DNA of 64,000 nucleotides, from NCBI GenBank assembly GCA_030527165.1, contig JAUNBH010000001.1:30698-94697 (forward strand). The letters run 5' to 3'. The notes beneath the pieces are model-generated. The model was not told the origin of the DNA. It saw only the letters and a program-made list of their open reading frames with translations, and did not search any database. The number at the start of each line of letters is the position of its first letter. The stretch's first letter is position 1. The translations under genes were made by a program, and so were the position numbers. This stretch comes from Clostridia bacterium (GTDB lineage: Bacteria > Bacillota > Clostridia > Christensenellales > CAG-138). Shown here piece by piece: positions 1-64,000 of the stretch.

Positions 1-318
1 TACATTGCCGTAGTGGGCGTATTCAGGGCGGCGGGAGATACGAAAATAGGGATGAAGTACGACCTGGTATTCCTCTGGTTCATAGCGCTTCCGGTGACAT
101 TCCTGTGCGCGTTCGTGCTCAAGCTGCCGTTTGTGGCGGTATATGCCGTGATGCTGCTGTGCGAGGACATACCCAAAACGCTGGTATGCCTGAGGCGTTT
201 TGCGGGCTTGAAGTGGATAATGCCCGTCACCGAGGAGGGCATAAGGGGATTGCGAGAATACAAGGAGGAGCTTTATGCGGCTGGTACTGTCGAAGGAAGT
301 GGAGCGGGCGATAAGTGA
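1..318 (+). CDS. MATE family efflux transporter, C-terminal fragment (gene begins upstream of the window)
   Basis: The frame is open from base 1 (YIAV-VGVFRAAGDTKIGMKYD...). The product has hydrophobic TM segments, and the FRAAGDTK loop is typical of MATE/NorM proteins. Stop codon at 316-318. Confidence 0.8.
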   Translation, partial: YIAVVGVFRAAGDTKIGMKYDLVFLWFIALPVTFLCAFVLKLPFVAVYAVMLLCEDIPKTLVCLRRFAGLKWIMPVTEEGIRGLREYKEELYAAGTVEGSGAGDK

Positions 319-1171
319 GAACAGGCCTGTGGTGGCGTTGGAGAGCACTATAATATCGCACGGAATGCCTTACCCCAAGAACCTGGAAGTTGCGCTGCGC
401 TGTGAGGAGATAGTGCGCTCCGAAGGCGCTACGCCCGCGACTTGCGCCGTAATAGGCGGCGCGCTCTGTGCGGGGCTCGATGACGAGCAGCTCGAGCATC
501 TTGCGACCGCGCGCGACATAGAAAAGCTATCGAGGCGGGATTTGGCGCTCGCGTCGTGCAGAGAGCTGGACGGCGCCACGACTGTCGCCGCGACCATGAT
601 TATAGCCCACATGGCGGGTATAGAGGTATTCGCTACCGGCGGAGTGGGAGGCGTTCACAGGGGCGCACAGACCACTATGGACATATCCGCAGACCTGGAG
701 GAACTGTCGCGCACGCCTGTTGCGGTCGTGTGCGCCGGCGTAAAGAGCATACTCGACATAGGGCTGACGCTCGAATACCTGGAAACGAAGGGCGTGCCCG
801 TGGTTGCATACCGGACGGAGGAGTTTCCGGCGTTCTACACGCGGCAAAGCGGCTACTATGCCGACGCGCGGCTGGACTCGCCGGAGGAAGCGGCGGAGCT
901 GATAGCGGCGCAGCGGAAGCTTGGCACGGGCATTCTCATCGCCAACCCCATACCCGAGGAGTACTCCATGGATGGCGCTGTGGTGGAGCGCGCGATAGCC
1001 GCCGCGCTTGAGGAGGCCCGCACGGCGGGCGTGCGCGGAAAGGCGGTCACTCCGTTCCTGCTGGAGCGCGTGCGGCAGGAGACGTCGGGCGACAGCCTCG
1101 AAGCCAATGCCGAGCTCGTGTACTCAAACGCAAGGCTGGCGGCACGCATTGCGGTTTGCGCGAAAAACTGA
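275..1171 (+). CDS. psuG: Pseudouridine-5'-phosphate glycosidase
   Basis: 298 aa. VVALESTIISHGMPYPKN and ATGGVGGVHRG are hallmark PsuG/IndA motifs. An AGGAGG RBS lies upstream of the ATG. The start overlaps the upstream MATE gene by 44 nt. Confidence 0.9.
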   Translation: MRLVLSKEVERAISENRPVVALESTIISHGMPYPKNLEVALRCEEIVRSEGATPATCAVIGGALCAGLDDEQLEHLATARDIEKLSRRDLALASCRELDGATTVAATMIIAHMAGIEVFATGGVGGVHRGAQTTMDISADLEELSRTPVAVVCAGVKSILDIGLTLEYLETKGVPVVAYRTEEFPAFYTRQSGYYADARLDSPEEAAELIAAQRKLGTGILIANPIPEEYSMDGAVVERAIAAALEEARTAGVRGKAVTPFLLERVRQETSGDSLEANAELVYSNARLAARIAVCAKN

Positions 1172-1234
1172 GCGGGTCGCAAGCTGTTCACAACTTGTTT
1201 ACGATTCATACCTGCTTGGCGGGCGTGCGGAAGT

Positions 1235-1262
1235 TTGAAAAGCAGCGGATTTGTGGTACTAT
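1235..1262 (+). promoter_or_regulatory. Candidate SigA-type promoter for ftsH (TTGAAA-16 nt-TACTAT with a TGn extended -10)
   Basis: TTGAAA at 1235-1240 and tgg-TACTAT at 1254-1262, about 45 nt upstream of the ftsH start. This is a consensus match only. Confidence 0.4.
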
Positions 1263-1304
1263 AACTCTTGATGCTGCTGATTGCGATAATTTGGAGGAAG
1301 TGTT

Positions 1305-3443
<2,139 letters not shown>

Positions 3444-3488
3444 CTCCGCGTAACGCGGCGAGCGACGCCGTGCGCTTGAGAAGCGATA

Positions 3489-3540
3489 AGCGCCGCGGTT
3501 CCCCTCACGGCGAGCGCCGTAGGCAGGGAACCGCGGCGCT
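3489..3540 (+). terminator. Long GC-rich stem-loop downstream of ftsH (possible terminator)
   Basis: AGCGCCGCGGTTCCC (3489-3503) is perfectly complementary to GGGAACCGCGGCGCT (3526-3540), with a 22-nt loop. The downstream U-tract is weak (ctgcgttt). Confidence 0.45.
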
Positions 3541-3584
3541 CTGCGTTTGAAACCTATGCGGCGTCGCTTTATACAGAGGTGTAT

Positions 3585-4436
3585 ATGCGAAAGTACGAAC
3601 TACACGCACATTCCAACATGTCCGACGGCTGCGAGAGTCCCTCGCAGGTCGTCGCGCGCGCTTCGGAGGCAGGCGTAAAGCTGTTGGCGCTGTCGGATCA
3701 CGACTGCATGTTGGGCATAGGCGAAGCGCTGGAGGAAGGAGCGAGGCGGGGTGTAACGGTGCTGCCCGCCATAGAGATAGATGCGGAGTTCGCAGGCGAG
3801 GAAGTGCACATACTGGGCTTGGGCATAGACCGCTTGGACGCGCGGCTCAACGAGGAGATAGCCGCTCAGTGCGCGCGCCGGCGCGAGCGGTTGGAGCGCA
3901 TGGCGGAGGCGCTGCTCGAGCGGGACATTGACGTGCGCCCCGCGCTCAGGCTGTCCGGCGGCAGCGTATCGAGAGTGGACATAGCGCTCGCGTTGATTCG
4001 CATGGGGTTGGCGGAGAGCGTTGCCGACGCGTTTGAGCGCTTCCTTGCGAGCGGCCGCTTTGCCAACCGCGAGTTTGAGCGCATGGATGCTGGGAAGGCG
4101 GTGGAGTTGATAAACGGCGCCTCCGGTGTGGCGGTGCTGGCGCACCCATGCCAGTACGATACGGACGTCGGGGAGCTGGTGCGGGTGCTAAAGCGCCATG
4201 GGCTGTGGGGAGTAGAGGCCTATTACCTTGACGCGACGCCGGAGCAGGCGGCGCGCTTCAGCGCGCTGGCGGCGCGCTGCGGGCTGTTTGTGACCTGCGG
4301 CAGCGACTATCACGGACTAAGCCGGCGACCGCGGGCGCGGATGGGGAGCGCGTTTGTGGACAACGCCGCCACACGGCGGGGCTATGACGCGCTCGTGCGC
4401 AAGTTGGGCGTGGAGGGTTTGGCGTATAGCGATTGA
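3585..4436 (+). CDS. PHP-domain metal-dependent phosphoesterase (TrpH/YciV-like)
   Basis: The N-terminal ELHAHSNMSDG (H-x-H) motif plus LALSDHD and AHP motifs are typical of the PHP family. I prefer the ATG at 3585 (AGAGG RBS) over the GTG at 3579. Confidence 0.8.
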   Translation: MRKYELHAHSNMSDGCESPSQVVARASEAGVKLLALSDHDCMLGIGEALEEGARRGVTVLPAIEIDAEFAGEEVHILGLGIDRLDARLNEEIAAQCARRRERLERMAEALLERDIDVRPALRLSGGSVSRVDIALALIRMGLAESVADAFERFLASGRFANREFERMDAGKAVELINGASGVAVLAHPCQYDTDVGELVRVLKRHGLWGVEAYYLDATPEQAARFSALAARCGLFVTCGSDYHGLSRRPRARMGSAFVDNAATRRGYDALVRKLGVEGLAYSD

Positions 4437-4570
4437 GTAGTAGCCGCGCGCCGTCCCCTCGTGCCGCGCCGCGACGATTGTTGGCGCGGTGCGCCCCCAC
4501 CCACCCGCCCCAAAAGGAAGCTTCTCGCTCACGCGAGAAGCTGGCAGGGGCGGTGCATTATTTCCCGGTG
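4437..4570 (+). repeat. Copy 1 of a 134-bp structured direct repeat
   Basis: It starts 1 nt after the PHP stop codon and is about 96% identical to 4661-4794. It contains the hairpin CCGCGCC/GGCGCGG, the long hairpin 4505-4553 (CCGCCCC..GAAGCTTCTCGC-tcac-GCGAGAAGCT..GGGGCGG) and the C-tract 4494-4511. Confidence 0.9.
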
Positions 4571-4660
4571 ACAGATGACTTACGCCCGACTGACGCCGCA
4601 CACATCAGACGGCGTGGAGCACGCATTGGGCGAGGCGCGTGTGCTCGAGCGAGCGCCAGA

Positions 4661-4794
4661 GTAGTAGCCGCGCGCCGTCCCCTCATACCGCGCCGCGACG
4701 ATTGTTGGCGCGGTGCGCCCCCACCCACCCGCCCTAAAAGGAAGCTTCTCGCTTACGCGAGAAGCTGGCAGGGGCGGCGCATTATTTCCCGGTA
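4661..4794 (+). repeat. Copy 2 of the 134-bp structured direct repeat
   Basis: Same orientation as copy 1 at a 224-bp period. It ends 10 nt before the stop codon of the convergent nitroreductase gene. One of the roughly 5 substitutions is in the hairpin loop (tcac to ttac) and another turns a stem C-G pair into a U-G wobble. Confidence 0.9.
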
Positions 4795-4804
4795 AATAGC
4801 CTGT

Positions 4805-5350
4805 CTACGCCCAGATGACGCGGTCGAGCTTGCGCTCTATTTCCCGCGGCGCTGCGTCGGGATAGCCCACGGCTACCGAGCCGTACACTATCTCGTCTGC
4901 CGGGAGACCAATGGACGTCAGTACGGCGCGCACGGCTTCATGGTCGCAGAGCGGGTACACGCAGTTGATCCAGCACGCGCCCAGGCCGAGGGCAGAGGCG
5001 GCGATGAGCATGTTCTCCAGCGCGCAGGAGCAATCCGCGTAGCCCAGGTGATTGGCGCTCGTTTCGCTCGCCAGTATCAGTGCGGGCGCGTTGTAGTGCG
5101 GACGGAAGGCCTCCCCCGGCTTGATGCGCGCGGCGAGCTCAGAGGAGCGCGCAGCGGTGTCTATCGCGCCCATGAGCTGTTCGAGCGCCTCTCCCTGCAG
5201 CACCGTAAGCCGTACCTGCTGCTTGTTCATGGCGGTGGGCGCGTAGAGGCCTGCTTTCACTATCAGCTCCAGCTTTTCGCGCTCTACGCCGTCGGGCTTA
5301 TAGGCGCGTATGCTCCGCCTGTTGAGTATTCCGTTGATCACTTCGTTCAT
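4805..5350 (-). CDS. Nitroreductase family protein (FMN-dependent)
   Basis: 181 aa. The N-terminal RRSIRAYK motif, YAPTAMNKQ and overall length are typical of the NfnB/NfsA-like nitroreductase fold. GGAGGTG RBS. Confidence 0.85.
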   Translation of the reverse strand: MNEVINGILNRRSIRAYKPDGVEREKLELIVKAGLYAPTAMNKQQVRLTVLQGEALEQLMGAIDTAARSSELAARIKPGEAFRPHYNAPALILASETSANHLGYADCSCALENMLIAASALGLGACWINCVYPLCDHEAVRAVLTSIGLPADEIVYGSVAVGYPDAAPREIERKLDRVIWA

Positions 5351-5390
5351 GAGTTACACCTCCAAATTAGTTTTTAGTTGTCTTTGCCGG

Positions 5391-6863
5391 TCAGCCGCCA
5401 GTTGGCGCCTCGGCCTCCTCAGCCTTTGTGTGAACGTCCTTCCACACATAGAGCCACTTGCCGCGGTAGTAGCGCACGAGCGACAATATGCCCCGCATTG
5501 TCAGATCCAGGAACATGGCGTACCAAGCGCCCAACAGCCCCAGCTCAAAGACGTACGACAACAGGTACGCCACGCCTATTCGCACGCCCCACATGCCTAT
5601 GAACCCTATGTAGAACGACCACTTCGTGTCGCCCGCGCCGCGCAGCACGCCGGCAACTATGCTCGAAGCGGCGAACATGGTCTGGGCGCAGGCCTCCACC
5701 CTCAGCACCTGCGCGCCGAGCTCTATGACCTCCGCATCGGGGGTCATAATGGCTAAGAGCGGCGCGGCGGCAAAGTAGAGCACCGCCCCCATGGCGGTCA
5801 TGAAGCCCATGCCCCAGTACAGGCACTGGCGCGAGTAGCGCTTTGCAAGCTCGTGGTTGTTAGCGCCGAGGCACTGCGCCACGAGCGTAGTCGCCGCAGT
5901 AGAGAATCCAAACACCGGCATGTAGGTTATGCTCTCCGCCGTGATGGCGAGATAGTGAGCCGCCAGCACCTTTGTGCCGAGGCCCGTCACCATGGCCGTT
6001 AGCGCTATCTGCCCGCCCGAGAGCGCTATTCGCTCCAGCGCGACCGGATACGCGAGCCGCAGGGTGTCCTTCCAGATGGCGGCGTCGAGCCTGTAATTGT
6101 CGCGTATGCTGATTCTGGCGGGGTAGTCCTTGAGGTAGAGCGTGAGAATCATGATAAGCGCCGAAACGGACATTGAGATGACGGACGCGAGCGCCGCGCC
6201 CTGCACGCCCATATCCGCGCCCCACATCGTGAACGAGACGTCTATGAGCGCCGCGCCTGAGAAGGGCGACGTAATGTGGATAGCTACATCGCGCGTGGGG
6301 AAGATGAACAGGAAGTTCATTGCCACGTTAAGCACGTTTGCGATGAGATTTCCGACCATGGGCGTGCGCGTGTCGCCTGCGCAGCGGATTATCGCGCCCG
6401 AGATGGCGTTTGGCACGTTAAACAGGTACACGAACGCTATCACGGAGAGATACGCGGACGCGTCTGCGTGCAGGTATTCGTCGGCGCCGAGCCAGCCCGG
6501 CAGATACCCCGACAGCGCGAACAGCAGTATGCTTATCGCCGCCCCGAATACCAGCATGGCGACTACCGCTTGGCGCACGACGCGCTTTGCGCGCTCCCCG
6601 TCGCCCGCGCCTATGCTCCTGCCCACGAGCACGGAAAAGCCCACGCCCAGCGCACCGCACAGCCCGTTGATGAGCCATGTGGTAGAGGCGTTAAGGCCAA
6701 CTGCCGCCGATGCATCGGGCCCCAGCGAGCCGACCATGGCGGTGTCGACGTACATCACGGCAGACATGAGCAGCTGCTCGATGATCGTAGGCCATGCCAG
6801 TATGAACATGACCTTTACGGGATTGATGCTGCCGTCAAAAATATTCAGCGGCTTACCTTTCAT
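5391..6863 (-). CDS. MATE family efflux transporter
   Basis: About 12 predicted TM segments, with AWPTIIEQLL..YVDTAMVG and CAGDTRTP / GAGDTKWS repeats typical of MATE. The ORF extends to a GTG at 6905, but I prefer the ATG at 6863 (MKGKPLNIF...). The start is uncertain. Confidence 0.85.
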   Translation of the reverse strand: MKGKPLNIFDGSINPVKVMFILAWPTIIEQLLMSAVMYVDTAMVGSLGPDASAAVGLNASTTWLINGLCGALGVGFSVLVGRSIGAGDGERAKRVVRQAVVAMLVFGAAISILLFALSGYLPGWLGADEYLHADASAYLSVIAFVYLFNVPNAISGAIIRCAGDTRTPMVGNLIANVLNVAMNFLFIFPTRDVAIHITSPFSGAALIDVSFTMWGADMGVQGAALASVISMSVSALIMILTLYLKDYPARISIRDNYRLDAAIWKDTLRLAYPVALERIALSGGQIALTAMVTGLGTKVLAAHYLAITAESITYMPVFGFSTAATTLVAQCLGANNHELAKRYSRQCLYWGMGFMTAMGAVLYFAAAPLLAIMTPDAEVIELGAQVLRVEACAQTMFAASSIVAGVLRGAGDTKWSFYIGFIGMWGVRIGVAYLLSYVFELGLLGAWYAMFLDLTMRGILSLVRYYRGKWLYVWKDVHTKAEEAEAPTGG

Positions 6864-6919
6864 GGGGTCATTATATTCGAGATTCGGAGCGTTGTAAACA
6901 TACACACGGCGAAGAAGTG

Positions 6920-6948
6920 TTGACTAAATTACTAATCGGCGGTAATAT
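6920..6948 (+). promoter_or_regulatory. Candidate SigA-type promoter (TTGACT-17 nt-TAATAT), about 300 nt upstream of the glycosyltransferase gene
   Basis: TTGACT at 6920-6925, a 17-nt spacer, and TAATAT at 6943-6948. Consensus match only. Confidence 0.45.
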
Positions 6949-7251
6949 GGCGACAGACGTCACTCACTTGACACGGTGTGACGCGAGCGAAAGGAGGGGA
7001 TGCGCAGAGGGCGTGCGTCGGATGGGAACGCTCAGGCGGGAGGCTGCGCCGCGGCAGGGCGCGGCAATTCAAACGGACTTTATATGCAATTATGTACTCA
7101 CAGCCCGTCTGTGTTCCCTGTTTCTACGATTATCGGTTTCCGCCGTTCGGCGGAAGGTGAAACTGCCGTTGTGCCGGCGGGCTTTTTGGTCGTCCGATAA
7201 AGAGGCGGCCTCGGCTTTGCGGGCGCGGCGGACAGACGGAGGTAGCTTAAT

Positions 7252-8397
7252 ATGATATTGACAGTTGTATGCGATGTGTTGGGCGCGGAGAACAACGGCA
7301 CGACCATCGCCGCCATGAACCTCATACGGGCAATGCGGGAAAAAGGACACACGGTCAGGGTGGTGTGTCCCGACGAGGAGCAGAGGGGCGAGAGCGATTA
7401 TTATGTAGTCAGGCCGATAAGCTTCGGCCTGTTGGACGAGTACGTCAAGAAGAACGGCGTGTGCATAGCCGAGCCGGACGAAAACACGCTGCGGCGCGCC
7501 ATCGAGGGCGCGGACGCGGTGCACGTCATGACGCCGTTCCTGTTGTCGGCTGCGGCGGTGCGCATAGCCGGAGAGCTGGGTATACCCGTGACGGCGGGGT
7601 TCCACTGCCAAGCGGAGAACTTCACAAATCATCTGCGCCTCATGAACGCGAGGCTCGTCAACCGCGGCCTGTACAAGGTGTTCGACAGGCATGTGTTCAG
7701 CAAGTGCGCCTGCATACACTATCCGACCAGATTCATATGCGACGTGTTCGAGAGCGAGACCGGCAGGGCGACGAACCACCGCATAATATCAAACGGCGTA
7801 GGCAAGGCGTTCGAGCGCAGGCCCTCCGTGCGCCCTGCGGAGTTTGCAGATAAGTTCATTGTAGTGTACACCGGCCGTTACAGCCGTGAAAAGAGCCATA
7901 GCGTGCTCATAGACGGCGTCAACCTGTCGAAGTATCGCGACGGCATACAGTTGGTGTTCGCGGGCGCGGGGCCGCTTCGCGAGTGGCTGGAGAAGTACTC
8001 GTCAGCGCTTCCGAACGCGCCGGTGTTCAAGTTCTTTTCCCGCAGCGAGCTCGTGAACCTGTTGAACTCTGCGGATTTGTACGTCCACCCCGCGGAGATA
8101 GAGATAGAGGCAATATCCTGCCTGGAGGCGATATCGTGCGGGCTGGTGCCGCTCATTGCCGACTCGCCGCGCAGCGCCACTCGTTACTTCGCTCGGGACG
8201 AACGCAATCTGTTCAAGTGCAACGACGCGGCGGATTTAGCGGCAAAGCTGGACTACTGGATAGAGAATCCGCGCGAACGCAGGCTCTGCTCGGACGGCTA
8301 TCTGGGCTATGCGAGGAGGTTTGACCGCGACGCGTGCATGGACGACATGGAGCGCATGCTGCTGGACGTGGTCAGGAGCGGACGTGAAGCGGTCTAA
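7252..8397 (+). CDS. Glycosyltransferase family 4 (GT-B fold; glycolipid synthase-like)
   Basis: 381 aa. The N-terminus ENNGTTIAAMNLIRAMREKGHTV is typical of GT4. The C-terminal half carries an E-x7-E motif (EIEAISCLE). GGAGG RBS. Confidence 0.8.
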   Translation: MILTVVCDVLGAENNGTTIAAMNLIRAMREKGHTVRVVCPDEEQRGESDYYVVRPISFGLLDEYVKKNGVCIAEPDENTLRRAIEGADAVHVMTPFLLSAAAVRIAGELGIPVTAGFHCQAENFTNHLRLMNARLVNRGLYKVFDRHVFSKCACIHYPTRFICDVFESETGRATNHRIISNGVGKAFERRPSVRPAEFADKFIVVYTGRYSREKSHSVLIDGVNLSKYRDGIQLVFAGAGPLREWLEKYSSALPNAPVFKFFSRSELVNLLNSADLYVHPAEIEIEAISCLEAISCGLVPLIADSPRSATRYFARDERNLFKCNDAADLAAKLDYWIENPRERRLCSDGYLGYARRFDRDACMDDMERMLLDVVRSGREAV

Positions 8398-9208
8398 GCG
8401 GGTCGTGCGTTATACGGATGCCGCGCACGATGATTTCGCCGGCACCGGCGTCAGGGCGTGCGAGGTAACGGCGGACTTCGACTTCGCGCCAAAGAGCCTG
8501 CTGTTCAGGGTGAGTTCGTTTCTGCTCTACTACGTCGTCGCTATGCCCTTGATATGGTTCTACTGCCATATAATCCTGGGCTGGCGCATCAAGAACCGAA
8601 GGGCGCTCCGGGGCATTGGCGGCGCATACTTTGTGTACGCCAACCACTCGCATTACAGCGATGCGTTTTTGAGCCCGCTGGTTACTTTCCCGCGCAGGTC
8701 GTATGTCGTGACGAGCCCCGATGCGGTCTCCATAAAGGGCATTCGCTGGCTGGTGCGGCTGCTGGGCGCGATACCCATACCGACGGCGCCGTCGGCGGCA
8801 AAGCGCTACATGCGGGCGGTTTCGCAGCGGATAGATGAGAACGCCTGCGTAGGCGTGTTCCCGGAGGCGCACATATGGCCGTTCTGCACGTTTCTGCGCC
8901 CGTTTGGCTCGGCGGCGTTTCACTATCCGGTTATGAAGAACAGGCCGGCGGTCGCCGTGGCGGTGACGTATCAGCGGCGCAAGGGACTCTTTGCCGCGTT
9001 CGGCACGCCCAAGCGGACTATATACATAAGCGAGCCGTTCTACCCGGACGAAGCCCTGGCGCCCAAGGCGGCGCAGCGCAAGCTCTGCAGTCAGGTCAGC
9101 GATTTTTTGGCGCAGACACTCGCAGCGCGTTCCGACTATGCGTACGTCGAGTACATAGATGCCTCCGGCCGTGACGAGCGCCTCGATGACGAGAGCCGCG
9201 CCGTATAG
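8384..9208 (+). CDS. Lysophospholipid/1-acyl-glycerol-3-phosphate acyltransferase family protein (PlsC-like)
   Basis: H-x4-D catalytic motif (NHSHYSD), FPEAH motif and an N-terminal TM region. I prefer the GTG at 8384 (AGGAGCG RBS, 14-nt overlap with the GT4 gene) over the ATG at 8309 in the track. Confidence 0.75.
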   Translation: MKRSKRVVRYTDAAHDDFAGTGVRACEVTADFDFAPKSLLFRVSSFLLYYVVAMPLIWFYCHIILGWRIKNRRALRGIGGAYFVYANHSHYSDAFLSPLVTFPRRSYVVTSPDAVSIKGIRWLVRLLGAIPIPTAPSAAKRYMRAVSQRIDENACVGVFPEAHIWPFCTFLRPFGSAAFHYPVMKNRPAVAVAVTYQRRKGLFAAFGTPKRTIYISEPFYPDEALAPKAAQRKLCSQVSDFLAQTLAARSDYAYVEYIDASGRDERLDDESRAV

Positions 9209-9318
9209 AGGAGAGGCGCGCCCGGCGCGCACGGGAGCGGAAAATGTAGTATAATGAGTGCGTGGGGCAGCGCAGGTTTCGCCGCTGTCGCCGCGCATTC
9301 TTGTTACGGGTGTGTACG

Positions 9319-10635
9319 ATGGACATTTTTGACGCGCGCAAAAAGACACCTCTGGCGGACAGGATGCGTCCGCGCACGCTGGACGAGTTCATAGGCCAGG
9401 AGCACATAGTGGGCAAGGGGCGGCTGCTGAGGCGGGCGATAGAGACGGATTCGCTTCAGAGCAGCATATTCTTCGGGCCGCCCGGCAGCGGCAAGACCAC
9501 GCTGGCGTCGATAGTAGCAAACACGACCGGCGCGGCTTTCTGCAAGCTCAACGCCGTCACCGCGGGCGTGAAAGACGTGCGCGAGGTAATAGCCAAGGCG
9601 GAGGACGAGCTAAAGTTCTACGGGCGCAGCACATATCTGCTTTTGGACGAGTGCCACAGGTGGAGCAAGGCGCAGTCGGACAGCATATTGCCGGCGATAG
9701 AGAAGGGTACGATAAAGTTCATAGGTTCTACTACCGAGAACCCGATGGTCAGCATGACGGGCGCCATAGTATCGCGCTGCAGGCTGTTTCGCTTTTTGCC
9801 GCTTTCGGACGGGGACGTGCGGCGCGCCGTACTGGCTGCGCTCGCCGACGCGGAGCGCGGCCTGGGCGGGTATCCGGTGCGCCTCGACGAGGACGCGCTG
9901 GAGCACGTAGTGCGCATATCCAACGGCGATGCACGGTGCGCGTTAAATGCGATAGAGCTGGCGGTGCTTACGACGCCGCTGGCGGACGACGCGATACACA
10001 TAGATATCTCGATAGCGGAGGAGTCGATACAGCAGAAGGCTATAAACGTGGACGACGAGCAGTTTTACAACATGCTGTCGGCGTTCTGCAAGAGCTTGCG
10101 CGGCTCGGATTCGGACGCGGCGCTGGCGTGGTTTGCGCGGCTGGTGTACGCGGGAGTGGACCCGCGGATAATATGCAGGCGGCTCATAGCGCATGCGTCG
10201 GAGGACGTAGGGCTTGCCAATCCGGCGGCGATGCAGCAGGCGGTCGCGGCGGCTCAGGCGCTGGAGCACATAGGCATGCCGGAGGCGCGCCTGTCCATAG
10301 CGCAGGCGATAATATTCATATGCGAGTCGCCCAAGTCGAATTCGGTGGTCATGGCGGTAGACGCGGCGTTTGAGGATGCGCGCACCACAAAGGACGAGCC
10401 GGTGCCGGCGTATCTGCGCGATACGAGTTACAGCGGCGCGTCAAAGCTGGGGAGCGGCATTGGGTACAAATATCCGCACGACTACCCGGGGCATTACGTC
10501 GAGCAGGAGTACATGCCGCCGTCTGTGAGGGGGCACAGGTACTACGTCCCGTCAGACCAGGGCACGGAGGCGCGCATAAGGCAGCGGAGCGAGGCGCGGC
10601 GAAGCGGGAGCGCGCCGGGAGAGGAAGCCGAGTAG
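9319..10635 (+). CDS. rarA: Replication-associated recombination protein A (AAA+ ATPase RarA/MgsA)
   Basis: PLADRMRPRTLDEFIGQEHI, Walker A GPPGSGKTTLA, Walker B LLLDECHR and the C-terminal MgsA domain (DPRIICRRL, YKYPHDY). I prefer the start at the ATG at 9319 (MDIFDARKK). Confidence 0.93.
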   Translation: MDIFDARKKTPLADRMRPRTLDEFIGQEHIVGKGRLLRRAIETDSLQSSIFFGPPGSGKTTLASIVANTTGAAFCKLNAVTAGVKDVREVIAKAEDELKFYGRSTYLLLDECHRWSKAQSDSILPAIEKGTIKFIGSTTENPMVSMTGAIVSRCRLFRFLPLSDGDVRRAVLAALADAERGLGGYPVRLDEDALEHVVRISNGDARCALNAIELAVLTTPLADDAIHIDISIAEESIQQKAINVDDEQFYNMLSAFCKSLRGSDSDAALAWFARLVYAGVDPRIICRRLIAHASEDVGLANPAAMQQAVAAAQALEHIGMPEARLSIAQAIIFICESPKSNSVVMAVDAAFEDARTTKDEPVPAYLRDTSYSGASKLGSGIGYKYPHDYPGHYVEQEYMPPSVRGHRYYVPSDQGTEARIRQRSEARRSGSAPGEEAE

Positions 10636-10801
10636 GGCGCGCCGCTTTGGCGGCTGCGCGCGCGGAGTGTCGGGTTCGCATTTCGGCTTGTCAATCCGCC
10701 AATTTTTCGTTTACAACGGGAATGGTTGATGTTAAAATACTATTTGGTGTATTGACGTTGGTCGGATTAACCTAATAACTCACAGGGGGAGATTGATAAA
10801 A

Positions 10802-12871
10802 ATGAAGGCTTACACAGCAGACAGCATTCGCAACATAGGCATATTCGGCCATGGCAGCGAAGGCAAGACGACGTTGACGGAGGCGATGTTTTTCAACGCG
10901 GGCGGCATTGAGCGCATGGGTCGCATAGAGGACGGCACGACCGTATCCGACTACGACCCTGAGGAGACAAAGCGCGCCATATCCATAAGCATGTCCGTCG
11001 TCCCGTTTGAATGGAAGGGGACGAAGGTGAACGTCATCGACGCGCCGGGCAGCTTCGACTTTTACGGTGAAGTGGCGGAGGCGATGGCGCTGGCGGACTC
11101 GGCGTTGATACTCGTCGGCTCTGTTTCGGGCCTTACCGTGGGAGCGGAGAAGGCGATGGCGCTGTGCAAGAAGCATTCCAAGCCCCGTATGATAGTGATC
11201 AATCAGATGGACAGGGAGCACGCCAACTTTGACAAGGTGCTGGGCGAGCTTGTGGGCGGCTTCGGGCCGTCTGTCGCGCCCATTCAGGTTCCCATATGGG
11301 AGGGCGGCGCGTTTTTGGGCTATGTCGACCTGATTACGCTCAAGGCGTACAAGTTTGACGGCAAGGGCGTCAAGGAGACGGATATGCCCGCCGGCCTGGC
11401 GGACAGGGTGGAGGAACTGCGCGGCATGCTCACAGAGGCGGCGGCGGAGACCTCCGAGGAGCTCATGGAGAAGTACTTCAGCGACGGCGAGCTGTCCCAG
11501 GAGGACATAGTCATCGGTTTGAACGCCGGCGTTGCCGCGGGCGACATAACGCCGGTGTGCTGCTGCTCCTCGCTGCAGAATCTGGGCGTTGTGACACTCA
11601 TGGACGAGATGCTGCGCTACATGCCCACTGCCGCGGCTTGCGCCCCCAGGGCGTGCGTCAACGCCAAGACGGGCGAGCCGACTCAGCTCACGCCGGACAA
11701 GTTCGCCGCGCAGGTAATGAAGACCGTGGCGGACCCGTTTGTGGGCAAGATATCTATTATGAAGGTGTTCTCCGGCACGCTCACCAGTTCCGTCGCGCCT
11801 TACAACACGCGCGAGGAGAAGGCGGAGAAGCCGGGCACCGTGTACGTCATGACGGGCAAGTCGCTCACCACGGCGGACAGGATAGAGGCGGGCGACATAG
11901 GCGCCATGGCGAAACTCCAGCTGACCAACACCGGAGATACCCTGTGCGACGCTTCCGTGCCCGTGACATTTGAACCGATAGCGTTCCCCAAGCCCTGCAT
12001 CTCGCTGGCGGTATCCGCCAAGAAGCAGGGGGAGGACGACAAGATAATAGCCGGGTTGAGAAGGCTCACCGAGGAAGACCCGACCATAGTGATCGAAAAG
12101 AGCATGGAGACGGGCGATGTGCTGGTATGCGGCATAGGCGAAGCGCACATAGACGTCACCTGCGCCAAGCTGAGGAACAAGTTCAAGGTCGAGGCGCAGC
12201 TCGCGGATCCCCGCGTGGCGTATCGTGAGACGATCCGTTCCTCCGCGGAAGCCGAAGGCAAGCACAAGAAGCAATCCGGCGGCGCTGGTCAGTTCGGCGT
12301 GGTGCAGATGCGCTTCGAGCCGCTCGCCGAGGGCGATTTTGAATTTGTAAACGCCATAGTCGGCGGCGTCGTGCCCAAGGAGTACATACCCGCGGTCGAA
12401 AAGGGACTGCGCGAGGCGCTGGTTCACGGAGTGCTCGCGGGCTATCCCATGATAGGCATAAAGGCGACGCTCTACGACGGCAAGTATCATCCCGTAGACT
12501 CGAAGGAAGTGGCGTTCAAGAGCGCGGCGAGGCTCGCATATAAGGCGGCGTGCATAAAGGCGTCCCCCGTGCTGATAGAGCCGATTTACCGCTACGATAT
12601 AACGGTTCCCGCGGACTATCTGGGTGACATAATGGGCGACATGAGCCGCCGCAGGGGCCGCGTAATCGGCACCGACCCCGCCGATGAGGGCACGACGGTC
12701 ATAGCGGAAGCGCCGCTCTCGGAAATGGTCAAGTACGCCACGGATCTGCGCTCTATGACGCAGGGCCGCGGGTCGTTCACGTCCGAGTTCGTGCGCTACG
12801 AGGACGTTCCCGCCAACATCGCTCAGAAGATAATCGAGCAGGCGAAGCGGGACGAGGAAGACGACGAGTAG
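10802..12871 (+). CDS. Elongation factor G-like translational GTPase paralog (not the canonical fusA)
   Basis: Five-domain EF-G architecture across the full length. The G motifs diverge from canonical: GHGSEGKT, RAISI, DAPGS and NQMD, versus [18 protein letters not shown] and NKMD in the fusA copy at 29541. AGGGGGA RBS before the ATG at 10802. Confidence 0.85.
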   Translation: MKAYTADSIRNIGIFGHGSEGKTTLTEAMFFNAGGIERMGRIEDGTTVSDYDPEETKRAISISMSVVPFEWKGTKVNVIDAPGSFDFYGEVAEAMALADSALILVGSVSGLTVGAEKAMALCKKHSKPRMIVINQMDREHANFDKVLGELVGGFGPSVAPIQVPIWEGGAFLGYVDLITLKAYKFDGKGVKETDMPAGLADRVEELRGMLTEAAAETSEELMEKYFSDGELSQEDIVIGLNAGVAAGDITPVCCCSSLQNLGVVTLMDEMLRYMPTAAACAPRACVNAKTGEPTQLTPDKFAAQVMKTVADPFVGKISIMKVFSGTLTSSVAPYNTREEKAEKPGTVYVMTGKSLTTADRIEAGDIGAMAKLQLTNTGDTLCDASVPVTFEPIAFPKPCISLAVSAKKQGEDDKIIAGLRRLTEEDPTIVIEKSMETGDVLVCGIGEAHIDVTCAKLRNKFKVEAQLADPRVAYRETIRSSAEAEGKHKKQSGGAGQFGVVQMRFEPLAEGDFEFVNAIVGGVVPKEYIPAVEKGLREALVHGVLAGYPMIGIKATLYDGKYHPVDSKEVAFKSAARLAYKAACIKASPVLIEPIYRYDITVPADYLGDIMGDMSRRRGRVIGTDPADEGTTVIAEAPLSEMVKYATDLRSMTQGRGSFTSEFVRYEDVPANIAQKIIEQAKRDEEDDE

Positions 12872-12892
12872 AAGCGGCAGCTTCAAACAGTT

Positions 12893-12923
12893 CGGGCATG
12901 GCGTTCGCCATGCCCGTTTTTTT
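12893..12923 (+). terminator. Intrinsic terminator after the EF-G-like gene
   Basis: CGGGCATGGCG..CGCCATGCCCG stem (12893-12916) followed by TTTTTTT (12917-12923). Confidence 0.8.
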
Positions 12924-12947
12924 GAGGCACGCCAATCGAGTATACGG

Positions 12948-13850
12948 TCAGTCGCTCCACTCGATGTCGCAGTACTGTTTCACGCATATGCCGTCGTCCC
13001 GGCGGTAGAATGCGAACAGCACGCCGTCGCCGGGCTGGTACAGCTCCCGCGAAACGCCCGCCGCAGAGCGGCTCTCGACTATTATGTACTCTGCCTCCGG
13101 CTCCGCTGCTATGCTGTCGGGCAGCTTGCCGGGCGCGTACTCGGTTGCGGCCAGCACGCGGTTCGCGCCGTCGAGCTGGATCACCGTCACGCTGGCCGGC
13201 GGGTCGATAAAGCGCACGGTCAGCGCCACATTCGTGGTAGCCTCCTCGCTCAGCGGACTTTTCGCCGTGCGGATAGTCTCGCTCATCGTGTAAGTGCCCT
13301 CCAATAAACCGGCTACGGTGTTTGCGAAGGAGTCGCCCATGTCCGCCATGATGGCGTATACATCGCCCTCCTCCGCCTGATAGACGGGGTTGTAGTAGAA
13401 CGTGATCCTCCCCACGTCGGAGGCGACGTAGACCGTGCCCTCCAGTGAGAGGGTGAACGCATTGCCGTCGTCGGCGTAGTCAAGGGACGTATGCCCGTCG
13501 GAGATGCCCTCGTTGGAGGAGGCGCCGTGATAGCTGCTCGCGCCGTCCGCGTACAACGGGCAGAAGTAGCTGATTCCATCCACGTCCGTGAACGCGTATT
13601 CCGTTGCGGGCGGCGCGCCGCTCATTTCCGCATCGATGGGCGGCGTTTCTACGAGGGAAGCGTAGAACCTGCCTTCATTTGCGGCGCAGAACGTGTTGAG
13701 CGGCGCCATGGTGATCAGGACGCCTATAAGCCGGTCGCCGCCGGTTTCATCCGCCGTGCTGGAGCCAAACTGCGCCATGCCGGTTGCGCCCACCGCGAAG
13801 CATGCCAGCAGCACGCACGCAAATATGATGATAATGACCTTAGTTTTCAT
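12948..13850 (-). CDS. Secreted or lipid-anchored protein of unknown function
   Basis: 300 aa. N-terminal signal or anchor MKTKVIIIIFACVLLAC (possible lipobox LLAC). The mature part is acidic and rich in Tyr and Gly. It overlaps the upstream HTH gene by 11 nt. Confidence 0.7.
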   Translation of the reverse strand: MKTKVIIIIFACVLLACFAVGATGMAQFGSSTADETGGDRLIGVLITMAPLNTFCAANEGRFYASLVETPPIDAEMSGAPPATEYAFTDVDGISYFCPLYADGASSYHGASSNEGISDGHTSLDYADDGNAFTLSLEGTVYVASDVGRITFYYNPVYQAEEGDVYAIMADMGDSFANTVAGLLEGTYTMSETIRTAKSPLSEEATTNVALTVRFIDPPASVTVIQLDGANRVLAATEYAPGKLPDSIAAEPEAEYIIVESRSAAGVSRELYQPGDGVLFAFYRRDDGICVKQYCDIEWSD

Positions 13851-14067
13851 CGTGATCCTCCAGATTGCCGTCGTATTTAAGTATGTCGCCCACGTCGCAT
13901 TCGAGGTAATGGCATATTCGGTTTATCGTGGCAAAGCGGACGCCCTTTGCCTTACCGCTGCGCAGTATGGAGAGGTTGGCCTCTGTGATGCCCACTTTTG
14001 CGCAGAGCTCCTTTGAGGTCATGCCGCGCGCCTTGAGGACGTCCTCCAGGTGTACTCGTATGGCCAT
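13840..14067 (-). CDS. Small XRE/Cro-C1-type helix-turn-helix transcriptional regulator (YozG-like)
   Basis: 75 aa. The HTH is MTSKELCAKVGITEANLSILRSGKAKGVRFATINRICHYLECDVGDIL, characteristic of the short YozG-type HTH_26 family. Confidence 0.85.
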   Translation of the reverse strand: MAIRVHLEDVLKARGMTSKELCAKVGITEANLSILRSGKAKGVRFATINRICHYLECDVGDILKYDGNLEDHDEN

Positions 14068-14077
14068 AGCTTCGCCC

Positions 14078-15016
14078 TCATATGAACAGCGCGTTGTCGT
14101 CCTTGAGCCGGTGATTCTCCGCTATCAGTCGCGCTCCTAAAAGCGCCGCCAGCACGAATGCGAGGCTCATGACGGGTATGTCGGCAGTTACCGCAACGGC
14201 AGTTAGCCACCGCGCCAACGCCAGCTGCAGCGCATTCAGTCCCGCGATCGCAGCAGCCGTCACACCCAACGAAACGCAGCAGAGCCTTGCGAGCTTGTGC
14301 GCGAGCTCCGCCGCGCGGGGGCCGTCCTGGGCGCAGAGCGCGTCTATCAGCGTCAGCGCGGAGAGCGTAATCGCTATGTCAAGCGCATAGGGCAGCGCCG
14401 TCGCGAGAAACCGCGCAAACGCTATCGCGCCGTCCAAGCCGTGCTGTGCATTGGATAACCCGTTTATCAGCGCGCCCCCGCACGAGACGGCGATGGCCCC
14501 TGTGAAGAGCGCGCACAGCGCGTACAGCAACGCCTTGAGGTAGCGCAGCAGGCTGCGCTCGTCTTCAGTGCGAAACAGCCTCAACAGCCGCAGCACTCCC
14601 CAGAGCACCGCCACAGACCACACGACCAAGCCAACGACGGCCTTTGCGGTGGACATGTCGGCGATATTGGGGAAGCACGCCCGCAGGCTCTCCGGATTCG
14701 CCATGGTGAACAGCGCCGCGCACAGCGACGCGGACAGCAGCGCCAAGGCCACGCCCTCAGCGCGGCGGGATTTGTCGCGTGCGCACTTTATCGCGGGAAT
14801 CAGCGGCAGCATGGAAATGCCCGCCCATATCGCCAGCGCCGCGCCGTTGCCCATGTTTCCGGTCAGTGCCAGCGCCCCGAGACCGGCGCCTATTTGCTCA
14901 AACGGGAACGCCGGAAGCGCCGAAAACAGGGCGGGGAAACCGCTTGCGAGCAGCATCAGCGCTATCAGCGCGGCAAACTCCACGCCCAAGAGTGAGAACA
15001 GTAGTTTTCGATTCAT
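14078..15016 (-). CDS. Polytopic membrane protein of unknown function (position typical of DUF2975-type partners of YozG-like regulators)
   Basis: At least 7 hydrophobic segments. Start at the ATG at 15016, preceded by GAGGTG at 6 nt. It lies 10 nt upstream of the HTH gene. Confidence 0.7.
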   Translation of the reverse strand: MNRKLLFSLLGVEFAALIALMLLASGFPALFSALPAFPFEQIGAGLGALALTGNMGNGAALAIWAGISMLPLIPAIKCARDKSRRAEGVALALLSASLCAALFTMANPESLRACFPNIADMSTAKAVVGLVVWSVAVLWGVLRLLRLFRTEDERSLLRYLKALLYALCALFTGAIAVSCGGALINGLSNAQHGLDGAIAFARFLATALPYALDIAITLSALTLIDALCAQDGPRAAELAHKLARLCCVSLGVTAAAIAGLNALQLALARWLTAVAVTADIPVMSLAFVLAALLGARLIAENHRLKDDNALFI

Positions 15017-15167
15017 TGCAAACACCTCGTTAATTATTGTCGTACGATAATTTGAGGCTAACACGGAAATTATCGTTTGTCAATAATGTTGCGAAATTTA
15101 TTTTATGCGCGCCCGCAACACAGGGCGTTCCGCAACCAGGGATTGCGCGCGCGCAACTGAAATACCT

Positions 15168-15195
15168 TTGCCCGCATGCGCGTATATGGTACAAT
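15168..15195 (+). promoter_or_regulatory. Candidate promoter for tldD-pmbA (TTGCCC-16 nt-TACAAT with a TGn extended -10)
   Basis: tgg-TACAAT at 15187-15195 and a weak -35 at 15168-15173. Consensus match only. Confidence 0.35.
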
Positions 15196-15244
15196 ACCGG
15201 TGTAAAACGGTCGCGGCGGAGTACGCCGCAGGAGGAGGAAAAAC

Positions 15245-16630
15245 TTGATAGAACAGAGGATTGCGCAGAGAGTGCTCGATGAAGCGCTCAAGACGGGCGG
15301 CGACTTCTCGGAGCTGTTCATGCAGGATACCGACAACAATGGCGTCACCATGGCCAACGGCGTCGTGGAGGAAGCGACGTATACCAGGCTGAGGGGCGCG
15401 GGCGTGAGAGTGCTCAAGGGGACAAAGTGCGCCTATGCGTATACCGCGGACACGAGTGAGGACGCGTTGCTCGCCACTGCCCGCGCGGCGGCGTCTGCGA
15501 TAGACGGCGTCGCACAGGGTGAGACGAGGAGCTTCCGCGTGCGCGACTATTCCGTAGCGCCCCGGACGCCGTTTGCTTCCGTGGCAAACGACAGGCGCGT
15601 GGAGCTCCTGCGCGAGGGAACCGCGGCGGCCAAGGCGTATTCCGACGAGGTGACGCAGGTCATGGCGAAATACATCGACGTTGACCACCGCATAATGGTA
15701 TGCAACAGCGAGGGAGTGTGGGCGCAGGACAGGAGACCGCGCACCCGCGTGATGATTCAAGCGGTAGCCACGAAGGACGGCGAGGCGCAGACGGGTTACG
15801 AGAGCCCGGGACTGGGCATGGGGTTTGAGGCTTTCGAGCGCATAGACGTGAGGAGCGTGGGCGAGCAGGCGGCCAAGACCGCGGTGACGATGCTGCACGC
15901 GCCCCAGTGTCCGGCGGGAGTCGTGCCCGTGGTGATAGACGGCGGCTTTGGCGGCGTGATACTGCACGAGGCGTGCGTACACTCGTTGGAGGCGACCAGC
16001 GTGGCGCGCGGCGAATCGGAGTTTTGCGGCAAGCTCGGGCAGAAGATAGCTTCGGACATAGTGACGGCGATCGACGACGGCACGCTGCCCGGTGAATGGG
16101 GTTCCATCAACGTGGACGACGAGGGCACGCTGCCCCAGCGCAACGTACTGGTCGAGAACGGTATACTCAAGTCCTACCTGTTCGACATGCTCGGAGCGCG
16201 GCGCATGGCCCATCCGCTCACGGGCAGCAGCCGCAGGCAGAGCTATCAGTACGCGCCGACGTCGCGCATGACGAACACGTTCTTCGCGCCCGGCGAGCAC
16301 GACGAGGAGGAGATGATAGCCACTATGGGCGACGGGCTGTTCGCCGCGAGGATGGGCGGAGGTTCCGTAAACCCGCTCACCGGCGAGTTCAATTTCGCGG
16401 TGCTCGAGGGCTATTGGGTAAAGGACGGCAAGATATACTGCCCGGTCAGGGGCGCGACGCTCATAGGCAAGGGCGCGGAGGTGCTGATGAAGATAGACCG
16501 GATAGGCAGGCGCATGTGGCTGGGCCAGGGCATGTGCGGCTCTGCGTCCGGGAGCATACCCACAAATGTCGGTCAGCCGCGCATAAGGGTACAGAATATC
16601 GTAGTAGGCGGAAAAGGAGGGGCGCTCTAA
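15245..16630 (+). CDS. tldD: TldD family metalloprotease
   Basis: 461 aa. GGDFSELF, the HEACVHSLE metal-binding motif (HExxxH) and the C-terminal GMCGS..G motif. TTG start with an AGGAGGAGG RBS. Confidence 0.9.
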   Translation: MIEQRIAQRVLDEALKTGGDFSELFMQDTDNNGVTMANGVVEEATYTRLRGAGVRVLKGTKCAYAYTADTSEDALLATARAAASAIDGVAQGETRSFRVRDYSVAPRTPFASVANDRRVELLREGTAAAKAYSDEVTQVMAKYIDVDHRIMVCNSEGVWAQDRRPRTRVMIQAVATKDGEAQTGYESPGLGMGFEAFERIDVRSVGEQAAKTAVTMLHAPQCPAGVVPVVIDGGFGGVILHEACVHSLEATSVARGESEFCGKLGQKIASDIVTAIDDGTLPGEWGSINVDDEGTLPQRNVLVENGILKSYLFDMLGARRMAHPLTGSSRRQSYQYAPTSRMTNTFFAPGEHDEEEMIATMGDGLFAARMGGGSVNPLTGEFNFAVLEGYWVKDGKIYCPVRGATLIGKGAEVLMKIDRIGRRMWLGQGMCGSASGSIPTNVGQPRIRVQNIVVGGKGGAL

Positions 16631-17964
16631 TGACTATACGGGAATACAGGGATCTGGTGTTTAATATCGCGCTGGAGCAGGGCTGCACGGCGGCGGAGAT
16701 ATACTTCTGCGAGGACGAATCGTTCTCCGTGGGCGCGCGCGAGGGCGAGCTGGACGAGTACTCGGTGAGCAAGGACTTCGGGCTCAACCTGCGCGTGGAA
16801 TACGGCGGCAGGAACGGTTACGCCTATACGGAGGCGCTTGAGGACGCCGACGCGCTCGTGCGCAAGGCGATGGACAATGCCCGCACCGTGGAGACGGACG
16901 ACATGTGCCCCATGCAGGGCGCGAGCGAGTACGAGGAGTGCGCGCCGCGTGATAACCCCCTGTCGGACATGAGCGCCAAGGAGAAGATAGATATGGCGCT
17001 CGAGCTGGAGCGCAGGACGCTGGAGCGGGATTCGAGAGTCACGCAGGTGCAGGGCGCTTATGTGATGACCGGCACGAATCGGGTGTGCATCTACAACACG
17101 CGCGGCCTCGAGGCGGAGAAGCGCGGCCGGAGCAGCCTGGCGTATGTGGCGCCCATAATGGCTGACGGCGATGCGGTGAAAAACTCGTTTGCGTTCCGCG
17201 TGGGCAAGGAGTGCCTGAATCTCGACGGCATGGTGGACGAGGCTATCGAGGATGCGGCGATGCAGTTCGGCGCGAAGCCGGTGCCGACGGGCGTGTACAA
17301 CATAATACTGCGCAACAGCGCCATGGCTGATCTGGTAGCCGCATTCAGCCCCATGTTCTCGGCGGACAACGCCCAGAAGGGGCTGTCGCTGCTCGCAAAC
17401 CGCGAGGGCGAGGTAGTGGCGTCCGCTGCCGTAACGCTGGTGGACGATCCGTTTCACGAGGAATATCCCCGTGCGTTTGACGCAGAGGGCGTTCCGAGCT
17501 TCACAAAGACGCTGATAGACGGCGGCGTATTCAAGACGCTGCTTTACAACCTCAAGACGGCCGCAAAGGCGGGCGTAGCCTCCACCTCCAACGCGAGCAG
17601 GTCGAGCGCCTCGTCGCCGATAGGCACGAGCCCCACGGTGATGTACCTCAAGGCCGGCGAACTCAGCTATGACGAGCTCGTAGCCAAGCTGGGCGACGGC
17701 ATAGTCATCACCGATATTTCCGGGCTGCACGCGGGTGTGGACGAAGTCGCGGGCGAGTTCTCGGTGCTGTCGCGCGGCAGGCTCGTAGAGGGCGGCGTGG
17801 AGACGCGCAGCGTGGAGCAGATAACGATAGGCGGCAGCTTCCTCGAGCTGCTCAAGGCGGTAGTCGCCGTGGGAACTGACATGCGGTTCTCATTGCCTTC
17901 CGGGAGCTCGATGGTGGGTTCGCCGAGCGTGCTCATAGAGGGAGTCATGGTGTCCGGCGAATAG
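16630..17964 (+). CDS. pmbA: PmbA/TldE family metalloprotease partner
   Basis: The start ATG overlaps the tldD stop (TAATG at 16628-16632). MTIREYRDLVFNIALEQG... is typical of PmbA. The 16096 start in the track is a spurious extension across tldD in another frame. Confidence 0.88.
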   Translation: MTIREYRDLVFNIALEQGCTAAEIYFCEDESFSVGAREGELDEYSVSKDFGLNLRVEYGGRNGYAYTEALEDADALVRKAMDNARTVETDDMCPMQGASEYEECAPRDNPLSDMSAKEKIDMALELERRTLERDSRVTQVQGAYVMTGTNRVCIYNTRGLEAEKRGRSSLAYVAPIMADGDAVKNSFAFRVGKECLNLDGMVDEAIEDAAMQFGAKPVPTGVYNIILRNSAMADLVAAFSPMFSADNAQKGLSLLANREGEVVASAAVTLVDDPFHEEYPRAFDAEGVPSFTKTLIDGGVFKTLLYNLKTAAKAGVASTSNASRSSASSPIGTSPTVMYLKAGELSYDELVAKLGDGIVITDISGLHAGVDEVAGEFSVLSRGRLVEGGVETRSVEQITIGGSFLELLKAVVAVGTDMRFSLPSGSSMVGSPSVLIEGVMVSGE

Positions 17965-17978
17965 CGCGCGGACGCCTG

Positions 17979-18006
17979 AGGGCGGGGGCGAAAGCCTCCG
18001 CCCTTT
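17979..18006 (+). terminator. Stem-loop with a GAAA tetraloop after pmbA (probable terminator)
   Basis: An 11-bp stem AGGGCGGGGGC-gaaa-GCCTCCGCCCT followed by TTT. Confidence 0.5.
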
Positions 18007-18083
18007 GTGCTGCAATCCGCAAAAAACAAGCAAATACGCGCTTTCCCGCGATAATGACCCGCCTGCGGGGAGCAGTGGCGAGC

Positions 18084-18112
18084 TTGACAAAGCGGGAAAG
18101 TTTGTGTACAAT
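18084..18112 (+). promoter_or_regulatory. Candidate SigA promoter for carD (TTGACA-17 nt-TACAAT)
   Basis: Perfect -35 at 18084-18089 and TACAAT at 18107-18112. A 10-bp hairpin GGGTATTACG/CGTAATACCC (18121-18146) follows in the 5' UTR. Confidence 0.6.
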
Positions 18113-18170
18113 GATGACGAGGGTATTACGTTGGCGCGTAATACCCCAAAAGAGAGAGGAGGGGCGGAGC

Positions 18171-18656
18171 GTGTTTTCAGTAGGCGATATGGTGTGTTAT
18201 CCCATGCATGGCGTAGGCACCATCCAGACGATAGAAGAAAAGACGATACTTGGTGATACGGCTACTTATTACACGATACGCTTTGTCTCCAACAGCATGA
18301 CGGCCATGGTTCCCGTAGACAATGTCGCGCAGGTCGGGCTGCGCCGCGTCATTGAGGCGGATGAGTGCGGCAGAGTACTCGAGTACCTCGACGGCGACTC
18401 GATGGCGGAGAGCGACAACTGGAATCAGAGATACCGCGACAACATGGAGAAGCTCAAGCGCGGTTCGATATACGAGATAGCCGACGTAGTCAGATCGCTG
18501 AAGAAGCGGGACAACGAAAAGGGACTCTCCTCCGTGGAGCGAAAGATGCTCTTATCCGCGAAGAACGTGCTCGTGACTGAACTCTCATACGCGAGCGGCA
18601 AAGACGCGGCGGATGTTGAGGCGAGCGTCGAGTCCGTCTGCGGAAAGCGCGCATGA
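18171..18656 (+). CDS. carD: CarD/CdnL family RNA polymerase-binding transcription factor
   Basis: FSVGDMVCYPMHGVGTIQTIEEKTILGDTATYYTIRF is the TRCF-RID-like N-domain. GTG start at 18171 after a GAGGAGGGG RBS. The 18054 start in the track is unlikely. Confidence 0.9.
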   Translation: MFSVGDMVCYPMHGVGTIQTIEEKTILGDTATYYTIRFVSNSMTAMVPVDNVAQVGLRRVIEADECGRVLEYLDGDSMAESDNWNQRYRDNMEKLKRGSIYEIADVVRSLKKRDNEKGLSSVERKMLLSAKNVLVTELSYASGKDAADVEASVESVCGKRA

Positions 18657-18688
18657 CTGGACAAAAACTTAATACTGTGAGGTAGAAG

Positions 18689-19786
18689 ATGGCTCGAAAG
18701 TTAGTGAGAGTACTGCTCGCCTTGCTGGGCGCCGGCGCGGGAATAGCGCTGGTCGCTTCGGTGAACGAGCTGCTGCCGGTGATTGTGATAGGAATCGGCG
18801 ACTCTCCGGTCTACGCATTGGCAATTACCATCGCCTACATAGTCTTTGCAGTTGTATGTGGCATTATAGCTTTTGTTTATTCCGCAAAGATAATGGATGG
18901 GGTGATTGTGCTGGTGCAGCGCATTCAGGGCAGGCTTTCGGAGATACCCGCCGCCGACGTGTTCATAGGCATAGTCGGTCTGACGATAGGTCTCCTGATA
19001 GCCTATTTGTTGAGCGCGCTCGTGAGGAGCATAAACGTAGTTTGGATAGAGATACCGATAAACGCGGCGATATACTCAATATGCGGGTACTTGGGCTGGA
19101 ACATAGCGTTAAGCCGGCGCTCCGAGATAAACGTGCCGCATTGGTTCAGGCGCTCGCGGGGGCACAAGGGCGCGGCGGCCGTCAGGCCGAAGATATTGGA
19201 CACATCCGTGATAATAGACGGGCGCATACTCGACATATGTAAGACAGGTATAATGGAGGGCGATATAGTCGTGCCGGAGTTCGTGCTCTCAGAGCTCCAG
19301 CATATAGCGGACAACGCCGACTCCACTCGCCGCATGCGCGGCAGGCGCGGGTTGGACGTGCTGGCGCGCATGATGGAGGAGCTGGACGGCAGGGTGGCCA
19401 TTGAGAAGCGCGACTATCCGGAGATAGAGGAGGTCGACCTGAAGCTGCTGAAGCTGGCGCTCGTCATGGGCGGCACGGTGGTGACGAATGACTACAATCT
19501 CAACAAGGTCGCGGTAGTGCAGGGGGTGCCGGTGTTCAACATAAACGAGTTGGCGAACGCGGTGCGCTCTGTGGTCGTAACGGGGGAGGAGCTCAGCGTA
19601 CACATAGTAAAGGAAGGCAAGGAACACAATCAGGGCGTGGCGTATCTCGACGACGGCACTATGATAGTGGTGGACGGCGGCAAGGCGTTTATAGGCGACA
19701 GCGTGCATGTAACGGTGACGAGCGTACTTCAGACCTCGGCCGGAAGGATGATATTCGCAAAGCTGAGGCAATCCTTTGACGCGTGA
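18689..19786 (+). CDS. PIN/TRAM domain protein (YacL-like) with an N-terminal membrane region
   Basis: 365 aa. About 4 N-terminal TM helices, a PIN domain (ILDTSVIIDGRI...VTNDYNLNKVA) and a C-terminal TRAM-like beta domain. It follows carD, as in many Firmicutes. Confidence 0.85.
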   Translation: MARKLVRVLLALLGAGAGIALVASVNELLPVIVIGIGDSPVYALAITIAYIVFAVVCGIIAFVYSAKIMDGVIVLVQRIQGRLSEIPAADVFIGIVGLTIGLLIAYLLSALVRSINVVWIEIPINAAIYSICGYLGWNIALSRRSEINVPHWFRRSRGHKGAAAVRPKILDTSVIIDGRILDICKTGIMEGDIVVPEFVLSELQHIADNADSTRRMRGRRGLDVLARMMEELDGRVAIEKRDYPEIEEVDLKLLKLALVMGGTVVTNDYNLNKVAVVQGVPVFNINELANAVRSVVVTGEELSVHIVKEGKEHNQGVAYLDDGTMIVVDGGKAFIGDSVHVTVTSVLQTSAGRMIFAKLRQSFDA

Positions 19787-19844
19787 CCGCATCGCGGCGC
19801 CGGAAATATATTTGTGCAAATCGCGCGGCGCGGCGTTTTTCGTG

Positions 19845-19881
19845 TTGACTCACTTGACATATAGTGATAAACTACTAAACT
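19845..19881 (+). promoter_or_regulatory. Two overlapping candidate promoters upstream of rpoB (TTGACT-17 nt-TAAACT and TTGACA-16 nt-TAAACT)
   Basis: The -35 boxes are at 19845 and 19854, and the -10 boxes (TAAACT) at 19868 and 19876. The motif pair is duplicated with an 8-9 nt offset. An AT-rich leader of about 180 nt follows. Confidence 0.45.
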
Positions 19882-20061
19882 GCATTAGCATTGGCATACT
19901 GCCCTTATTATGCCCTGTTGCGGGATATATATCTGCATTGGGTATACATTATGCCGATTTGGAAACAATTGTCAGGAGGCTTGCCTCATTATTGTTTCGT
20001 TTAAGGGCACGGCTGGGTACGGCGGACTAAAGCTTCAAAATAACAGTTAGGAGTGAATGCG

Positions 20062-23793
<3,732 letters not shown>

Positions 23794-23821
23794 TGCTGAA
23801 CCACGAAGGGAGAGAAACGCA

Positions 23822-26800
23822 GTGTTTGAACTCACCAATTTCGATGCCATACAGATAGGTCTTGCGTCGCCGGAGAAGATACTCGAGTGGTCGCACGGCG
23901 AGGTCAAAAAGCCGGAAACGATAAACTACCGCACGCTCAAGCCCGAGCGCGACGGCCTGTTCTGCGAGCGCATATTCGGGCCCACTAAGGACTGGGAGTG
24001 CTACTGCGGCAAGTACAAGCGCGGGCAATCAAAGGGCATAATCTGCGACAAATGCGGAGTTGAAGTGACGCGCTCCAAGGTGAGGCGCGAGCGCATGGGC
24101 CACATAAAGCTCGCCGCTCCGGTATCGCACATATGGTACTTCAAGGGTACCCCCTGCAGGATGAAGATGCTGCTGGACATATCCCCGAAGGAGCTTGAGA
24201 ATGTGCTGTACTTTGCAAAGTTCGTGGTGCTCGACCCCGGCGACACGCCTCTGGAGTTCAAGCAGACGCTGACGGACAACGAGTACAGGCGCGCACAGCA
24301 GGAGTACGGCGCAAAGTCGTTCCGCGCCGGCATGGGCGCAGAGGCGGTCAGGGAGCTGCTGCGCAATCTTGACCTCAACGCGCTGGCACTGGAGCTGCGC
24401 GCGGACATAGCGGGCTCGTCGCCGTCAAGCCAGAAGCGCGCAAACGCCATAAAGCGCCTGGAGGTCGTAGAGGCGTTTATAAAGAGCGGCAACAAGCCCG
24501 AGTGGATGATACTGGACGTAATACCCGTCATTCCGCCGGAGCTCAGGCCCATGGTGCAGTTGGACGGCGGCAGATTCGCCACGAGCGACCTAAACGACCT
24601 GTACCGCCGCGTAATTAACAGGAACAACCGGCTCAAGAAGCTCCTGGAGATACACGCTCCGGATATAATCGTGAGAAACGAGAAGCGCATGCTGCAGGAG
24701 GCCGTGGATGCGCTGATAGACAACGGCAAGCACGGCCACGCCGTCACCGGCCCGAGCAACCGCCCGTTGAAGTCGCTTTCGGAGCTGCTCAAGGGCAAGC
24801 AGGGGCGGTTTAGGCAAAACCTGCTCGGCAAGCGCGTGGACTACTCTGGGCGCTCCGTTATAGTCGTAGGCCCGGAGCTCAAGATGTACCAGTGCGGGCT
24901 GCCCAAGGAGATGGCGCTGGAGCTGTTCAAGCCGTTCGTGATGAAGCGCCTTGTGCAGGACGGCACGGCGACAAACATAAAGAACGCCAAGCGCCAGGTC
25001 GAGCGCATGAACAAGGCGGTATGGGATGTGCTGGAGGACGTTATAAAGGATCATCCGGTGCTCATGAACCGCGCCCCCACGCTTCACAGGCTGGGCATTC
25101 AGGCGTTCGAGCCGGTGCTCGTCGAGGGCAGGGCGCTCAAACTGCATCCGCTGGTGTGTACGGCGTTTAACGCCGACTTTGACGGCGACCAGATGCCCGT
25201 GCACGTTCCGCTGTCCGTCGAGGCGCAGGCGGAGGCGCGCTTCCTGATGCTCGCGTCAAACAACATACTGAAGCCGCAGGACGGCAAGCCGGTAGTAACG
25301 CCCACGCACGACATGATACTCGGCTGCTACTACCTGACCATGGTCAAGCCGCCGGAGGATCCGGAGCACAAGAAGATATACTCCAGCCGGGACGAGGCGT
25401 ACATGGCGTATCAGATGGGCGCAATATCCCTGCACGAGGAGTGCAAGGTGCGCATAGAGCGCGAAATAGACGGCGAGAAGCGCAAGAAGATAATCGACAC
25501 GACCGTCGGCAGGCTCATATTCAACGACGCCATACCTCAGGACTTGGGCTTTGTAGAGCGCAACACGCCGGATGACATGTTCAAGCTCGAGATAGATCAT
25601 CAGGTGGGCAAGAAGGATCTGGCAAAGATAGTGGACTTCTGCTACCGCCGCTACGGTGCGTCCAAGACGTCTGAGGTGCTGGACAGAACAAAGAAGCTGG
25701 GCTTCACTTACTCGACCCGCGGCGGGATAACCGTGGGCTACAGGGACATAACCGTGCCGCAGGAGAAGAAGCAGATACTCGCGCAGGCGGAGGAGGCGGT
25801 AGTCGCCATTGAGGACATGTACCGCATGGGCTTCTACGATTCAAACGGCCGACGCGAGGCGGTAATAGACATTTGGGACAAGGCGACCAAGGATGTCACC
25901 AAGGCGCTCATGGATAGTCTCGACGCATGGAATCCCATCTACATGATGGCCAATTCCGGCGCTCGAGGCAGCACCAACCAGATAAGGCAGCTCGCCGGCA
26001 TGCGCGGTCTCATGGCGGACCCCTCCGGCCGCGTAATAGAGGTGCCCATTCGCGCGAATTTCCGCGAGGGCCTCAACGTACTGGAGTTCTTCGTGTCGTC
26101 CCACGGCGCGAGGAAGGGACTCGCGGACACGGCGCTGAGGACTGCCGACTCCGGATACCTGACGCGCCGTCTGGTGGACGTTTCGCAGGACGTAATAATC
26201 CGCGAGGAGGATTGCTTCGAGGCGCGCAATATAGGTATAGACGGCATGCCGCTCACCGAGATACGCGAGGGCAACAGCGTCATAGAGCCGCTGGGCGACA
26301 GGATACTGGGCAGGTACACGTCCGAGCCCGTATTCCACCCGGAGACGGATGAGGAGATATGCGGCGCGAACGTGCTGATAACGCACGAGCTGCGCGACAG
26401 GATAATTGCCGCCGGCATCACTACCGTGCACTGCCGCACGGTGTTCACCTGCAAGAGCGAGCACGGCGTCTGCGCGAAGTGCTATGGAGTAAACCTGGCA
26501 AACGGTTATCCGGTAGACATAGGCGAAGCGGTGGGCATAATCGCCGCGCAGGCGATAGGCGAGCCGGGCACGCAGCTGACGATGCGTACGTTCCACACCG
26601 GCGGCGTGGCGTCCGCGGACGACATCACGCAGGGCTTGCCCCGCGTAGAGGAGATATTCGAGGCGCGCCGTCCCAAGGGCGAGGCGGTCGTGTCCGACAT
26701 ACACGGAAGCGTCCGCATAGACGAGACCGGCAAGCGGCGCGAGGTAGTAGTGACAAACGACGACGGCGAGAGCCAGAAGTACGTCATACCGTTCGGCTCC

Positions 26801-27574
26801 AAGCTCAAGGTGGAGGACGGGCAGGATATAGACGCGGGCGCGGAGCTCACGGAGGGCTCGGTAAATCCGCATAAGATACTTGAGATAAAGGGGCGCAACG
26901 GCGTGCAGGCGTACATGCTCAAGGAAGTTCAGAGCGTCTACCGCCTCCAGGGCGTTGAGATAGCCGACAAGCACATTGAGATAATAATCCGCCAGATGCT
27001 GCGCAAGGTGCAGATAGAGGACGCGGGCGATACGGACCTCCTCCCCGGCGAGACCGTGGACATATTCCGCTTTGAGCAGGCCAACATGTCCGTGCTCGAA
27101 AGGGGCGGCAAACCTGCCGAGGCCAAGCGCAAACTGATGGGAATAACCAAGGCGGCGCTCGCTACGGATTCCTTCCTGTCCGCCGCGTCGTTCCAGGAGA
27201 CCACCAAAGTGCTGACGGACGCCGCGACGAAGGGTAAGATAGACCCGCTGGTAGGGCTAAAGGAGAATGTGATAATCGGCAGGCTCATTCCCGCGGGCGT
27301 GGGACTCAAGCGCTACCGCGACATCGAGATAGAATCCGACTTCCCCATCGCCACAAAGCTGCCGGAACCGCCCAGGCACGAGCGGAAGTTTGAAAACCTG
27401 GACTTTGGCGTGGACGACGACGAGGACGCCGCAGAAGCCGTGTCGGGCGATGCCTTTGACGACGGACTGGATCTCGACCTGTTCGACCGACTCATAGACT
27501 CACTCTCCGCCTCGGCGAGTGATGAGCCCGTGGGCGACGAGGGGGATGACGGCGCGGACGAGCCGGCGGAGTGA
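23822..27574 (+). CDS. rpoC: DNA-directed RNA polymerase subunit beta'
   Basis: 1250 aa. Zinc ribbon [16 protein letters not shown] and catalytic [12 protein letters not shown] start with a GGGAGAG RBS. Long acidic C-terminal extension. Confidence 0.98.
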
Positions 27575-27629
27575 CATTTGACACACGGGCAGGCTGAGTA
27601 CGCCTGCCCCGTTCATTCTCGGAGGATAC

Positions 27630-28400
27630 ATGGCGAACGAGCATTACAACGCGCAGTGCGAACTCAATGGCACCAGACTCTGTCAGGAGCTCAACATGGC
27701 CGAGTGCCGCGAATGCCCCTTGGGTGAGTTGAAAGCGTACGATCGCAAGCGGATAGCCGCTGACGTCTCAGCGGTGCTCGACATGATGCCCGAGGGCGGC
27801 ATGAGGCGGTTTTTCGCCGGGGACGCATGTGTCCACTGCGTGGGAGAGCCGCGCGAAAAGGCCTCGTACGGGCTCTGCGACATAGGCAGGGCGCGCCCGG
27901 ACGGGGAGGAGCGCCATCGAGTCTGGAAGGCGCTGATGGGCACCTCGTCCAGGAGCGGCTACATGTTGCCGCTGCAAACGGGCATATGTGAGCGCTGCAG
28001 GCGGAATTTCCGCATAATCGGCACGGCTCCGCTGCTCGCCCTGGGATTGATTTCCGCGTTGGGAGTGGCGTTGATGAGCGTGCGCGCACTGCGCGAGCCG
28101 CTCGCGGCCGTAGCGCAGATATTGCCGTTTGTGCTGTTCTTAGCCTGCCTGGGCGTTGGCACGGCGGCGTACTTTTTGCTCAAGCGGCTTTTGACCAAGC
28201 GGTTATCGCGGGAGACGCGGCTCAACGTATTCGACATAGAGGGCATGGACGCCTTTGAGCGCGCGGGTTGGTTTGAGCTGTCAAAGGGAAAAGCGCCGCA
28301 CACATACGAGGTGTCGAGCCTGGTGTTTATGAAGCGGCCGCTCAAGAGCGGACTGGGCACGCGCGTGGAACCGCCGGACGTGGACGTGCCGGAGAGGTAG
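27630..28400 (+). CDS. Hypothetical Cys-rich membrane protein (putative zinc-ribbon N-domain plus 2 TM helices)
   Basis: 256 aa with a GGAGGA RBS. C-x2-C motifs are CRECP, CVHCV and CERCR, plus QC..LC. TM segments are IIGTAPLLALGLISALGVALMSV and ILPFVLFLACLGVGTAAYFLL. I recognise no family. Confidence 0.6.
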   Translation: MANEHYNAQCELNGTRLCQELNMAECRECPLGELKAYDRKRIAADVSAVLDMMPEGGMRRFFAGDACVHCVGEPREKASYGLCDIGRARPDGEERHRVWKALMGTSSRSGYMLPLQTGICERCRRNFRIIGTAPLLALGLISALGVALMSVRALREPLAAVAQILPFVLFLACLGVGTAAYFLLKRLLTKRLSRETRLNVFDIEGMDAFERAGWFELSKGKAPHTYEVSSLVFMKRPLKSGLGTRVEPPDVDVPER

Positions 28401-28435
28401 ACGGCTCCGAGCGGGCAAATACTTTGAAAAAGTGT

Positions 28436-28464
28436 TTGACAATTGCGCTCGGCAATGCTACAAT
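28436..28464 (+). promoter_or_regulatory. Strong candidate SigA promoter for rpsL-rpsG-fusA (TTGACA-17 nt-TACAAT)
   Basis: Perfect -35 at 28436-28441, a 17-nt spacer, and TACAAT at 28459-28464. It lies about 130 nt upstream of the rpsL ATG. Confidence 0.65.
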
Positions 28465-28595
28465 GCTCCTGCTGCGCCAAAACAGGTGTTTTTTATGTGC
28501 GCGGCGCACGGGTTTTGCAGAAACAATCCTCTTCAAGGGGTTGCAGGGGATTTTCTTACAATATAGACATTAGAAACTATCGAAGGAGATTGAAA

Positions 28596-28970
28596 ATGCC
28601 CACTATTAACCAGTTGGTTCGCAAGGGCAGGCAGCAGGTCGAGTACAAGTCGACGGCGCCTATCCTCAAGCAGCGGCCACAGCGTCGCGGCGTATGCACC
28701 CGCGTAGGCACAATGACGCCCAAAAAGCCCAATTCGGCGCTTAGAAAGATAGCTCGTATCCGCCTGACGGACGGTCTGGAGGGTACGGCGTATATCCCCG
28801 GCATAGGCCACAATCTGCAGGAGCACTCGGTCGTACTCATCAGGGGCGGCAGGGTAAGGGATCTCCCCGGTGTGCGTTACCACATAATCCGCGGGGCTCT
28901 CGACACGGACGGTGTAAAGAACCGTAACCAGGCGCGTTCGCTGTACGGCGCAAAGCGCCCGAAGAAGTAA
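28596..28970 (+). CDS. rpsL: 30S ribosomal protein S12
   Basis: [13 protein letters not shown]...[10 protein letters not shown]...[23 protein letters not shown]. The 28443 start in the track is a spurious extension. Confidence 0.98.
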
Positions 28971-28982
28971 GGAGGTACTCAT

Positions 28983-29453
28983 ATGCCGAGACGTGGATCA
29001 GTACCCAAGCACGAGGTCCTCGAGGATCCGATGTATGGCGGTACCATCGTAACCAAGCTCATAAACGGGGTCATGCTGGACGGCAAGCGCGGAACCGCGC
29101 AGAAGGTCTGCTATGGCGCGTTTGAGATAATACGCGAAAAGACCGGCCGCGAGCCCGTGGAAGTGTTCACGGAGTGCCTCGAAAACGTGATGCCTATGCT
29201 GGAAGTCAAGGCTCGTCGAGTCGGCGGCGCGACATATCAGGTGCCGCTCGAGATTCGTCCGGAGCGCAGGCAGACGCTGGGGCTGCGTTGGCTCATTAAC
29301 GCCGCGCGCGCGCGCTCGGAGCGCACGATGATGCAGCGTTTGGCAGGCGAGATTATGGATGGCGCAAACTCTACCGGCGCTGCCTTCAAGAAGAAGGAAG
29401 ACACCCATAGGATGGCGGAGGCGAACAAGGCCTTTGCGCACTTCCGCTGGTAG
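28983..29453 (+). CDS. rpsG: 30S ribosomal protein S7
   Basis: 156 aa. MPRRG....DPMYG...GKRGTAQKV...VGGATYQVP...NKAFAHFRW. Confidence 0.98.
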
Positions 29454-29540
29454 AAATCGCAATAGAACACGCGCAACCATGGGGCAGATGATTCCGTCTG
29501 CCCTATAAGACTTTTTATAGCGCTGCAAGGAGGTCCTGAG

Positions 29541-31619
29541 ATGGCGAGAACCACGGCGTTGGAGAACACCAGAAACATAGGAATAATGGCGCACATCGAT
29601 GCCGGGAAGACCACCACAACGGAGCGGATTCTCTACTACACCGGCAAGATTCGCAAGGTGGGCGAGGTGCATGAGGGCGCCGCGACCATGGATTTTATGG
29701 CGCAGGAGCGCGAGCGCGGGATAACCATACAGTCCGCCGCGACGACGACGTATTGGCGGGAGCACCGCATAAACATAATAGACACGCCGGGGCATGTGGA
29801 CTTCACCGTGGAGGTGGAGCGCTCGCTGCGGGTGCTGGACGGCGCGGTGGCGGTGTTTTGCGCCAAGGGCGGCGTGGAGCCGCAGAGCGAAACCGTGTGG
29901 CACCAGGCGACCAAGTACGGCGTACCCAGGATAGCCTATGTAAACAAGATGGACATAATGGGCGCGGATTTCTACAACGTCGTAGACATGCTCAGGGAGC
30001 GCCTGGGCGCCAATCCCGTACCCGTGCAGCTGCCCGTCGGGAGCGAGGCGAGCTTCCGCGGTATGATAGACCTGCTCAACATGAATGCGGAGCTCTACTA
30101 CGACGAGGAGGGCAACGACGTGCGCGTGGAGCCCATACCGGACGAGTATCTGGAGCGCGCGCAGGAATACCACGCCATGCTCATAGAAGCGGTGGCGGAG
30201 CAGGACGACTTGCTCGCGGACAAGTACTTAAGCGGCGAGGAGATAACGAAAGCGGAGATAATCGCCGCGCTGCGCTCTGCGACCATAGCCAACAAGGCGG
30301 TGCCGGTGTGCTGCGGCTCATCGTACAGAAACAGGGGCGTACAGCCGCTGCTGGACGCCATAGTGGACTATCTGCCTTCGCCTTTGGACATACCGCACGC
30401 CGTCGCCACCGCTTTGGACGGTCAGACGGAGGTGGAGGTGCCTACCGACGAGGAAGCGCCATTCGCCGCCCTGGCATTCAAGATAAACAACGACGCATAC
30501 GCCGGCAGGCTGGCGTTTTGCAGGATATACAGCGGCAAAATATCGAGCAACTGCTATGTGCTGAACGCAACCAAGGGCAAGCGCGAGCGCATCAGCAAGG
30601 CGGTGCTCATGCACGCCAATATGCGCGAGGAGCTGGATGAGGCGTACGCGGGCGACATAGTGGCGCTCGTGGGCGTGCGCGAAACGTCGACGGGCGATAC
30701 GCTCTGCGACCCCGAGCATCCGGTGCTGCTCGAGTCCATGGAGTTTCCGGATCCCGTCATAAGGGTGGCGGTGGAGCCCAAGACCAAGGCGGGGCAGGAT
30801 AAGCTGCTGGCGGCGCTCGTAAAGCTCATGGACGAGGACCCGACGTTTAAGACTTATACCGACAATGAGACCGGGCAGACGATAATCGCCGGCATGGGCG
30901 AGCTGCACCTGGACATAATAGTAAACAGGCTGATACGCGAGTTCAAGGTCGAATGCAAGGTGGGCAGCCCTCAGGTCGCGTACAGGGAAACGCTCACAAA
31001 GCCCGTGCGCATAGAGACGCGCTATGTGCGCCAGACCGGCGGTCACGGGCAGTACGCCCACATTGTAGTCGAGTTCTCACCCGTCGAATCGGGCGCGGGC
31101 ATATCGTTTGAGGATGCTACCGTGGGCGGCTCGGTACCCAAGGAGTTTGTGCCCGCCGTGGAGAAGGGCATACGCGAAGCGGCGAAATCCGGGCACTTGG
31201 CGGGTTACGAGGTGGTAGACTTCCACGCGAAGCTCGTAGATGGCAGCTTCCACGAGGTGGACTCCTCCGAGCTGGCGTTCGCGGTGGCGGGCAGCATGTG
31301 CCTGCGGGAAGCGCTCGCCAAGGCGGACTCGATACTGCTCGAGCCTTTTATGAAGGTGGAGATACTCGTGCCCGACGAGTATACTGGCGACATAGTCGGC
31401 AACCTTACATCGCGGCGCTCGCGTATAACGGCGCTTGACGTGCGCAATGGCGCGCAGGTTGTCCAGGCGACGGCTCCTCTCTCCGAGATGTTCGGTTATG
31501 CTACGGATTTGCGCTCCAGGACGCAGGGCAGGGGTACGTTTACCATGCAGTTTGACCACTACGAACAGGTCAGCCAGGCGGTATTCAAGAAGCTCGTCGG
31601 AGAGCCCATGCACGGGTAG
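29541..31619 (+). CDS. fusA: Elongation factor G (canonical)
   Basis: 692 aa. [33 protein letters not shown] and NKMD. It sits in the str-operon position after rpsG. Confidence 0.97.
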
Positions 31620-31729
31620 ACGCCGGGGAATCGGTTTGCGCGATAAACGGAGCGGACTTAGCTGAACGCCGATAAGGAAGTATCATGGAGTATTACCTTA
31701 ACGGCTGACAAATAGGGCTGCTACGAAGG

Positions 31730-31770
31730 ACGGGCAAGTAGCCAGCGGCTTCTTGCCCGTTTCTTATGTT
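31730..31770 (+). terminator. Intrinsic terminator after fusA
   Basis: ACGGGCAAG (31730-31738) pairs with CTTGCCCGT (31752-31760), followed by a T-rich tail ttcttatgtt. Confidence 0.6.
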
Positions 31771-31806
31771 CCTGTGCGCTTGTGTGAAGGTTGCGATAAT
31801 GCGCAG

Positions 31807-32115
31807 CTACTCCATTATTAAAGAATAAGAGCTTCCTTTAGAGATATTGTATTCAGTAATTATTGTCCCGGTTAAATCGTCCGTCCCTCCATCGATCGCC
31901 ACCGGTTTGCTAAACACAACTCCCGTTGATGTTTCTGCAGCGACAACGATTACAGCCGGCACTTCCTCGGCGTCTATTGTAACGGTCTCTCCGTTTTTTA
32001 TACAGTATTGCTTATCAGAGTCGTCAACAGTCGCTTTCTCAAAACCTATTATTAGGTAATAAGGAATGAGCATACCAAAGGGGCTTTTTCTGCGAGTTAT
32101 TATTAGCTTTCTCAT
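31807..32115 (-). CDS. Hypothetical protein (orphan ORF in a low-GC islet)
   Basis: 102 aa. GGAGG RBS 7 nt upstream of the ATG. Local GC is clearly lower than the flanks. I recognise no motifs. Confidence 0.5.
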   Translation of the reverse strand: MRKLIITRRKSPFGMLIPYYLIIGFEKATVDDSDKQYCIKNGETVTIDAEEVPAVIVVAAETSTGVVFSKPVAIDGGTDDLTGTIITEYNISKGSSYSLIME

Positions 32116-32361
32116 TTATTATCCTCCGGTTACATAAATAGATCCCCTGCAAATCCCACTATGTTTCTCTGTTTTGACAGCTGTATTTTATCACGCCGCT
32201 ATGAATATCTCTACGCTAATCTCATCGGCAGACCATTGAACGGCAGAGAAAAGACAAGACGGCATGGCCGAGACTATGCCGCCTTGAACAACTATGGAAT
32301 TACTTCCCTGGGGGTGTGCGCCTTTGCGAGTGCAGCTCCTTTTTGCTGCGATATGCGCTCG

Positions 32362-33354
32362 TCACGGCACAAACAGCCCCGCTGTGCCTCCGAGCGCGTA
32401 ATTGGCTATCACGAATGCCAGGTGGTCTGTCGCAGCGAGCGCCTCTTCGAGTGAGTTGGCGTTGTGCCCGACTTCCACGAGCAGGCTCTTGCGGGCTATG
32501 TGCTGGTTATACCTGCCGGTTTTTGTGCGCACATCGCGGGCGAGCGCCGGGTCTATATCCCTGAGCTTCTCGGTTATAAGCTCTGCGAGCGCGCTGTTGG
32601 CGGGGTAATTGCGCATGTTGTCGCTTCCCGCCTCGGCGTACTTAACGCCCCTGCCCACCACCATCATCAGGCGCGCCGTCTTTACGCCGTCTATGGTAAC
32701 GTAGTCCGTGTTCTCGCCGTTGACGGTGTAGGCGTCCCTGTGCACGTCGATTACGAGCTCTATTGTGGGGTACTCGGCGCAGTAGCGTTCCAGCATGGCG
32801 CAGGAGCGGTCGTATGAAGTGCTCAACTTGGGCGGCTCGAAGTTCTCAGTGACGTGTATCACCGCGATGCCGTAACGGTTCTCCAGCAGCTCTGCCAGCT
32901 TTGCGCCCACGGTCACTATATTGCGGGTGTTGTTGTCAGTGCGCCAGGCGCCGGTTTCGGCGTACTGGTATTGGCTCGTCTGATTGTACGCCTCAGTGGT
33001 GTGGGTATGGTATATAAGGACGGCGGGCTTGCTGCGGTCTAACTGCGTCGCGCCGGCGGAGGCGAGCGTCACGCTCTCCGGAGCGTCGGTGTGTGGAACC
33101 AAAGTCGGAATGAGCAGTTCGCGTATGTCCCCGCGCGGCAGCGCTGTCACGGAATCCGCCCCGGCGCCTGCCTGAGCTTCCGCCGCCACACCGAGCAGCG
33201 CGGGCGAGTTCAGGGAAATTATGCCGGACAGCGGCTGTGCGCCCAAGAATGCCGATTGCAGCGCGAGCGCGGCGATGCAGCCCAGTATTGACAGCGCGAG
33301 CGTCATGCGCCGCCTGCATATGAATAACCGCGTGTTTTTATTGCTGTGTCTCAT
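32362..33354 (-). CDS. spoIIP: Stage II sporulation protein P (SpoIIP amidase/endopeptidase)
   Basis: VLIYHTHTTEAY, DVHRDA and LVEVG motifs typical of SpoIIP, with an N-terminal TM anchor. I prefer the ATG at 33354 (AGGAGG RBS), because the 33540 start in the track would overlap the divergent gene. Confidence 0.88.
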   Translation of the reverse strand: MRHSNKNTRLFICRRRMTLALSILGCIAALALQSAFLGAQPLSGIISLNSPALLGVAAEAQAGAGADSVTALPRGDIRELLIPTLVPHTDAPESVTLASAGATQLDRSKPAVLIYHTHTTEAYNQTSQYQYAETGAWRTDNNTRNIVTVGAKLAELLENRYGIAVIHVTENFEPPKLSTSYDRSCAMLERYCAEYPTIELVIDVHRDAYTVNGENTDYVTIDGVKTARLMMVVGRGVKYAEAGSDNMRNYPANSALAELITEKLRDIDPALARDVRTKTGRYNQHIARKSLLVEVGHNANSLEEALAATDHLAFVIANYALGGTAGLFVP

Positions 33355-33405
33355 GCAACTCCTCCTGACAATATCGTATGCGTGCGTTATAAGCGTATAT
33401 GCGTA

Positions 33406-33435
33406 TTGACTTGCGCCAAACAAGTCGCGTACAAT
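33406..33435 (+). promoter_or_regulatory. Candidate SigA promoter for the P-loop/MutS-like gene pair (TTGACT-18 nt-TACAAT)
   Basis: TTGACT at 33406-33411 and TACAAT at 33430-33435, about 20 nt upstream of the ATG at 33455. Confidence 0.5.
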
Positions 33436-33454
33436 ACTCCCGAATGAGGTGCGC

Positions 33455-34438
33455 ATGATTCTGACTGAACTCGTGGCGAAGTACGGTTCGCTCTCCATAA
33501 TAGGAATGTGTAAAAACGCGGGCAAGACGACCGTGCTCAATGCGCTCGTGACGGGCTGGCGCGGAAATGGCGGCGCTTTGGCGCTGACGTCAATAGGGCG
33601 CGATGGAGAGAGTCAGGACGTCGTTACAGGTACGCACAAGCCCCGCATATATGTGCAGGAGGGCGCGCTCATCGCCACCGCTGCGGAGCTGCTTATGCAC
33701 TGTGACGTAACGCAGGAGGTGCTGGGCGCGACGGGCATAAGCACTCCATTGGGCGAAGTCGTGATAGTGCGCGCGCGGAGCGACGGCTATGTACAGCTTG
33801 GCGGGCCGTCCATGGCCCAACAGCTCATATGGTTAAACGGCGAGTTGGCGCGGCTCGGGGCGGAATTAGTCATAATCGACGGCGCGATAAGCCGCAAATC
33901 GCTGTGCGCGCCGGCAGTGACGGAGGCGACGATACTCTGCACGGGCGCGTCGTACTCTCCAAGCATAGAAAAGGTAGTGCAGGATACGGCGCGCGCGGCG
34001 CAGCTGCTCACGCTCCCCAAGAGCGAATACTGGCGGCACGTCCCGCAAGCGCGCATAACGCTGGGCGCGCGCGCGGGTGAGGAGCTGCCGTGTCCCGACA
34101 TGACGCTGCACGAGGCCGTTCGGGCGCATCCTGAGTGTGACAGGGTGTTCATGAGGGGCGCCGTCACGGATTCCATGCTCCTGCCGGTGCTCACGAGCGC
34201 CGCCCCGCTTGAGGGATACGAGTTCTGCGCTGAGGACGCGAGTAAGCTCCTGCTGTCGCCGCAGGTGGTGGAGAAGCTGGAGCTCAGGCGCTGTGCCCTG
34301 AGCGTGTTCAGGCGGACGGAGCTGCTGGCAGTCGCCGTAAACCCCGTCAGCGCGTACGGAACGGACTTTGACCGCTCGGAGCTGAGGCGCAGGATGTGCG
34401 CGGCGGTCGACGTACCCGTCATTGACGTAATGGAGTGA
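33455..34438 (+). CDS. Uncharacterised P-loop NTPase (deviant Walker A, G-x5-GKT)
   Basis: About 327 aa. N-terminal SIIGMCKNAGKTTVLNAL, a probable Walker B-like LVIIDGA, and a C-terminal domain of unknown function. The stop lies 3 nt before the start of the next gene. Confidence 0.7.
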   Translation: MILTELVAKYGSLSIIGMCKNAGKTTVLNALVTGWRGNGGALALTSIGRDGESQDVVTGTHKPRIYVQEGALIATAAELLMHCDVTQEVLGATGISTPLGEVVIVRARSDGYVQLGGPSMAQQLIWLNGELARLGAELVIIDGAISRKSLCAPAVTEATILCTGASYSPSIEKVVQDTARAAQLLTLPKSEYWRHVPQARITLGARAGEELPCPDMTLHEAVRAHPECDRVFMRGAVTDSMLLPVLTSAAPLEGYEFCAEDASKLLLSPQVVEKLELRRCALSVFRRTELLAVAVNPVSAYGTDFDRSELRRRMCAAVDVPVIDVME

Positions 34439-34441
34439 GAG

Positions 34442-35905
34442 ATGATAGTGCTTAGCTATGAATTGATGGAAAAGAGCGGTCTGCGCTACGTCCTGGACAT
34501 GTTGGGCACGTGCTCGCCGTATGGCGCCCAGCGCAAGCGCAGGCTCCGCGTATACGACCGCGCGAGCAGGGCAGAGCTCGTCGACGAGCTGTACAACGTG
34601 CGCCGCATAGTGGAGTACATGGGGGAGCACGACTGCTCCGGCCTGGAGCGGCTGCTCATGGGGCTCAAGGACATACGGCGTTCCGTGGAGGCGCTCGGCT
34701 CGCTCGCACTGAGCGATGTCGAGCTGTTTGAGCTAAAGCGCTTCTTCCTGCAGCTGGAGCGGATAGCGCCGGAATACGCGCAGCTTGACGAGGCGTGCGA
34801 GCTCAGGGGGATGCACATAGCGAGCTATCCCGAGGCGCTGCGCATTTTAGACCCCGAGGGCCAGCGCGCACCCACTTTCATGGTGAGCTCGCGGTATTCG
34901 GAGCGCTTGACGGCCATACGGCGCGAGAAGCGCGACATAGAGGAGCGCATACGCAGCGCAGACGGTGGGGAGCGCGAACAGCTGATGCTGGAGCGCACGC
35001 GAATAGCCGCCTGCGAGGACGAGGAGCAGGCGAATGTGCGCCGCGGGCTGTGCGAGCGGCTCCTGCCGTACGCGCGGGACGTGCTGCTCACCATAGACTC
35101 CCTGGGCAGGCTCGACTTCACGCTGGGCAGGGCGCGGCTTGCGCGGGCTCACGGCTGTTGCGCGCCAGAGTTGACCGATGCTCGCGTGGCGTTTGAAGGA
35201 ATGACACACCCGCAGGTTGCGCACGCGCTGGAGCAGCGCTCCAAGGCGTTTACGCCCATAGACGTGTCCGTGGACAGGGGGGTCACGGTCATCACCGGCG
35301 CCAATATGGGCGGAAAGAGCGTCGCGCTCAATTCGATAGCGCTCAACGTGCTCTGTGTGCACTGCGGCATATTTCCCTTTGCCCGCTCCGCGGCCGTGCC
35401 GCTGTTTGACGGCCTGCACATGATTTCGGAGGACGCGCAGGACGCGTCTCGCGGGCTGTCCAGCTTCGGCGCGGAGATGCTGCAGCTCGACGGGGCGGTA
35501 TCGCAGCTTCGGGAGGGGGAGCTGGCGCTGCTGCTCATAGACGAGCTCGCGCGGGGCACGAATCCCGACGAGGGCGCGTCAATAGTGCGCGGAGTGGTCG
35601 CCATGCTGCGCGCCGAGGCGGCGGTGACGGTGCTCGCGACGCACTACGACGACGTCGCGTGCCTGGCGGACGCGCACTACCAGGTCAAGGGCATGGCGCA
35701 GGCGGATCTCGCGGAGCTGCGGCGGAGGATACAGCTGCAGCGGACGGCGTCCATAGAACTCATAGAGGAGTGCATGGATTACGGTATAGCGCGCGTCGAC
35801 GGGAATAACGGGGTTCCCAAGGACGCCGTAGAGATATGCGAGCTGCTGGGGATTAACGAAAAAATCATGAGAAGCATAAAGAATTTCGTTGACAAGCGGC
35901 GCTGA
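34442..35905 (+). CDS. MutS domain V-type ABC ATPase without mismatch-binding or Smr domains (MutS-related protein)
   Basis: 487 aa. Walker A is ITGANMGGKSVALNSIAL, Walker B is LLLIDELARGTNPDEG, and LATHY is the TH motif. The N-terminal half is helical and shows no MutS domain I motif. Confidence 0.8.
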   Translation: MIVLSYELMEKSGLRYVLDMLGTCSPYGAQRKRRLRVYDRASRAELVDELYNVRRIVEYMGEHDCSGLERLLMGLKDIRRSVEALGSLALSDVELFELKRFFLQLERIAPEYAQLDEACELRGMHIASYPEALRILDPEGQRAPTFMVSSRYSERLTAIRREKRDIEERIRSADGGEREQLMLERTRIAACEDEEQANVRRGLCERLLPYARDVLLTIDSLGRLDFTLGRARLARAHGCCAPELTDARVAFEGMTHPQVAHALEQRSKAFTPIDVSVDRGVTVITGANMGGKSVALNSIALNVLCVHCGIFPFARSAAVPLFDGLHMISEDAQDASRGLSSFGAEMLQLDGAVSQLREGELALLLIDELARGTNPDEGASIVRGVVAMLRAEAAVTVLATHYDDVACLADAHYQVKGMAQADLAELRRRIQLQRTASIELIEECMDYGIARVDGNNGVPKDAVEICELLGINEKIMRSIKNFVDKRR

Positions 35906-35917
35906 GAGTTATATCCT
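35889..35917 (+). promoter_or_regulatory. Candidate promoter embedded in the 3' end of the MutS-like gene (TTGACA-17 nt-TATCCT), positioned to start transcription just before the riboswitch
   Basis: Perfect -35 at 35889-35894 and a weaker -10 TATCCT at 35912-35917. The predicted TSS is about 10 nt upstream of the riboswitch P1. Confidence 0.4.
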
Positions 35918-35933
35918 CTATACATAAGAATAG

Positions 35934-36097
35934 GTTGGTAGAGGCGCGGTGCGCAAGGTAGTGCGAAGCGGTGACATGGGGCGTGTGGCTTCGCGCGAAT
36001 GTGCGGCCGCCGAAAGGACGGAGCGGCCCCCGCTCGGTTCTTGGGCGCAACGCTCAGCGCGGTGCGACTGTCGTCCGGGAGACGGAGCGCTATCAAT
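35934..36097 (+). promoter_or_regulatory. Lysine riboswitch (L-box) aptamer
   Basis: The 5' GTTGGTAG-AGGCGC and the 3' ACTGTC-GTCcgggaGAC-GGAGCGC-TATCAAT follow the conserved L-box pattern (..UAGAGGnGC....GCCGAAAGG....ACUGUC-hairpin-GGAGnGCUA..). P2 is GCGAAGC/GCTTCGC, and P3 is GGCCGC-CGAAAGGACGGA-GCGGCC with the GCCGAA motif. The length of about 164 nt is in the typical range. Confidence 0.85.
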
Positions 36098-36137
36098 GCA
36101 CGAACGGTGATTTCGTGTGTTGGTAGCTTTTTGTTTT
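36089..36137 (+). terminator. Intrinsic terminator forming the riboswitch expression platform (shares its 5' arm with the aptamer P1 3' strand)
   Basis: GCTATCAA (36089-36096) pairs with TTGGTAGC (36120-27). The inner stem is CACGAA/TTCGTG. TTTTTGTTTT follows at 36128-36137. Confidence 0.75.
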
Positions 36138-36207
36138 GGATAATGCGCCAACAGGGGGAAGGTATTTCCCCGTAGGCGCTTTCAATTACAGACAGGGGGA
36201 TTTGGTT

Positions 36208-36588
36208 ATGAAGTCAATGATAAGGTTGCGCATGAGCGCGCACGACGCGCATTACGGCGGGAATCTTGTGGACGGCGCCAGAATGCTGCAGCTGTTCGGA
36301 GATGTTGCTACGGAGCTCCTCATACAGCGCGACGGCGACGAGGGTCTGTTCAAGGCGTACGACATGATTGAGTTCATGGCGCCCGTGTACGCCGGGGACT
36401 ACATCGAGGCAGTCGGAGAGATAGTCGCGGAGGGCAATACGTCCCGCAAGATGGTCTTTGAGGCGAGGAAGGTAATCGTGCCGCGCCCCGACATAAACGA
36501 TTCGGCGTGCGACGTGCTGCCGGAGCCCATAGTAGTGTGCCGCGCGAGCGGAACGTGCGTGGTACCCAGGGACAAGCAGAGAAAGTGA
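36208..36588 (+). CDS. kal: 3-aminobutyryl-CoA ammonia-lyase (hotdog fold)
   Basis: 126 aa. The size, the lysine-fermentation context and [29 protein letters not shown]...[12 protein letters not shown] fit a hotdog fold. AGGGGGA RBS before the ATG at 36208. Confidence 0.8.
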
Positions 36589-36596
36589 GGACAGGT

Positions 36597-37424
36597 ATGG
36601 AAAAACTCATTATAACCGCGTGCATATGCGGCGCGGAAGTGACCAAGGAACACAATGCGGCGGTGCCGTACACCGTGGAGGAGATAGCACAGCAGGCATA
36701 CGACGCGTACAAGGCGGGCGCTTCGATAATACACCTTCACGTTCGCTGGGACGACGGCACGCCCACGCAGGACAGAGGGCGCTTTGAGGAGTGCATGAAG
36801 GCGATATACGAGCGCTGCCCGGACGTCATAATACAGCCCTCGACCGGCGGCGCGGTGGGCATGTCCAACGATGAGCGGCTCCAGCCCATAACGCTTCGCC
36901 CGGAGATGGCGACGTTGGACTGCGGGACGTGCAATTTCGGCGGGGACGACATATTCGTAAACACCGAGAACATGATAATCGACTTCGCGCAGAAGATGAA
37001 CGCGCTGGGCATAAAGCCCGAGATTGAGGTGTTCGACAAGGGCATGATAGACATGGCGAAGCGCCTCGCGAAGAAGGGTCACATCAAGACGCCCATGCAC
37101 TTCGACTTCGTAATGGGCGTAAACGGCGGCATATCCGGCGACGCGCGGGACCTGGTGTTCATGGCGGGCAGCATACCCGAGGGCTCGACCTGGACGGTTG
37201 CGGGCGTAGGCAGGTTCGAGTTCCCCATGGCGGTGATGGGCATCATCATGGGAGGCCATGTGCGCGTGGGCTTTGAGGACAACGTGTACCTGTCCAAGGG
37301 AGTGCCGGCAAAGAGCAACGGCGAGTTGGTTGAGAAGGTCGTGCGGCTTGCGCAGGAGCTGGGCAGGGAGATAGCCACTCCGGACGAGGCGAGGGGAATA
37401 CTCGGCCTTCCGCCGAGGGCGTGA
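36597..37424 (+). CDS. kce: 3-keto-5-aminohexanoate cleavage enzyme (BKACE/DUF849 family)
   Basis: 275 aa. MEKLIITACICGAEVTKEHNAAVPYT..IIHLHVR..GGAVG, a TIM-barrel BKACE signature. Confidence 0.88.
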   Translation: MEKLIITACICGAEVTKEHNAAVPYTVEEIAQQAYDAYKAGASIIHLHVRWDDGTPTQDRGRFEECMKAIYERCPDVIIQPSTGGAVGMSNDERLQPITLRPEMATLDCGTCNFGGDDIFVNTENMIIDFAQKMNALGIKPEIEVFDKGMIDMAKRLAKKGHIKTPMHFDFVMGVNGGISGDARDLVFMAGSIPEGSTWTVAGVGRFEFPMAVMGIIMGGHVRVGFEDNVYLSKGVPAKSNGELVEKVVRLAQELGREIATPDEARGILGLPPRA

Positions 37425-37474
37425 CAGAGCTTGGAACGATATAAAAATAATACAAATATACGGAGGTAAAACAC

Positions 37475-38515
37475 ATGACAATGAAGGGCAACAAGTACGG
37501 GATCCACAGGGTAATAGAGCCGCAGGGCGTGCTCACGCAGGCGGCGTACCGCATTGACAACGACATGAGCAAGCGCTACTCGAACGAGATAATCTGCGAC
37601 GTCATTTCGCTCAACATCGACTCCGCGTCTTTCACTCAGATCGAGGAAGTATGTGGCGGCGACGAGCAGAAGATTGGCGAGATGATACTCTCGATAGTGG
37701 CGGAGCGCGGCAAGCAGCAGAATCCGGTCACGGGTTCGGGCGGAATGTTCATAGGCAAAGTCGCCTACATAGGCGAAGACCTCAAGGACAGGGACCTCAA
37801 GGTGGGCGACAAGATAGCGTCGCTCGTATCCCTCTCGATGACGCCTCTGCGCATAGACAAGATACTCGCCATACACAAGGACATAGACCGCGTAGACATA
37901 ATCGGTCAGGCGGTGCTGTTCGAGAGCGGCATATACGCCAAGCTGCCCGAGGACATGAGCGAGGCGCTGGCGCTTGCGGCTCTGGACGTGGCGGGTGCTC
38001 CCGCGCAGGCGCGCAAGCTCCCCAAGGAAGGGGACAGCGTGCTCATAATAGGCGCGAACGGCAAGTCCGGCGTGCTGTGCGGCTATGAAGCGATGAAGGC
38101 GGTAGGGCCCAACGGCAACGTCGTGGGCGTAGTCCGCAATCCCAAGCAGGTACCGGGTCTCATAGAGCTGGGCGTGTTCCACAAGGTCATCGTGGCCAGC
38201 GCGACCGAGCCCGTAGCGCTGCTCGAGGCGGCGCTCGAGGCGAACGACGGCAAGGAGTACGACATATCGATAAGCTGCGTAAACGTGGAGAGCTGCGAGA
38301 TGAGCGCGATACTCCCCGTACGCGACGACGGACTGGTCTATTTCTTCTCCATGGCGACGAGCTTCACGAAGGCCGCGCTGGGAGCGGAGGGCATAGGCAA
38401 GGACGTTACCATGATAGTGGGCAACGGCTACACGAAGGATCACGCAGAGATAACGCTGAACATACTGAGGGAGAGCGAGAAGCTGCGCAAGCTCTTCGAC
38501 CAGAAGTACGTATAA
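37475..38515 (+). CDS. kdd: L-erythro-3,5-diaminohexanoate dehydrogenase
   Basis: 346 aa. N-terminal NKYGIHRVIEPQGVLTQAAYRIDND and a Rossmann GANGKSG. Context is between kce and kamA. Confidence 0.85.
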   Translation: MTMKGNKYGIHRVIEPQGVLTQAAYRIDNDMSKRYSNEIICDVISLNIDSASFTQIEEVCGGDEQKIGEMILSIVAERGKQQNPVTGSGGMFIGKVAYIGEDLKDRDLKVGDKIASLVSLSMTPLRIDKILAIHKDIDRVDIIGQAVLFESGIYAKLPEDMSEALALAALDVAGAPAQARKLPKEGDSVLIIGANGKSGVLCGYEAMKAVGPNGNVVGVVRNPKQVPGLIELGVFHKVIVASATEPVALLEAALEANDGKEYDISISCVNVESCEMSAILPVRDDGLVYFFSMATSFTKAALGAEGIGKDVTMIVGNGYTKDHAEITLNILRESEKLRKLFDQKYV

Positions 38516-38590
38516 GCGCGACAGACGGGGTGGGAAACCGCCCTGTCGCCATAAGCAGCCAACGGCACAAAGCCGGGAAAGGAAAACATC

Positions 38591-39844
38591 ATGAGAAAGA
38601 GCAGGGAATTCGGTTTGTTCAAGGACGTGCCCGACGAGCTGTGGAACGACTGGCATTGGCAGGTCACAAACCGCATAGAGACATTGGAAGACCTCAAGAA
38701 GTATGTTGAGCTCACACCCGAGGAGGAGGACGGCGTAGCAAAGTGCCTCTCCACGCTGAGAATGGCCATCACGCCGTATTATCTGTCGCTCATAGACCCC
38801 ACGGATCCACACGACCCCGTGAGGAGGCAGGCGATACCCACGGCATTGGAGCTGCACCAGGCGGATGCCGACCTGTTGGACCCGCTGCACGAGGATACGG
38901 ACTCGCCTGTGCCGGGACTCACGCACAGGTATCCGGACAGGGTGCTGCTGCTCATAACCGACCAGTGCTCCATGTACTGCCGCCACTGCACGCGGAGGCG
39001 TTTTGCGGGTCAGAACGACTGCGCCGTGCCCAAGAAGCAGATAGAGGCGTGCATAGAGTATGTCAGAAACCATCCCGAAGTGCGCGACGTGCTGCTCTCG
39101 GGCGGCGACGCGCTCATGCAGAACGATGACGTGCTGGAGTTCATAATCAGCTCGCTGCGCGCGATACCCCACGTTGAGATAGTAAGGCTGGGCTCGCGGA
39201 CGCCGGTGGTCATGCCGCAGAGGATAACGCCGGAGCTGTGCGCTATGCTCAAAAAGTACCATCCCATATGGCTCAACACTCACTTCAACCATCCCAACGA
39301 GATAACCGAGGAGTCCGCGGCGGCTTGCGCAAGGCTCGCGGACGCCGGCATACCCCTCGGCAACCAGAGCGTGCTGCTCGCGGGCGTGAACGACTGCGTA
39401 CACGTCATGAAGAAGCTCGTGCAGGACCTGGTGAGGATAAGGGTGCGGCCGTACTACATCTACCAGTGCGACCTCTCCATGGGGCTGGAGCACTTCCGCA
39501 CACCCGTGGCGAAGGGCATAGAGATAATCGAGGCGCTGCGCGGTCACACATCCGGTTACGCGGTACCGACATTCGTCGTGGACGCGCCCGGCGGCGGCGG
39601 CAAGACGCCCGTAATGCCCAATTACATAATCAGCCAGTCTTACAATAAGGTGATACTGCGCAACTTCGAGGGCGTGATAACGACCTATACGGAGCCGGAG
39701 CACTACGAGGAGACCTGTCAGTGCGAGGTCTGCCGCGGGGCGAAGCAGGCGGAGCTCATAGGCGTGGCGGGACTTGAGAGAGGGCAGCAGCTCGCCATGG
39801 AGCCCAAGGATTTGGCGCGGTCTAAGCGCGGCCGTCACGATTGA
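38591..39844 (+). CDS. kamA: L-lysine 2,3-aminomutase (radical SAM, PLP)
   Basis: 417 aa. WNDWHWQV, the radical-SAM CSMYCRHCTRRR, and a C-terminal Cys cluster CQCEVC. Confidence 0.95.
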   Translation: MRKSREFGLFKDVPDELWNDWHWQVTNRIETLEDLKKYVELTPEEEDGVAKCLSTLRMAITPYYLSLIDPTDPHDPVRRQAIPTALELHQADADLLDPLHEDTDSPVPGLTHRYPDRVLLLITDQCSMYCRHCTRRRFAGQNDCAVPKKQIEACIEYVRNHPEVRDVLLSGGDALMQNDDVLEFIISSLRAIPHVEIVRLGSRTPVVMPQRITPELCAMLKKYHPIWLNTHFNHPNEITEESAAACARLADAGIPLGNQSVLLAGVNDCVHVMKKLVQDLVRIRVRPYYIYQCDLSMGLEHFRTPVAKGIEIIEALRGHTSGYAVPTFVVDAPGGGGKTPVMPNYIISQSYNKVILRNFEGVITTYTEPEHYEETCQCEVCRGAKQAELIGVAGLERGQQLAMEPKDLARSKRGRHD

Positions 39845-39937
39845 TAAAAGCGGGCGCGGCAGCTGTTGCGCTTGAGCCGCGCACAAGGCGAAAAACGTGG
39901 GGCGCGCTCTGGCGCGCCCCGTGATATGGAGGTACAG

Positions 39938-41497
39938 ATGGAGAGCAAACTGCATCTTAACAGAGAACTGGTCGATAAGGCGCGCGAGTCCGCCAGGCGC
40001 ATAGCTCAGGACACGCAGCGCTTTATAGACGTTCACACCACCGTTACGGTCGAGAGAGCGGTGTGCAGGCTGCTGGGGATAGACGGAGTAAACGCCGTAG
40101 ACGTGCCGCTGCCCAATGTGGTCGTAGACCACATGACGGAGAAGGGGATACTGGCTTCCGGCGCGGCGTACTACATAGGCAACGCCATGGCGAACACGGG
40201 TCTGACGCCCCAGGAGATAGCCGAGAGGATAGACGCGGGCGAACTCGACCTGACGCGACAGGGCGCGCACAGCATAGCCGAGATAAGGGCAAATATCGTG
40301 CCTGTGGCGGAGCGCACTGTCGCACGGATACGCGCCAATGTCGCCAAGCGAAACGAGTATCTCGGCGAGTTTGGGGACAAAGAGGGCCCGTACTTGTATG
40401 TAATAGTGGCGACGGGCAACATATATGAGGACATTACGCAGGCGAGGGCTGCCGCGAAGCAGGGCGCGGACATAATCGCCGTGATAAGGACGACCGGGCA
40501 GAGCCTGCTGGACTATGTGCCCTACGGGGCCACTACGGAGGGCTTCGGCGGCACATACGCCACGCAGGAGAACTTCCGGCTCATGCGTGCCGCACTGGAC
40601 GAAGTCGGACGGGAGGAGAAGCGCTACATCAGGCTGTGCAACTACTGTTCGGGGCTGTGCATGCCGGAGATAGCCGCTATGGGTGCGCTCGAGCGGCTGG
40701 ACGTCATGCTCAACGACGCGCTCTACGGCATACTCTTCCGCGACATCAACATGCAGCGGACGATAGTTGACCAGTACTTCTCGAGGGTAATAAACTCCTT
40801 TGCGGGTGTGATAATAAACACCGGGGAGGACAATTATCTCACGACGGCGGACGCGGTCGAGGAGGCGCATACAGTCTTGGCGTCACAGTTCTTAAACGAG
40901 CAGTTCGCGCTCTGCGCGGGACTGCCGGAGGAACAGCAGGGGCTGGGGCATGCTTTCGAGATATCGCCCGATGTAGAGAACGGTTTCCTGTACGAACTCG
41001 CCCAGGCGCAGATGGCGAGGGAAATATTCCCCAAGGCGCCGCTCAAGTACATGCCGCCCACCAAATTCATGACGGGCAACATATTCAGAGGGCATGTTCA
41101 GGACGCGCTGTTCAACATGGTGACCATACTGACTTCGCAGAAGCTGCACCTGCTGGGAATGCTCACGGAGGCGATACACACGCCTTTCATGAGCGACAGG
41201 GCGCTGTCCATTGAGAACGCGCAGTACATATTCCGCACAATGAAGGATTTGGGCGCGGAAATCGAGTACAAAGAGGGCGGCATAATGGAGACGCGCGCCA
41301 ACGAAGTGCTCGCGAAGGCGACAAGCCTGCTCGCGGAGATAGAACAGATGGGGCTGTTTGCGACGCTTGAGAAGGGCATTTTCGCTGACATAAAGCGCTC
41401 GCGCGAGGGCGGCAAGGGCCTTGCGGGAGTGGTGATACGGAGCGAGGAGTACTTCAACCCGTTTATAGAGCTGATGAAAGGCGGTGCGGAGTCATGA
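39938..41497 (+). CDS. kamD: Beta-lysine (D-lysine) 5,6-aminomutase alpha subunit
   Basis: MESKLHLNRELVDKARE..HTTVTVERAVCRLLGIDGV..YVIVATGNIYEDITQA..GGTYATQENFRLMR closely matches my recollection of Clostridium sticklandii KamD. I prefer the ATG at 39938. Confidence 0.93.
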   Translation: MESKLHLNRELVDKARESARRIAQDTQRFIDVHTTVTVERAVCRLLGIDGVNAVDVPLPNVVVDHMTEKGILASGAAYYIGNAMANTGLTPQEIAERIDAGELDLTRQGAHSIAEIRANIVPVAERTVARIRANVAKRNEYLGEFGDKEGPYLYVIVATGNIYEDITQARAAAKQGADIIAVIRTTGQSLLDYVPYGATTEGFGGTYATQENFRLMRAALDEVGREEKRYIRLCNYCSGLCMPEIAAMGALERLDVMLNDALYGILFRDINMQRTIVDQYFSRVINSFAGVIINTGEDNYLTTADAVEEAHTVLASQFLNEQFALCAGLPEEQQGLGHAFEISPDVENGFLYELAQAQMAREIFPKAPLKYMPPTKFMTGNIFRGHVQDALFNMVTILTSQKLHLLGMLTEAIHTPFMSDRALSIENAQYIFRTMKDLGAEIEYKEGGIMETRANEVLAKATSLLAEIEQMGLFATLEKGIFADIKRSREGGKGLAGVVIRSEEYFNPFIELMKGGAES

Positions 41498-42285
41498 GCG
41501 GAGGATTGTACAACACCAGCAAGCAGGATTTCGACAAGACGCTGGATCTGCGCAAGCTGAAGGCGTACGGCGACACGATGAACGACGGCAAAGTTCAGCT
41601 TTCCTTCACGCTGCCCGTGAAGAACGACGAGCGCGGCATGGAGGCGGCGCGGCAGTTGGCGCGGCAGATGGGCGTTTCGGATCCCAACGTCGCGCACAGC
41701 CAGAGCCTCGATGCGGAGTTTACGTTCTACGTCGTTTACGGTTCGTGTGCGCATACCGTTGACTACGAGGGCATACATGTGGAGACTGTTGAGGCGGAAA
41801 CCATGGGCATGGAGGAAGTCAACGAGTACATACGGGAGAACATAGGGCGCAAGGTCATAATGGTGGGCGCGTCCACAGGCACGGATGCGCACACCGTGGG
41901 CATAGACGCCATAATGAATCGCAAGGGCTTTGCCGGCCACTACGGATTGGAGCGCTATGAGATGATAGAGGCGTACAATCTCGGCGCGCAGGTGACCAAC
42001 GAGGACTTCCTCAAACAGGCGTTGGAGCTAAACGCGGACGTGCTGTTGGTCTCGCAGACGGTGACTCAGAAGGACGTGCACATAGCCAACCTGACAGAGC
42101 TGATAGAGCTCATGGAGGCGGAGGGCGTGCGCTCGCGCTTCATAGTGGTGTGCGGCGGCGCGCGGATAACTCACGAGCTCGCGAAGGAGCTCGGCTATGA
42201 TGCGGGCTTCGGGGCACAGAAGTACGCGGATGACGTGGCGACCTTTGCCGTTACTGAGATGGCAAAGCGCAATATGGGCAAATAA
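41494..42285 (+). CDS. kamE: Beta-lysine 5,6-aminomutase beta subunit (B12-binding and PLP-binding)
   Basis: 263 aa. It overlaps kamD by 4 nt (ATGA). It has a Rossmann-like B12-binding domain (VGASTGTDAHTVGIDAI, base-off His motif DxHxxG). Confidence 0.92.
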   Translation: MSGGLYNTSKQDFDKTLDLRKLKAYGDTMNDGKVQLSFTLPVKNDERGMEAARQLARQMGVSDPNVAHSQSLDAEFTFYVVYGSCAHTVDYEGIHVETVEAETMGMEEVNEYIRENIGRKVIMVGASTGTDAHTVGIDAIMNRKGFAGHYGLERYEMIEAYNLGAQVTNEDFLKQALELNADVLLVSQTVTQKDVHIANLTELIELMEAEGVRSRFIVVCGGARITHELAKELGYDAGFGAQKYADDVATFAVTEMAKRNMGK

Positions 42286-42300
42286 CAAGGAGGCATTTAG

Positions 42301-43443
42301 ATGGACTTTCAACTGTCGAAGGAACATGCTCTGCTGAGGGAGCTCTATCGGAGCTTCGCTCAGGCTGAAGTCAAGCCTTTGGCCGAGGAAATCGACGAAC
42401 AGGAGCGCTTCCCCGTGGAGACGGTAAAGCAGCTCGGGCGGTATGGGTTCATGGGTATACCGTATCCGAAGGAGTACGGCGGAGCAGGGGCGGACACATT
42501 GGCGTACGTCATGGCGATAGAGGAGCTGTCGCGGGTATGCGGCACCACGGGCGTCGTAGTATCCGCGCACACATCGCTGTGCTGCGGGCCGATATACGAG
42601 TTCGGCACTGAGGAGCAGAAGCGCAAGTACCTGCCGGGGCTGTTGTCAGGCGAGCGCGTAGGCGCCTTTGGGCTTACGGAGCCCGGGGCGGGCACGGACG
42701 CGGCGGGGCAGCAGACAAAGGCCGTGCTCGCGGGCGATAACTGGGTACTCAACGGCACCAAGATATTCATAACCAACGCCGGCCACGCGGACGTGTTCAT
42801 CATATTTGCCATGACGGATAAGGCGCAGGGCACGCGGGGCATATCCGCGTTCATAGTGGAGCGCGGCTTCGAGGGCTTCAGAGTGGGCAAAGAGGAGAAG
42901 AAGATGGGCATAAGGGGCTCGTCCACCTGCGAGCTCATAATGGAGGACTGCATAGTGCCCAAGGAGAATCTGCTGGGCGGATTGAACAAGGGCTTCAAGG
43001 TCGCGATGAAGACGCTGGACGGCGGCAGGATAGGCATTGCTGCGCAGGCGCTCGGCCTCGGGGAGGGCGCGGTTGACGAGGCGATAAAGTACGTCAAGGA
43101 GCGCAAGCAGTTTGGACGCAGGATATCTCAGTTCCAGAACACGCAGTTCAAGCTTGCGGATATGAGTACGCGCATGCAGGCGGCGCAGTACCTCGTGTAC
43201 AGCGCGGCGCTCGCCAAGGACAGCGGCGCTGCGTACAGCAAGGAGGCGGCGATGGCTAAGCTGTTCGCATCGGAAGCCGCCAATGACGTGACGCGGCAGG
43301 CGGTGCAGCTCTTTGGCGGATACGGCTACACGCGCGAGTATCCGGTGGAGCGCATGATGCGCGACGCGAAGATAACCGAGATATACGAGGGCACGAGCGA
43401 AGTCATGCGCATGGTCATTGCCTCGGCGCTCGGTGTTAATTAG
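42301..43443 (+). CDS. bcd: Butyryl-CoA dehydrogenase (short-chain acyl-CoA dehydrogenase, Etf-dependent)
   Basis: 380 aa. GLTEPGAGTDA, YEGTSE and other typical ACAD motifs. etfB and etfA follow directly. Confidence 0.9.
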   Translation: MDFQLSKEHALLRELYRSFAQAEVKPLAEEIDEQERFPVETVKQLGRYGFMGIPYPKEYGGAGADTLAYVMAIEELSRVCGTTGVVVSAHTSLCCGPIYEFGTEEQKRKYLPGLLSGERVGAFGLTEPGAGTDAAGQQTKAVLAGDNWVLNGTKIFITNAGHADVFIIFAMTDKAQGTRGISAFIVERGFEGFRVGKEEKKMGIRGSSTCELIMEDCIVPKENLLGGLNKGFKVAMKTLDGGRIGIAAQALGLGEGAVDEAIKYVKERKQFGRRISQFQNTQFKLADMSTRMQAAQYLVYSAALAKDSGAAYSKEAAMAKLFASEAANDVTRQAVQLFGGYGYTREYPVERMMRDAKITEIYEGTSEVMRMVIASALGVN

Positions 43444-43453
43444 GGAGGCGCTT

Positions 43454-44245
43454 ATGAACATAATCGTATGCATTAAGCAGGTTCCGGACACCACGGAGGT
43501 CAAGCTCGATCCCGTTACGGGAACGCTGATAAGAGAGGGCGTGCCGAGCATAATAAACCCGGATGACAAGGCAGGGCTGGAAGCGGCGCTGAGAATAAAG
43601 GAGCAAAACGGCGCGCGCGTGACGGTGGTCAGCATGGGCCCGATGCAGGCGGACGTCGCACTCCGGGAAGCGCTAGCGATGGGCGCGGACGAGGCGTACC
43701 TCATAAGCGACAGGGCGTTTGGCGGCGCGGACACCTGGGCGACTTCGTACACGATAGCCGCTGCGATACGCACTCTCGATTACGACCTGATAATTGCGGG
43801 GCGGCAGGCGATAGACGGCGATACGGCGCAGGTAGGGCCGCAGATAGCGCAGCACCTGGGGCTTCCGCAGGTGAGCTATGTGGAAGCGGTGGAGCGTGTG
43901 GAGGCGGGTTCGCTCGTGCTGCGCAGGCAGTTTGAGGACAGGTATCACATAGTCGAGGTAGCCACCCCGTGCGTGATAACGGTGCTGTCCGAGCTCAACA
44001 AACCGCGCTACATGAGCGTGTCCGGCGTAATGGATGCGTACCGCGAGAAGACGGTGAACGTGCTCACGCTCGCGCAGCTCGAATCCGTGATAGACAAGGG
44101 CAACATCGGCCTGGGCGGTTCGCCCACCAGGGTCAAGCAGAGTTTCACGAAACAGCCGAAGGCGAAGGGCGAAAAGTACGAGGTCGACGCCGACGAAGCG
44201 GTACGGCTCATAGTGGAATGGCTGGAAGCCAGGCACATCATCTGA
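43454..44245 (+). CDS. etfB: Electron transfer flavoprotein subunit beta
   Basis: MNIIVCIKQVPDT..INPDD..AGRQAIDGDT. I prefer the start at 43454 over the 43418 extension. Confidence 0.92.
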   Translation: MNIIVCIKQVPDTTEVKLDPVTGTLIREGVPSIINPDDKAGLEAALRIKEQNGARVTVVSMGPMQADVALREALAMGADEAYLISDRAFGGADTWATSYTIAAAIRTLDYDLIIAGRQAIDGDTAQVGPQIAQHLGLPQVSYVEAVERVEAGSLVLRRQFEDRYHIVEVATPCVITVLSELNKPRYMSVSGVMDAYREKTVNVLTLAQLESVIDKGNIGLGGSPTRVKQSFTKQPKAKGEKYEVDADEAVRLIVEWLEARHII

Positions 44246-44252
44246 CGGGGGC

Positions 44253-45251
44253 ATGAACATGAGTAGAAACATTCTTGTATTTGCGGAGCAGCGGAACGGC
44301 GTGCTGCAGAAGGTAGCCGCGGAGCTGATAGGCAAGGCGTCGGAATTGGCGCAAAAGCTCGATGAGCAGGTGATTGCGCTCATACTGGGGCACGGCGTTG
44401 AGCGCTTAGCGCAGGAGGCGATAGAATACGGCGCCGACAGTGCGATAGTCGTAGACGCGCCCGAGCTCGGGGAGTATTTGACCGCGCCGTACACGCGGGC
44501 GGCGGTTGAAGCGATAAGGCGCGCAGAGCCGGGCATAGTGCTCTACGGGGCGACCTCCTTAGGCCGCGACCTCGCGCCGAGGGTGTCCGCCACGGTAAAG
44601 ACGGGCCTGACCGCGGACTGCACCAAGCTGGAGATAGACGAGGAGTCGCGCTTGCTGCTGATGACGCGCCCCGCGTTTGGCGGCAACATAATGGCGACGA
44701 TAGTGTGCGCGGAGCACCGCCCGCAGATGGCGACCGTGCGCCCCGGCGTGATGCAGGCGCTCCCGCGCGACGCGGGCAGGCGCGGCGAGGTGACGCGGCT
44801 TGACGTGGCGTTCTGCGAGGAGGACAATCGCGTGCGCATACTGGAAGTCGTAAAGGGCGACAGAAAGGACGTCGACATAACGGAGGCGAAGGTGCTCGTG
44901 TCCGGCGGCAGGGGCATAGGTGGCGCTGAGAAGTTTGCGCTGCTCAAGCAGCTGGCGGAGCAATTCCCCGGCGGTGAGATATCCTCGTCGAGGGCAAATG
45001 TGGACGCGGGTTTCATAGGTCGTGAGCGCCAGGTCGGGCAGACGGGGAAAACCGTGCGGCCGAAGCTCTACATAGCCTGCGGCATATCGGGAGCCATACA
45101 GCACATAGCGGGAATGGAGGACGCCGACTTCATAATCGCCATAAACAAAGACCCGGGCGCGCCAATATTCGATGTGGCGGACTTGGGCATAGTCGGGGAT
45201 CTCAACGTGGTGCTGCCGAAGCTGATAGCCGCGCTCGAGCGGCGGGCATAG
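44253..45251 (+). CDS. etfA: Electron transfer flavoprotein subunit alpha
   Basis: 332 aa. The C-terminal FAD-binding block is VSGGRGIG...SRANVDAGF..QVGQTGKTVRPKLYIACGISGAIQH. Confidence 0.92.
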   Translation: MNMSRNILVFAEQRNGVLQKVAAELIGKASELAQKLDEQVIALILGHGVERLAQEAIEYGADSAIVVDAPELGEYLTAPYTRAAVEAIRRAEPGIVLYGATSLGRDLAPRVSATVKTGLTADCTKLEIDEESRLLLMTRPAFGGNIMATIVCAEHRPQMATVRPGVMQALPRDAGRRGEVTRLDVAFCEEDNRVRILEVVKGDRKDVDITEAKVLVSGGRGIGGAEKFALLKQLAEQFPGGEISSSRANVDAGFIGRERQVGQTGKTVRPKLYIACGISGAIQHIAGMEDADFIIAINKDPGAPIFDVADLGIVGDLNVVLPKLIAALERRA

Positions 45252-45295
45252 GCGGTTCGCGCCACTGAGGAGAGTTGTTAATCCGGCTTTACGCT

Positions 45296-45321
45296 GACAG
45301 CGCGGTGCGTACCGCGCTGTC
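45296..45321 (+). terminator. Stem-loop between the convergent genes etfA and the lipoprotein gene (probable terminator)
   Basis: GACAGCGCGGT-gcgt-ACCGCGCTGTC, an 11-bp perfect stem followed by actcttta. Confidence 0.5.
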
Positions 45322-45386
45322 ACTCTTTATCCGGCGGCGCCATGCGCGCCCGTTTAGGGCGCAGCCGCGCTTGTCGCCGTATGGCG

Positions 45387-46019
45387 CTACATGGTGCTCG
45401 AGAGCAATGTGTGCGCGTTAATGGTAAAGCCGTTGCCCGATTCGATGGAGAGCACCGTAAAGCGCACCGAGCCCAGCAGCGTGGCGCCGGAGCCGTCGTA
45501 TATGTTGAACAGGACATTCACGGCATAGCTCTCCTCCTCGTCAGAATCGTTTGCGGCGACTTCCTGCGATACAAATTCGAGCGTGCAGTCCGGCTGCGGG
45601 ATGTCGAGCCTGACGAAGAAGTACTCGTCCGAGGCGTACACGTCGCCGCCGGGCTCGTCCCCTATGCCATACTCGTACAGCGGCAGTCCGAACACCGCCT
45701 CCATAAGCGCGTTTGCGTCTGCGCGTGACACGCGGCCGTATCCGTCCTCATACTCCTCGAGGCGCGCTGCGAAGTACGTCGCCATGAAGTCGATTGCGGC
45801 GGCGTCATATATTGCGACGCCCGGTTGATACGCGTCGTCCGATGTCAGATAGCGGCCGTACTCTGCGAGCAGCTCCAGCTCCGCGTTCGAGAGGAGCAGC
45901 TCGCTGCCGGGCGTTTGTGCGGCGGTGGGTGACTCTTCGCCCTGGTTATCGCCGCACCCGGCGCAGAGGAGCGCGAACGCTGTGGCGAGCGCGGCGACAG
46001 TTACAATAGATTTCTTCAT
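45387..46019 (-). CDS. Putative lipoprotein of unknown function
   Basis: Signal peptide MKKSIVTVAALATAFALLCAGCGDN (lipobox-like). The mature domain is acidic. I prefer the start at 46019 over 46073. Confidence 0.65.
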   Translation of the reverse strand: MKKSIVTVAALATAFALLCAGCGDNQGEESPTAAQTPGSELLLSNAELELLAEYGRYLTSDDAYQPGVAIYDAAAIDFMATYFAARLEEYEDGYGRVSRADANALMEAVFGLPLYEYGIGDEPGGDVYASDEYFFVRLDIPQPDCTLEFVSQEVAANDSDEEESYAVNVLFNIYDGSGATLLGSVRFTVLSIESGNGFTINAHTLLSSTM

Positions 46020-46096
46020 TTCAGTTACTCCCGCGTGGTAGTTTTCCTCATTGCGAGGGTGTGCAAAACGCATTATATCACAATGCCGACCCCCGC

Positions 46097-46130
46097 AAAA
46101 ATCGCAAAGAAAGCGGGGCGTCCGCCCCGC
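46097..46130 (-). terminator. Intrinsic terminator after hpf
   Basis: On the minus strand, GCGGGGCG-ga-CGCCCCGC (46113-46130) is followed by TTTCTTTGCGATTTTT. Confidence 0.7.
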
Positions 46131-46143
46131 GTGATTATGAGTC

Positions 46144-46668
46144 TCATTCCGGCTCTATCAGGCCGTAATTACCGTCTTTTCTCAGATACAGTACGTTTAT
46201 GTCGTTTGTGTCGCCGTTGGTGAAAACGTAAAACGAGTGGCCGAGCAGTTCCAGCTGCAGCATGGCTTCATCGAGCGTCATTGGCTTCATGCTGAATCGC
46301 TTCACCTTTACTACGCGCTTCTGTTCGTCGTCGGGGAAATCCTCCTCGACGCCGGGCGCGGGTGCGAAGGCGTCCGCGCGGAGCGACTTCTCAAGCCTGG
46401 TACGGTGCTTGCGCACCTGCCTCACGAGTTTGTCGATTACGTTGTCGATGGAGGCGTACATGTCGCCCGTCACTTCCTCGCCGCGTATAATGCCGTTAGT
46501 GTACGGTATCGTGACCTCAACTATGTGGCGGTTGCGCTCGACTGACATGGCGACTTCGGCAATCGTGTCCTCAGGGAAGTATTTGTTGAGTTTCGACATC
46601 TTCTTTTCGACCAGCTCGCGCAGGTACTCGGAAATCTCGATGTTCTTGCCTGTGATAGAAATGCGCAT
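46144..46668 (-). CDS. hpf: Ribosome hibernation promoting factor (long form HPF/RaiA)
   Basis: 174 aa. MRISITGKNIEISEYLRELVEKKMSKL..., a sigma-54 modulation/S30EA N-domain, plus the C-terminal dimerisation domain (KRFSMKPMTLDEA). Confidence 0.92.
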   Translation of the reverse strand: MRISITGKNIEISEYLRELVEKKMSKLNKYFPEDTIAEVAMSVERNRHIVEVTIPYTNGIIRGEEVTGDMYASIDNVIDKLVRQVRKHRTRLEKSLRADAFAPAPGVEEDFPDDEQKRVVKVKRFSMKPMTLDEAMLQLELLGHSFYVFTNGDTNDINVLYLRKDGNYGLIEPE

Positions 46669-46839
46669 ACAGGGTACTCCTTTCAGTTTTTAGTACAGCC
46701 CTGAACTCTGCACTATATATTATAAGTATTCGCCGTGCGCGTTTGTTTTCCTGCCTCGCATTGTAGTAAACTTGTGAACTTGCGTGTTGCATGGAGTGTG
46801 AAAGCGTTTATAATATAGTGGAAGTATAGCGGAGGCGGC

Positions 46840-47439
46840 ATGTACATAATAGTTGGACTGGGAAATCCCGGCAGGGAATACGAGAATACGAGGCACAATG
46901 CGGGCTTCTGGGCGATCGATGCGCTCGCCCGCGCGGTTGGCGCGCCGGTAAACAAGCGGGCGCACAGTTCGCTTCTGGGCGAGTGCAGACTGGACGGGGA
47001 GAAGGTGCTGCTCGTAAAGCCTCAGACATACATGAACCTCTCGGGGCATGCGGTCAGCGCGGTCATGCACTACTACAAGGCGGACATAGGCCGCCTGATA
47101 GTCGTGTACGACGATAAGGCGCTCCCGGCGGGAATGCTGCGCATACGGGCGCAGGGCAGCGCCGGCGGCCACAACGGGATGCAGAGCATCATAGAGCAGC
47201 TCGGCACGGATGAGTTTTTGCGCATACGCGTGGGCATAGGCGGTGACAGTGCGCAGCACGGGTTGATATCGCATGTGCTGGGCACGCCCGGAGCCGCCGA
47301 GCGCGCCGAAATAGACAGTGCGGTAGAGCGGGCGGCGGATGCAGCGCGGCTGATAGTGGCGGGCAGACTGCAGGAAGCGCAGGAGAAATACAACAGGAAA
47401 GCGAAACTCACGGTTCACGATGGCGAATCAGCTACTTAA
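46840..47439 (+). CDS. pth: Peptidyl-tRNA hydrolase
   Basis: MYIIVGLGNPGREYENTRHNAGF...GGHNGM, canonical Pth motifs. Confidence 0.95.
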   Translation: MYIIVGLGNPGREYENTRHNAGFWAIDALARAVGAPVNKRAHSSLLGECRLDGEKVLLVKPQTYMNLSGHAVSAVMHYYKADIGRLIVVYDDKALPAGMLRIRAQGSAGGHNGMQSIIEQLGTDEFLRIRVGIGGDSAQHGLISHVLGTPGAAERAEIDSAVERAADAARLIVAGRLQEAQEKYNRKAKLTVHDGESAT

Positions 47440-50400
47440 AATACTCGACAGGTCAGAGGAGTTCGGCAATATACTGGCGGCGATAGGTGGGGGCCCCCTG
47501 TGCATTTACGGCTTGGGGGACGCGCATAAGGCGCATGTGACGGCGTCCATACGGGCGCATGTCGGCGCGCCCATGCTGTTTGTCGCCGCAAGTGAGGCGA
47601 GCGCCGTTGCGATGCACGAGGAGCTGAAGGGCTACTGGGAAGATGCGCTGCTGCTCCCCGCGCGGGACATTAACCTGTCGGCAAGGACATATGCGCAGTC
47701 GAGCGAGGTCACGGGCAAGCGGATAAGCGCACTGAGGGCGCTGCGCGGCTCGCGCGACTGCATAGTCGTGTGCTCCATTGGCGCGCTGCTGCAGCGCGTG
47801 GCTCCGCCGGCGGCGCTGTTCGGATCGGACATGGAGCTCAGGGTCGGGGAGAGCGTCGACCTGGGCGCGCTGGCGTCCGGGTTATCCGCCATGGGATACG
47901 AGCGCTCACAGCTGTGCGAGGGCAGAGGTCAGTTCGCCGTGCGCGGCGGCTATGTGGACGTATTCCCGCTGCTGGAGCGCAATCCGGTGCGCATTGAGCT
48001 GTTTGGAGACGAGATAGATTCCATGCGCTCATACGACCCGGTAACGCAGCGCTCTACGGGCAATATAGACAGCGTGTACATAGCGCCTGCCTCCGAGCTG
48101 CCGCATTCGCAGGAGGCGCTCAAGCTCGCTGCGGCGGGTTTGAAGGGCGTGAAGGCGTTTGAACACGAGCGCGAACTCATACTCCAGGGGGCAATGCCCT
48201 CGGGCGCGCTCAACCTGCTGCCGTTCATGTTGAGCGAGAGCTGTATATGCGATTATCTGCCCGCGGACGCCGTAATAGTATTGGACGAACCGCCGCGGTT
48301 AGACGAATCCGCCGAGCTGGAACGGACGCTGTTCGCGGAGAGTCTGGCGGACGCGCTGGAGCACGGGCTGGCGCACAAGCGGCAGCGGGATTTGCTGCTG
48401 CCTCAGCACCGGGTGACTGCGGCGCTCGACACGAGCCGCACGGTTATGCTCTTTTCGCTCGTGCGAACATACAACGCCATACGCCCCAAGGCGGTATTCA
48501 ACCTGCAGACGCGCACAGTATCGAGCTATGCAAACGGGCTAAAGCCGCTCGCAGACGACATGCGGCACTGGAAGCAGAGCGGAGCGGGCGTGCTTATAAT
48601 GGCGGGCAGCCATGCCGAGCGCGTCAAGGACGAGCTGGACGACTACCTCGTGTCGGCGCCCCTGGTAGAGCGGCTGGAGCGCCAGCCCTTGCCGGCTGAG
48701 GCGCTCATAGTGAGGGAAAGCGCGCCAAGGGGATTTGAATACACGGATCTCAGGGTGGTGGTCGTCACCGAGCGCGAGCTATACGGCAGAAGGGCGCGAC
48801 GGGCGGCAAGGCCGCGCGGCAAGCGGCCATCACTGACGTTTGAGGAGCTGGAGATAGGAGATCTCGTCGTACACGAAGCGCACGGCGTGGCGCGGTATAC
48901 GGGCGTGGAGACGATAGTTGCGGACGGCGTGCTGCGCGATTACATAAAGCTGCAGTTCCAGGGAACGGATGCCATGTTCCTGCCGACAGATCAGTTGGAC
49001 AGGGTACAAAAGTATGTGGGAGCCGACGGCAACGCGCCAAAGCTCTCCAGTCTCAATTCACACGAGTGGCAGCGAACCGTGGCGAGGACGCGCGAGAGCG
49101 TGAAGAAACTCGCGTTTGACCTGGTTAAGCTCTACGGCGAGCGCTCGCGGCGCAGGGGCTTCAGCTTCTCGCCGGATACGCCTTGGCAGGCGATGATGGA
49201 GAGCAGTTTTTCATTTGAGATGACACCCGACCAGTTGCGCAGCGTGGAGGAGATAAAGCGCGATATGGAGAGCGCCAAGGTTATGGACAGACTGCTGTGC
49301 GGGGACGTAGGCTATGGCAAGACGGAAGTGGCGCTTCGCTCCGCTTTCAAGGCGATAATGGACTCCCGGCAGGTAATATTCCTGGTGCCGACCACCATAC
49401 TGGCGCAACAGCACTACAACACGGCAATATCGCGTTTCCACGGTTTTCCGGTGAGGGTGCGCATGCTGTCGCGCTTCAACTCGCCCGCAGAGACCGCGCG
49501 CATACTCGAGGAGCTGGCGGACGGCAGCTGTGACATGGTCATAGGCACGCACAAGCTGTTGGGGAAGCGCGTTAAGTTCAAGAACCCCGGGCTGCTGATA
49601 GTAGATGAGGAGCAGCGCTTCGGCGTGGGGCATAAGGAGCAGATAAAGCTGCTCAAGCAGGAGCTGGACGTGCTGACGCTGTCCGCCACGCCCATACCGC
49701 GGACGCTGCACATGTCCATGACGGGCATACGCGACATGTCCGTAATAGAGACGCCGCCGGAGGAGCGCTATCCGGTGCAGACGTACGTCATGGAGGAGTC
49801 GCCCGCTATAATGCGCGAGGCGATACTGAAGGAGATGGGCAGGGGCGGGCAGGTATTCGTGCTGTACAACAAGGTGCAGAGCATGAGCGTGTTCGCGGAT
49901 GAGCTCCGGCGTTTGACGCCCGAGGCGCGGATAGCGACGGCGCACGGCAGGATGTCTGAGCGGCTGCTTGAGAATACGATGCTCGACTTCATAGAGCACC
50001 AATACGACGTGCTGGTGTGCTCCACCATAATCGAGAACGGCTTGGACGTGACCAACGCCAACACGATAATAGTCATCGACGCCGACAAGCTCGGGTTGGC
50101 GCAGCTGTACCAGCTTCGAGGGCGCGTAGGTCGTTCCACGCGGCTGGCATACGCCTATCTCATGTTCAAGCGCGACAGCGTGCTCACGGAGGAGGCGGCG
50201 AAGCGGCTCCAGGCGATACGCGACTTCACGCAGTTTGGGTCGGGCTTCAGGATAGCCATGCGGGATTTGGAGATACGGGGCGCGGGCAACCTGCTGGGGG
50301 CAGAGCAGCACGGATTCATGCAGGACGTCGGCTACGACATGTACTGTAAGCTCATAGACGAGGCGGTGAAGGAGGCGCGCGGCGAGAAATCGGATGCGCC

Positions 50401-50854
50401 GATAGATACCGCCATAACAATACCGGCGAATGCCAATATCCCGCGGGAATACATCTCGCGCGAGCAGGAGCGGCTGGCGATGTACAGGCGCATCGCGCTC
50501 ATAGATTGCTTGGACGACCTGAGGGATGTGCAGGATGAACTCATAGACCGCTATGGAGCCATACCCGACGAAACGCAGGCGCTGCTTGACATAGCGCTGC
50601 TCAAGGCGGAGGCGCGCAGGGCGTACATAACGAAGCTCTCGGCAAAGACGGGCGAGCTCCGACTGACGTTCAGCGCCGACGCGCCGTATGACACGGGCAA
50701 GCTCCTGGAGTTCGCCTCCGGGCTCAGCGGTGCGCGGCTGATAAATTCCGCACCGCCGACTATGCTCATAACGGGTGTGCGGGCGCGTCTCGACGGCGGA
50801 TTTAGGTCTTTGTTTCAAATCGTTCACGCTTTGCTCAATTGTATTGACGCATAA
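47420..50854 (+). CDS. mfd: Transcription-repair coupling factor
   Basis: 1144 aa. CarD-like RID (GDLVVHEAHGVARY), helicase motifs GDVGYGKTEVA and DEEQRFG, and a TRG motif region. It overlaps pth by 20 nt. Confidence 0.96.
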   Translation: MANQLLKILDRSEEFGNILAAIGGGPLCIYGLGDAHKAHVTASIRAHVGAPMLFVAASEASAVAMHEELKGYWEDALLLPARDINLSARTYAQSSEVTGKRISALRALRGSRDCIVVCSIGALLQRVAPPAALFGSDMELRVGESVDLGALASGLSAMGYERSQLCEGRGQFAVRGGYVDVFPLLERNPVRIELFGDEIDSMRSYDPVTQRSTGNIDSVYIAPASELPHSQEALKLAAAGLKGVKAFEHERELILQGAMPSGALNLLPFMLSESCICDYLPADAVIVLDEPPRLDESAELERTLFAESLADALEHGLAHKRQRDLLLPQHRVTAALDTSRTVMLFSLVRTYNAIRPKAVFNLQTRTVSSYANGLKPLADDMRHWKQSGAGVLIMAGSHAERVKDELDDYLVSAPLVERLERQPLPAEALIVRESAPRGFEYTDLRVVVVTERELYGRRARRAARPRGKRPSLTFEELEIGDLVVHEAHGVARYTGVETIVADGVLRDYIKLQFQGTDAMFLPTDQLDRVQKYVGADGNAPKLSSLNSHEWQRTVARTRESVKKLAFDLVKLYGERSRRRGFSFSPDTPWQAMMESSFSFEMTPDQLRSVEEIKRDMESAKVMDRLLCGDVGYGKTEVALRSAFKAIMDSRQVIFLVPTTILAQQHYNTAISRFHGFPVRVRMLSRFNSPAETARILEELADGSCDMVIGTHKLLGKRVKFKNPGLLIVDEEQRFGVGHKEQIKLLKQELDVLTLSATPIPRTLHMSMTGIRDMSVIETPPEERYPVQTYVMEESPAIMREAILKEMGRGGQVFVLYNKVQSMSVFADELRRLTPEARIATAHGRMSERLLENTMLDFIEHQYDVLVCSTIIENGLDVTNANTIIVIDADKLGLAQLYQLRGRVGRSTRLAYAYLMFKRDSVLTEEAAKRLQAIRDFTQFGSGFRIAMRDLEIRGAGNLLGAEQHGFMQDVGYDMYCKLIDEAVKEARGEKSDAPIDTAITIPANANIPREYISREQERLAMYRRIALIDCLDDLRDVQDELIDRYGAIPDETQALLDIALLKAEARRAYITKLSAKTGELRLTFSADAPYDTGKLLEFASGLSGARLINSAPPTMLITGVRARLDGGFRSLFQIVHALLNCIDA

Positions 50855-50901
50855 TCGTGATATAATCATATGTTACACCATGTATGTTAAGGAGAGTGAA
50901 G

Positions 50902-52305
50902 ATGAAAAAACTGATTAGCTTTGCGCTGGTAGCGCTGCTGGCGGCGACGTCCGTGCTGTTCGTGGGCGGCTGCAGCCTCGTGGATGAAGAACCCGATCCC
51001 AACACTGTCATTGCGCGCATAGGCGAGTATGAGCTGACGCTGGGCGACTTTGAGGCGGCGTTTGATATGCACGCTACGATGTGGTCGAGCTACGGCTACG
51101 ATGTGACGAGCGACCAGGAGACGCGCGAGAGCTTCCAGGACAATGTGTTCGACTTGCTCGTAGGCACGCTGTGTGCGCTCCACCAGGGCAATGAGCTGGG
51201 CCTGTTTGAGTACACCGACGAACAGCTTGCAGAGCTTCAAGAGAGCATTGACGCGGAGCTTGCAGACCTGCTCGACTATCACACGCAGTCCGCTGCAAGC
51301 GAGGGGCTCACGGGCGAGGAACTGGAGACGCGCATAAACGAGCTGATAGAGGAGGAGGCGGCGTATTTCCTGGGCGCCGGCACGACGCGTCAGCAGTACG
51401 AAGACTACCTCGTGGAGGCCATTACGGAGGACTATCAGCTCAACCTCGTGAAGGAGGCGTTTTTGAGCGACGTAACCGTATCGGATGAGGCTGTACAGGA
51501 GTGGTACGACGCCCTGCTGGAGTCCGACATGTTGTTGGTGGAGCAGGACCCGGGAAGCTACAAGGACAGCCAAGAGGAGTACGAGATGTATGTGGGCGAG
51601 GAGGGCTTATACCCTGTGCTTTACGCGCCGACGGGTTATTATCGCGTGATGCACATCTTCACAACGGCGGAAGAGGACATTGACAGCGCGTACACCGAGC
51701 TTAGCGCCGAAATCGAGGACATAATACACGAGTGCGGCTTGCTCGCAATCGAAGCTGCGGGCAGCGAAACGCCCGACAACGCAGAGCAAATGGCGGAGCT
51801 TCTCGAGCAGTACAATGAAAAGGTCGAGGAGCGCGATACCCTGTACGAAACGCATTTTGCGGACGCGCGCGCTAAGATAGAGGAGGCGTATGCGGCGCTG
51901 GAGGCGGGCGAGGCGTTTGCCGACGTAATGCTGGAGTACACGGAGGATGCGGATATAATCGCAAGCGTGGTGTTCCAGCAGAAGGGCATGCTGATAAGCG
52001 AGTACGAGAGCAGCACCGACTGGTCTGACGACATCAAGGAGCGGTTCTTGGAGCTCAAGGAGGGCGAGTACAGCGAGATATTCGCGGATGATGACGGCTA
52101 TCACATACTGTACTTTGTCGCAAGGGAGCCCATGGGCAGCAGGCCGCTGGAGGAAGTGAGGAGTTTGGCGGTCGCGGAGTTGTTGGAGACCGCCAAGGAC
52201 ACGGAGTGGGATACGCTGATAGAGACTTGGCTCAACTCCGAGGAGCTATGGGTTGACAAGGACGCCATAAGGGTAGTTGGAGTGCCGGCGGCGGACGAAG
52301 AGTAA
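50902..52305 (+). CDS. Acidic lipoprotein with SurA-N-like and degenerate parvulin-like regions (putative PrsA-type foldase)
   Basis: Lipobox MKKLISFALVALLAATSVLFVGGC. YYRVMHIF and DDGYHILYF resemble the first and last strands of a parvulin PPIase domain, separated by a long acidic insertion. It follows mfd, as prsA-like genes do in other Clostridia. The functional call is tentative. Confidence 0.55.
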   Translation: MKKLISFALVALLAATSVLFVGGCSLVDEEPDPNTVIARIGEYELTLGDFEAAFDMHATMWSSYGYDVTSDQETRESFQDNVFDLLVGTLCALHQGNELGLFEYTDEQLAELQESIDAELADLLDYHTQSAASEGLTGEELETRINELIEEEAAYFLGAGTTRQQYEDYLVEAITEDYQLNLVKEAFLSDVTVSDEAVQEWYDALLESDMLLVEQDPGSYKDSQEEYEMYVGEEGLYPVLYAPTGYYRVMHIFTTAEEDIDSAYTELSAEIEDIIHECGLLAIEAAGSETPDNAEQMAELLEQYNEKVEERDTLYETHFADARAKIEEAYAALEAGEAFADVMLEYTEDADIIASVVFQQKGMLISEYESSTDWSDDIKERFLELKEGEYSEIFADDDGYHILYFVAREPMGSRPLEEVRSLAVAELLETAKDTEWDTLIETWLNSEELWVDKDAIRVVGVPAADEE

Positions 52306-52314
52306 GAGCGGGCG

Positions 52315-52557
52315 ATGAGACTGGACAAGTACTTGAAGGTATCGCGCATAATCAAGCGGAGGACCGTGGCCAACGAGGCGTGCGACGCGGGCAGAGTGAG
52401 CGTCAACGGCAAGGCGGCGAAGCCCTCCGCGGAGGTTGCCGTGGGCGATGTGTTGGAGATACGCATGGGCGCGCGGCTGCTGAGGGTGCGCGTAACTAAT
52501 ACTTCAGAGCATGCCACAAAGGCGAGCGCTGCGGATATGTACGAGGCGCTCCCGTGA
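52315..52557 (+). CDS. rqcP: S4-domain RNA-binding protein RqcP/YabO (Hsp15-like ribosome quality control factor)
   Basis: 80 aa. MRLDKYLKVSRIIKRRTVANEACDAGRVSVNGKAAKPS closely parallels my recollection of B. subtilis YabO. Confidence 0.88.
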   Translation: MRLDKYLKVSRIIKRRTVANEACDAGRVSVNGKAAKPSAEVAVGDVLEIRMGARLLRVRVTNTSEHATKASAADMYEALP

Positions 52558-53705
52558 GCGCGCACGAGTTTGCGGCGGTGCTCTTGGCGGCAGGCGGCGG
52601 GACGCGCATGGGCGGCGGCAAGCTGCTCGCGCGTTTTGCGGGCAAAACGCCGTTGGAGCTCTGCCTGGAGGCGTTTGAGGACATGCCCGTGGTGGTGGTC
52701 GCAGCTCCCGAGCTGTTGGAGCACGCCCGCAGCGCGTGCGCAGCGCACGGCGCAGACTCCAGAGTGGTGACGGGCGCGGACACGCGCCAGGGGTCCGCAC
52801 TGTGCGGCCTCAGGGCGCTGTGGGATGACGTAGATTACGTCATGCTGCACGATGCGGCGCGCTGTCTCATAGATGTGCAGACCGTGAGGCGCTTGGCGGC
52901 GCATGCGCGGGAGCACGGCTGCGCCGTGGCGTGCGCGCCTTGCAGGGACACCGTGCGCGACGCTCAGACCGGCGCGGCGCTCGACAGATCAAGGCTGCTG
53001 CTGATGCAGACGCCCCAGGTGTTCAAGTACAGGGATATACTGGCGGCGCACGAGCGCTTTGCGGGTGAGAAGGACGCGCCGGATGACGCGGAGCTTTACG
53101 CGCGCGCGGGCGGAGTGCTGAGTTATGTCGAGTGCGCGCCGACCAACGCAAAGCTCACATATCCCGCCGACCGGGAGCTGTTCGACGCCGTCGCATGGCA
53201 CAGGCGCGCAGGTGCGGAGGCGGGCGTGAGAGTTGGTTACGGCGAGGACACGCACAGGTACGCAGAGGGGCGCGAGTTGGTGTTGGGCGGAGTCAGCATA
53301 GCTTACCGCATGGGGCTCTTGGGGCATTCCGACGCGGATGCGCTGACCCACGCGGTGACGGACGCGCTGCTCGGCGCGGCGGCGCTGGGCGACATAGGCG
53401 CGCACTTTCCGGACACAGACAGCGCATACGAGGGCTGCCGCTCGCTGGAGCTGTTGGCTCGCGCCGGCGAAATGCTTGGAGAATGCGGCTGGAGGGTCGC
53501 AAACGTAGATGCTACGGTAGTGGCGCAGGAACCGAAACTCGCGCCGCACATAGGCTCCATGCGCGCGAATATTGCGCGCGCTCTGGGCGTGGATGCGCAG
53601 GCGGTCAGCGTCAAAGCGACTACGCCGGAGTGGACGGGGCCGGAGGGCAGGCTGGAATGCGTGACCGCGCGGGCGGTGGCGTCGATAGCGCCATCGCGCA
53701 TATAA
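52554..53705 (+). CDS. ispDF: Bifunctional IspD/IspF (MEP cytidylyltransferase / MEcPP synthase)
   Basis: 383 aa. The N-half has AAGGGTRMG (IspD P-loop). The C-half has RVGYGEDTHRY..LGHSDADALTHA..GDIGAHFPDTD (IspF). The GTG start overlaps the rqcP stop (GTGA). Confidence 0.9.
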   Translation: MSAHEFAAVLLAAGGGTRMGGGKLLARFAGKTPLELCLEAFEDMPVVVVAAPELLEHARSACAAHGADSRVVTGADTRQGSALCGLRALWDDVDYVMLHDAARCLIDVQTVRRLAAHAREHGCAVACAPCRDTVRDAQTGAALDRSRLLLMQTPQVFKYRDILAAHERFAGEKDAPDDAELYARAGGVLSYVECAPTNAKLTYPADRELFDAVAWHRRAGAEAGVRVGYGEDTHRYAEGRELVLGGVSIAYRMGLLGHSDADALTHAVTDALLGAAALGDIGAHFPDTDSAYEGCRSLELLARAGEMLGECGWRVANVDATVVAQEPKLAPHIGSMRANIARALGVDAQAVSVKATTPEWTGPEGRLECVTARAVASIAPSRI

Positions 53706-53747
53706 TCGGCGGTCTGAGCAGTATAATTCAGATAGACTGCGCCGTAG

Positions 53748-53776
53748 TTGCGAAAAATGCGGTGTTGAGTTAAAAT
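53748..53776 (+). promoter_or_regulatory. Candidate promoter for the asp23-DAK2-recG unit (TTGCGA-17 nt-TAAAAT)
   Basis: Consensus-like boxes at 53748-53753 and 53771-53776. Confidence 0.35.
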
Positions 53777-53841
53777 AAAGTGATGCTCTGTACGCTTCCG
53801 GGAGGAGCGCTCGACGCACAAATAAAACGAGGAGGATCGAA

Positions 53842-54198
53842 ATGCCGGGGATTATTCAAACCGATATGGGAATGGTCGCCATAAGCGAGGACGTCATAGC
53901 GGCCTTGGTGGGCTACGCTGCCGGTGAAAATTTTGGCATCGTGGGCATGCGCGGCAAGACTGCGAAGGATGCGCTCATACAGTTTGCGGGCGGAACGAAC
54001 CACAAGCGGGGTGTAAAGGTCACGTCGCTTGAGGGCGGCGCCGCAGTGGACATAGACGTATTCGTCACCGTTGCATACGGCGTATCCATCGCGGCGGTAG
54101 GCAAGAACACGATAGAGACGGTTCGCTACCGCGTAGAGGAGGCGACGGGGCTTCGGGTGAACCACGTCGCGGTGCATGTAGAGGGAATAAGGGTTTAG
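53842..54198 (+). CDS. Asp23/Gls24 family envelope stress protein (YloU-like)
   Basis: 118 aa. ISEDVIAALVGYAAGENFGIVGM... is typical of Asp23. GAGGAGGA RBS. Confidence 0.88.
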   Translation: MPGIIQTDMGMVAISEDVIAALVGYAAGENFGIVGMRGKTAKDALIQFAGGTNHKRGVKVTSLEGGAAVDIDVFVTVAYGVSIAAVGKNTIETVRYRVEEATGLRVNHVAVHVEGIRV

Positions 54199-54283
54199 CG
54201 GACGGCAAACCGTGCATGGGCGGGCAACTTAGGCGCGCCTGAGGCTTGCCTCGCCCACAGAAGAGTCACAGGAGGGAAGAAAA

Positions 54284-55927
54284 TTGGAACAACTGACAAT
54301 CAGCGGCGCCATGCTCCGTAGCATGTTGACTACGGGAGCGGTACTGCTGGAACGCGACAGGGCGTATATCGACTCGCTCAACGTCTTTCCGGTTCCAGAT
54401 GGCGATACGGGCACCAATATGCACATGACGATGCAGAGCGCGGTCAAGGAGCTCAACGGATGCGTTTCCGACAGAGCGGGAGACATAGCCGCCGCCGTAT
54501 CATTGGGCGCCCTCAAAGGGGCGCGGGGTAACTCAGGAGTGATACTGTCGCAGCTTTGGCGCGGTTTTGCGAGTGCGCTAAAGGACTGCGACGACATAGA
54601 CGCGCATCTGTTGGCGGAGGCGATGAAGCGAGGCTCGGAGGCGGCGTACAAAGCGGTCATGCGCCCAAAGGAGGGCACCATACTGACCGTAGTGCGCATG
54701 ATGAGCGAAGGCATGCAGAGCTTTGACGCAGCTAATCCGGATGCGACCGTCGAGGAGATGCTGGATAAAATGCTCGAGGTTGGCGAGCAGGCGTTGAGCA
54801 TAACGCCGCAGCTGCTCCCCGTGCTCAAGGAGGCGGGCGTAATCGACTCCGGCGGCAAGGGGCTGCTCACGATACTCAGGGGATTTAAGATGGCTGCGGA
54901 GGGCGAGGAGCTCGAGACCATAATACCGCGTGAGGCCGATGGCGCGGCGGAACTGTTTGAGGACCATCTGACGCTGGAAGACGTAAACGCTATCGAATTT
55001 GGCTATTGTACGGAATTTTTCATTATTAATCTTGTCGATACGTTTTCGGAAACCGCGTTGGAGAGGTTCAGGAACAAGTTGGTCGCCATTGGCGATTCGG
55101 TAGTCGTGGCGAGCGACACGGGTTTTGTAAAGGTGCATGTGCATTCCAACTGCCCCGGCAGGATATTGCAGTCCGCGCTGATGCTGGGCGAGGTAGACCG
55201 GGTAAAGATTGAAAACATGCGCGAACAGAATCGTGAGATACAGCGCAAGCTCAAGGAGAGCGAGCGGGAGATAGGGCTCGTGGCGGTTGCGGCGGGTGAC
55301 GGACTGCGCGCCGTGTTCAAGGACTTGGGCGCAGGAGCGATAGTTGAGGGCGGCCAGACCATGAACCCGAGCATCGACACGATACTCAAGGCGATACGCA
55401 AGGTCAACGCGCGCACCGTGTTCGTGCTGCCCAACAACTCCAACATAATACTCGCGGCGCAGCAGGCGGCGGAGCACTCCGACCGCAATGTAATAGTCGT
55501 CCCCACCAAGACCATACTGGAGGGCATTGCCTCCGCGATGGCGTTCAACCCGGATGCGGACGTCGAGAGCGTGCGCAGGGAGATGGAGTCCTGCTACGGA
55601 GAGGTGCTCTCCGGCTCCGTGACGTATGCCGTCAGGTCCACCGTCTTTAGGGGCAGGACCATAAAAGAGGGCGACATAATGGGTTTGCTCGGCGGCGAGA
55701 TCGAGACCGTGGGCGACGACGTGCAGGACGCGAGCATGGCGCTCATACGCTCAATGATTGAGAGGAAGTCGAGCGACGCGATAGTCACCGTGTTTTACGG
55801 CGAGGACGTCACGCGTGAGATGGCGGAGGCGCTCGTGCGCACGCTGAGCGAGGAGTATCCGGATGCGGAGTTCATAGTCCAGCAGGGCGGTCAGCCACTG
55901 TACTTCTACTACGTTTCTGTCGAGTGA
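54284..55927 (+). CDS. DAK2 (DhaL) domain protein, YloV/FakA-like fatty acid kinase subunit
   Basis: 547 aa. N-terminal DhaL motif LNVFPVPDGDTGTNM. YloU-YloV-RecG synteny as in Bacillus. TTG start with an AGGAGGG RBS. Confidence 0.88.
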   Translation: MEQLTISGAMLRSMLTTGAVLLERDRAYIDSLNVFPVPDGDTGTNMHMTMQSAVKELNGCVSDRAGDIAAAVSLGALKGARGNSGVILSQLWRGFASALKDCDDIDAHLLAEAMKRGSEAAYKAVMRPKEGTILTVVRMMSEGMQSFDAANPDATVEEMLDKMLEVGEQALSITPQLLPVLKEAGVIDSGGKGLLTILRGFKMAAEGEELETIIPREADGAAELFEDHLTLEDVNAIEFGYCTEFFIINLVDTFSETALERFRNKLVAIGDSVVVASDTGFVKVHVHSNCPGRILQSALMLGEVDRVKIENMREQNREIQRKLKESEREIGLVAVAAGDGLRAVFKDLGAGAIVEGGQTMNPSIDTILKAIRKVNARTVFVLPNNSNIILAAQQAAEHSDRNVIVVPTKTILEGIASAMAFNPDADVESVRREMESCYGEVLSGSVTYAVRSTVFRGRTIKEGDIMGLLGGEIETVGDDVQDASMALIRSMIERKSSDAIVTVFYGEDVTREMAEALVRTLSEEYPDAEFIVQQGGQPLYFYYVSVE

Positions 55928-57942
55928 TGAGCGATTCGGAGCTGACCAAAGTCAAGGGAATCGGCCCGGCCAAGGCGGAGAAATTCGCAAGGCTGGGCCT
56001 TGTCACGTTGCGGGATGCGTTGGAGTACGCGCCGCGGGACTACATAGACCTGACCGATATACGGCATGTTGCCGACTTGAGGGACGGCGACGCGGCGGCG
56101 GTGCGCGTCACGATAGACAGGCCGCCGCAGCTGCTGCGCACGCGGCGTTCGATGACCATGGTGTCGATTCGCGCACACGACGACACGGGTAAACTGGGTA
56201 TAAACTACTTCAACCAGTCGTACAGGGCGAACCAGTTCAGCGCGGGCGAGCGGATAGTGTTTTATGGACGGGTGTCGACAAAGCGGGGCGTTTCAATGGC
56301 GAACCCAATGGCGATACGCGGTTCGGAGGAGGGCATACTGCCCGTATACGCCGTTACGGCGGGCATCTCCCAGGGCAATATGCGCGACGTCATGTCGTAC
56401 GCGATAGGCGCGCTGGGCGGCTCGCTCGCGGAGCCGCTGCCGGATGCGCTGCGCGCAAAGTATTCCCTCTGCGGCCTGCGCGAGGCTATCGAGGGCATAC
56501 ACTTTCCCAAGGGCCGGCAGGCGCTGGCGGAGGCGTGCAGGCGATTCGACTTCGAGCGCTGCTTGGCGTACTTCTATCTGTCGTCGCGCATGGGCAAGGC
56601 GAGAGCGGGGGCGGGGACGCCGCTTGACGTTTCCGGCCTAATCGGGCGCTTCAGGCTGCTGCTGCCGTTTGAACTCACCGGAGCGCAGCTGAGAGCAGTT
56701 GAGGAGACTGCGCGCGACCTGTCCTCCGGCCGGGCGATGAGCAGGCTCGTACAGGGTGATGTGGGCTGCGGCAAGACGGTCGTAGCGCTGTTTACTATGT
56801 ACGCCGCCGTCGAAAACGGCAAGCAGGCGGTAATACTCGCGCCCACGGAGATACTCGCGCAGCAGCATTATGAGCAGCTAAATACCGTTTTCGGCGCGCG
56901 CGCGTGCTTGCTGACGGGCTCCATGCGGGCGGGCGAGCGGCGCGAGCGGCTGGAGGGAATACGCAGCGGCAGGTACATGGCGATAGCCGGCACTCACGCG
57001 CTGCTCCAGGAGCGCGTTGAGTATGCGGAGCTGTGCGCGATAGTGACGGACGAGCAGCATCGCTTCGGCGTGGCGCAGCGCGCGGCCATGGTGGGCAAGG
57101 GGCGCGCTCCGCATGTGCTCGTGATGTCCGCTACGCCAATACCGAGGACTTTGGCGCTGATACTGTATGGCGACTTGGACGTATCTGTGATAGACGAGCT
57201 GCCGCCGGGGCGCAAACCGGTAAAGACGCATGTCGTGCGCGGCGGCAAGCGGAGCTCCATGTACGGCTTTATAGACGCTCTGGCGGCGAAGGGCGGGCAG
57301 ACGTACGTCGTGTGTCCGGCAATAGACGATACGGGTGCGCTCGCGGGCGTAAGAAGCGCGGACGAGGTGTACCGCGAGCTCAAGGCGGAGCTGCAGGCGC
57401 CGGTGGCGTTGCTGCACGGCAGGCTCAAGCCGGATGATAAGCGCGAGGCCTTGGAGCGCTTCAGGCGCGGCGAGGTCAAGGTGCTGGTCTCGACCACTGT
57501 AATAGAAGTTGGCGTGGACGTGCGCGCGGCAAATGCCATAGTCGTGGAGAACGCCGAGCGCTTTGGCTTGGCGCAGCTGCACCAGTTGCGCGGCAGGGTT
57601 GGCAGAGGCGGCGGGGAAGCTTACTGTTTTCTCATGTGCGACGAGGGGAGCGCAGATGCATTGGAGCGCCTGCGACTGCTTGCGTCCACCGCGGACGGAT
57701 TTGAGATAGCCCGCTACGATTTGGAACGGCGGGGCCCGGGGGAGTTTTTGGGCGTCAGGCAGCATGGCCGCGCGGACTCGTCCTGGAGCATGCACGATTT
57801 GGACGTGCGCACCGTAAAGGAAGCGCGCGATTGCATAGGATACATATTGTCCAACGCGGCGCTGTACGATGATATGCGGCCGCATCTCGAAGCACTGGCG
57901 GAGCGGCTCACCGCGGCAAACGGCGGCATTGCATTTAATTGA
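55927..57942 (+). CDS. recG: ATP-dependent DNA helicase RecG
   Basis: N-terminal wedge domain, helicase motifs GDVGCGKT and DEQHRFG, and a TRG-like region. The ATG overlaps the upstream stop (TGATG); the GTG at 55924 is an alternative. Confidence 0.95.
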   Translation: MSDSELTKVKGIGPAKAEKFARLGLVTLRDALEYAPRDYIDLTDIRHVADLRDGDAAAVRVTIDRPPQLLRTRRSMTMVSIRAHDDTGKLGINYFNQSYRANQFSAGERIVFYGRVSTKRGVSMANPMAIRGSEEGILPVYAVTAGISQGNMRDVMSYAIGALGGSLAEPLPDALRAKYSLCGLREAIEGIHFPKGRQALAEACRRFDFERCLAYFYLSSRMGKARAGAGTPLDVSGLIGRFRLLLPFELTGAQLRAVEETARDLSSGRAMSRLVQGDVGCGKTVVALFTMYAAVENGKQAVILAPTEILAQQHYEQLNTVFGARACLLTGSMRAGERRERLEGIRSGRYMAIAGTHALLQERVEYAELCAIVTDEQHRFGVAQRAAMVGKGRAPHVLVMSATPIPRTLALILYGDLDVSVIDELPPGRKPVKTHVVRGGKRSSMYGFIDALAAKGGQTYVVCPAIDDTGALAGVRSADEVYRELKAELQAPVALLHGRLKPDDKREALERFRRGEVKVLVSTTVIEVGVDVRAANAIVVENAERFGLAQLHQLRGRVGRGGGEAYCFLMCDEGSADALERLRLLASTADGFEIARYDLERRGPGEFLGVRQHGRADSSWSMHDLDVRTVKEARDCIGYILSNAALYDDMRPHLEALAERLTAANGGIAFN

Positions 57943-58087
57943 GCGCAGCGATTACAAGCATTTTTTGTATTTTTTACTCACAATTTCCGCAAATAAAAAC
58001 ATGAAAATGCAACAAATTATTAGTGTCGAAGCGGACACTTCTGTTTCGACTGAGCAGTTGCTCAAGATAAACAAGGAGGTGAAAACG

Positions 58088-58282
58088 ATGGCACGAAATG
58101 GCGCGTTGGTTCCCCAGGCTAAGCAGGCGCTCGAATCCCTGAAGATGGAAGCGGCTAACTCCATGAACGTCAACCTTAAGCAGGGCTATAACGGCGAGTT
58201 GACTTCACGCGAGGCCGGTTCAGTCGGTGGCGAAATGGTCAAGAGAATGATTGCTTATGCGCAGCAGAACATGCAGAAATAA
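58088..58282 (+). CDS. Small acid-soluble spore protein, alpha/beta type
   Basis: 64 aa. LKMEAANSMNV...REAGSVGGEMVKRMI is the conserved alpha/beta SASP signature. AAGGAGGTG RBS. The 57869 start in the track is spurious. Confidence 0.92.
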   Translation: MARNGALVPQAKQALESLKMEAANSMNVNLKQGYNGELTSREAGSVGGEMVKRMIAYAQQNMQK

Positions 58283-58416
58283 GTACTGCGAGACGAGTCG
58301 GCAAGTATGCGATACGATGATGCGCTGACCCTGCACGGGTAGATAAAGGCATCAGGCACACATTTGGACAAGCCGACAGACTTGCGCAAACGAAACGAAA
58401 TGAAAGGAGAAAAACC

Positions 58417-58629
58417 ATGACTAACAGTGGAAGCAATAATAAGAACAAGGCTATGCTGCAGAACCTCAAGACGGAAGCGGCTAACTCCGTAAACGTCAAC
58501 CTCAAGCAGGATTACAACGGTGATCTGACTGCGCGCGAGGCGGGCTCAGTTGGCGGCGAGATGGTCAAGCGGATGATTGCTTACGCCGAGCAGAACATGA
58601 ACGGCGGCAACAGCGGCAACAACAACTGA
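58417..58629 (+). CDS. Small acid-soluble spore protein, alpha/beta type (second copy, with Asn/Gly/Ser-rich tails)
   Basis: 70 aa. LKTEAANSVNV...REAGSVGGEMVKRMI. AAGGAGA RBS. Confidence 0.92.
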   Translation: MTNSGSNNKNKAMLQNLKTEAANSVNVNLKQDYNGDLTAREAGSVGGEMVKRMIAYAEQNMNGGNSGNNN

Positions 58630-58649
58630 GAAGACTTCCGATAACACGG

Positions 58650-58684
58650 GGAGAGCCGCGCCGGCGCAGCCGGCGCGGCTCTCC
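58650..58684. terminator. 16-bp perfect GC-rich hairpin between the convergent SASP and ricT genes (possible bidirectional terminator)
   Basis: GGAGAGCCGCGCCGGC-gca-GCCGGCGCGGCTCTCC. There is no clear U-tract on either side. Confidence 0.45.
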
Positions 58685-58708
58685 TGCGCGATTCGCTGCC
58701 GCAGCGCG

Positions 58709-59524
58709 CTATTCGAGCTTGGTGAGCTCGTTATACGGGTACTCGCGTATGTCGGGCGTGCCGTCGCTCACGGTGACTTTGACCTTTGTGCGCTCCGTGA
58801 GCACGTTGTTATCCAGCACGACGCCGGGGCCGTCTGCGGTTTCCACCTCCGTGCCGACCTTGGGCATGCGCTTGCGCATGCTCTCGTAGCAGTGCTGCTC
58901 GTAGTGGAGACAGCACATCAGCCGTCCGCAGGCGCCGGAGATCTTCGTCGGGCTCAGCGCGAGGTTCTGTTCCTTGGCCATCTTGATAGAAACGGGCTGA
59001 AAGTCCGTGAGGAAGGTTGCGCAGCATATGGGCCTGCCGCAGCAGCCGAGCCCGCCCAACATGCGCGCCACATCGCGCACGCCTATCTGCCGCAGCTCTA
59101 TGCGGGTGCGGAACGTGGCCGCCAAATCCTTCACGAGCTCGCGGAAATCCACTCTGCCGTCCGAAGTGTAGTAGAATGTTATCTTGTTTGCGTCAAACGA
59201 GTACTCTACCAGAGTGAGGTTCATGTCCAGCCGGTGTTCGGCTATCTTGCGGCGGCATATATCAAACGCCTCCGCCTCCTTGGCGGTGTGCAGCGCTTCC
59301 TGCCGCAAGTCCTCCTCCGTGGCGAGGCGGACTATGGACTTGAGGGGCGATGCGAGCTTAGAGTCATCTATCTCCTGCGCGCCGTGTACGCACGTGGCCA
59401 ATTCAAGTCCCTGCGCCGTTTCCACCACGACCCTGTCGCCCGCCTTTATATCCGCTATGCCGTTGGGGGAGAAGAAATACGTCTTGCTGCCCCCGCGAAA
59501 CTTGATTCCGATAGCTTCCTGCAT
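58709..59524 (-). CDS. ricT: PSP1 domain protein RicT/YaaT (stage 0 sporulation / RNase Y maturation complex)
   Basis: 271 aa. GLGCCGRPICCATFL and CGRLMCCLHYE Cys clusters are characteristic of YaaT. It follows holB, as in Bacillus. Confidence 0.9.
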   Translation of the reverse strand: MQEAIGIKFRGGSKTYFFSPNGIADIKAGDRVVVETAQGLELATCVHGAQEIDDSKLASPLKSIVRLATEEDLRQEALHTAKEAEAFDICRRKIAEHRLDMNLTLVEYSFDANKITFYYTSDGRVDFRELVKDLAATFRTRIELRQIGVRDVARMLGGLGCCGRPICCATFLTDFQPVSIKMAKEQNLALSPTKISGACGRLMCCLHYEQHCYESMRKRMPKVGTEVETADGPGVVLDNNVLTERTKVKVTVSDGTPDIREYPYNELTKLE

Positions 59525-59546
59525 GTTTCCTCCGATTTATTCCGTA

Positions 59547-60452
59547 TTATCGCCGGGCTGCGCAGACTATGCGCGTCAGCAGCCAACCGGCGGTATCCTG
59601 TGGTCTTACGTTTGTGCCGAGCCTTCGCGAGGCTTCGACCAACAGCCCAATAATATCGCTAATGGTACCCAAAGTAAAGCGTTTTGCAAGCGTTGCTGCC
59701 ATTCGGTCGCAATTCGCGTCGAGTTGCGCGCCGCTCCTTGAGAGCAGCATGTCCCTTGAGAACACCAGCATGAACTCAAGCGCAGTTCGTGCCGAGTCCC
59801 TGTCGCGCCAGAGCTTGTCCGCAGCTTCAAAGTCCGGACGCAGTTCAAGCGCCGAGCACAGGAGCGAAGTCGTCCGCGCATACAGCTCCATTGCGTCAGC
59901 ATCCGCGAGCATCGCCGCCGCCCTGTCCGGCGCGCCCTGACACGCCCGCTCCAGCATAGATATATTGCCTTCCGTAGCGCCCATGCGCCAGAGCTCCGCG
60001 CGCAGCTCCTGACCGCACAGGGGAGGAATGCGCACCTTGACGCAGCGGGAGCGAACCGTGGGCAGCAAATTCGCCTCGATGCCCGTCAGAAGCAGCACAG
60101 TGTCCTCCGGGGGCTCCTCCAAAGTTTTCAGGAGCGCGTTTTGCAGCATCTCGTTGAGCAGGTGGACGTTCGTTATGAGTATCACCCTGAGCTTGCCCGC
60201 GTAAGAGGACATAGAGAGCTCGCGCTTCAGCCTTACTATATCCGGGCGCGAGAGCGCAGAACCATCAAACTGGGCGAAGTCCGCATAGGTGTCCGGCGAG
60301 CGCTCCGCGTCCGCATAACAAAGCAGACCGGCGGCGCGGCGCAGAAGCCTGTACGCCCTGTCAAAGTCGGGGCAGGAGACGAGGTAGGCGTGAGAGCGGC
60401 GCTGCGAAGCTATAGCTGCCAGAAAGCGGCGCTCTATCGTGTCGACGCTCAT
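59547..60452 (-). CDS. holB: DNA polymerase III subunit delta'
   Basis: 301 aa. HAYLV, NALLKTLEEPP and a sensor region. Synteny is darA-holB-ricT. Confidence 0.88.
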   Translation of the reverse strand: MSVDTIERRFLAAIASQRRSHAYLVSCPDFDRAYRLLRRAAGLLCYADAERSPDTYADFAQFDGSALSRPDIVRLKRELSMSSYAGKLRVILITNVHLLNEMLQNALLKTLEEPPEDTVLLLTGIEANLLPTVRSRCVKVRIPPLCGQELRAELWRMGATEGNISMLERACQGAPDRAAAMLADADAMELYARTTSLLCSALELRPDFEAADKLWRDRDSARTALEFMLVFSRDMLLSRSGAQLDANCDRMAATLAKRFTLGTISDIIGLLVEASRRLGTNVRPQDTAGWLLTRIVCAARR

Positions 60453-60784
60453 CAGAATTTGTGATAGCTCTCGACGTCGAGCACAAACACGGTCGCGCCG
60501 CCGAGCATGACGGGAACGGGCGCGGTAGTGCTGTCCGCAAAGCCGGATCCGGGGTAGGCGGTTGGAATGACCATGAATTCCTTGCGCGTGCTGGACTTGT
60601 GCTTTATGACATCCAGGCAGGCGTCGAGCCGCTCATCCTCCACGCCGATCATTAGGGTCGCGTTGCCTCCGTACAAAAAACCGCCCGTGCTCGCTATCCT
60701 GGTGACGTGAAAGTCGTTCTTCACGAGGTCGCGGAGCACTTTTCTGGCGTCGTCGTTCTGAACAATGGCGAATACGAGTTTCAT
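60452..60784 (-). CDS. darA: Cyclic-di-AMP receptor protein DarA (PII-like, YaaQ/DUF970)
   Basis: 110 aa. MKLVFAIVQNDDA..VTRIASTGGFL..GNATLMIGVED is typical of YaaQ/PstA. The stop overlaps the holB start by 1 nt. Confidence 0.9.
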   Translation of the reverse strand: MKLVFAIVQNDDARKVLRDLVKNDFHVTRIASTGGFLYGGNATLMIGVEDERLDACLDVIKHKSSTRKEFMVIPTAYPGSGFADSTTAPVPVMLGGATVFVLDVESYHKF

Positions 60785-60896
60785 GAGTAAACCTCCTGGG
60801 ATTCAGTGCGCGGCTGGCTTTATTCAGAGCGCGTGCAGCTGCGTCTATGTTACCACATATGCGCGCATGCGCTGATATACGCTTCCGACGACATAA

Positions 60897-62279
60897 TTAT
60901 ATATCAATTCGCGCCTCGACGCAAGCGACTTTGCCGTCATCGACTCCAAATAACGCGCAGCCGAGTTCCCGCAGGCGCAGCAGGTATTCGATATCCTCGC
61001 GCATAAAGACCTCGGATGGGAGCACGACGGCGTTTCCGGGAGGATATGCGCCGACCGGTTGGGCGGCGGTGCGCCCCACCGCGTCCTCCAGTGGCACGCT
61101 TGCGCTGCGGGAGAGCATGGCGCTTCTGAAGTTGAGCGAGCTCGAACGCCGGGCGGGCGGCGGCGGTATGGGCGCCGCATGCGCGCCGCGCGGCAACTCT
61201 GCGAGCGCGCGCAGGAGCATATCGTACCACTCGTCGGGGTCGAGGGGAGATGTAATGAGCACCAGCGTGTTTGCGTCCGCCATTTCCACATACACGTTGC
61301 GCTGCTCAAGCAGCCGCATGGCGGAGAATCCGTCGCACTCCTCGAGCCGTACGCACAGGCGGAGCGGGTCGCGTTCGCAGACCGAGGGTGTGTCGCTGAA
61401 ATCGGGCACAAAGATGCCGTCTATCGCGTTTATGCGCCGGATGACAGACCGAATGCGCTCTAAATGCGCATTCCAATCCAAGGCAGAAGCGCAGTTGACG
61501 GCGTGCTCACACGATGCCATCAGCACATACGAAGGGCTGCTCGTCTGCACCATACGAAGCGCGGCTTGAATGCCGCCGCACAGTCGGGCGGCGGTATGCG
61601 ATACGTTTAGCACCGCGCACTGGGATAGCGCGGGCAACGTCTTGTGCAGGCTCGTGACCCATATGTCCGCGTACTGCGCGGGGGAGGTGAAGCAGTGGGA
61701 AAACGCGTTGTGCGCGCCGTGGGCGCAGTCTATGAGCAGCAGCGCATTTGAACGCCGCACCGCATCGGCCACGCGCGCTATGTCGAAGCAGCGGCCGTAG
61801 TAGTCGGGATAAGTCAGCGCCACGGCGTCAAAGCGCTCTGACGCTAGCGCCTCGGCGACGTCGTTCGCGCATGCGGGAGCGTGTTCGCCATTCGTCCAGC
61901 GGGAGCTCAGTGGAACGCATTGCGCACCGCTGAGCGCAAGTCCGGACACGAACGACCTGTGACAGTCGCGCGCCATGAGCACGCGCGCACCATCGCCGAA
62001 CGCCAGCAGCGCGGCGAGCACGCCCGCCGTGGAGCCGTTCACGAGAATGAAGCTGCGATATGCGCCGAATGCGCGTGCGATGCTGCGCTCCGCCTCTGCG
62101 AGCACGCACTGAGGGTCGTGGAGGTCGTCAGAAAAAGACAGCTCCGTGATGTCTATGGGGAGCGCGGCGTCTGCGGGCGAACCGCATGCGCGTCCCTTGT
62201 GGCCGGGCATATGAAAACGCGCCGAAGCGGCGTCAGCGTACTGAGCGAGCATGGATTGAAGCGGAGCGGTGAGACTCAT
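60897..62279 (-). CDS. Orn/Lys/Arg decarboxylase family PLP enzyme (YaaO-like)
   Basis: 460 aa. The N-terminal FHMPGHKG motif, the SLHKTL PLP-lysine motif and fold-type I features. Confidence 0.85.
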   Translation of the reverse strand: MSLTAPLQSMLAQYADAASARFHMPGHKGRACGSPADAALPIDITELSFSDDLHDPQCVLAEAERSIARAFGAYRSFILVNGSTAGVLAALLAFGDGARVLMARDCHRSFVSGLALSGAQCVPLSSRWTNGEHAPACANDVAEALASERFDAVALTYPDYYGRCFDIARVADAVRRSNALLLIDCAHGAHNAFSHCFTSPAQYADIWVTSLHKTLPALSQCAVLNVSHTAARLCGGIQAALRMVQTSSPSYVLMASCEHAVNCASALDWNAHLERIRSVIRRINAIDGIFVPDFSDTPSVCERDPLRLCVRLEECDGFSAMRLLEQRNVYVEMADANTLVLITSPLDPDEWYDMLLRALAELPRGAHAAPIPPPPARRSSSLNFRSAMLSRSASVPLEDAVGRTAAQPVGAYPPGNAVVLPSEVFMREDIEYLLRLRELGCALFGVDDGKVACVEARIDI

Positions 62280-62842
62280 TCGGGAGCTTGCGCCCTTTCC
62301 CGCAGTTTGGCCTCTATGTGGCCTGCGAGTATGCCGTCCGGATGGAACAGCACTGCTCGCCGCTCGCCGTCGCGCTCATATACGAGCAGATGCGCTGACT
62401 TTGCAAAGCCCTTGGTGCAGCGCATGGTGGGGAGCGCGCAGTATTCCGCCTTGCCTTCCGGCGGCGCGAGCGCGACCATTTCGTCCAGCGCGATGCGGAG
62501 TTTTTCCTTGCCCTTGTCTGCGACGCCGCGCTTGACTATAAATGTGCCGTACGGCTCGTCGTATACCACGTCCACCATCTCGCCGAAGCGCTCGTCGTAT
62601 ATTTGGCCGCCGTCTTGGTGGTAGAACATGTAGCGATACCTGTCCAGCCGATATAGGTATACCAGACCCGCCGCGATAATGACTACTGCGATGAGCGCCA
62701 CGCGCGCCCACACATCGCCTATGGCGTTTGACAGCGCCGACACGAGCTGTCCTGCGAACATTATGAGTATCAGCAGGCCTATCACGAGTATTATGTCGAC
62801 AATGGAGGAATTGCGCTTCTCGCCTTGATCGTGTTCGTACAT
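62276..62842 (-). CDS. Membrane protein of unknown function (2 TM helices plus a soluble C-terminal domain)
   Basis: I prefer the ATG at 62842 (GGTGAGG RBS 6 nt upstream) over 62872. The stop overlaps the decarboxylase start by 4 nt, which suggests translational coupling. Confidence 0.65.
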   Translation of the reverse strand: MYEHDQGEKRNSSIVDIILVIGLLILIMFAGQLVSALSNAIGDVWARVALIAVVIIAAGLVYLYRLDRYRYMFYHQDGGQIYDERFGEMVDVVYDEPYGTFIVKRGVADKGKEKLRIALDEMVALAPPEGKAEYCALPTMRCTKGFAKSAHLLVYERDGERRAVLFHPDGILAGHIEAKLRERAQAPE

Positions 62843-62987
62843 ATATAACCTCACCGTGCGAATATAGCTCATAATAGCATTATTCGCTCATATATGTCAA
62901 TGAACGCGCCCGTGCTCATGCGAGGCGGCGATTATGCGCCGGGGTGCGGGGGAATAATCCCTGCAAAGGACATAAGGGGGAGGCAAC

Positions 62988-64000
62988 ATGGAGCTTAGTC
63001 TATTTGACAGGCTGTCGCGGATGATAGTGATAGACCTTGGCACGGTAAACACGCTCATGGCGGATGCCGGCAGGGGTATACTTCTGCGCGAGCCGAGCGT
63101 AGCGGTCGTGGATGCGGATACGAGGCGCGTGGTGGCGTTGGGCAGCGAGGAGGTAAAGCGCAAGTCGCAGCTTCAGGGCGGCGTGAGGACGCTGTACCCC
63201 ATGCGGGACGGGGTGGTGACGGATATTGAGCTCGCATCGCAACTCATAGCGGGCTTCATCAGACGGGCGTTGGGCAAGGCGCCGAGGCTGTTTGGCGTAA
63301 ACGCCGTGATATGCGTTCCCGGCTGTGCGACAGCGGTCGAGCGGCAGGCCATTGAGGAAGCGGCGTACCGCGCGGGGATAAAGAAGACGTTTGTAATGAG
63401 CGAGCCCGTGGCGGCGGCGCTTGGCGCGGGATTGCCCGTGTACAGGGAGGACGGCTGCATGGTGGCAGACATAGGCGGCGGAACTACGGATGTGGCGGTC
63501 ATGAGCAAAAACGGCGTCGAGAGCGTAAAGTCGAGCAAGCGCGGTTCCGTCCACATGAATGAGGCGATAGTGCGGCTCGTATGGGCGCGCTACGGCATCG
63601 ACATAGGCGATGAAGCGGCGGAGGAGTTGAAGCGCGAGATAGGGCTGAAGCCGGGCAGAGACACTGTGCGCGTAAGCGGTCGCAGGCTCGATACGGGGCT
63701 TCCGGACGTCATACTGGTGGAACCCGCGTGCATTGCCGAGGCGCTGCGCGCCGAGGCGGACAAGGTGGTAGGCTTGATATCGGAAGCGCTGCTCGATGCG
63801 CCCGCAGGACTTGCGGCGCATGTGATGGAGCGCGGAATAGTACTGACTGGCGGTGGCGCGCTGCTCAAGGGAATAGACGAGCACATAGCGCGGGAAACCG
63901 GCGTCCGCGTGAGAGTTGCGGAGGATTGCATGGATTGTGTAATGCTCGGCGCGCTGCACATGGCGCAGGAGCTGCTGTATGGCTCCGACATACGAGACGA
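62988..64000 (+). CDS. mreB: Rod shape-determining protein MreB/Mbl family (3' end truncated by the window edge)
   Basis: Absent from the supplied ORF track because no stop falls within the window. My own translation from the ATG at 62988 (GGGGGAGG RBS) is open to base 64000: MELSLFDRLSRMIVIDLGTVNTLMADAGRGILLREPSVAVVD...VMSEPVAAALGAGL...VADIGGGTTDVAV...VLTGGGALLKGIDE, matching the actin-fold phosphate-1, phosphate-2 and adenosine motifs of MreB. Confidence 0.9.
   Translation, partial: MELSLFDRLSRMIVIDLGTVNTLMADAGRGILLREPSVAVVDADTRRVVALGSEEVKRKSQLQGGVRTLYPMRDGVVTDIELASQLIAGFIRRALGKAPRLFGVNAVICVPGCATAVERQAIEEAAYRAGIKKTFVMSEPVAAALGAGLPVYREDGCMVADIGGGTTDVAVMSKNGVESVKSSKRGSVHMNEAIVRLVWARYGIDIGDEAAEELKREIGLKPGRDTVRVSGRRLDTGLPDVILVEPACIAEALRAEADKVVGLISEALLDAPAGLAAHVMERGIVLTGGGALLKGIDEHIARETGVRVRVAEDCMDCVMLGALHMAQELLYGSDIRD

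Follow-up and report, generated by a model that had tools for sequence, protein, structure and literature searches.

The diol and glycerol dehydratase reactivases (DdrAB, PduGH and GdrAB) and EutA are actin/Hsp70-fold ATPases that release damaged cobalamin from suicide-inactivated AdoCbl enzymes in an ATP-dependent manner. The dehydratase reactivases are two-subunit factors encoded beside their client, and their ATP-dependent release of damaged cobalamin was reportedly described by Toraya and Mori in 1999 (cited in PMC9081730). MeaB/MMAA is described as a SIMIBI-class P-loop NTPase that gates cobalamin loading and removal on methylmalonyl-CoA mutase (PMC10481361). For the AdoCbl/PLP-dependent lysine 5,6-aminomutase KamDE, ATP-dependent reactivation is carried out by component E2, a sulfhydryl protein of ~80 kDa, which reviews from 2014 and 2022 describe without a gene (PMC3958899, PMC9081730). 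Our search of the open full-text literature returned no publication in which E2 is assigned to genes. Genes labeled 'HP' and 'mutS' appear in a 2011 figure that covers three lysine-fermentation clusters (Fusobacterium nucleatum, a Bacteroidetes contig and Cloacamonas; PMC3149608).

Here, we compare these systems with a gene pair, kamB and kamC, located in a 64,000-nt stretch of DNA from an uncultured Clostridia MAG (the whole stretch analyzed is referred to as the window). In our interpretation, each gene encodes one subunit of a two-subunit, ATP-dependent reactivase for KamDE, the activity known from classical Clostridium work as component E2, and we place the probability of this reading at roughly 0.78.

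The gene pair and the riboswitch-led operon

Both genes are on the forward strand. kamB (33455..34438, +) encodes a 327-aa P-loop NTPase of 35.0 kDa with the deviant Walker A motif GMCKNAGKT, and kamC (34442..35905, +) encodes a 487-aa MutS2-core-like ABC ATPase of 54.3 kDa. The open reading frame list begins kamB at GTG 33449, giving 329 aa. The ATG at 33455 is the likelier start. It yields 327 aa, the length of the deposited protein, and has GAGG 5 nt upstream. The kamB stop codon is TGA (34436-34438), and a gap of only 3 nt (gag) separates it from kamC, whose ATG is preceded at 6 nt by GGAG, an internal SD within the 3' end of kamB. The coordinates therefore confirm the closely spaced ATPase gene pair that the original prediction placed upstream of a lysine riboswitch. 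In the deposited GenBank record, both products are named 'hypothetical protein'. We also considered horizontal transfer of kamBC, and the GC content (63.8%, compared with 60.4% for the window) gave no clear signal.

A sigma-70-like promoter candidate for kamBC is located at 33406..33435 (+) and consists of TTGACT (33406-33411), an 18-nt spacer and TACAAT (33430-33435), with 10 of 12 positions matching the consensus. The original prediction had named this element as the promoter of the pair. The sequence is present as described, and a promoter function is presumed. Position 33406, taken there as a start, belongs to the -35 hexamer and is not a codon. The region contains four promoter-like sites, compared with 1.0 +/- 1.1 in shuffled sequences, and the top score of 10/12 is tied between 33406-33435 and a second site at 35889..35917 (+; TTGACA, 17 nt, TATCCT; 10/12 match). 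This second site spans the kamC stop, just 5' of the riboswitch. Its sequence suggests that the riboswitch-led operon may be transcribed from it as a unit separate from kamBC. Transcription of kamBC would start at a promoter of the pair's own, ahead of the lysine riboswitch, and the pair would lie outside this riboswitch, which gates the catabolic operon.

The lysine riboswitch aptamer (35931..36100, +) is 25 nt from the end of kamC and matches RF00168 with 68 bits (gathering threshold 30, E 1.2e-15). An intrinsic terminator, the putative expression platform, is predicted at 36089..36137 (+), where it overlaps the 3' end of the aptamer; its 16-pair stem is followed by TTTTTGTTTT. The riboswitch heads kal-kce-kdd-kamA-kamD-kamE, all on the forward strand (+). 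kal (36208..36588) encodes a 3-aminobutyryl-CoA ammonia lyase (NF052388, 197.8 bits against a cut-off of 160), followed by kce (36597..37424; NF052387, 463 bits; Pfam BKACE) and kdd, the gene for L-erythro-3,5-diaminohexanoate dehydrogenase (37475..38515; NF052381, 257.7 bits). kamA (38591..39844) encodes the radical-SAM lysine 2,3-aminomutase (TIGR03820, 626.5 bits). The genes for the proposed client, kamD (39938..41497; NF052384, 924.6 bits; Pfam Lys-AminoMut_A) and kamE (41494..42285; NF052385, 398 bits; Pfam OAM_dimer and B12-binding), come next, with kamD 4 kb downstream of the kamB-kamC pair. An acyl-CoA dehydrogenase gene followed by etfB and etfA (42301..45251, +) corresponds to the crotonyl-CoA reduction step of the pathway. 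The best NCBIfam matches of these genes were to acyl-CoA dehydrogenase and ETF families, all below the curated cut-offs, and their homologues in loci L081-L084 have Pfam Acyl-CoA_dh and ETF matches.

Family membership, fold and motifs of KamB and KamC

We searched the June 2026 version of NCBIfam, in which NF052386 and NF052383 are equivalog families with curated cut-offs. KamB matched NF052386, 'lysine 5,6-aminomutase reactivase subunit KamB', with 317.7 bits (cut-off 210), and KamC matched NF052383, 'reactivase ATPase KamC', with 466.7 bits (cut-off 300). The matches cover the full profile lengths: KamB residues 15-327 (numbered in the 329-aa GTG-start translation) align to positions 1-326 of 326, and KamC residues 13-482 to positions 2-507 of 508. 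The pairing of the genes and their location beside kamDE are also shared with these families, from which we detected no difference; here, the pair is 5' of a riboswitch-led operon and has its own promoter candidate. With both proteins far above the cut-offs, the proposal of the original prediction, a reactivase or cofactor-exchange chaperone of KamDE, is the same as the names given by the curators. The hypothesis is thus already a curated name, known through NCBI annotation, and the earlier statement that the E2 gene was never firmly assigned no longer holds at the annotation level (NF052386, NF052383). Such names are annotations and do not amount to a test. Searches of the open literature and the PDB returned no primary experimental paper or entry on KamB/KamC activity, and the source names of homologues and cluster members were limited to 'hypothetical protein' and 'DNA mismatch repair protein MutS'.

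The Walker A motif of KamB, read from the translation as GMCKNAGKTT, has G-x5-GKT spacing, as originally described, and is invariant or nearly so in homologues. The P-loop, LTSIGRDGE, DGAxSRK and three Cys residues are invariant, and one of these Cys residues is inside the deviant Walker A. G-x5-GK[TS] spacing is the motif of dethiobiotin synthetase (DTBS) and CobQ/CobB-type ATPases, and KamB resembles these proteins in that respect. However, the affinity to DTBS/CobQ suggested earlier found no support in any profile match. A Pfam search of KamB to E <= 10 returned zero families, and CbiA, AAA_26 and DTBS were thus absent; among its homologues, the only sub-threshold Pfam matches were to the MobB P-loop. 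A PDB profile search gave nothing significant (top match MobB, E 0.2), and Foldseek against the PDB gave nothing at E <= 0.001, that is, no close solved structure. Foldseek ranked Wzc, Get3 and SRP54 highest; the probability for CTP synthase was only 0.15. Because none of the Foldseek, PDB profile and Pfam searches supported it, we dropped the DTBS/CobQ identity.

The AlphaFold (AF2) model of KamB (pLDDT 90.6) has a P-loop alpha/beta fold, and its weak Foldseek matches to SIMIBI-class proteins (Wzc, Get3, SRP54 and MeaB) are confined to the N-terminal ~180 aa. On this structural model, KamB is classified as a SIMIBI-class P-loop NTPase. In broad structural terms, the N-terminal domain falls in the class of MeaB. 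The match to MeaB itself (2qm8) is weak (rank 47, TM 0.26, probability 0.77), and the G-x5-GKT loop of KamB, its beta-rich insertion and its unrelated C-terminal domain set it apart from MeaB/MMAA. The Pfam and NCBIfam searches of KamB gave no match to a G3E-family profile. Actin-fold B12 reactivases (DdrA/GdrA/EutA/MutL-GlmL) were absent from the best 50 Foldseek matches of both the KamB and KamC models, and the dehydratase reactivases and EutA were absent from the profile matches of both proteins.

In Pfam, KamC matches MutS_V alone (residues 283-464, 85 bits). Its translation contains GANMGGKS, LLLIDELARGTNPDEG and LATHY, and the Walker A, Walker B, SSFGxE and THY motifs are invariant across homologues (GANMGGKS, DELARGTNPDEG, LSSFGAE and THY in 28 homologues). 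The original prediction had described KamC as a protein with MutS domain V only. This is true in Pfam alone, as the AF2 model (pLDDT 89.8) matches the whole MutS2 core, with E-values of 1e-18 to 1e-21 to the structures 7qv3, 9kce and 7vuf. Since the model aligns over its full length to that core (TMq 0.67-0.74, with TMt ~0.70 to 7vuf and 9kce), KamC has the helical lever/core domain in addition to domain V. KamC thus resembles MutS2 (endonuclease MutS2/RqcU) in this fold and in its Walker A, Walker B, signature and H-loop motifs. It differs from MutS2 in lacking KOW and Smr, in sequence (18-21% identity) and in its score against TIGR01069 (152.4 bits, cut-off 400), where only positions 239-463 of 790 are aligned. 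It also scores below the cut-offs of the MutS families TIGR01070 (94.9 against 641.7 bits) and NF003810 (116.5 against 480 bits). The alignment to MutS begins at about MutS residue 497, and Pfam detected no Smr in KamC, which stops at 487 aa. The earlier description of an ABC-ATPase core that has kept its motifs and lacks the N-terminal mismatch-recognition domain and Smr therefore stands.

Conserved pairing and synteny across species

We fetched 80 species loci; 78 were untruncated and 69 were informative for kam linkage. kamB was followed by kamC in 77 of the 78 untruncated loci, and in most of them the two genes were <=15 nt apart or overlapped. Locus L017 had KamB without KamC. A frameshifted kamC was rejected there, as the ORFs further downstream on the plus strand seem to be non-coding and none matches KamC. 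Fusion proteins, which would have been evidence of a complex, were absent from the best 150 representatives of 2233 family clusters; these representatives were all 208-373 aa long.

The original prediction had named a gene-neighborhood survey as its refutation test, and the outcome was in its favor. In 48 of the 69 informative loci, kamBC adjoined the kam operon, with kal-kce-kdd-kamA-kamD-kamE directly 3' of the pair, and a lysine riboswitch was located between kamC and kal in every linked locus tested (11/11). In the other 21 loci (~30%), kamBC was apart from any kam gene, in a conserved transketolase-kamB-kamC-flavodiiron context. The presence of kamD elsewhere was confirmed in one case, the MAG ADurb.Bin248, whose stand-alone kamBC (L015) and KamD (P0320) are on different contigs linked by the MAG name. 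Matching of assemblies between stand-alone kamBC and kamD revealed no further shared assembly. The converse arrangement, kam operons without kamBC inside 10 kb, was also seen. Stand-alone and linked pairs form one family, and their clades are interleaved in the KamB tree.

Proposed function and its alternatives

We propose that KamB and KamC do the same job as DdrAB, PduGH, GdrAB and EutA, namely the release of damaged cobalamin, with a P-loop NTPase and a MutS-type ABC ATPase in place of the actin/Hsp70 fold of those proteins. KamDE would inactivate itself in turnover and keep the damaged cobalamin. KamC is probably a dimer with composite ATP sites, because its Walker A, Walker B, signature and H-loop motifs are intact, and ATP binding and hydrolysis would drive a clamp or lever movement. 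KamB, as the tightly co-expressed partner, would engage the B12-binding domain of KamE. Gene structure, family membership, conservation of motifs, fold, pairing and synteny are results of the analysis; we infer that the two proteins form a complex with ATPase activity that acts on KamDE and exchanges its cofactor: together, they would open KamDE and release the dead cofactor, after which fresh AdoCbl would bind. The combined mass of KamB and KamC (89.3 kDa) and the three invariant Cys residues of KamB speak for identity with E2, the sulfhydryl protein of ~80 kDa; that size is at odds with a KamC dimer plus KamB. The 21 unlinked loci and L017, with KamB alone, also count against the reactivase reading.

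An unlikely alternative is that KamB and KamC deliver the cofactor or activate the enzyme: they would load AdoCbl on apo-KamDE, adenosylate cobalamin with ATP or act as the ATP-dependent allosteric activator, with no removal of damaged cofactor. According to the 2014 review, isolated E2 had AdoCbl synthetase activity, moved label from [8-14C]ATP to E1 and turned ATP into an allosteric activator (PMC3958899), and KamB shares its SIMIBI class with the B12 chaperone MeaB, its weak match at rank 47. Against this, recombinant KamDE works without E2 yet self-inactivates in turnover (PMC3958899), a behavior that points to repair more than to obligatory loading. In addition, the curators of NCBIfam chose the name 'reactivase', and neither protein had a profile match at the scanned thresholds to other families, adenosyltransferases included.

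It is still less probable that the pair serves another client, either KamA, whose gene is also part of the linked operon, or other B12 enzymes where kamBC stands alone. The unlinked pairs in their transketolase-flavodiiron context would fit such a role, and some of these ~30% may have clients other than KamDE. However, the stand-alone proteins belong to the same interleaved family as the linked ones, one stand-alone genome carries kamD elsewhere, and no B12 enzyme or kamA-like gene adjoined the stand-alone pairs that we inspected. As for KamA, we know of no radical-SAM enzyme that needs a MutS-like ATPase. Of the secondary roles raised in the original prediction, neither that of a KamA helper nor that of a regulatory module was supported. 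Finally, we give very little credence to KamC being a truncated MutS2-type ATPase of nucleic-acid or ribosome quality control with a partner NTPase and incidental kam proximity: its nearest structures are MutS2 proteins, including the ribosome-bound B. subtilis MutS2, and GenBank homologues are often named 'DNA mismatch repair protein MutS', but KamC scores far below the MutS2 and MutS cut-offs (152 against 400 and 116 against 480 bits), has no Smr, KOW or domain I, has KamB as partner and a B12-enzyme linkage instead of DNA or ribosome functions, and keeps its kam synteny across many species, with no defense-system match of note. An anti-phage role was likewise discarded, as PADLOC returned only trivial P-loop matches.

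Because the reactivase assignment is already in the curated NCBI models, this locus adds one more KamBC member, from an uncultured Clostridia MAG, and no new idea. We consider it possible but doubtful that the KamB and KamC names derive from comparative genomics alone and that the pair represents a third, structurally unprecedented class of B12 reactivase along with the gene identity of E2. If true, this would be the long-sought gene identity of the component E2 of Stadtman and Barker, and a MutS2-type ABC clamp and a deviant SIMIBI NTPase would act on a protein-bound cofactor, not on nucleic acid. Among B12/PLP radical enzymes, lysine 5,6-aminomutase is a classic example of one prone to suicide inactivation. 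It catalyzes a step in lysine-to-butyrate production in the gut, and knowledge of its reactivase would be useful for aminomutase biocatalysis and for understanding the upkeep of B12 enzymes. Neither the actin-fold reactivases nor the G-protein chaperones of the MeaB type resemble KamBC in architecture, and KamBC would represent a MutS-family motor recruited to metabolism.

Identity and layout of the kamB-kamC pair

We compared both proteins with the equivalog models of NCBIfam release 20.0 (June 2026), which have curated cut-offs. KamB matched NF052386, 'lysine 5,6-aminomutase reactivase subunit KamB', over the whole profile (317.7 bits vs a cut-off of 210), and KamC matched NF052383, 'lysine 5,6-aminomutase reactivase ATPase KamC' (466.7 bits vs 300). 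The original prediction, an aminomutase reactivase, coincides with these existing names. The feature is real and the functional inference sound, and the assignment is already known as curated annotation. In the records of the Clostridia MAG from which the window comes, both genes (locus tags Q4B99_00265 and Q4B99_00270) are deposited as 'hypothetical protein'. KamB has no Pfam family, even at E <= 10, and MutS_V is the sole Pfam match of KamC. The KamB family is compact (2233 clusters at 50% identity, E <= 0.001), with no KamB-KamC fusion among the best 150 of the 2233 cluster representatives.

In the ORF list, kamB runs on the forward strand from 33455 (ATG) or 33449 (GTG) to 34438, and kamC (487 aa) from 34442 to 35905 on the same strand. 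The deposited KamB protein (327 aa) corresponds to the ATG at 33455, which has GAGG 5 nt upstream. At the junction (...GTA ATG GAG TGA gag ATG), the 3-nt gap and a GGAG within the kamB 3' end, 6 nt ahead of the kamC start, fit translational coupling. A candidate promoter, TTGACT (33406-33411), an 18-nt spacer and TACAAT (33430-33435), lies on the forward strand and matches the consensus at 10/12 positions; the predicted feature starts at its -35 box (33406). Both the closely spaced pair and this promoter-like site, as first noted, are present in the sequence. The region has four promoter-like sites, two of them matching at 10/12 (1.0 +/- 1.1 expected from shuffles). The divergent upstream neighbor of kamB is spoIIP (stage II sporulation protein P; 32362-33352, reverse strand; TIGR02867, 154 bits), preceded by EF-G (29541-31619, forward strand), so the lysine-fermentation region starts at kamB.

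Predicted folds and conserved motifs

The predicted KamB model is confident (pLDDT 90.6, pTM 0.87), and a search of the PDB gave no structural neighbor at E <= 0.001. The best matches, over about 180 N-terminal residues, were the SIMIBI-class P-loop proteins Wzc/Etk, Get3, SRP54 and, weakly, MeaB; a profile search of PDB sequences gave MobB at E 0.2 only. The Walker A spacing of KamB had been likened to that of DTBS/CobQ-type ATPases. These searches leave the resemblance limited to the P-loop spacing, and we rejected membership of that family. Across 25 KamB homologues, SIIGMCKNAGKTT, LTSIGRDGE, DGA.SRK, LC.GAS and NP.SAY are invariant, as are three cysteines (C19, C151 and C162).

The KamC model (pLDDT 89.8) aligns over its full length to the MutS2 cores of B. 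subtilis (7qv3), T. maritima (9kce) and T. thermophilus (7vuf), with E values of 1e-18 to 1e-21, TMq of 0.67-0.74 and TMt of about 0.7. MutS and MSH proteins also align. KamC is therefore a MutS2 core, in which ATPase domain V is joined to a helical lever/core domain. The earlier description of a domain-V-only protein proved too narrow, but was right that mismatch-recognition and Smr domains are missing from KamC, as is a KOW domain. Among 28 homologues there is no variation in Walker A, Walker B, the SSFGxE signature or the THY H-loop, and by analogy with the MutS family we expect an active, probably dimeric, ABC-type ATPase. The motifs originally quoted, GMCKNAGKTT in KamB and GANMGGKS, LLLIDELARGTNPDEG and LATHY in KamC, all occur in the translations.

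Linkage to the kam operon and its riboswitch

The pair lies directly upstream of the lysine riboswitch and kam operon, as had been noted. The riboswitch (35931-36100, forward strand; RF00168, 68 bits) begins 25 nt past the kamC stop. It is followed by kal, kce, kdd, kamA, kamD and kamE, each exceeding its NCBIfam equivalog cut-off, and then by an acyl-CoA dehydrogenase gene and etfBA. The aptamer shares its last 12 nt with the 5' arm (GCTATC...) of the intrinsic terminator after the riboswitch (about 36089-36127), whose 3' arm ends in GGTAGC, mimicking the sequence with which the first aptamer helix begins. Once stabilised by lysine, the aptamer would thus compete with the terminator, giving an ON switch that would fit a catabolic operon. 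A second promoter-like site (35889-35917; TTGACA, 17 nt, TATCCT) spans the stop codon of kamC, just ahead of the riboswitch. The operon may have its own promoter plus read-through from kamBC, as our scan of this region found no terminator after kamC.

A pattern scan, run on a single genome for each GTDB species, gave at least 586 stretches that code for a KamB relative. We fetched 80 of these loci and searched them by tblastn with the window's proteins; 69 were informative for kam linkage. In 77 of the 80, kamC follows kamB; of the three that depart from this, two are truncated contigs. The sole untruncated exception, L017 (10001-17640), encodes a KamB homologue (315 bits, NF052386) without kamC within 6.6 kb downstream, and its plus-strand ORFs past kamB appear non-coding. 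The neighborhood survey bore out the predicted association with kam genes: kal-kce-kdd-kamA-kamD-kamE stands immediately 3' of kamBC in 48/69 informative loci, usually after 309-622 nt. Between kamC and kal, every one of the 11 linked loci tested carries a lysine riboswitch, which was absent from the seven tested loci without a linked kam operon (six stand-alone pairs and L017). This amounts to a conserved design, [kamB-kamC], riboswitch, [kal...kamE], in which the reactivase genes sit outside riboswitch control. KamB and KamC are 35-62% identical to the window proteins, whereas KamD, KamE and Kdd from the same loci are 73-96% identical; the accessory pair appears to evolve much faster than its presumed client. 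In two Oscillospiraceae-type loci, glmS ribozymes a few kb upstream of kamB (L060, 4536-4696; L079, 7226-7433) are probably unrelated neighbors.

Proposed function and stand-alone pairs

Reviews of 2014 and 2022 divide lysine 5,6-aminomutase into a core enzyme, E1 (KamDE), and an auxiliary component, E2, a sulfhydryl protein of about 80 kDa to which they credit reactivation and regulation that depends on ATP. They describe recombinant KamDE as active yet self-inactivating in turnover, and name no E2 gene (PMC3958899, PMC9081730). 'HP' and 'mutS' genes, with no function given, appear in at least one panel of a 2011 figure of lysine-fermentation clusters (Fusobacterium nucleatum, a Bacteroidetes contig and Cloacamonas; PMC3149608). 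The names KamB and KamC were not found for these proteins in open-access papers or PDB entries. The computed masses (35.0 and 54.3 kDa) sum to 89.3 kDa, near the old E2 estimate if the complex is 1:1; a MutS-type dimer would be larger. KamBC is most likely the ATP-dependent reactivase of KamDE. Family membership, tight pairing, client synteny, conserved catalytic motifs and folds are observed. The old E2 data also suggest a rival role in cofactor loading, adenosylation or allostery.

Another rival reading, a client other than KamDE, is suggested by stand-alone pairs, those without nearby kam genes, in 21/69 informative loci, about 30% (L007, L009-L011, L013, L015, L020, L031, L038, L040, L042, L045-L049, L052, L053, L058, L073 and L080). 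These score as high as linked pairs on both models and form several clades interleaved with linked ones in the KamB tree. They are members of one family that have lost linkage rather than a remote group of paralogues. One stand-alone clade keeps the order transketolase-kamB-kamC-flavodiiron protein. The MAG ADurb.Bin248 has kamBC on contig MWBW01000014 (L015), and a protein search found a KamD, P0320, under that organism's name; it is the only stand-alone genome with kamD shown elsewhere. Contigs with KamD P0320 or P0286 (L081-L090) have no kamBC within 10 kb of their kam operons. Some stand-alone pairs, at least, thus come from genomes with the aminomutase elsewhere. Among these operons, L082 keeps a lysine riboswitch ahead of kal (5777-5953), and L085 has none at gathering score despite a 430-nt gap. 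A MutS2-like nucleic-acid or ribosome role for KamC is contradicted by its scores under the MutS2 (152 vs 400) and MutS (116 vs 480; 95 vs 642) cut-offs, its missing domains and the kam synteny.

As a reactivase, KamB and KamC would form a complex in which the KamC ATP cycle would drive a lever or clamp movement. This could open the B12-binding domain of KamE, so that damaged cobalamin would leave KamDE and AdoCbl rebind. Diol dehydratase reactivases share this logic, but their folds are unrelated. What remains of value is that KamBC represents a class apparently without a solved structure or, in open sources, published biochemistry, and that about 30% of related loci have kamBC away from the kam operon.

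Follow-up and report, generated by a model that had tools for sequence, protein, structure and literature searches.

Natural lysine riboswitches are generally regarded as OFF switches, and lysine fermentation is a pathway by which anaerobes of gut and sludge produce butyrate and ammonia. In the classical OFF switch, the Bacillus subtilis lysC L-box, an antiterminator is situated between P1 and the terminator, so that lysine causes termination (PMC2258182). Activating lysine elements in front of lysine-catabolic genes were predicted in 2003 (Rodionov et al., as cited in PMC2258182), and this prediction was restated in 2007 and 2017 (PMC2258182, PMC5584792). Predicted elements of this type include those ahead of kal-kce in Clostridium (Acetoanaerobium) sticklandii, ahead of kal in Fusobacterium nucleatum and ahead of pspF-kal-kce in Thermoanaerobacter (Rodionov et al. 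2003 via PMC2258182; PMC5584792). The kal/kce-associated lysine riboswitches have been listed as positively regulating (Mukherjee et al. 2017, PMC5584792), and in some lysine riboswitches of the ON type, parts of the terminator stem are buried (PMC2258182). An initial sequence-only reading of the DNA described here had referred to the 2003 prediction, in agreement with the passages in which it was later cited (PMC2258182, PMC5584792). The literature searched contained no experimental work on a natural lysine riboswitch of the ON type.

The window, a 64-kb stretch of DNA that was analysed over its whole length, contains a kal leader that is very probably a transcriptional lysine ON riboswitch, with lysine-dependent anti-termination ahead of a lysine-fermentation operon. 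The switch is a further instance of an already predicted kind of lysine riboswitch.

A full-length lysine aptamer in the kal leader

The sole Rfam match across the 64-kb window is a lysine aptamer at 35931-36100 on the + strand, with a score of 68.0 bits against a gathering score of 30 for the Rfam Lysine model RF00168 (E 1.2e-15). The match covers the whole model (positions 1-182 of 182) and is not truncated, and it bears out the L-box aptamer that the sequence-only reading had placed at 35934-36097, including the expectation of a + strand match above the gathering cutoff. In the cmscan alignment the core motifs AGAGGCGC, GCCGAAAGG and ACUGUC...GGAGCGCUA line up with the RF00168 consensus, and the motifs of the five-helix junction are all present, with AGAGGNGC after P1, GCCGAA, CUGUC and GGAGNGCUA before the P1 3' strand. 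Helices P1-P5 are paired in the same alignment, the five non-canonical positions all falling in the P2 to P4 stems. P1 joins 35936-35941 to 36090-36095 according to cmscan and extends to 8 bp on folding, giving a 5' strand (GUUGGUAG) at 35934-35941 and a 3' strand (CUAUCAAU) at 36090-36097; cmscan, the terminator scan, folding and covariation all identify the latter as the segment shared by P1 and the 3'-arm pairing of the terminator T1 described below. The aptamer is located on the coding strand in the 5' leader of kal, the start of which lies 108 nt downstream. Judged by its sequence, it is an L-box or lysine riboswitch aptamer (RF00168), and lysine is its presumed ligand.

Promoter, terminator T1 and their relation to P1

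A sigma-70-like promoter at 35889-35917 (+ strand, 10/12 consensus matches) comprises TTGACA (35889-35894), a 17-nt spacer and TATCCT (35912-35917). It lies ~16 nt upstream of P1, its -35 box overlaps the end of kamC, and the predicted transcription start at ~35924-35926 falls roughly 8-10 nt before P1. The site is unique within the scanned region 35000-37000, and none of its kind occurs between T1 and kal. In three relatives (L035, L038 and L073), TTGACA-17-TATAAT occupies the same position with respect to P1.

A terminator scan independently identified the intrinsic terminator T1 (36089-36137, + strand), which consists of a hairpin at 36089-36127, with a 16-bp stem and a 7-nt loop, and a U run (UUUUUGUUUU, 36128-36137) with nine U in ten positions (TTTTTGTTTT). 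Folded alone, T1 reaches -20.5 kcal/mol compared to -7.2 +/- 2.1 kcal/mol for shuffled sequences (z -6.4), and none of the 200 shuffles is as stable. Its 5' arm begins at -1 relative to the first nucleotide of the P1 3' strand, eight nucleotides being common to P1 and T1, and (G)CTATCAA at 36089-36096 has its terminator partner, TTGGTAGC, at 36120-36127. The octamer GTTGGTAG is found at 35934-35941 and again at 36119-36126, with no third copy in the 64 kb. The sequence-only reading had the P1 3' strand double as the 5' arm of the terminator and the octamer serve as both the P1 5' strand and the terminator 3' arm; these claims hold, and every one of its coordinates for octamers, P1 strands, terminator arms and T run is correct. 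The octamer repeat was rejected as evidence on its own, as an octamer with at least two copies somewhere is found in 26 of 100 shuffles of the window; its weight is in its placement on both partners of the P1 3' strand and in the conservation of this arrangement elsewhere.

Because the 5' foot of T1 is the P1 3' strand, P1 and T1 are mutually exclusive. No antiterminator is present between them in the window leader, and this exclusion in the absence of an antiterminator gives ON logic. Repression would require an antiterminator between P1 and T1, but T1 begins 1 nt ahead of the P1 3' strand and leaves no room for it. For a catabolic operon, it is also logical that the substrate of the pathway should activate expression. 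Recognition of a lysine-related metabolite (e.g. beta-lysine or another pathway intermediate) would sit poorly with junction motifs that match the lysine consensus, although a covariance-model score cannot give ligand specificity. Nothing specific favours either variant, and an element of another ligand or of repressing action is thus hardly credible.

Folding energetics and the predicted switch

For transcripts ending at 36100 or 36112 the unconstrained minimum free energy (MFE) structure includes P1, while from 36128 onward the T1 state is favoured over the P1 state by 8.1-12.7 kcal/mol in nearest-neighbour folding. Folding with and without a P1 constraint, as had been proposed from the sequence, gives exclusive P1 and T1 states, and when P1 is enforced the sole remaining stem is at 36098-36118, with 7 bp and -6.2 kcal/mol, 9 nt short of the U run. 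The two octamer copies had also been described as competitors for one segment. They do share this segment, but they are not equal competitors, T1 being 8-12 kcal/mol more stable than P1. As this advantage arises once the T1 3' arm has been transcribed, the switch must be kinetically controlled, and the modelled folds accordingly suggest a kinetic rather than an equilibrium decision.

In the proposed mechanism, RNA polymerase would start ~10 nt upstream of the canonical lysine aptamer. With lysine bound during transcription of the following ~30-40 nt, P1 (35934-35941 with 36090-36097) would stay closed, leaving the T1 3' arm only the upper 7 bp of its partner and no hairpin abutting the U run, and transcription would proceed into kal-kce-kdd-kamA-kamD-kamE-acyl-CoA dehydrogenase-etfBA. 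In the absence of lysine, strand invasion of P1 by the T1 3' arm would let the 16-bp terminator form, and transcription would stop at ~36137. Read-through is therefore expected to rise with lysine.

All of the computational tests that were run agree with a lysine ON switch. The nearest-neighbour energies carry the caveat that, with T1 favoured by 8-12 kcal/mol, the function of the switch depends on kinetics.

The lysine fermentation operon

The lysine-fermentation gene set is complete at this locus, with kal to kamE downstream of the leader and kamB and kamC upstream. Within 36192-36210, the ribosome-binding site is GGGGGA (36195-36200) and kal starts with ATG (36208-36210); ACAGGGGGA at 36192-36200 repeats 36151-36159 in the 5' arm of a second hairpin, T2. 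All genes are on the + strand. Equivalog-level NCBIfam matches name kal (3-aminobutyryl-CoA ammonia lyase, 36208-36588; NF052388, 197.9 bits, cutoff 160), kce (3-keto-5-aminohexanoate cleavage enzyme, 36597-37424; NF052387, 462.7 bits, cutoff 382), kdd (L-erythro-3,5-diaminohexanoate dehydrogenase, 37475-38515; NF052381, 257.7 bits, cutoff 200), kamA (lysine 2,3-aminomutase, 38591-39844; TIGR03820, 626.5 bits, cutoff 525.4), and the lysine 5,6-aminomutase alpha and beta subunit genes kamD (39866-41497; NF052384, 924.4 bits) and kamE (41494-42285; NF052385, 398 bits). The acyl-CoA dehydrogenase gene (42301-43443), etfB (43418-44245) and etfA (44253-45251) have matches below the equivalog cutoff and are named at the family level only. 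A hairpin downstream of etfA, at 45295-45322, probably ends the operon.

The downstream gene list of the sequence-only reading is thus confirmed by the NCBIfam models, but it overlooked the two lysine 5,6-aminomutase reactivase genes ahead of the switch, kamB (33449-34438; NF052386, 317.7 bits, cutoff 210) and kamC (34442-35905; NF052383, 466.7 bits, cutoff 300). Since these lie upstream of both the promoter and the riboswitch, they are not gated by it.

Conservation of the P1/T1 overlap in other kal loci

Among 80 kal loci of other genomes, the aptamer precedes the gene in 39. When the window is included, a hairpin of -12 kcal/mol or below starts at the P1 3' strand in 35 of 40 leaders; in 25 of the 40 there is a terminator beginning at this strand with its U run directly after, and in 11 further leaders a hairpin at the P1 3' strand is followed by a separate terminator. 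In the relative L007, a second aptamer before kce has the same P1/terminator layout. No convincing terminator overlapping P1 was found in the Fusobacterium leaders (L016, L051, L060, L062 and metagenome relatives). Pairing across the leaders amounts to 86.7% for P1 and the same for the T1 foot, with double-sided changes at five pairs in P1 and six in the T1 foot, so that compensatory changes accompany the overlap in the orthologous leaders of numerous Clostridia. The window itself has compensatory changes in both helices, in which the A-U and C-G of most relatives are replaced by G-C and U-A. The covariation of the two helices exceeds that in 500 of 500 shuffles and in all slid registers, counts that are not probabilities as the kal loci are phylogenetically related, and that come from a pseudo-alignment which is anchored on predicted hairpin ends and leans towards pairing. 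From the leader sequences, the overlap is the standard layout of kal-associated lysine riboswitches and not exceptional; the 25 leaders with a terminator at the P1 3' strand contradict the earlier description of the design as unusually clean. The best relatives of the window Kal in genomes and metagenomes are just 92% identical and have different leaders, and the exact KamA sequence is not on record in a protein look-up.

These comparisons also bear on whether the aptamer could be a decayed or non-regulating relic, with T1 serving as the terminator of the kamBC transcript and kal expressed from another signal. The kamB and kamC genes end 30 nt upstream of the aptamer with no other terminator after them, and T1 is thermodynamically dominant, as such a role would require. 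The aptamer nevertheless exceeds the threshold by 38 bits and has every core motif. It is preceded by the one promoter-like site of the interval 35000-37000, none being located between T1 and kal, and the aptamer-terminator overlap has been kept, with compensatory changes, in dozens of genomes with differing upstream genes. A relic is consequently very unlikely, and the ON switch is retained as the preferred reading.

A second hairpin between T1 and kal

A second hairpin, which the sequence-only reading did not mention, is found between T1 and kal. This T2 module (36138-36189, + strand; folding and alignment) begins with a decayed copy of the aptamer 3' end (GGAUAAUGCGCCAACAG, 36138-36154); its hairpin occupies 36145-36179 and is followed by a weak U tail (UUUCAAUUAC, 36180-36189). 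T2 folds with -21.3 kcal/mol (z -4.7) and forms in silico in both the P1-closed and the T1 states; should the weak U tail still cause termination, T2 would limit expression with or without lysine. In G+C-rich relatives (L142, L150, L153 and L155), the counterpart of the module in the alignment is 'UUUGGACGGAGCGCUAUGG' plus a terminator; the window copy before T2 reads GAUAA|UGCG|CCAACAG. The window module appears to be the remnant of a second unit of closing strand and terminator that relatives still have intact, and in the window organism T2 is most likely just a stable structure or a weak attenuator. The copy at 36138-36154 was considered as an alternative closing strand in the window and rejected, as it has no CUA to pair with the invariant UAG of P1; the MFE structure never pairs it with the P1 5' strand.

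T2 could also be a working second terminator that is likewise relieved by lysine. With P1 closed, the freed T1 3' arm (UGUUGG, 36118-36123) would pair with the T2 5' arm (CCAACA, 36149-36154) as an antiterminator, and one lysine-binding event would open two terminators in series. In a transcript to 36160 with P1 enforced, the MFE structure does pair the T1 3' arm with 36144-36156, and the relay duplex in the window has an energy of -11.0 kcal/mol. Over 24 loci, duplexes between the 3' arm of T1 or H1 and the T2 5' region average -8.47 kcal/mol when matched and -6.43 kcal/mol when mismatched (0 of 10000 permutations), although this permutation test mixes two clades with few independent events. 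Eleven leaders of Clostridium sensu stricto have no U run after the first hairpin, and T2 is their only canonical terminator, so that some such relay is needed there. In the window, however, T2 is ~10 kcal/mol more stable than the relay pairing, the full-length fold contains T2 whether or not P1 is enforced, and the T2 tail UUUCAAUUAC is a poor U run. As a thermodynamic account of T2 control in the window and its class-B relatives, the relay antiterminator is weak, with T2 at -18 to -28 kcal/mol against -5 to -11 kcal/mol for the relay. Control by lysine at both terminators is thus unlikely in the window organism, where the single P1/T1 decision remains the preferred reading.

A possible second closing-strand module in relatives

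In at least 17 distinct leaders (including L003, L005, L006, L019, L034, L040, L094, L101, L142 and L146), a conserved copy of P5-3'/J5-1/P1-3' with the consensus AUGGWGCGCUAUUG comes after the first terminator, and in these relatives the copy is the foot of a second strong terminator. The P5-3' nucleotides of the copy pair 5/5 with the P5 5' strand of their own locus in 16 of 17 cases and covary with that strand. At eight loci, the plain MFE structure of a transcript cut just after the copy has T1 formed and the P1 5' strand on the copy in the exact P1 register. A register-specific test of this pairing is positive in only about half of the loci, and duplex energies gave no signal of covariation between the P1 5' strand and the T2 5' region in general (-4.30 kcal/mol matched and -4.28 kcal/mol mismatched).

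Tentatively, and with some doubt, the modelled pairings may indicate that kal-associated lysine riboswitches include an undescribed architecture with one aptamer core and two successive closing strands. Once the polymerase is past T1, T1 would form and release the aptamer core; the copy would re-close the aptamer if lysine is still present; and the re-closed aptamer would block T2, so that lysine would be checked twice by a single aptamer. The window would then hold a decayed version of the module at 36138-36189. A review of tandem riboswitch architectures has no single-aptamer, two-platform class among those listed. The second module, if real, would be a new way to sharpen a riboswitch response without aptamer duplication.

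Comparison with known systems

The predicted ON switch would illustrate how Clostridia that ferment amino acids restrict their commitment to lysine fermentation to conditions in which free lysine is present. The kal-associated switches have a simple P1-versus-terminator design in common, which is open to direct testing and use.

In the pbuE (ydhL) adenine riboswitch of B. subtilis, the terminator state is the more stable one, so control is kinetic. This ON switch (PMC2258182) resembles the window leader in that its P1 3' strand competes directly with the terminator 5' arm. It differs in aptamer class and ligand, the lysine aptamer being ~2.5 times larger, and in controlling an efflux gene rather than a catabolic operon. 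The lysC L-box shares the RF00168 family and transcription termination as output, while the window leader is without an antiterminator and its terminator overlaps P1 directly, resulting in inverted logic, an OFF/ON contrast that rests on literature.

The glycine riboswitch upstream of gcvT is similarly an amino-acid riboswitch that turns on the degradation of its own ligand (PMC11477304), and the 'ghost aptamer' singlet variants of the glycine class have degenerate second-aptamer remnants beside a working aptamer (PMC9481103). The fold differs, however, and the ghost aptamer gives tertiary contacts, whereas the window copy is a closing-strand duplicate tied to its own terminator. Pseudo-cooperative double lysine riboswitches, with 14 representatives and a terminator for each aptamer (Sherlock et al. 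2022, PMC9481103), likewise place two terminators one after the other in the leader of a lysine riboswitch. In the window and its class-B relatives there is instead only one complete aptamer, and just a 13-20 nt P5-3'/J5-1/P1-3' copy precedes the second terminator; within the window there is a single RF00168 match and ~17 nt of aptamer-like sequence before T2, and the leader is thus not a tandem lysine riboswitch.

The predicted activating lysine elements are alike in aptamer class, regulated pathway, proposed ON logic and the burial of part of the terminator in the aptamer. The window differs from them in its organism, a spore-forming one of 60% G+C for which no identical protein is recorded, in having the whole kal-to-etfA pathway after the switch and kamBC before it, and in a leader with a second, decayed module.

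The lysine aptamer and its terminator

The sole Rfam match in the 64-kb window is a lysine aptamer (RF00168) at 35931-36100 on the forward strand, matched over the full length of the model at 68.0 bits (gathering score 30; E 1.2e-15). This bears out the L-box proposed in the sequence-only reading, all of whose named junction motifs align to the consensus. The closing helix, P1, is placed by cmscan at 35936-35941 with 36090-36095 and is extendable to 8 bp. Two copies of the octamer GTTGGTAG had been noted, and the window holds exactly these two, one at 35934-35941 and the other at 36119-36126. CTATCAA, TTGGTAGC and the T run each lie where they had been placed. The proposed intrinsic terminator (T1) is independently called by a terminator scan at 36089-36127 (forward strand), with 16 pairs and a 7-nt loop followed by TTTTTGTTTT. 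Folded alone it reaches -20.5 kcal/mol, compared to -7.2 +/- 2.1 for shuffled sequences (z -6.4). A sigma-70-like promoter, TTGACA-17-TATCCT (35889-35917, forward strand), is the only such site within 35000-37000; its -35 box overlaps the kamC stop codon and its position predicts a transcript start ~10 nt upstream of P1.

Two exact direct repeats, GCGCGGTGCG (35944-35953 and 36057-36066) and GACGGAGCG (36017-36025 and 36081-36089), are found within the aptamer. The copies of each occupy different helices and alternative misfolds are possible, but the repeats are probably a by-product of the G+C-rich stems. A 12-nt inverted repeat (92% complementary) joins 35899-35910, at the end of kamC and before the predicted start, with 36049-36060 in the P4 region; it would be relevant only to kamC read-through transcripts, in which the aptamer might misfold.

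Genomic context of the riboswitch

Downstream of the riboswitch, NCBIfam equivalog models identify kal (36208-36588), kce (36597-37424), kdd (37475-38515), kamA (38591-39844), kamD (39866-41497) and kamE (41494-42285), followed by genes for an acyl-CoA dehydrogenase and EtfB/EtfA that end at 45251, all on the forward strand. A hairpin beyond etfB/etfA (45295-45322) probably marks the operon end. The two forward-strand ORFs directly upstream of the promoter (33449-35905) are kamB and kamC, coding for the lysine 5,6-aminomutase reactivase, an identity absent from the sequence-only reading. The riboswitch thus lies inside the lysine-fermentation cluster and is predicted to gate the distal nine genes only. 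kamB and kamC fall outside its lysine control, and T1 would terminate their transcript too.

Predicted switch logic

T1 starts at 36089, one nucleotide ahead of the first P1 3' nucleotide, so that the eight P1 3' nucleotides form the terminator foot, leaving no space for an antiterminator. Folding with and without a P1 constraint agrees with the earlier proposal that P1 and T1 are alternatives: with P1 enforced, the only pairing left is a 7-bp stem at 36098-36118 (-6.2 kcal/mol), 9 nt from the U run. When the growing transcript is folded, the unconstrained minimum free energy (MFE) structure contains the aptamer with P1 up to 36112, while from 36128 onwards, once the T1 3' arm is present, the T1 state is favoured by 8.1-12.7 kcal/mol. 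In these models the terminator would be absent where lysine stabilises P1 and present where lysine is lacking. Bound lysine would hold P1 closed and block T1, allowing read-through, while without lysine the T1 hairpin would form and stop transcription. Given how far T1 exceeds P1 in stability, lysine would have to act within a brief interval during transcription, a kinetic timing that we infer by analogy with the pbuE adenine ON switch. As far as computation reaches, the lysine-ON interpretation is supported.

Conservation of the overlap among kal loci

Kal is highly conserved, and 80 kal loci from genomes, one per species, were compared. RF00168 is found upstream of kal in 39 of these, all in Clostridia or Fusobacteria. 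No lysine riboswitch occurs within 3 kb upstream of kal at the loci outside these two groups, from Bacteroidales, Lutibacter and Marinitoga (e.g. L009, L012, L014, L015, L018, L020, L023, L024, L026, L028 and L029), where the pathway must therefore be regulated differently. Among the 40 leaders formed by the 39 riboswitch loci and the window, 35 (window counted) carry a hairpin of -12 kcal/mol or lower that begins at the P1 3' strand. In 25/40 the 5' end of this hairpin falls at -2 to 0, counted from the first P1 3' nucleotide, with a U run directly after it; in 11, from Clostridium sensu stricto, the same hairpin lacks the U run and a canonical terminator follows ~60 nt downstream, and the layout of four Fusobacterium leaders is unclear. 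The mutually exclusive design, described as unusually clean in the sequence-only reading, is therefore the family norm.

When the three strands were set out in an anchored pseudo-alignment, 86.7% pairing was found in P1 and likewise in the hairpin foot, with both-sided changes at five and six pairs, respectively. Covariation was higher than in any of 500 shuffles or any slid register, but the sequences are related and hairpin ends come from predicted folds, and the counts serve as support, not as probabilities. In both helices the window itself carries compensatory changes: the A-U and C-G pairs of most relatives are replaced by G-C and U-A. Among 80 metagenome loci, a regex screen yielded 33 further leaders of the same kinds. 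In one locus (L007), kal and kce are separated by a second complete lysine aptamer (3466-3643, 64 bits) whose P1 3' strand again overlaps a terminator, so that each gene is predicted to have its own ON switch. The Fusobacterium-type leaders (L016, L051, L060 and L062, and metagenome loci L090, L105-L113, L118 and L122) have a good aptamer and no convincing P1-overlapping terminator. Within the predicted lysine-ON class found ahead of lysine-fermentation genes, the window element is a well-formed and ordinary case.

Second terminators and duplicated closing strands

Relatives carry a strong second terminator (T2) between T1 and kal. In a set of loci (L003, L005, L006, L019, L021, L034, L036, L040, L043, L094, L101, L142, L146, L150, L153 and L155) its foot is a conserved 13-20 nt copy of the aptamer 3' end that spans the P5 3' strand, J5/1 and the P1 3' strand (consensus AUGGWGCGCUAUUG). 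The entire module, from P5 loop to terminator, is present twice in L146, where a stem pair has changed in compensatory fashion from G-C to A-U.

Two roles were considered for this arrangement. Closure of P1 could free the T1 3' arm to pair with the T2 5' arm, and such duplexes are stronger within a locus than between mismatched loci (-8.47 and -6.43 kcal/mol; 0/10000 permutations), but in leaders with both T1 and T2 the second terminator is more stable than this relay duplex by 10-20 kcal/mol. The relay is a good fit for Clostridium sensu stricto, where the P1-overlapping hairpin lacks a U run (L001, L004, L008, L010, L017, L022, L030, L033, L042, L049 and L069) and its 3' arm (UUCAUUGCAU) is nearly identical to that of the canonical terminator ~60 nt downstream, which suggests a four-helix cascade from P1 through hairpin and antiterminator to terminator.

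Alternatively, once polymerase has passed T1, its formation could free the aptamer core, which the copy would re-close in the presence of lysine, blocking T2. The five P5 3' nucleotides of the copy pair 5/5 with the P5 5' strand of their own locus in 16 of 17 distinct leaders (4.94 matched, 4.33 with mismatched partners; 0/20000 permutations), UCAUG occurring with CAUGG/CGUGG and UCAUC/UCGUC with GAUGG/GACGG. The native strand of L150 and L155 is GAUGA and their copy GACGG, either of which fits the P5 5' strand. At eight loci, in the plain MFE structure of a transcript ending just past the copy, T1 is present and the copy pairs with the P1 5' strand in exact P1 register. This covariation rests, however, on one or two positions and hence few independent events, and in some leaders the copy is instead preceded by a local P5-like hairpin. 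In the relatives, one aptamer may serve two terminators in series.

The T2 hairpin of the window (36145-36179 in a module at 36138-36189, forward strand; -21.3 kcal/mol, z -4.7), between T1 and kal, is homologous to the strong second terminator of the relatives. It has a weak U tail, UUUCAAUUAC, and forms both with and without P1 enforced. Where the G+C-rich relatives L142, L150, L153 and L155 read UUUGGACGGAGCGCUAUGG, the window reads UUUGGAUAAUGCGCCAACAGG, a decayed copy of the aptamer 3' end that lacks the CUA partner of the invariant P1 UAG; the U run has decayed too. Neither relay nor serial re-use is convincing here, and T2 is regarded as a relic, now at most a stable hairpin or weak attenuator. 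The 9-mer ACAGGGGGA occurs both in the T2 5' arm (36151-36159) and at the kal ribosome-binding site (36192-36200), so that the T2 3' arm UUUCCCCGU (36165-36173) could pair with either copy, possibly linking T2 folding to kal translation. No such repeat was seen in the G+C-rich relatives.

Comparison with known lysine riboswitches

The duplicated closing strands of the relatives are the most novel feature noticed in this analysis. Fourteen double lysine riboswitches have been reported, and a single-aptamer, two-platform arrangement is absent from the same review's list of riboswitch architectures (PMC9481103); the duplicated strand possibly originated as a relic of a double riboswitch. In applied work natural lysine riboswitches are treated as repressors, and an engineered lysine-ON variant is cited (PMC10974012). 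The full-text literature searched yielded no experimental work on a lysine ON element of natural origin. Activating lysine elements of this kind were predicted as early as 2003, according to later papers (PMC2258182, PMC5584792). The window riboswitch belongs to an already known, computationally predicted kind: lysine riboswitches upstream of kal-kce in C. sticklandii, kal in F. nucleatum and pspF-kal-kce in Thermoanaerobacter have been termed positively regulated (Mukherjee et al. 2017, PMC5584792), the same gene association and direction of control as proposed for the window element.
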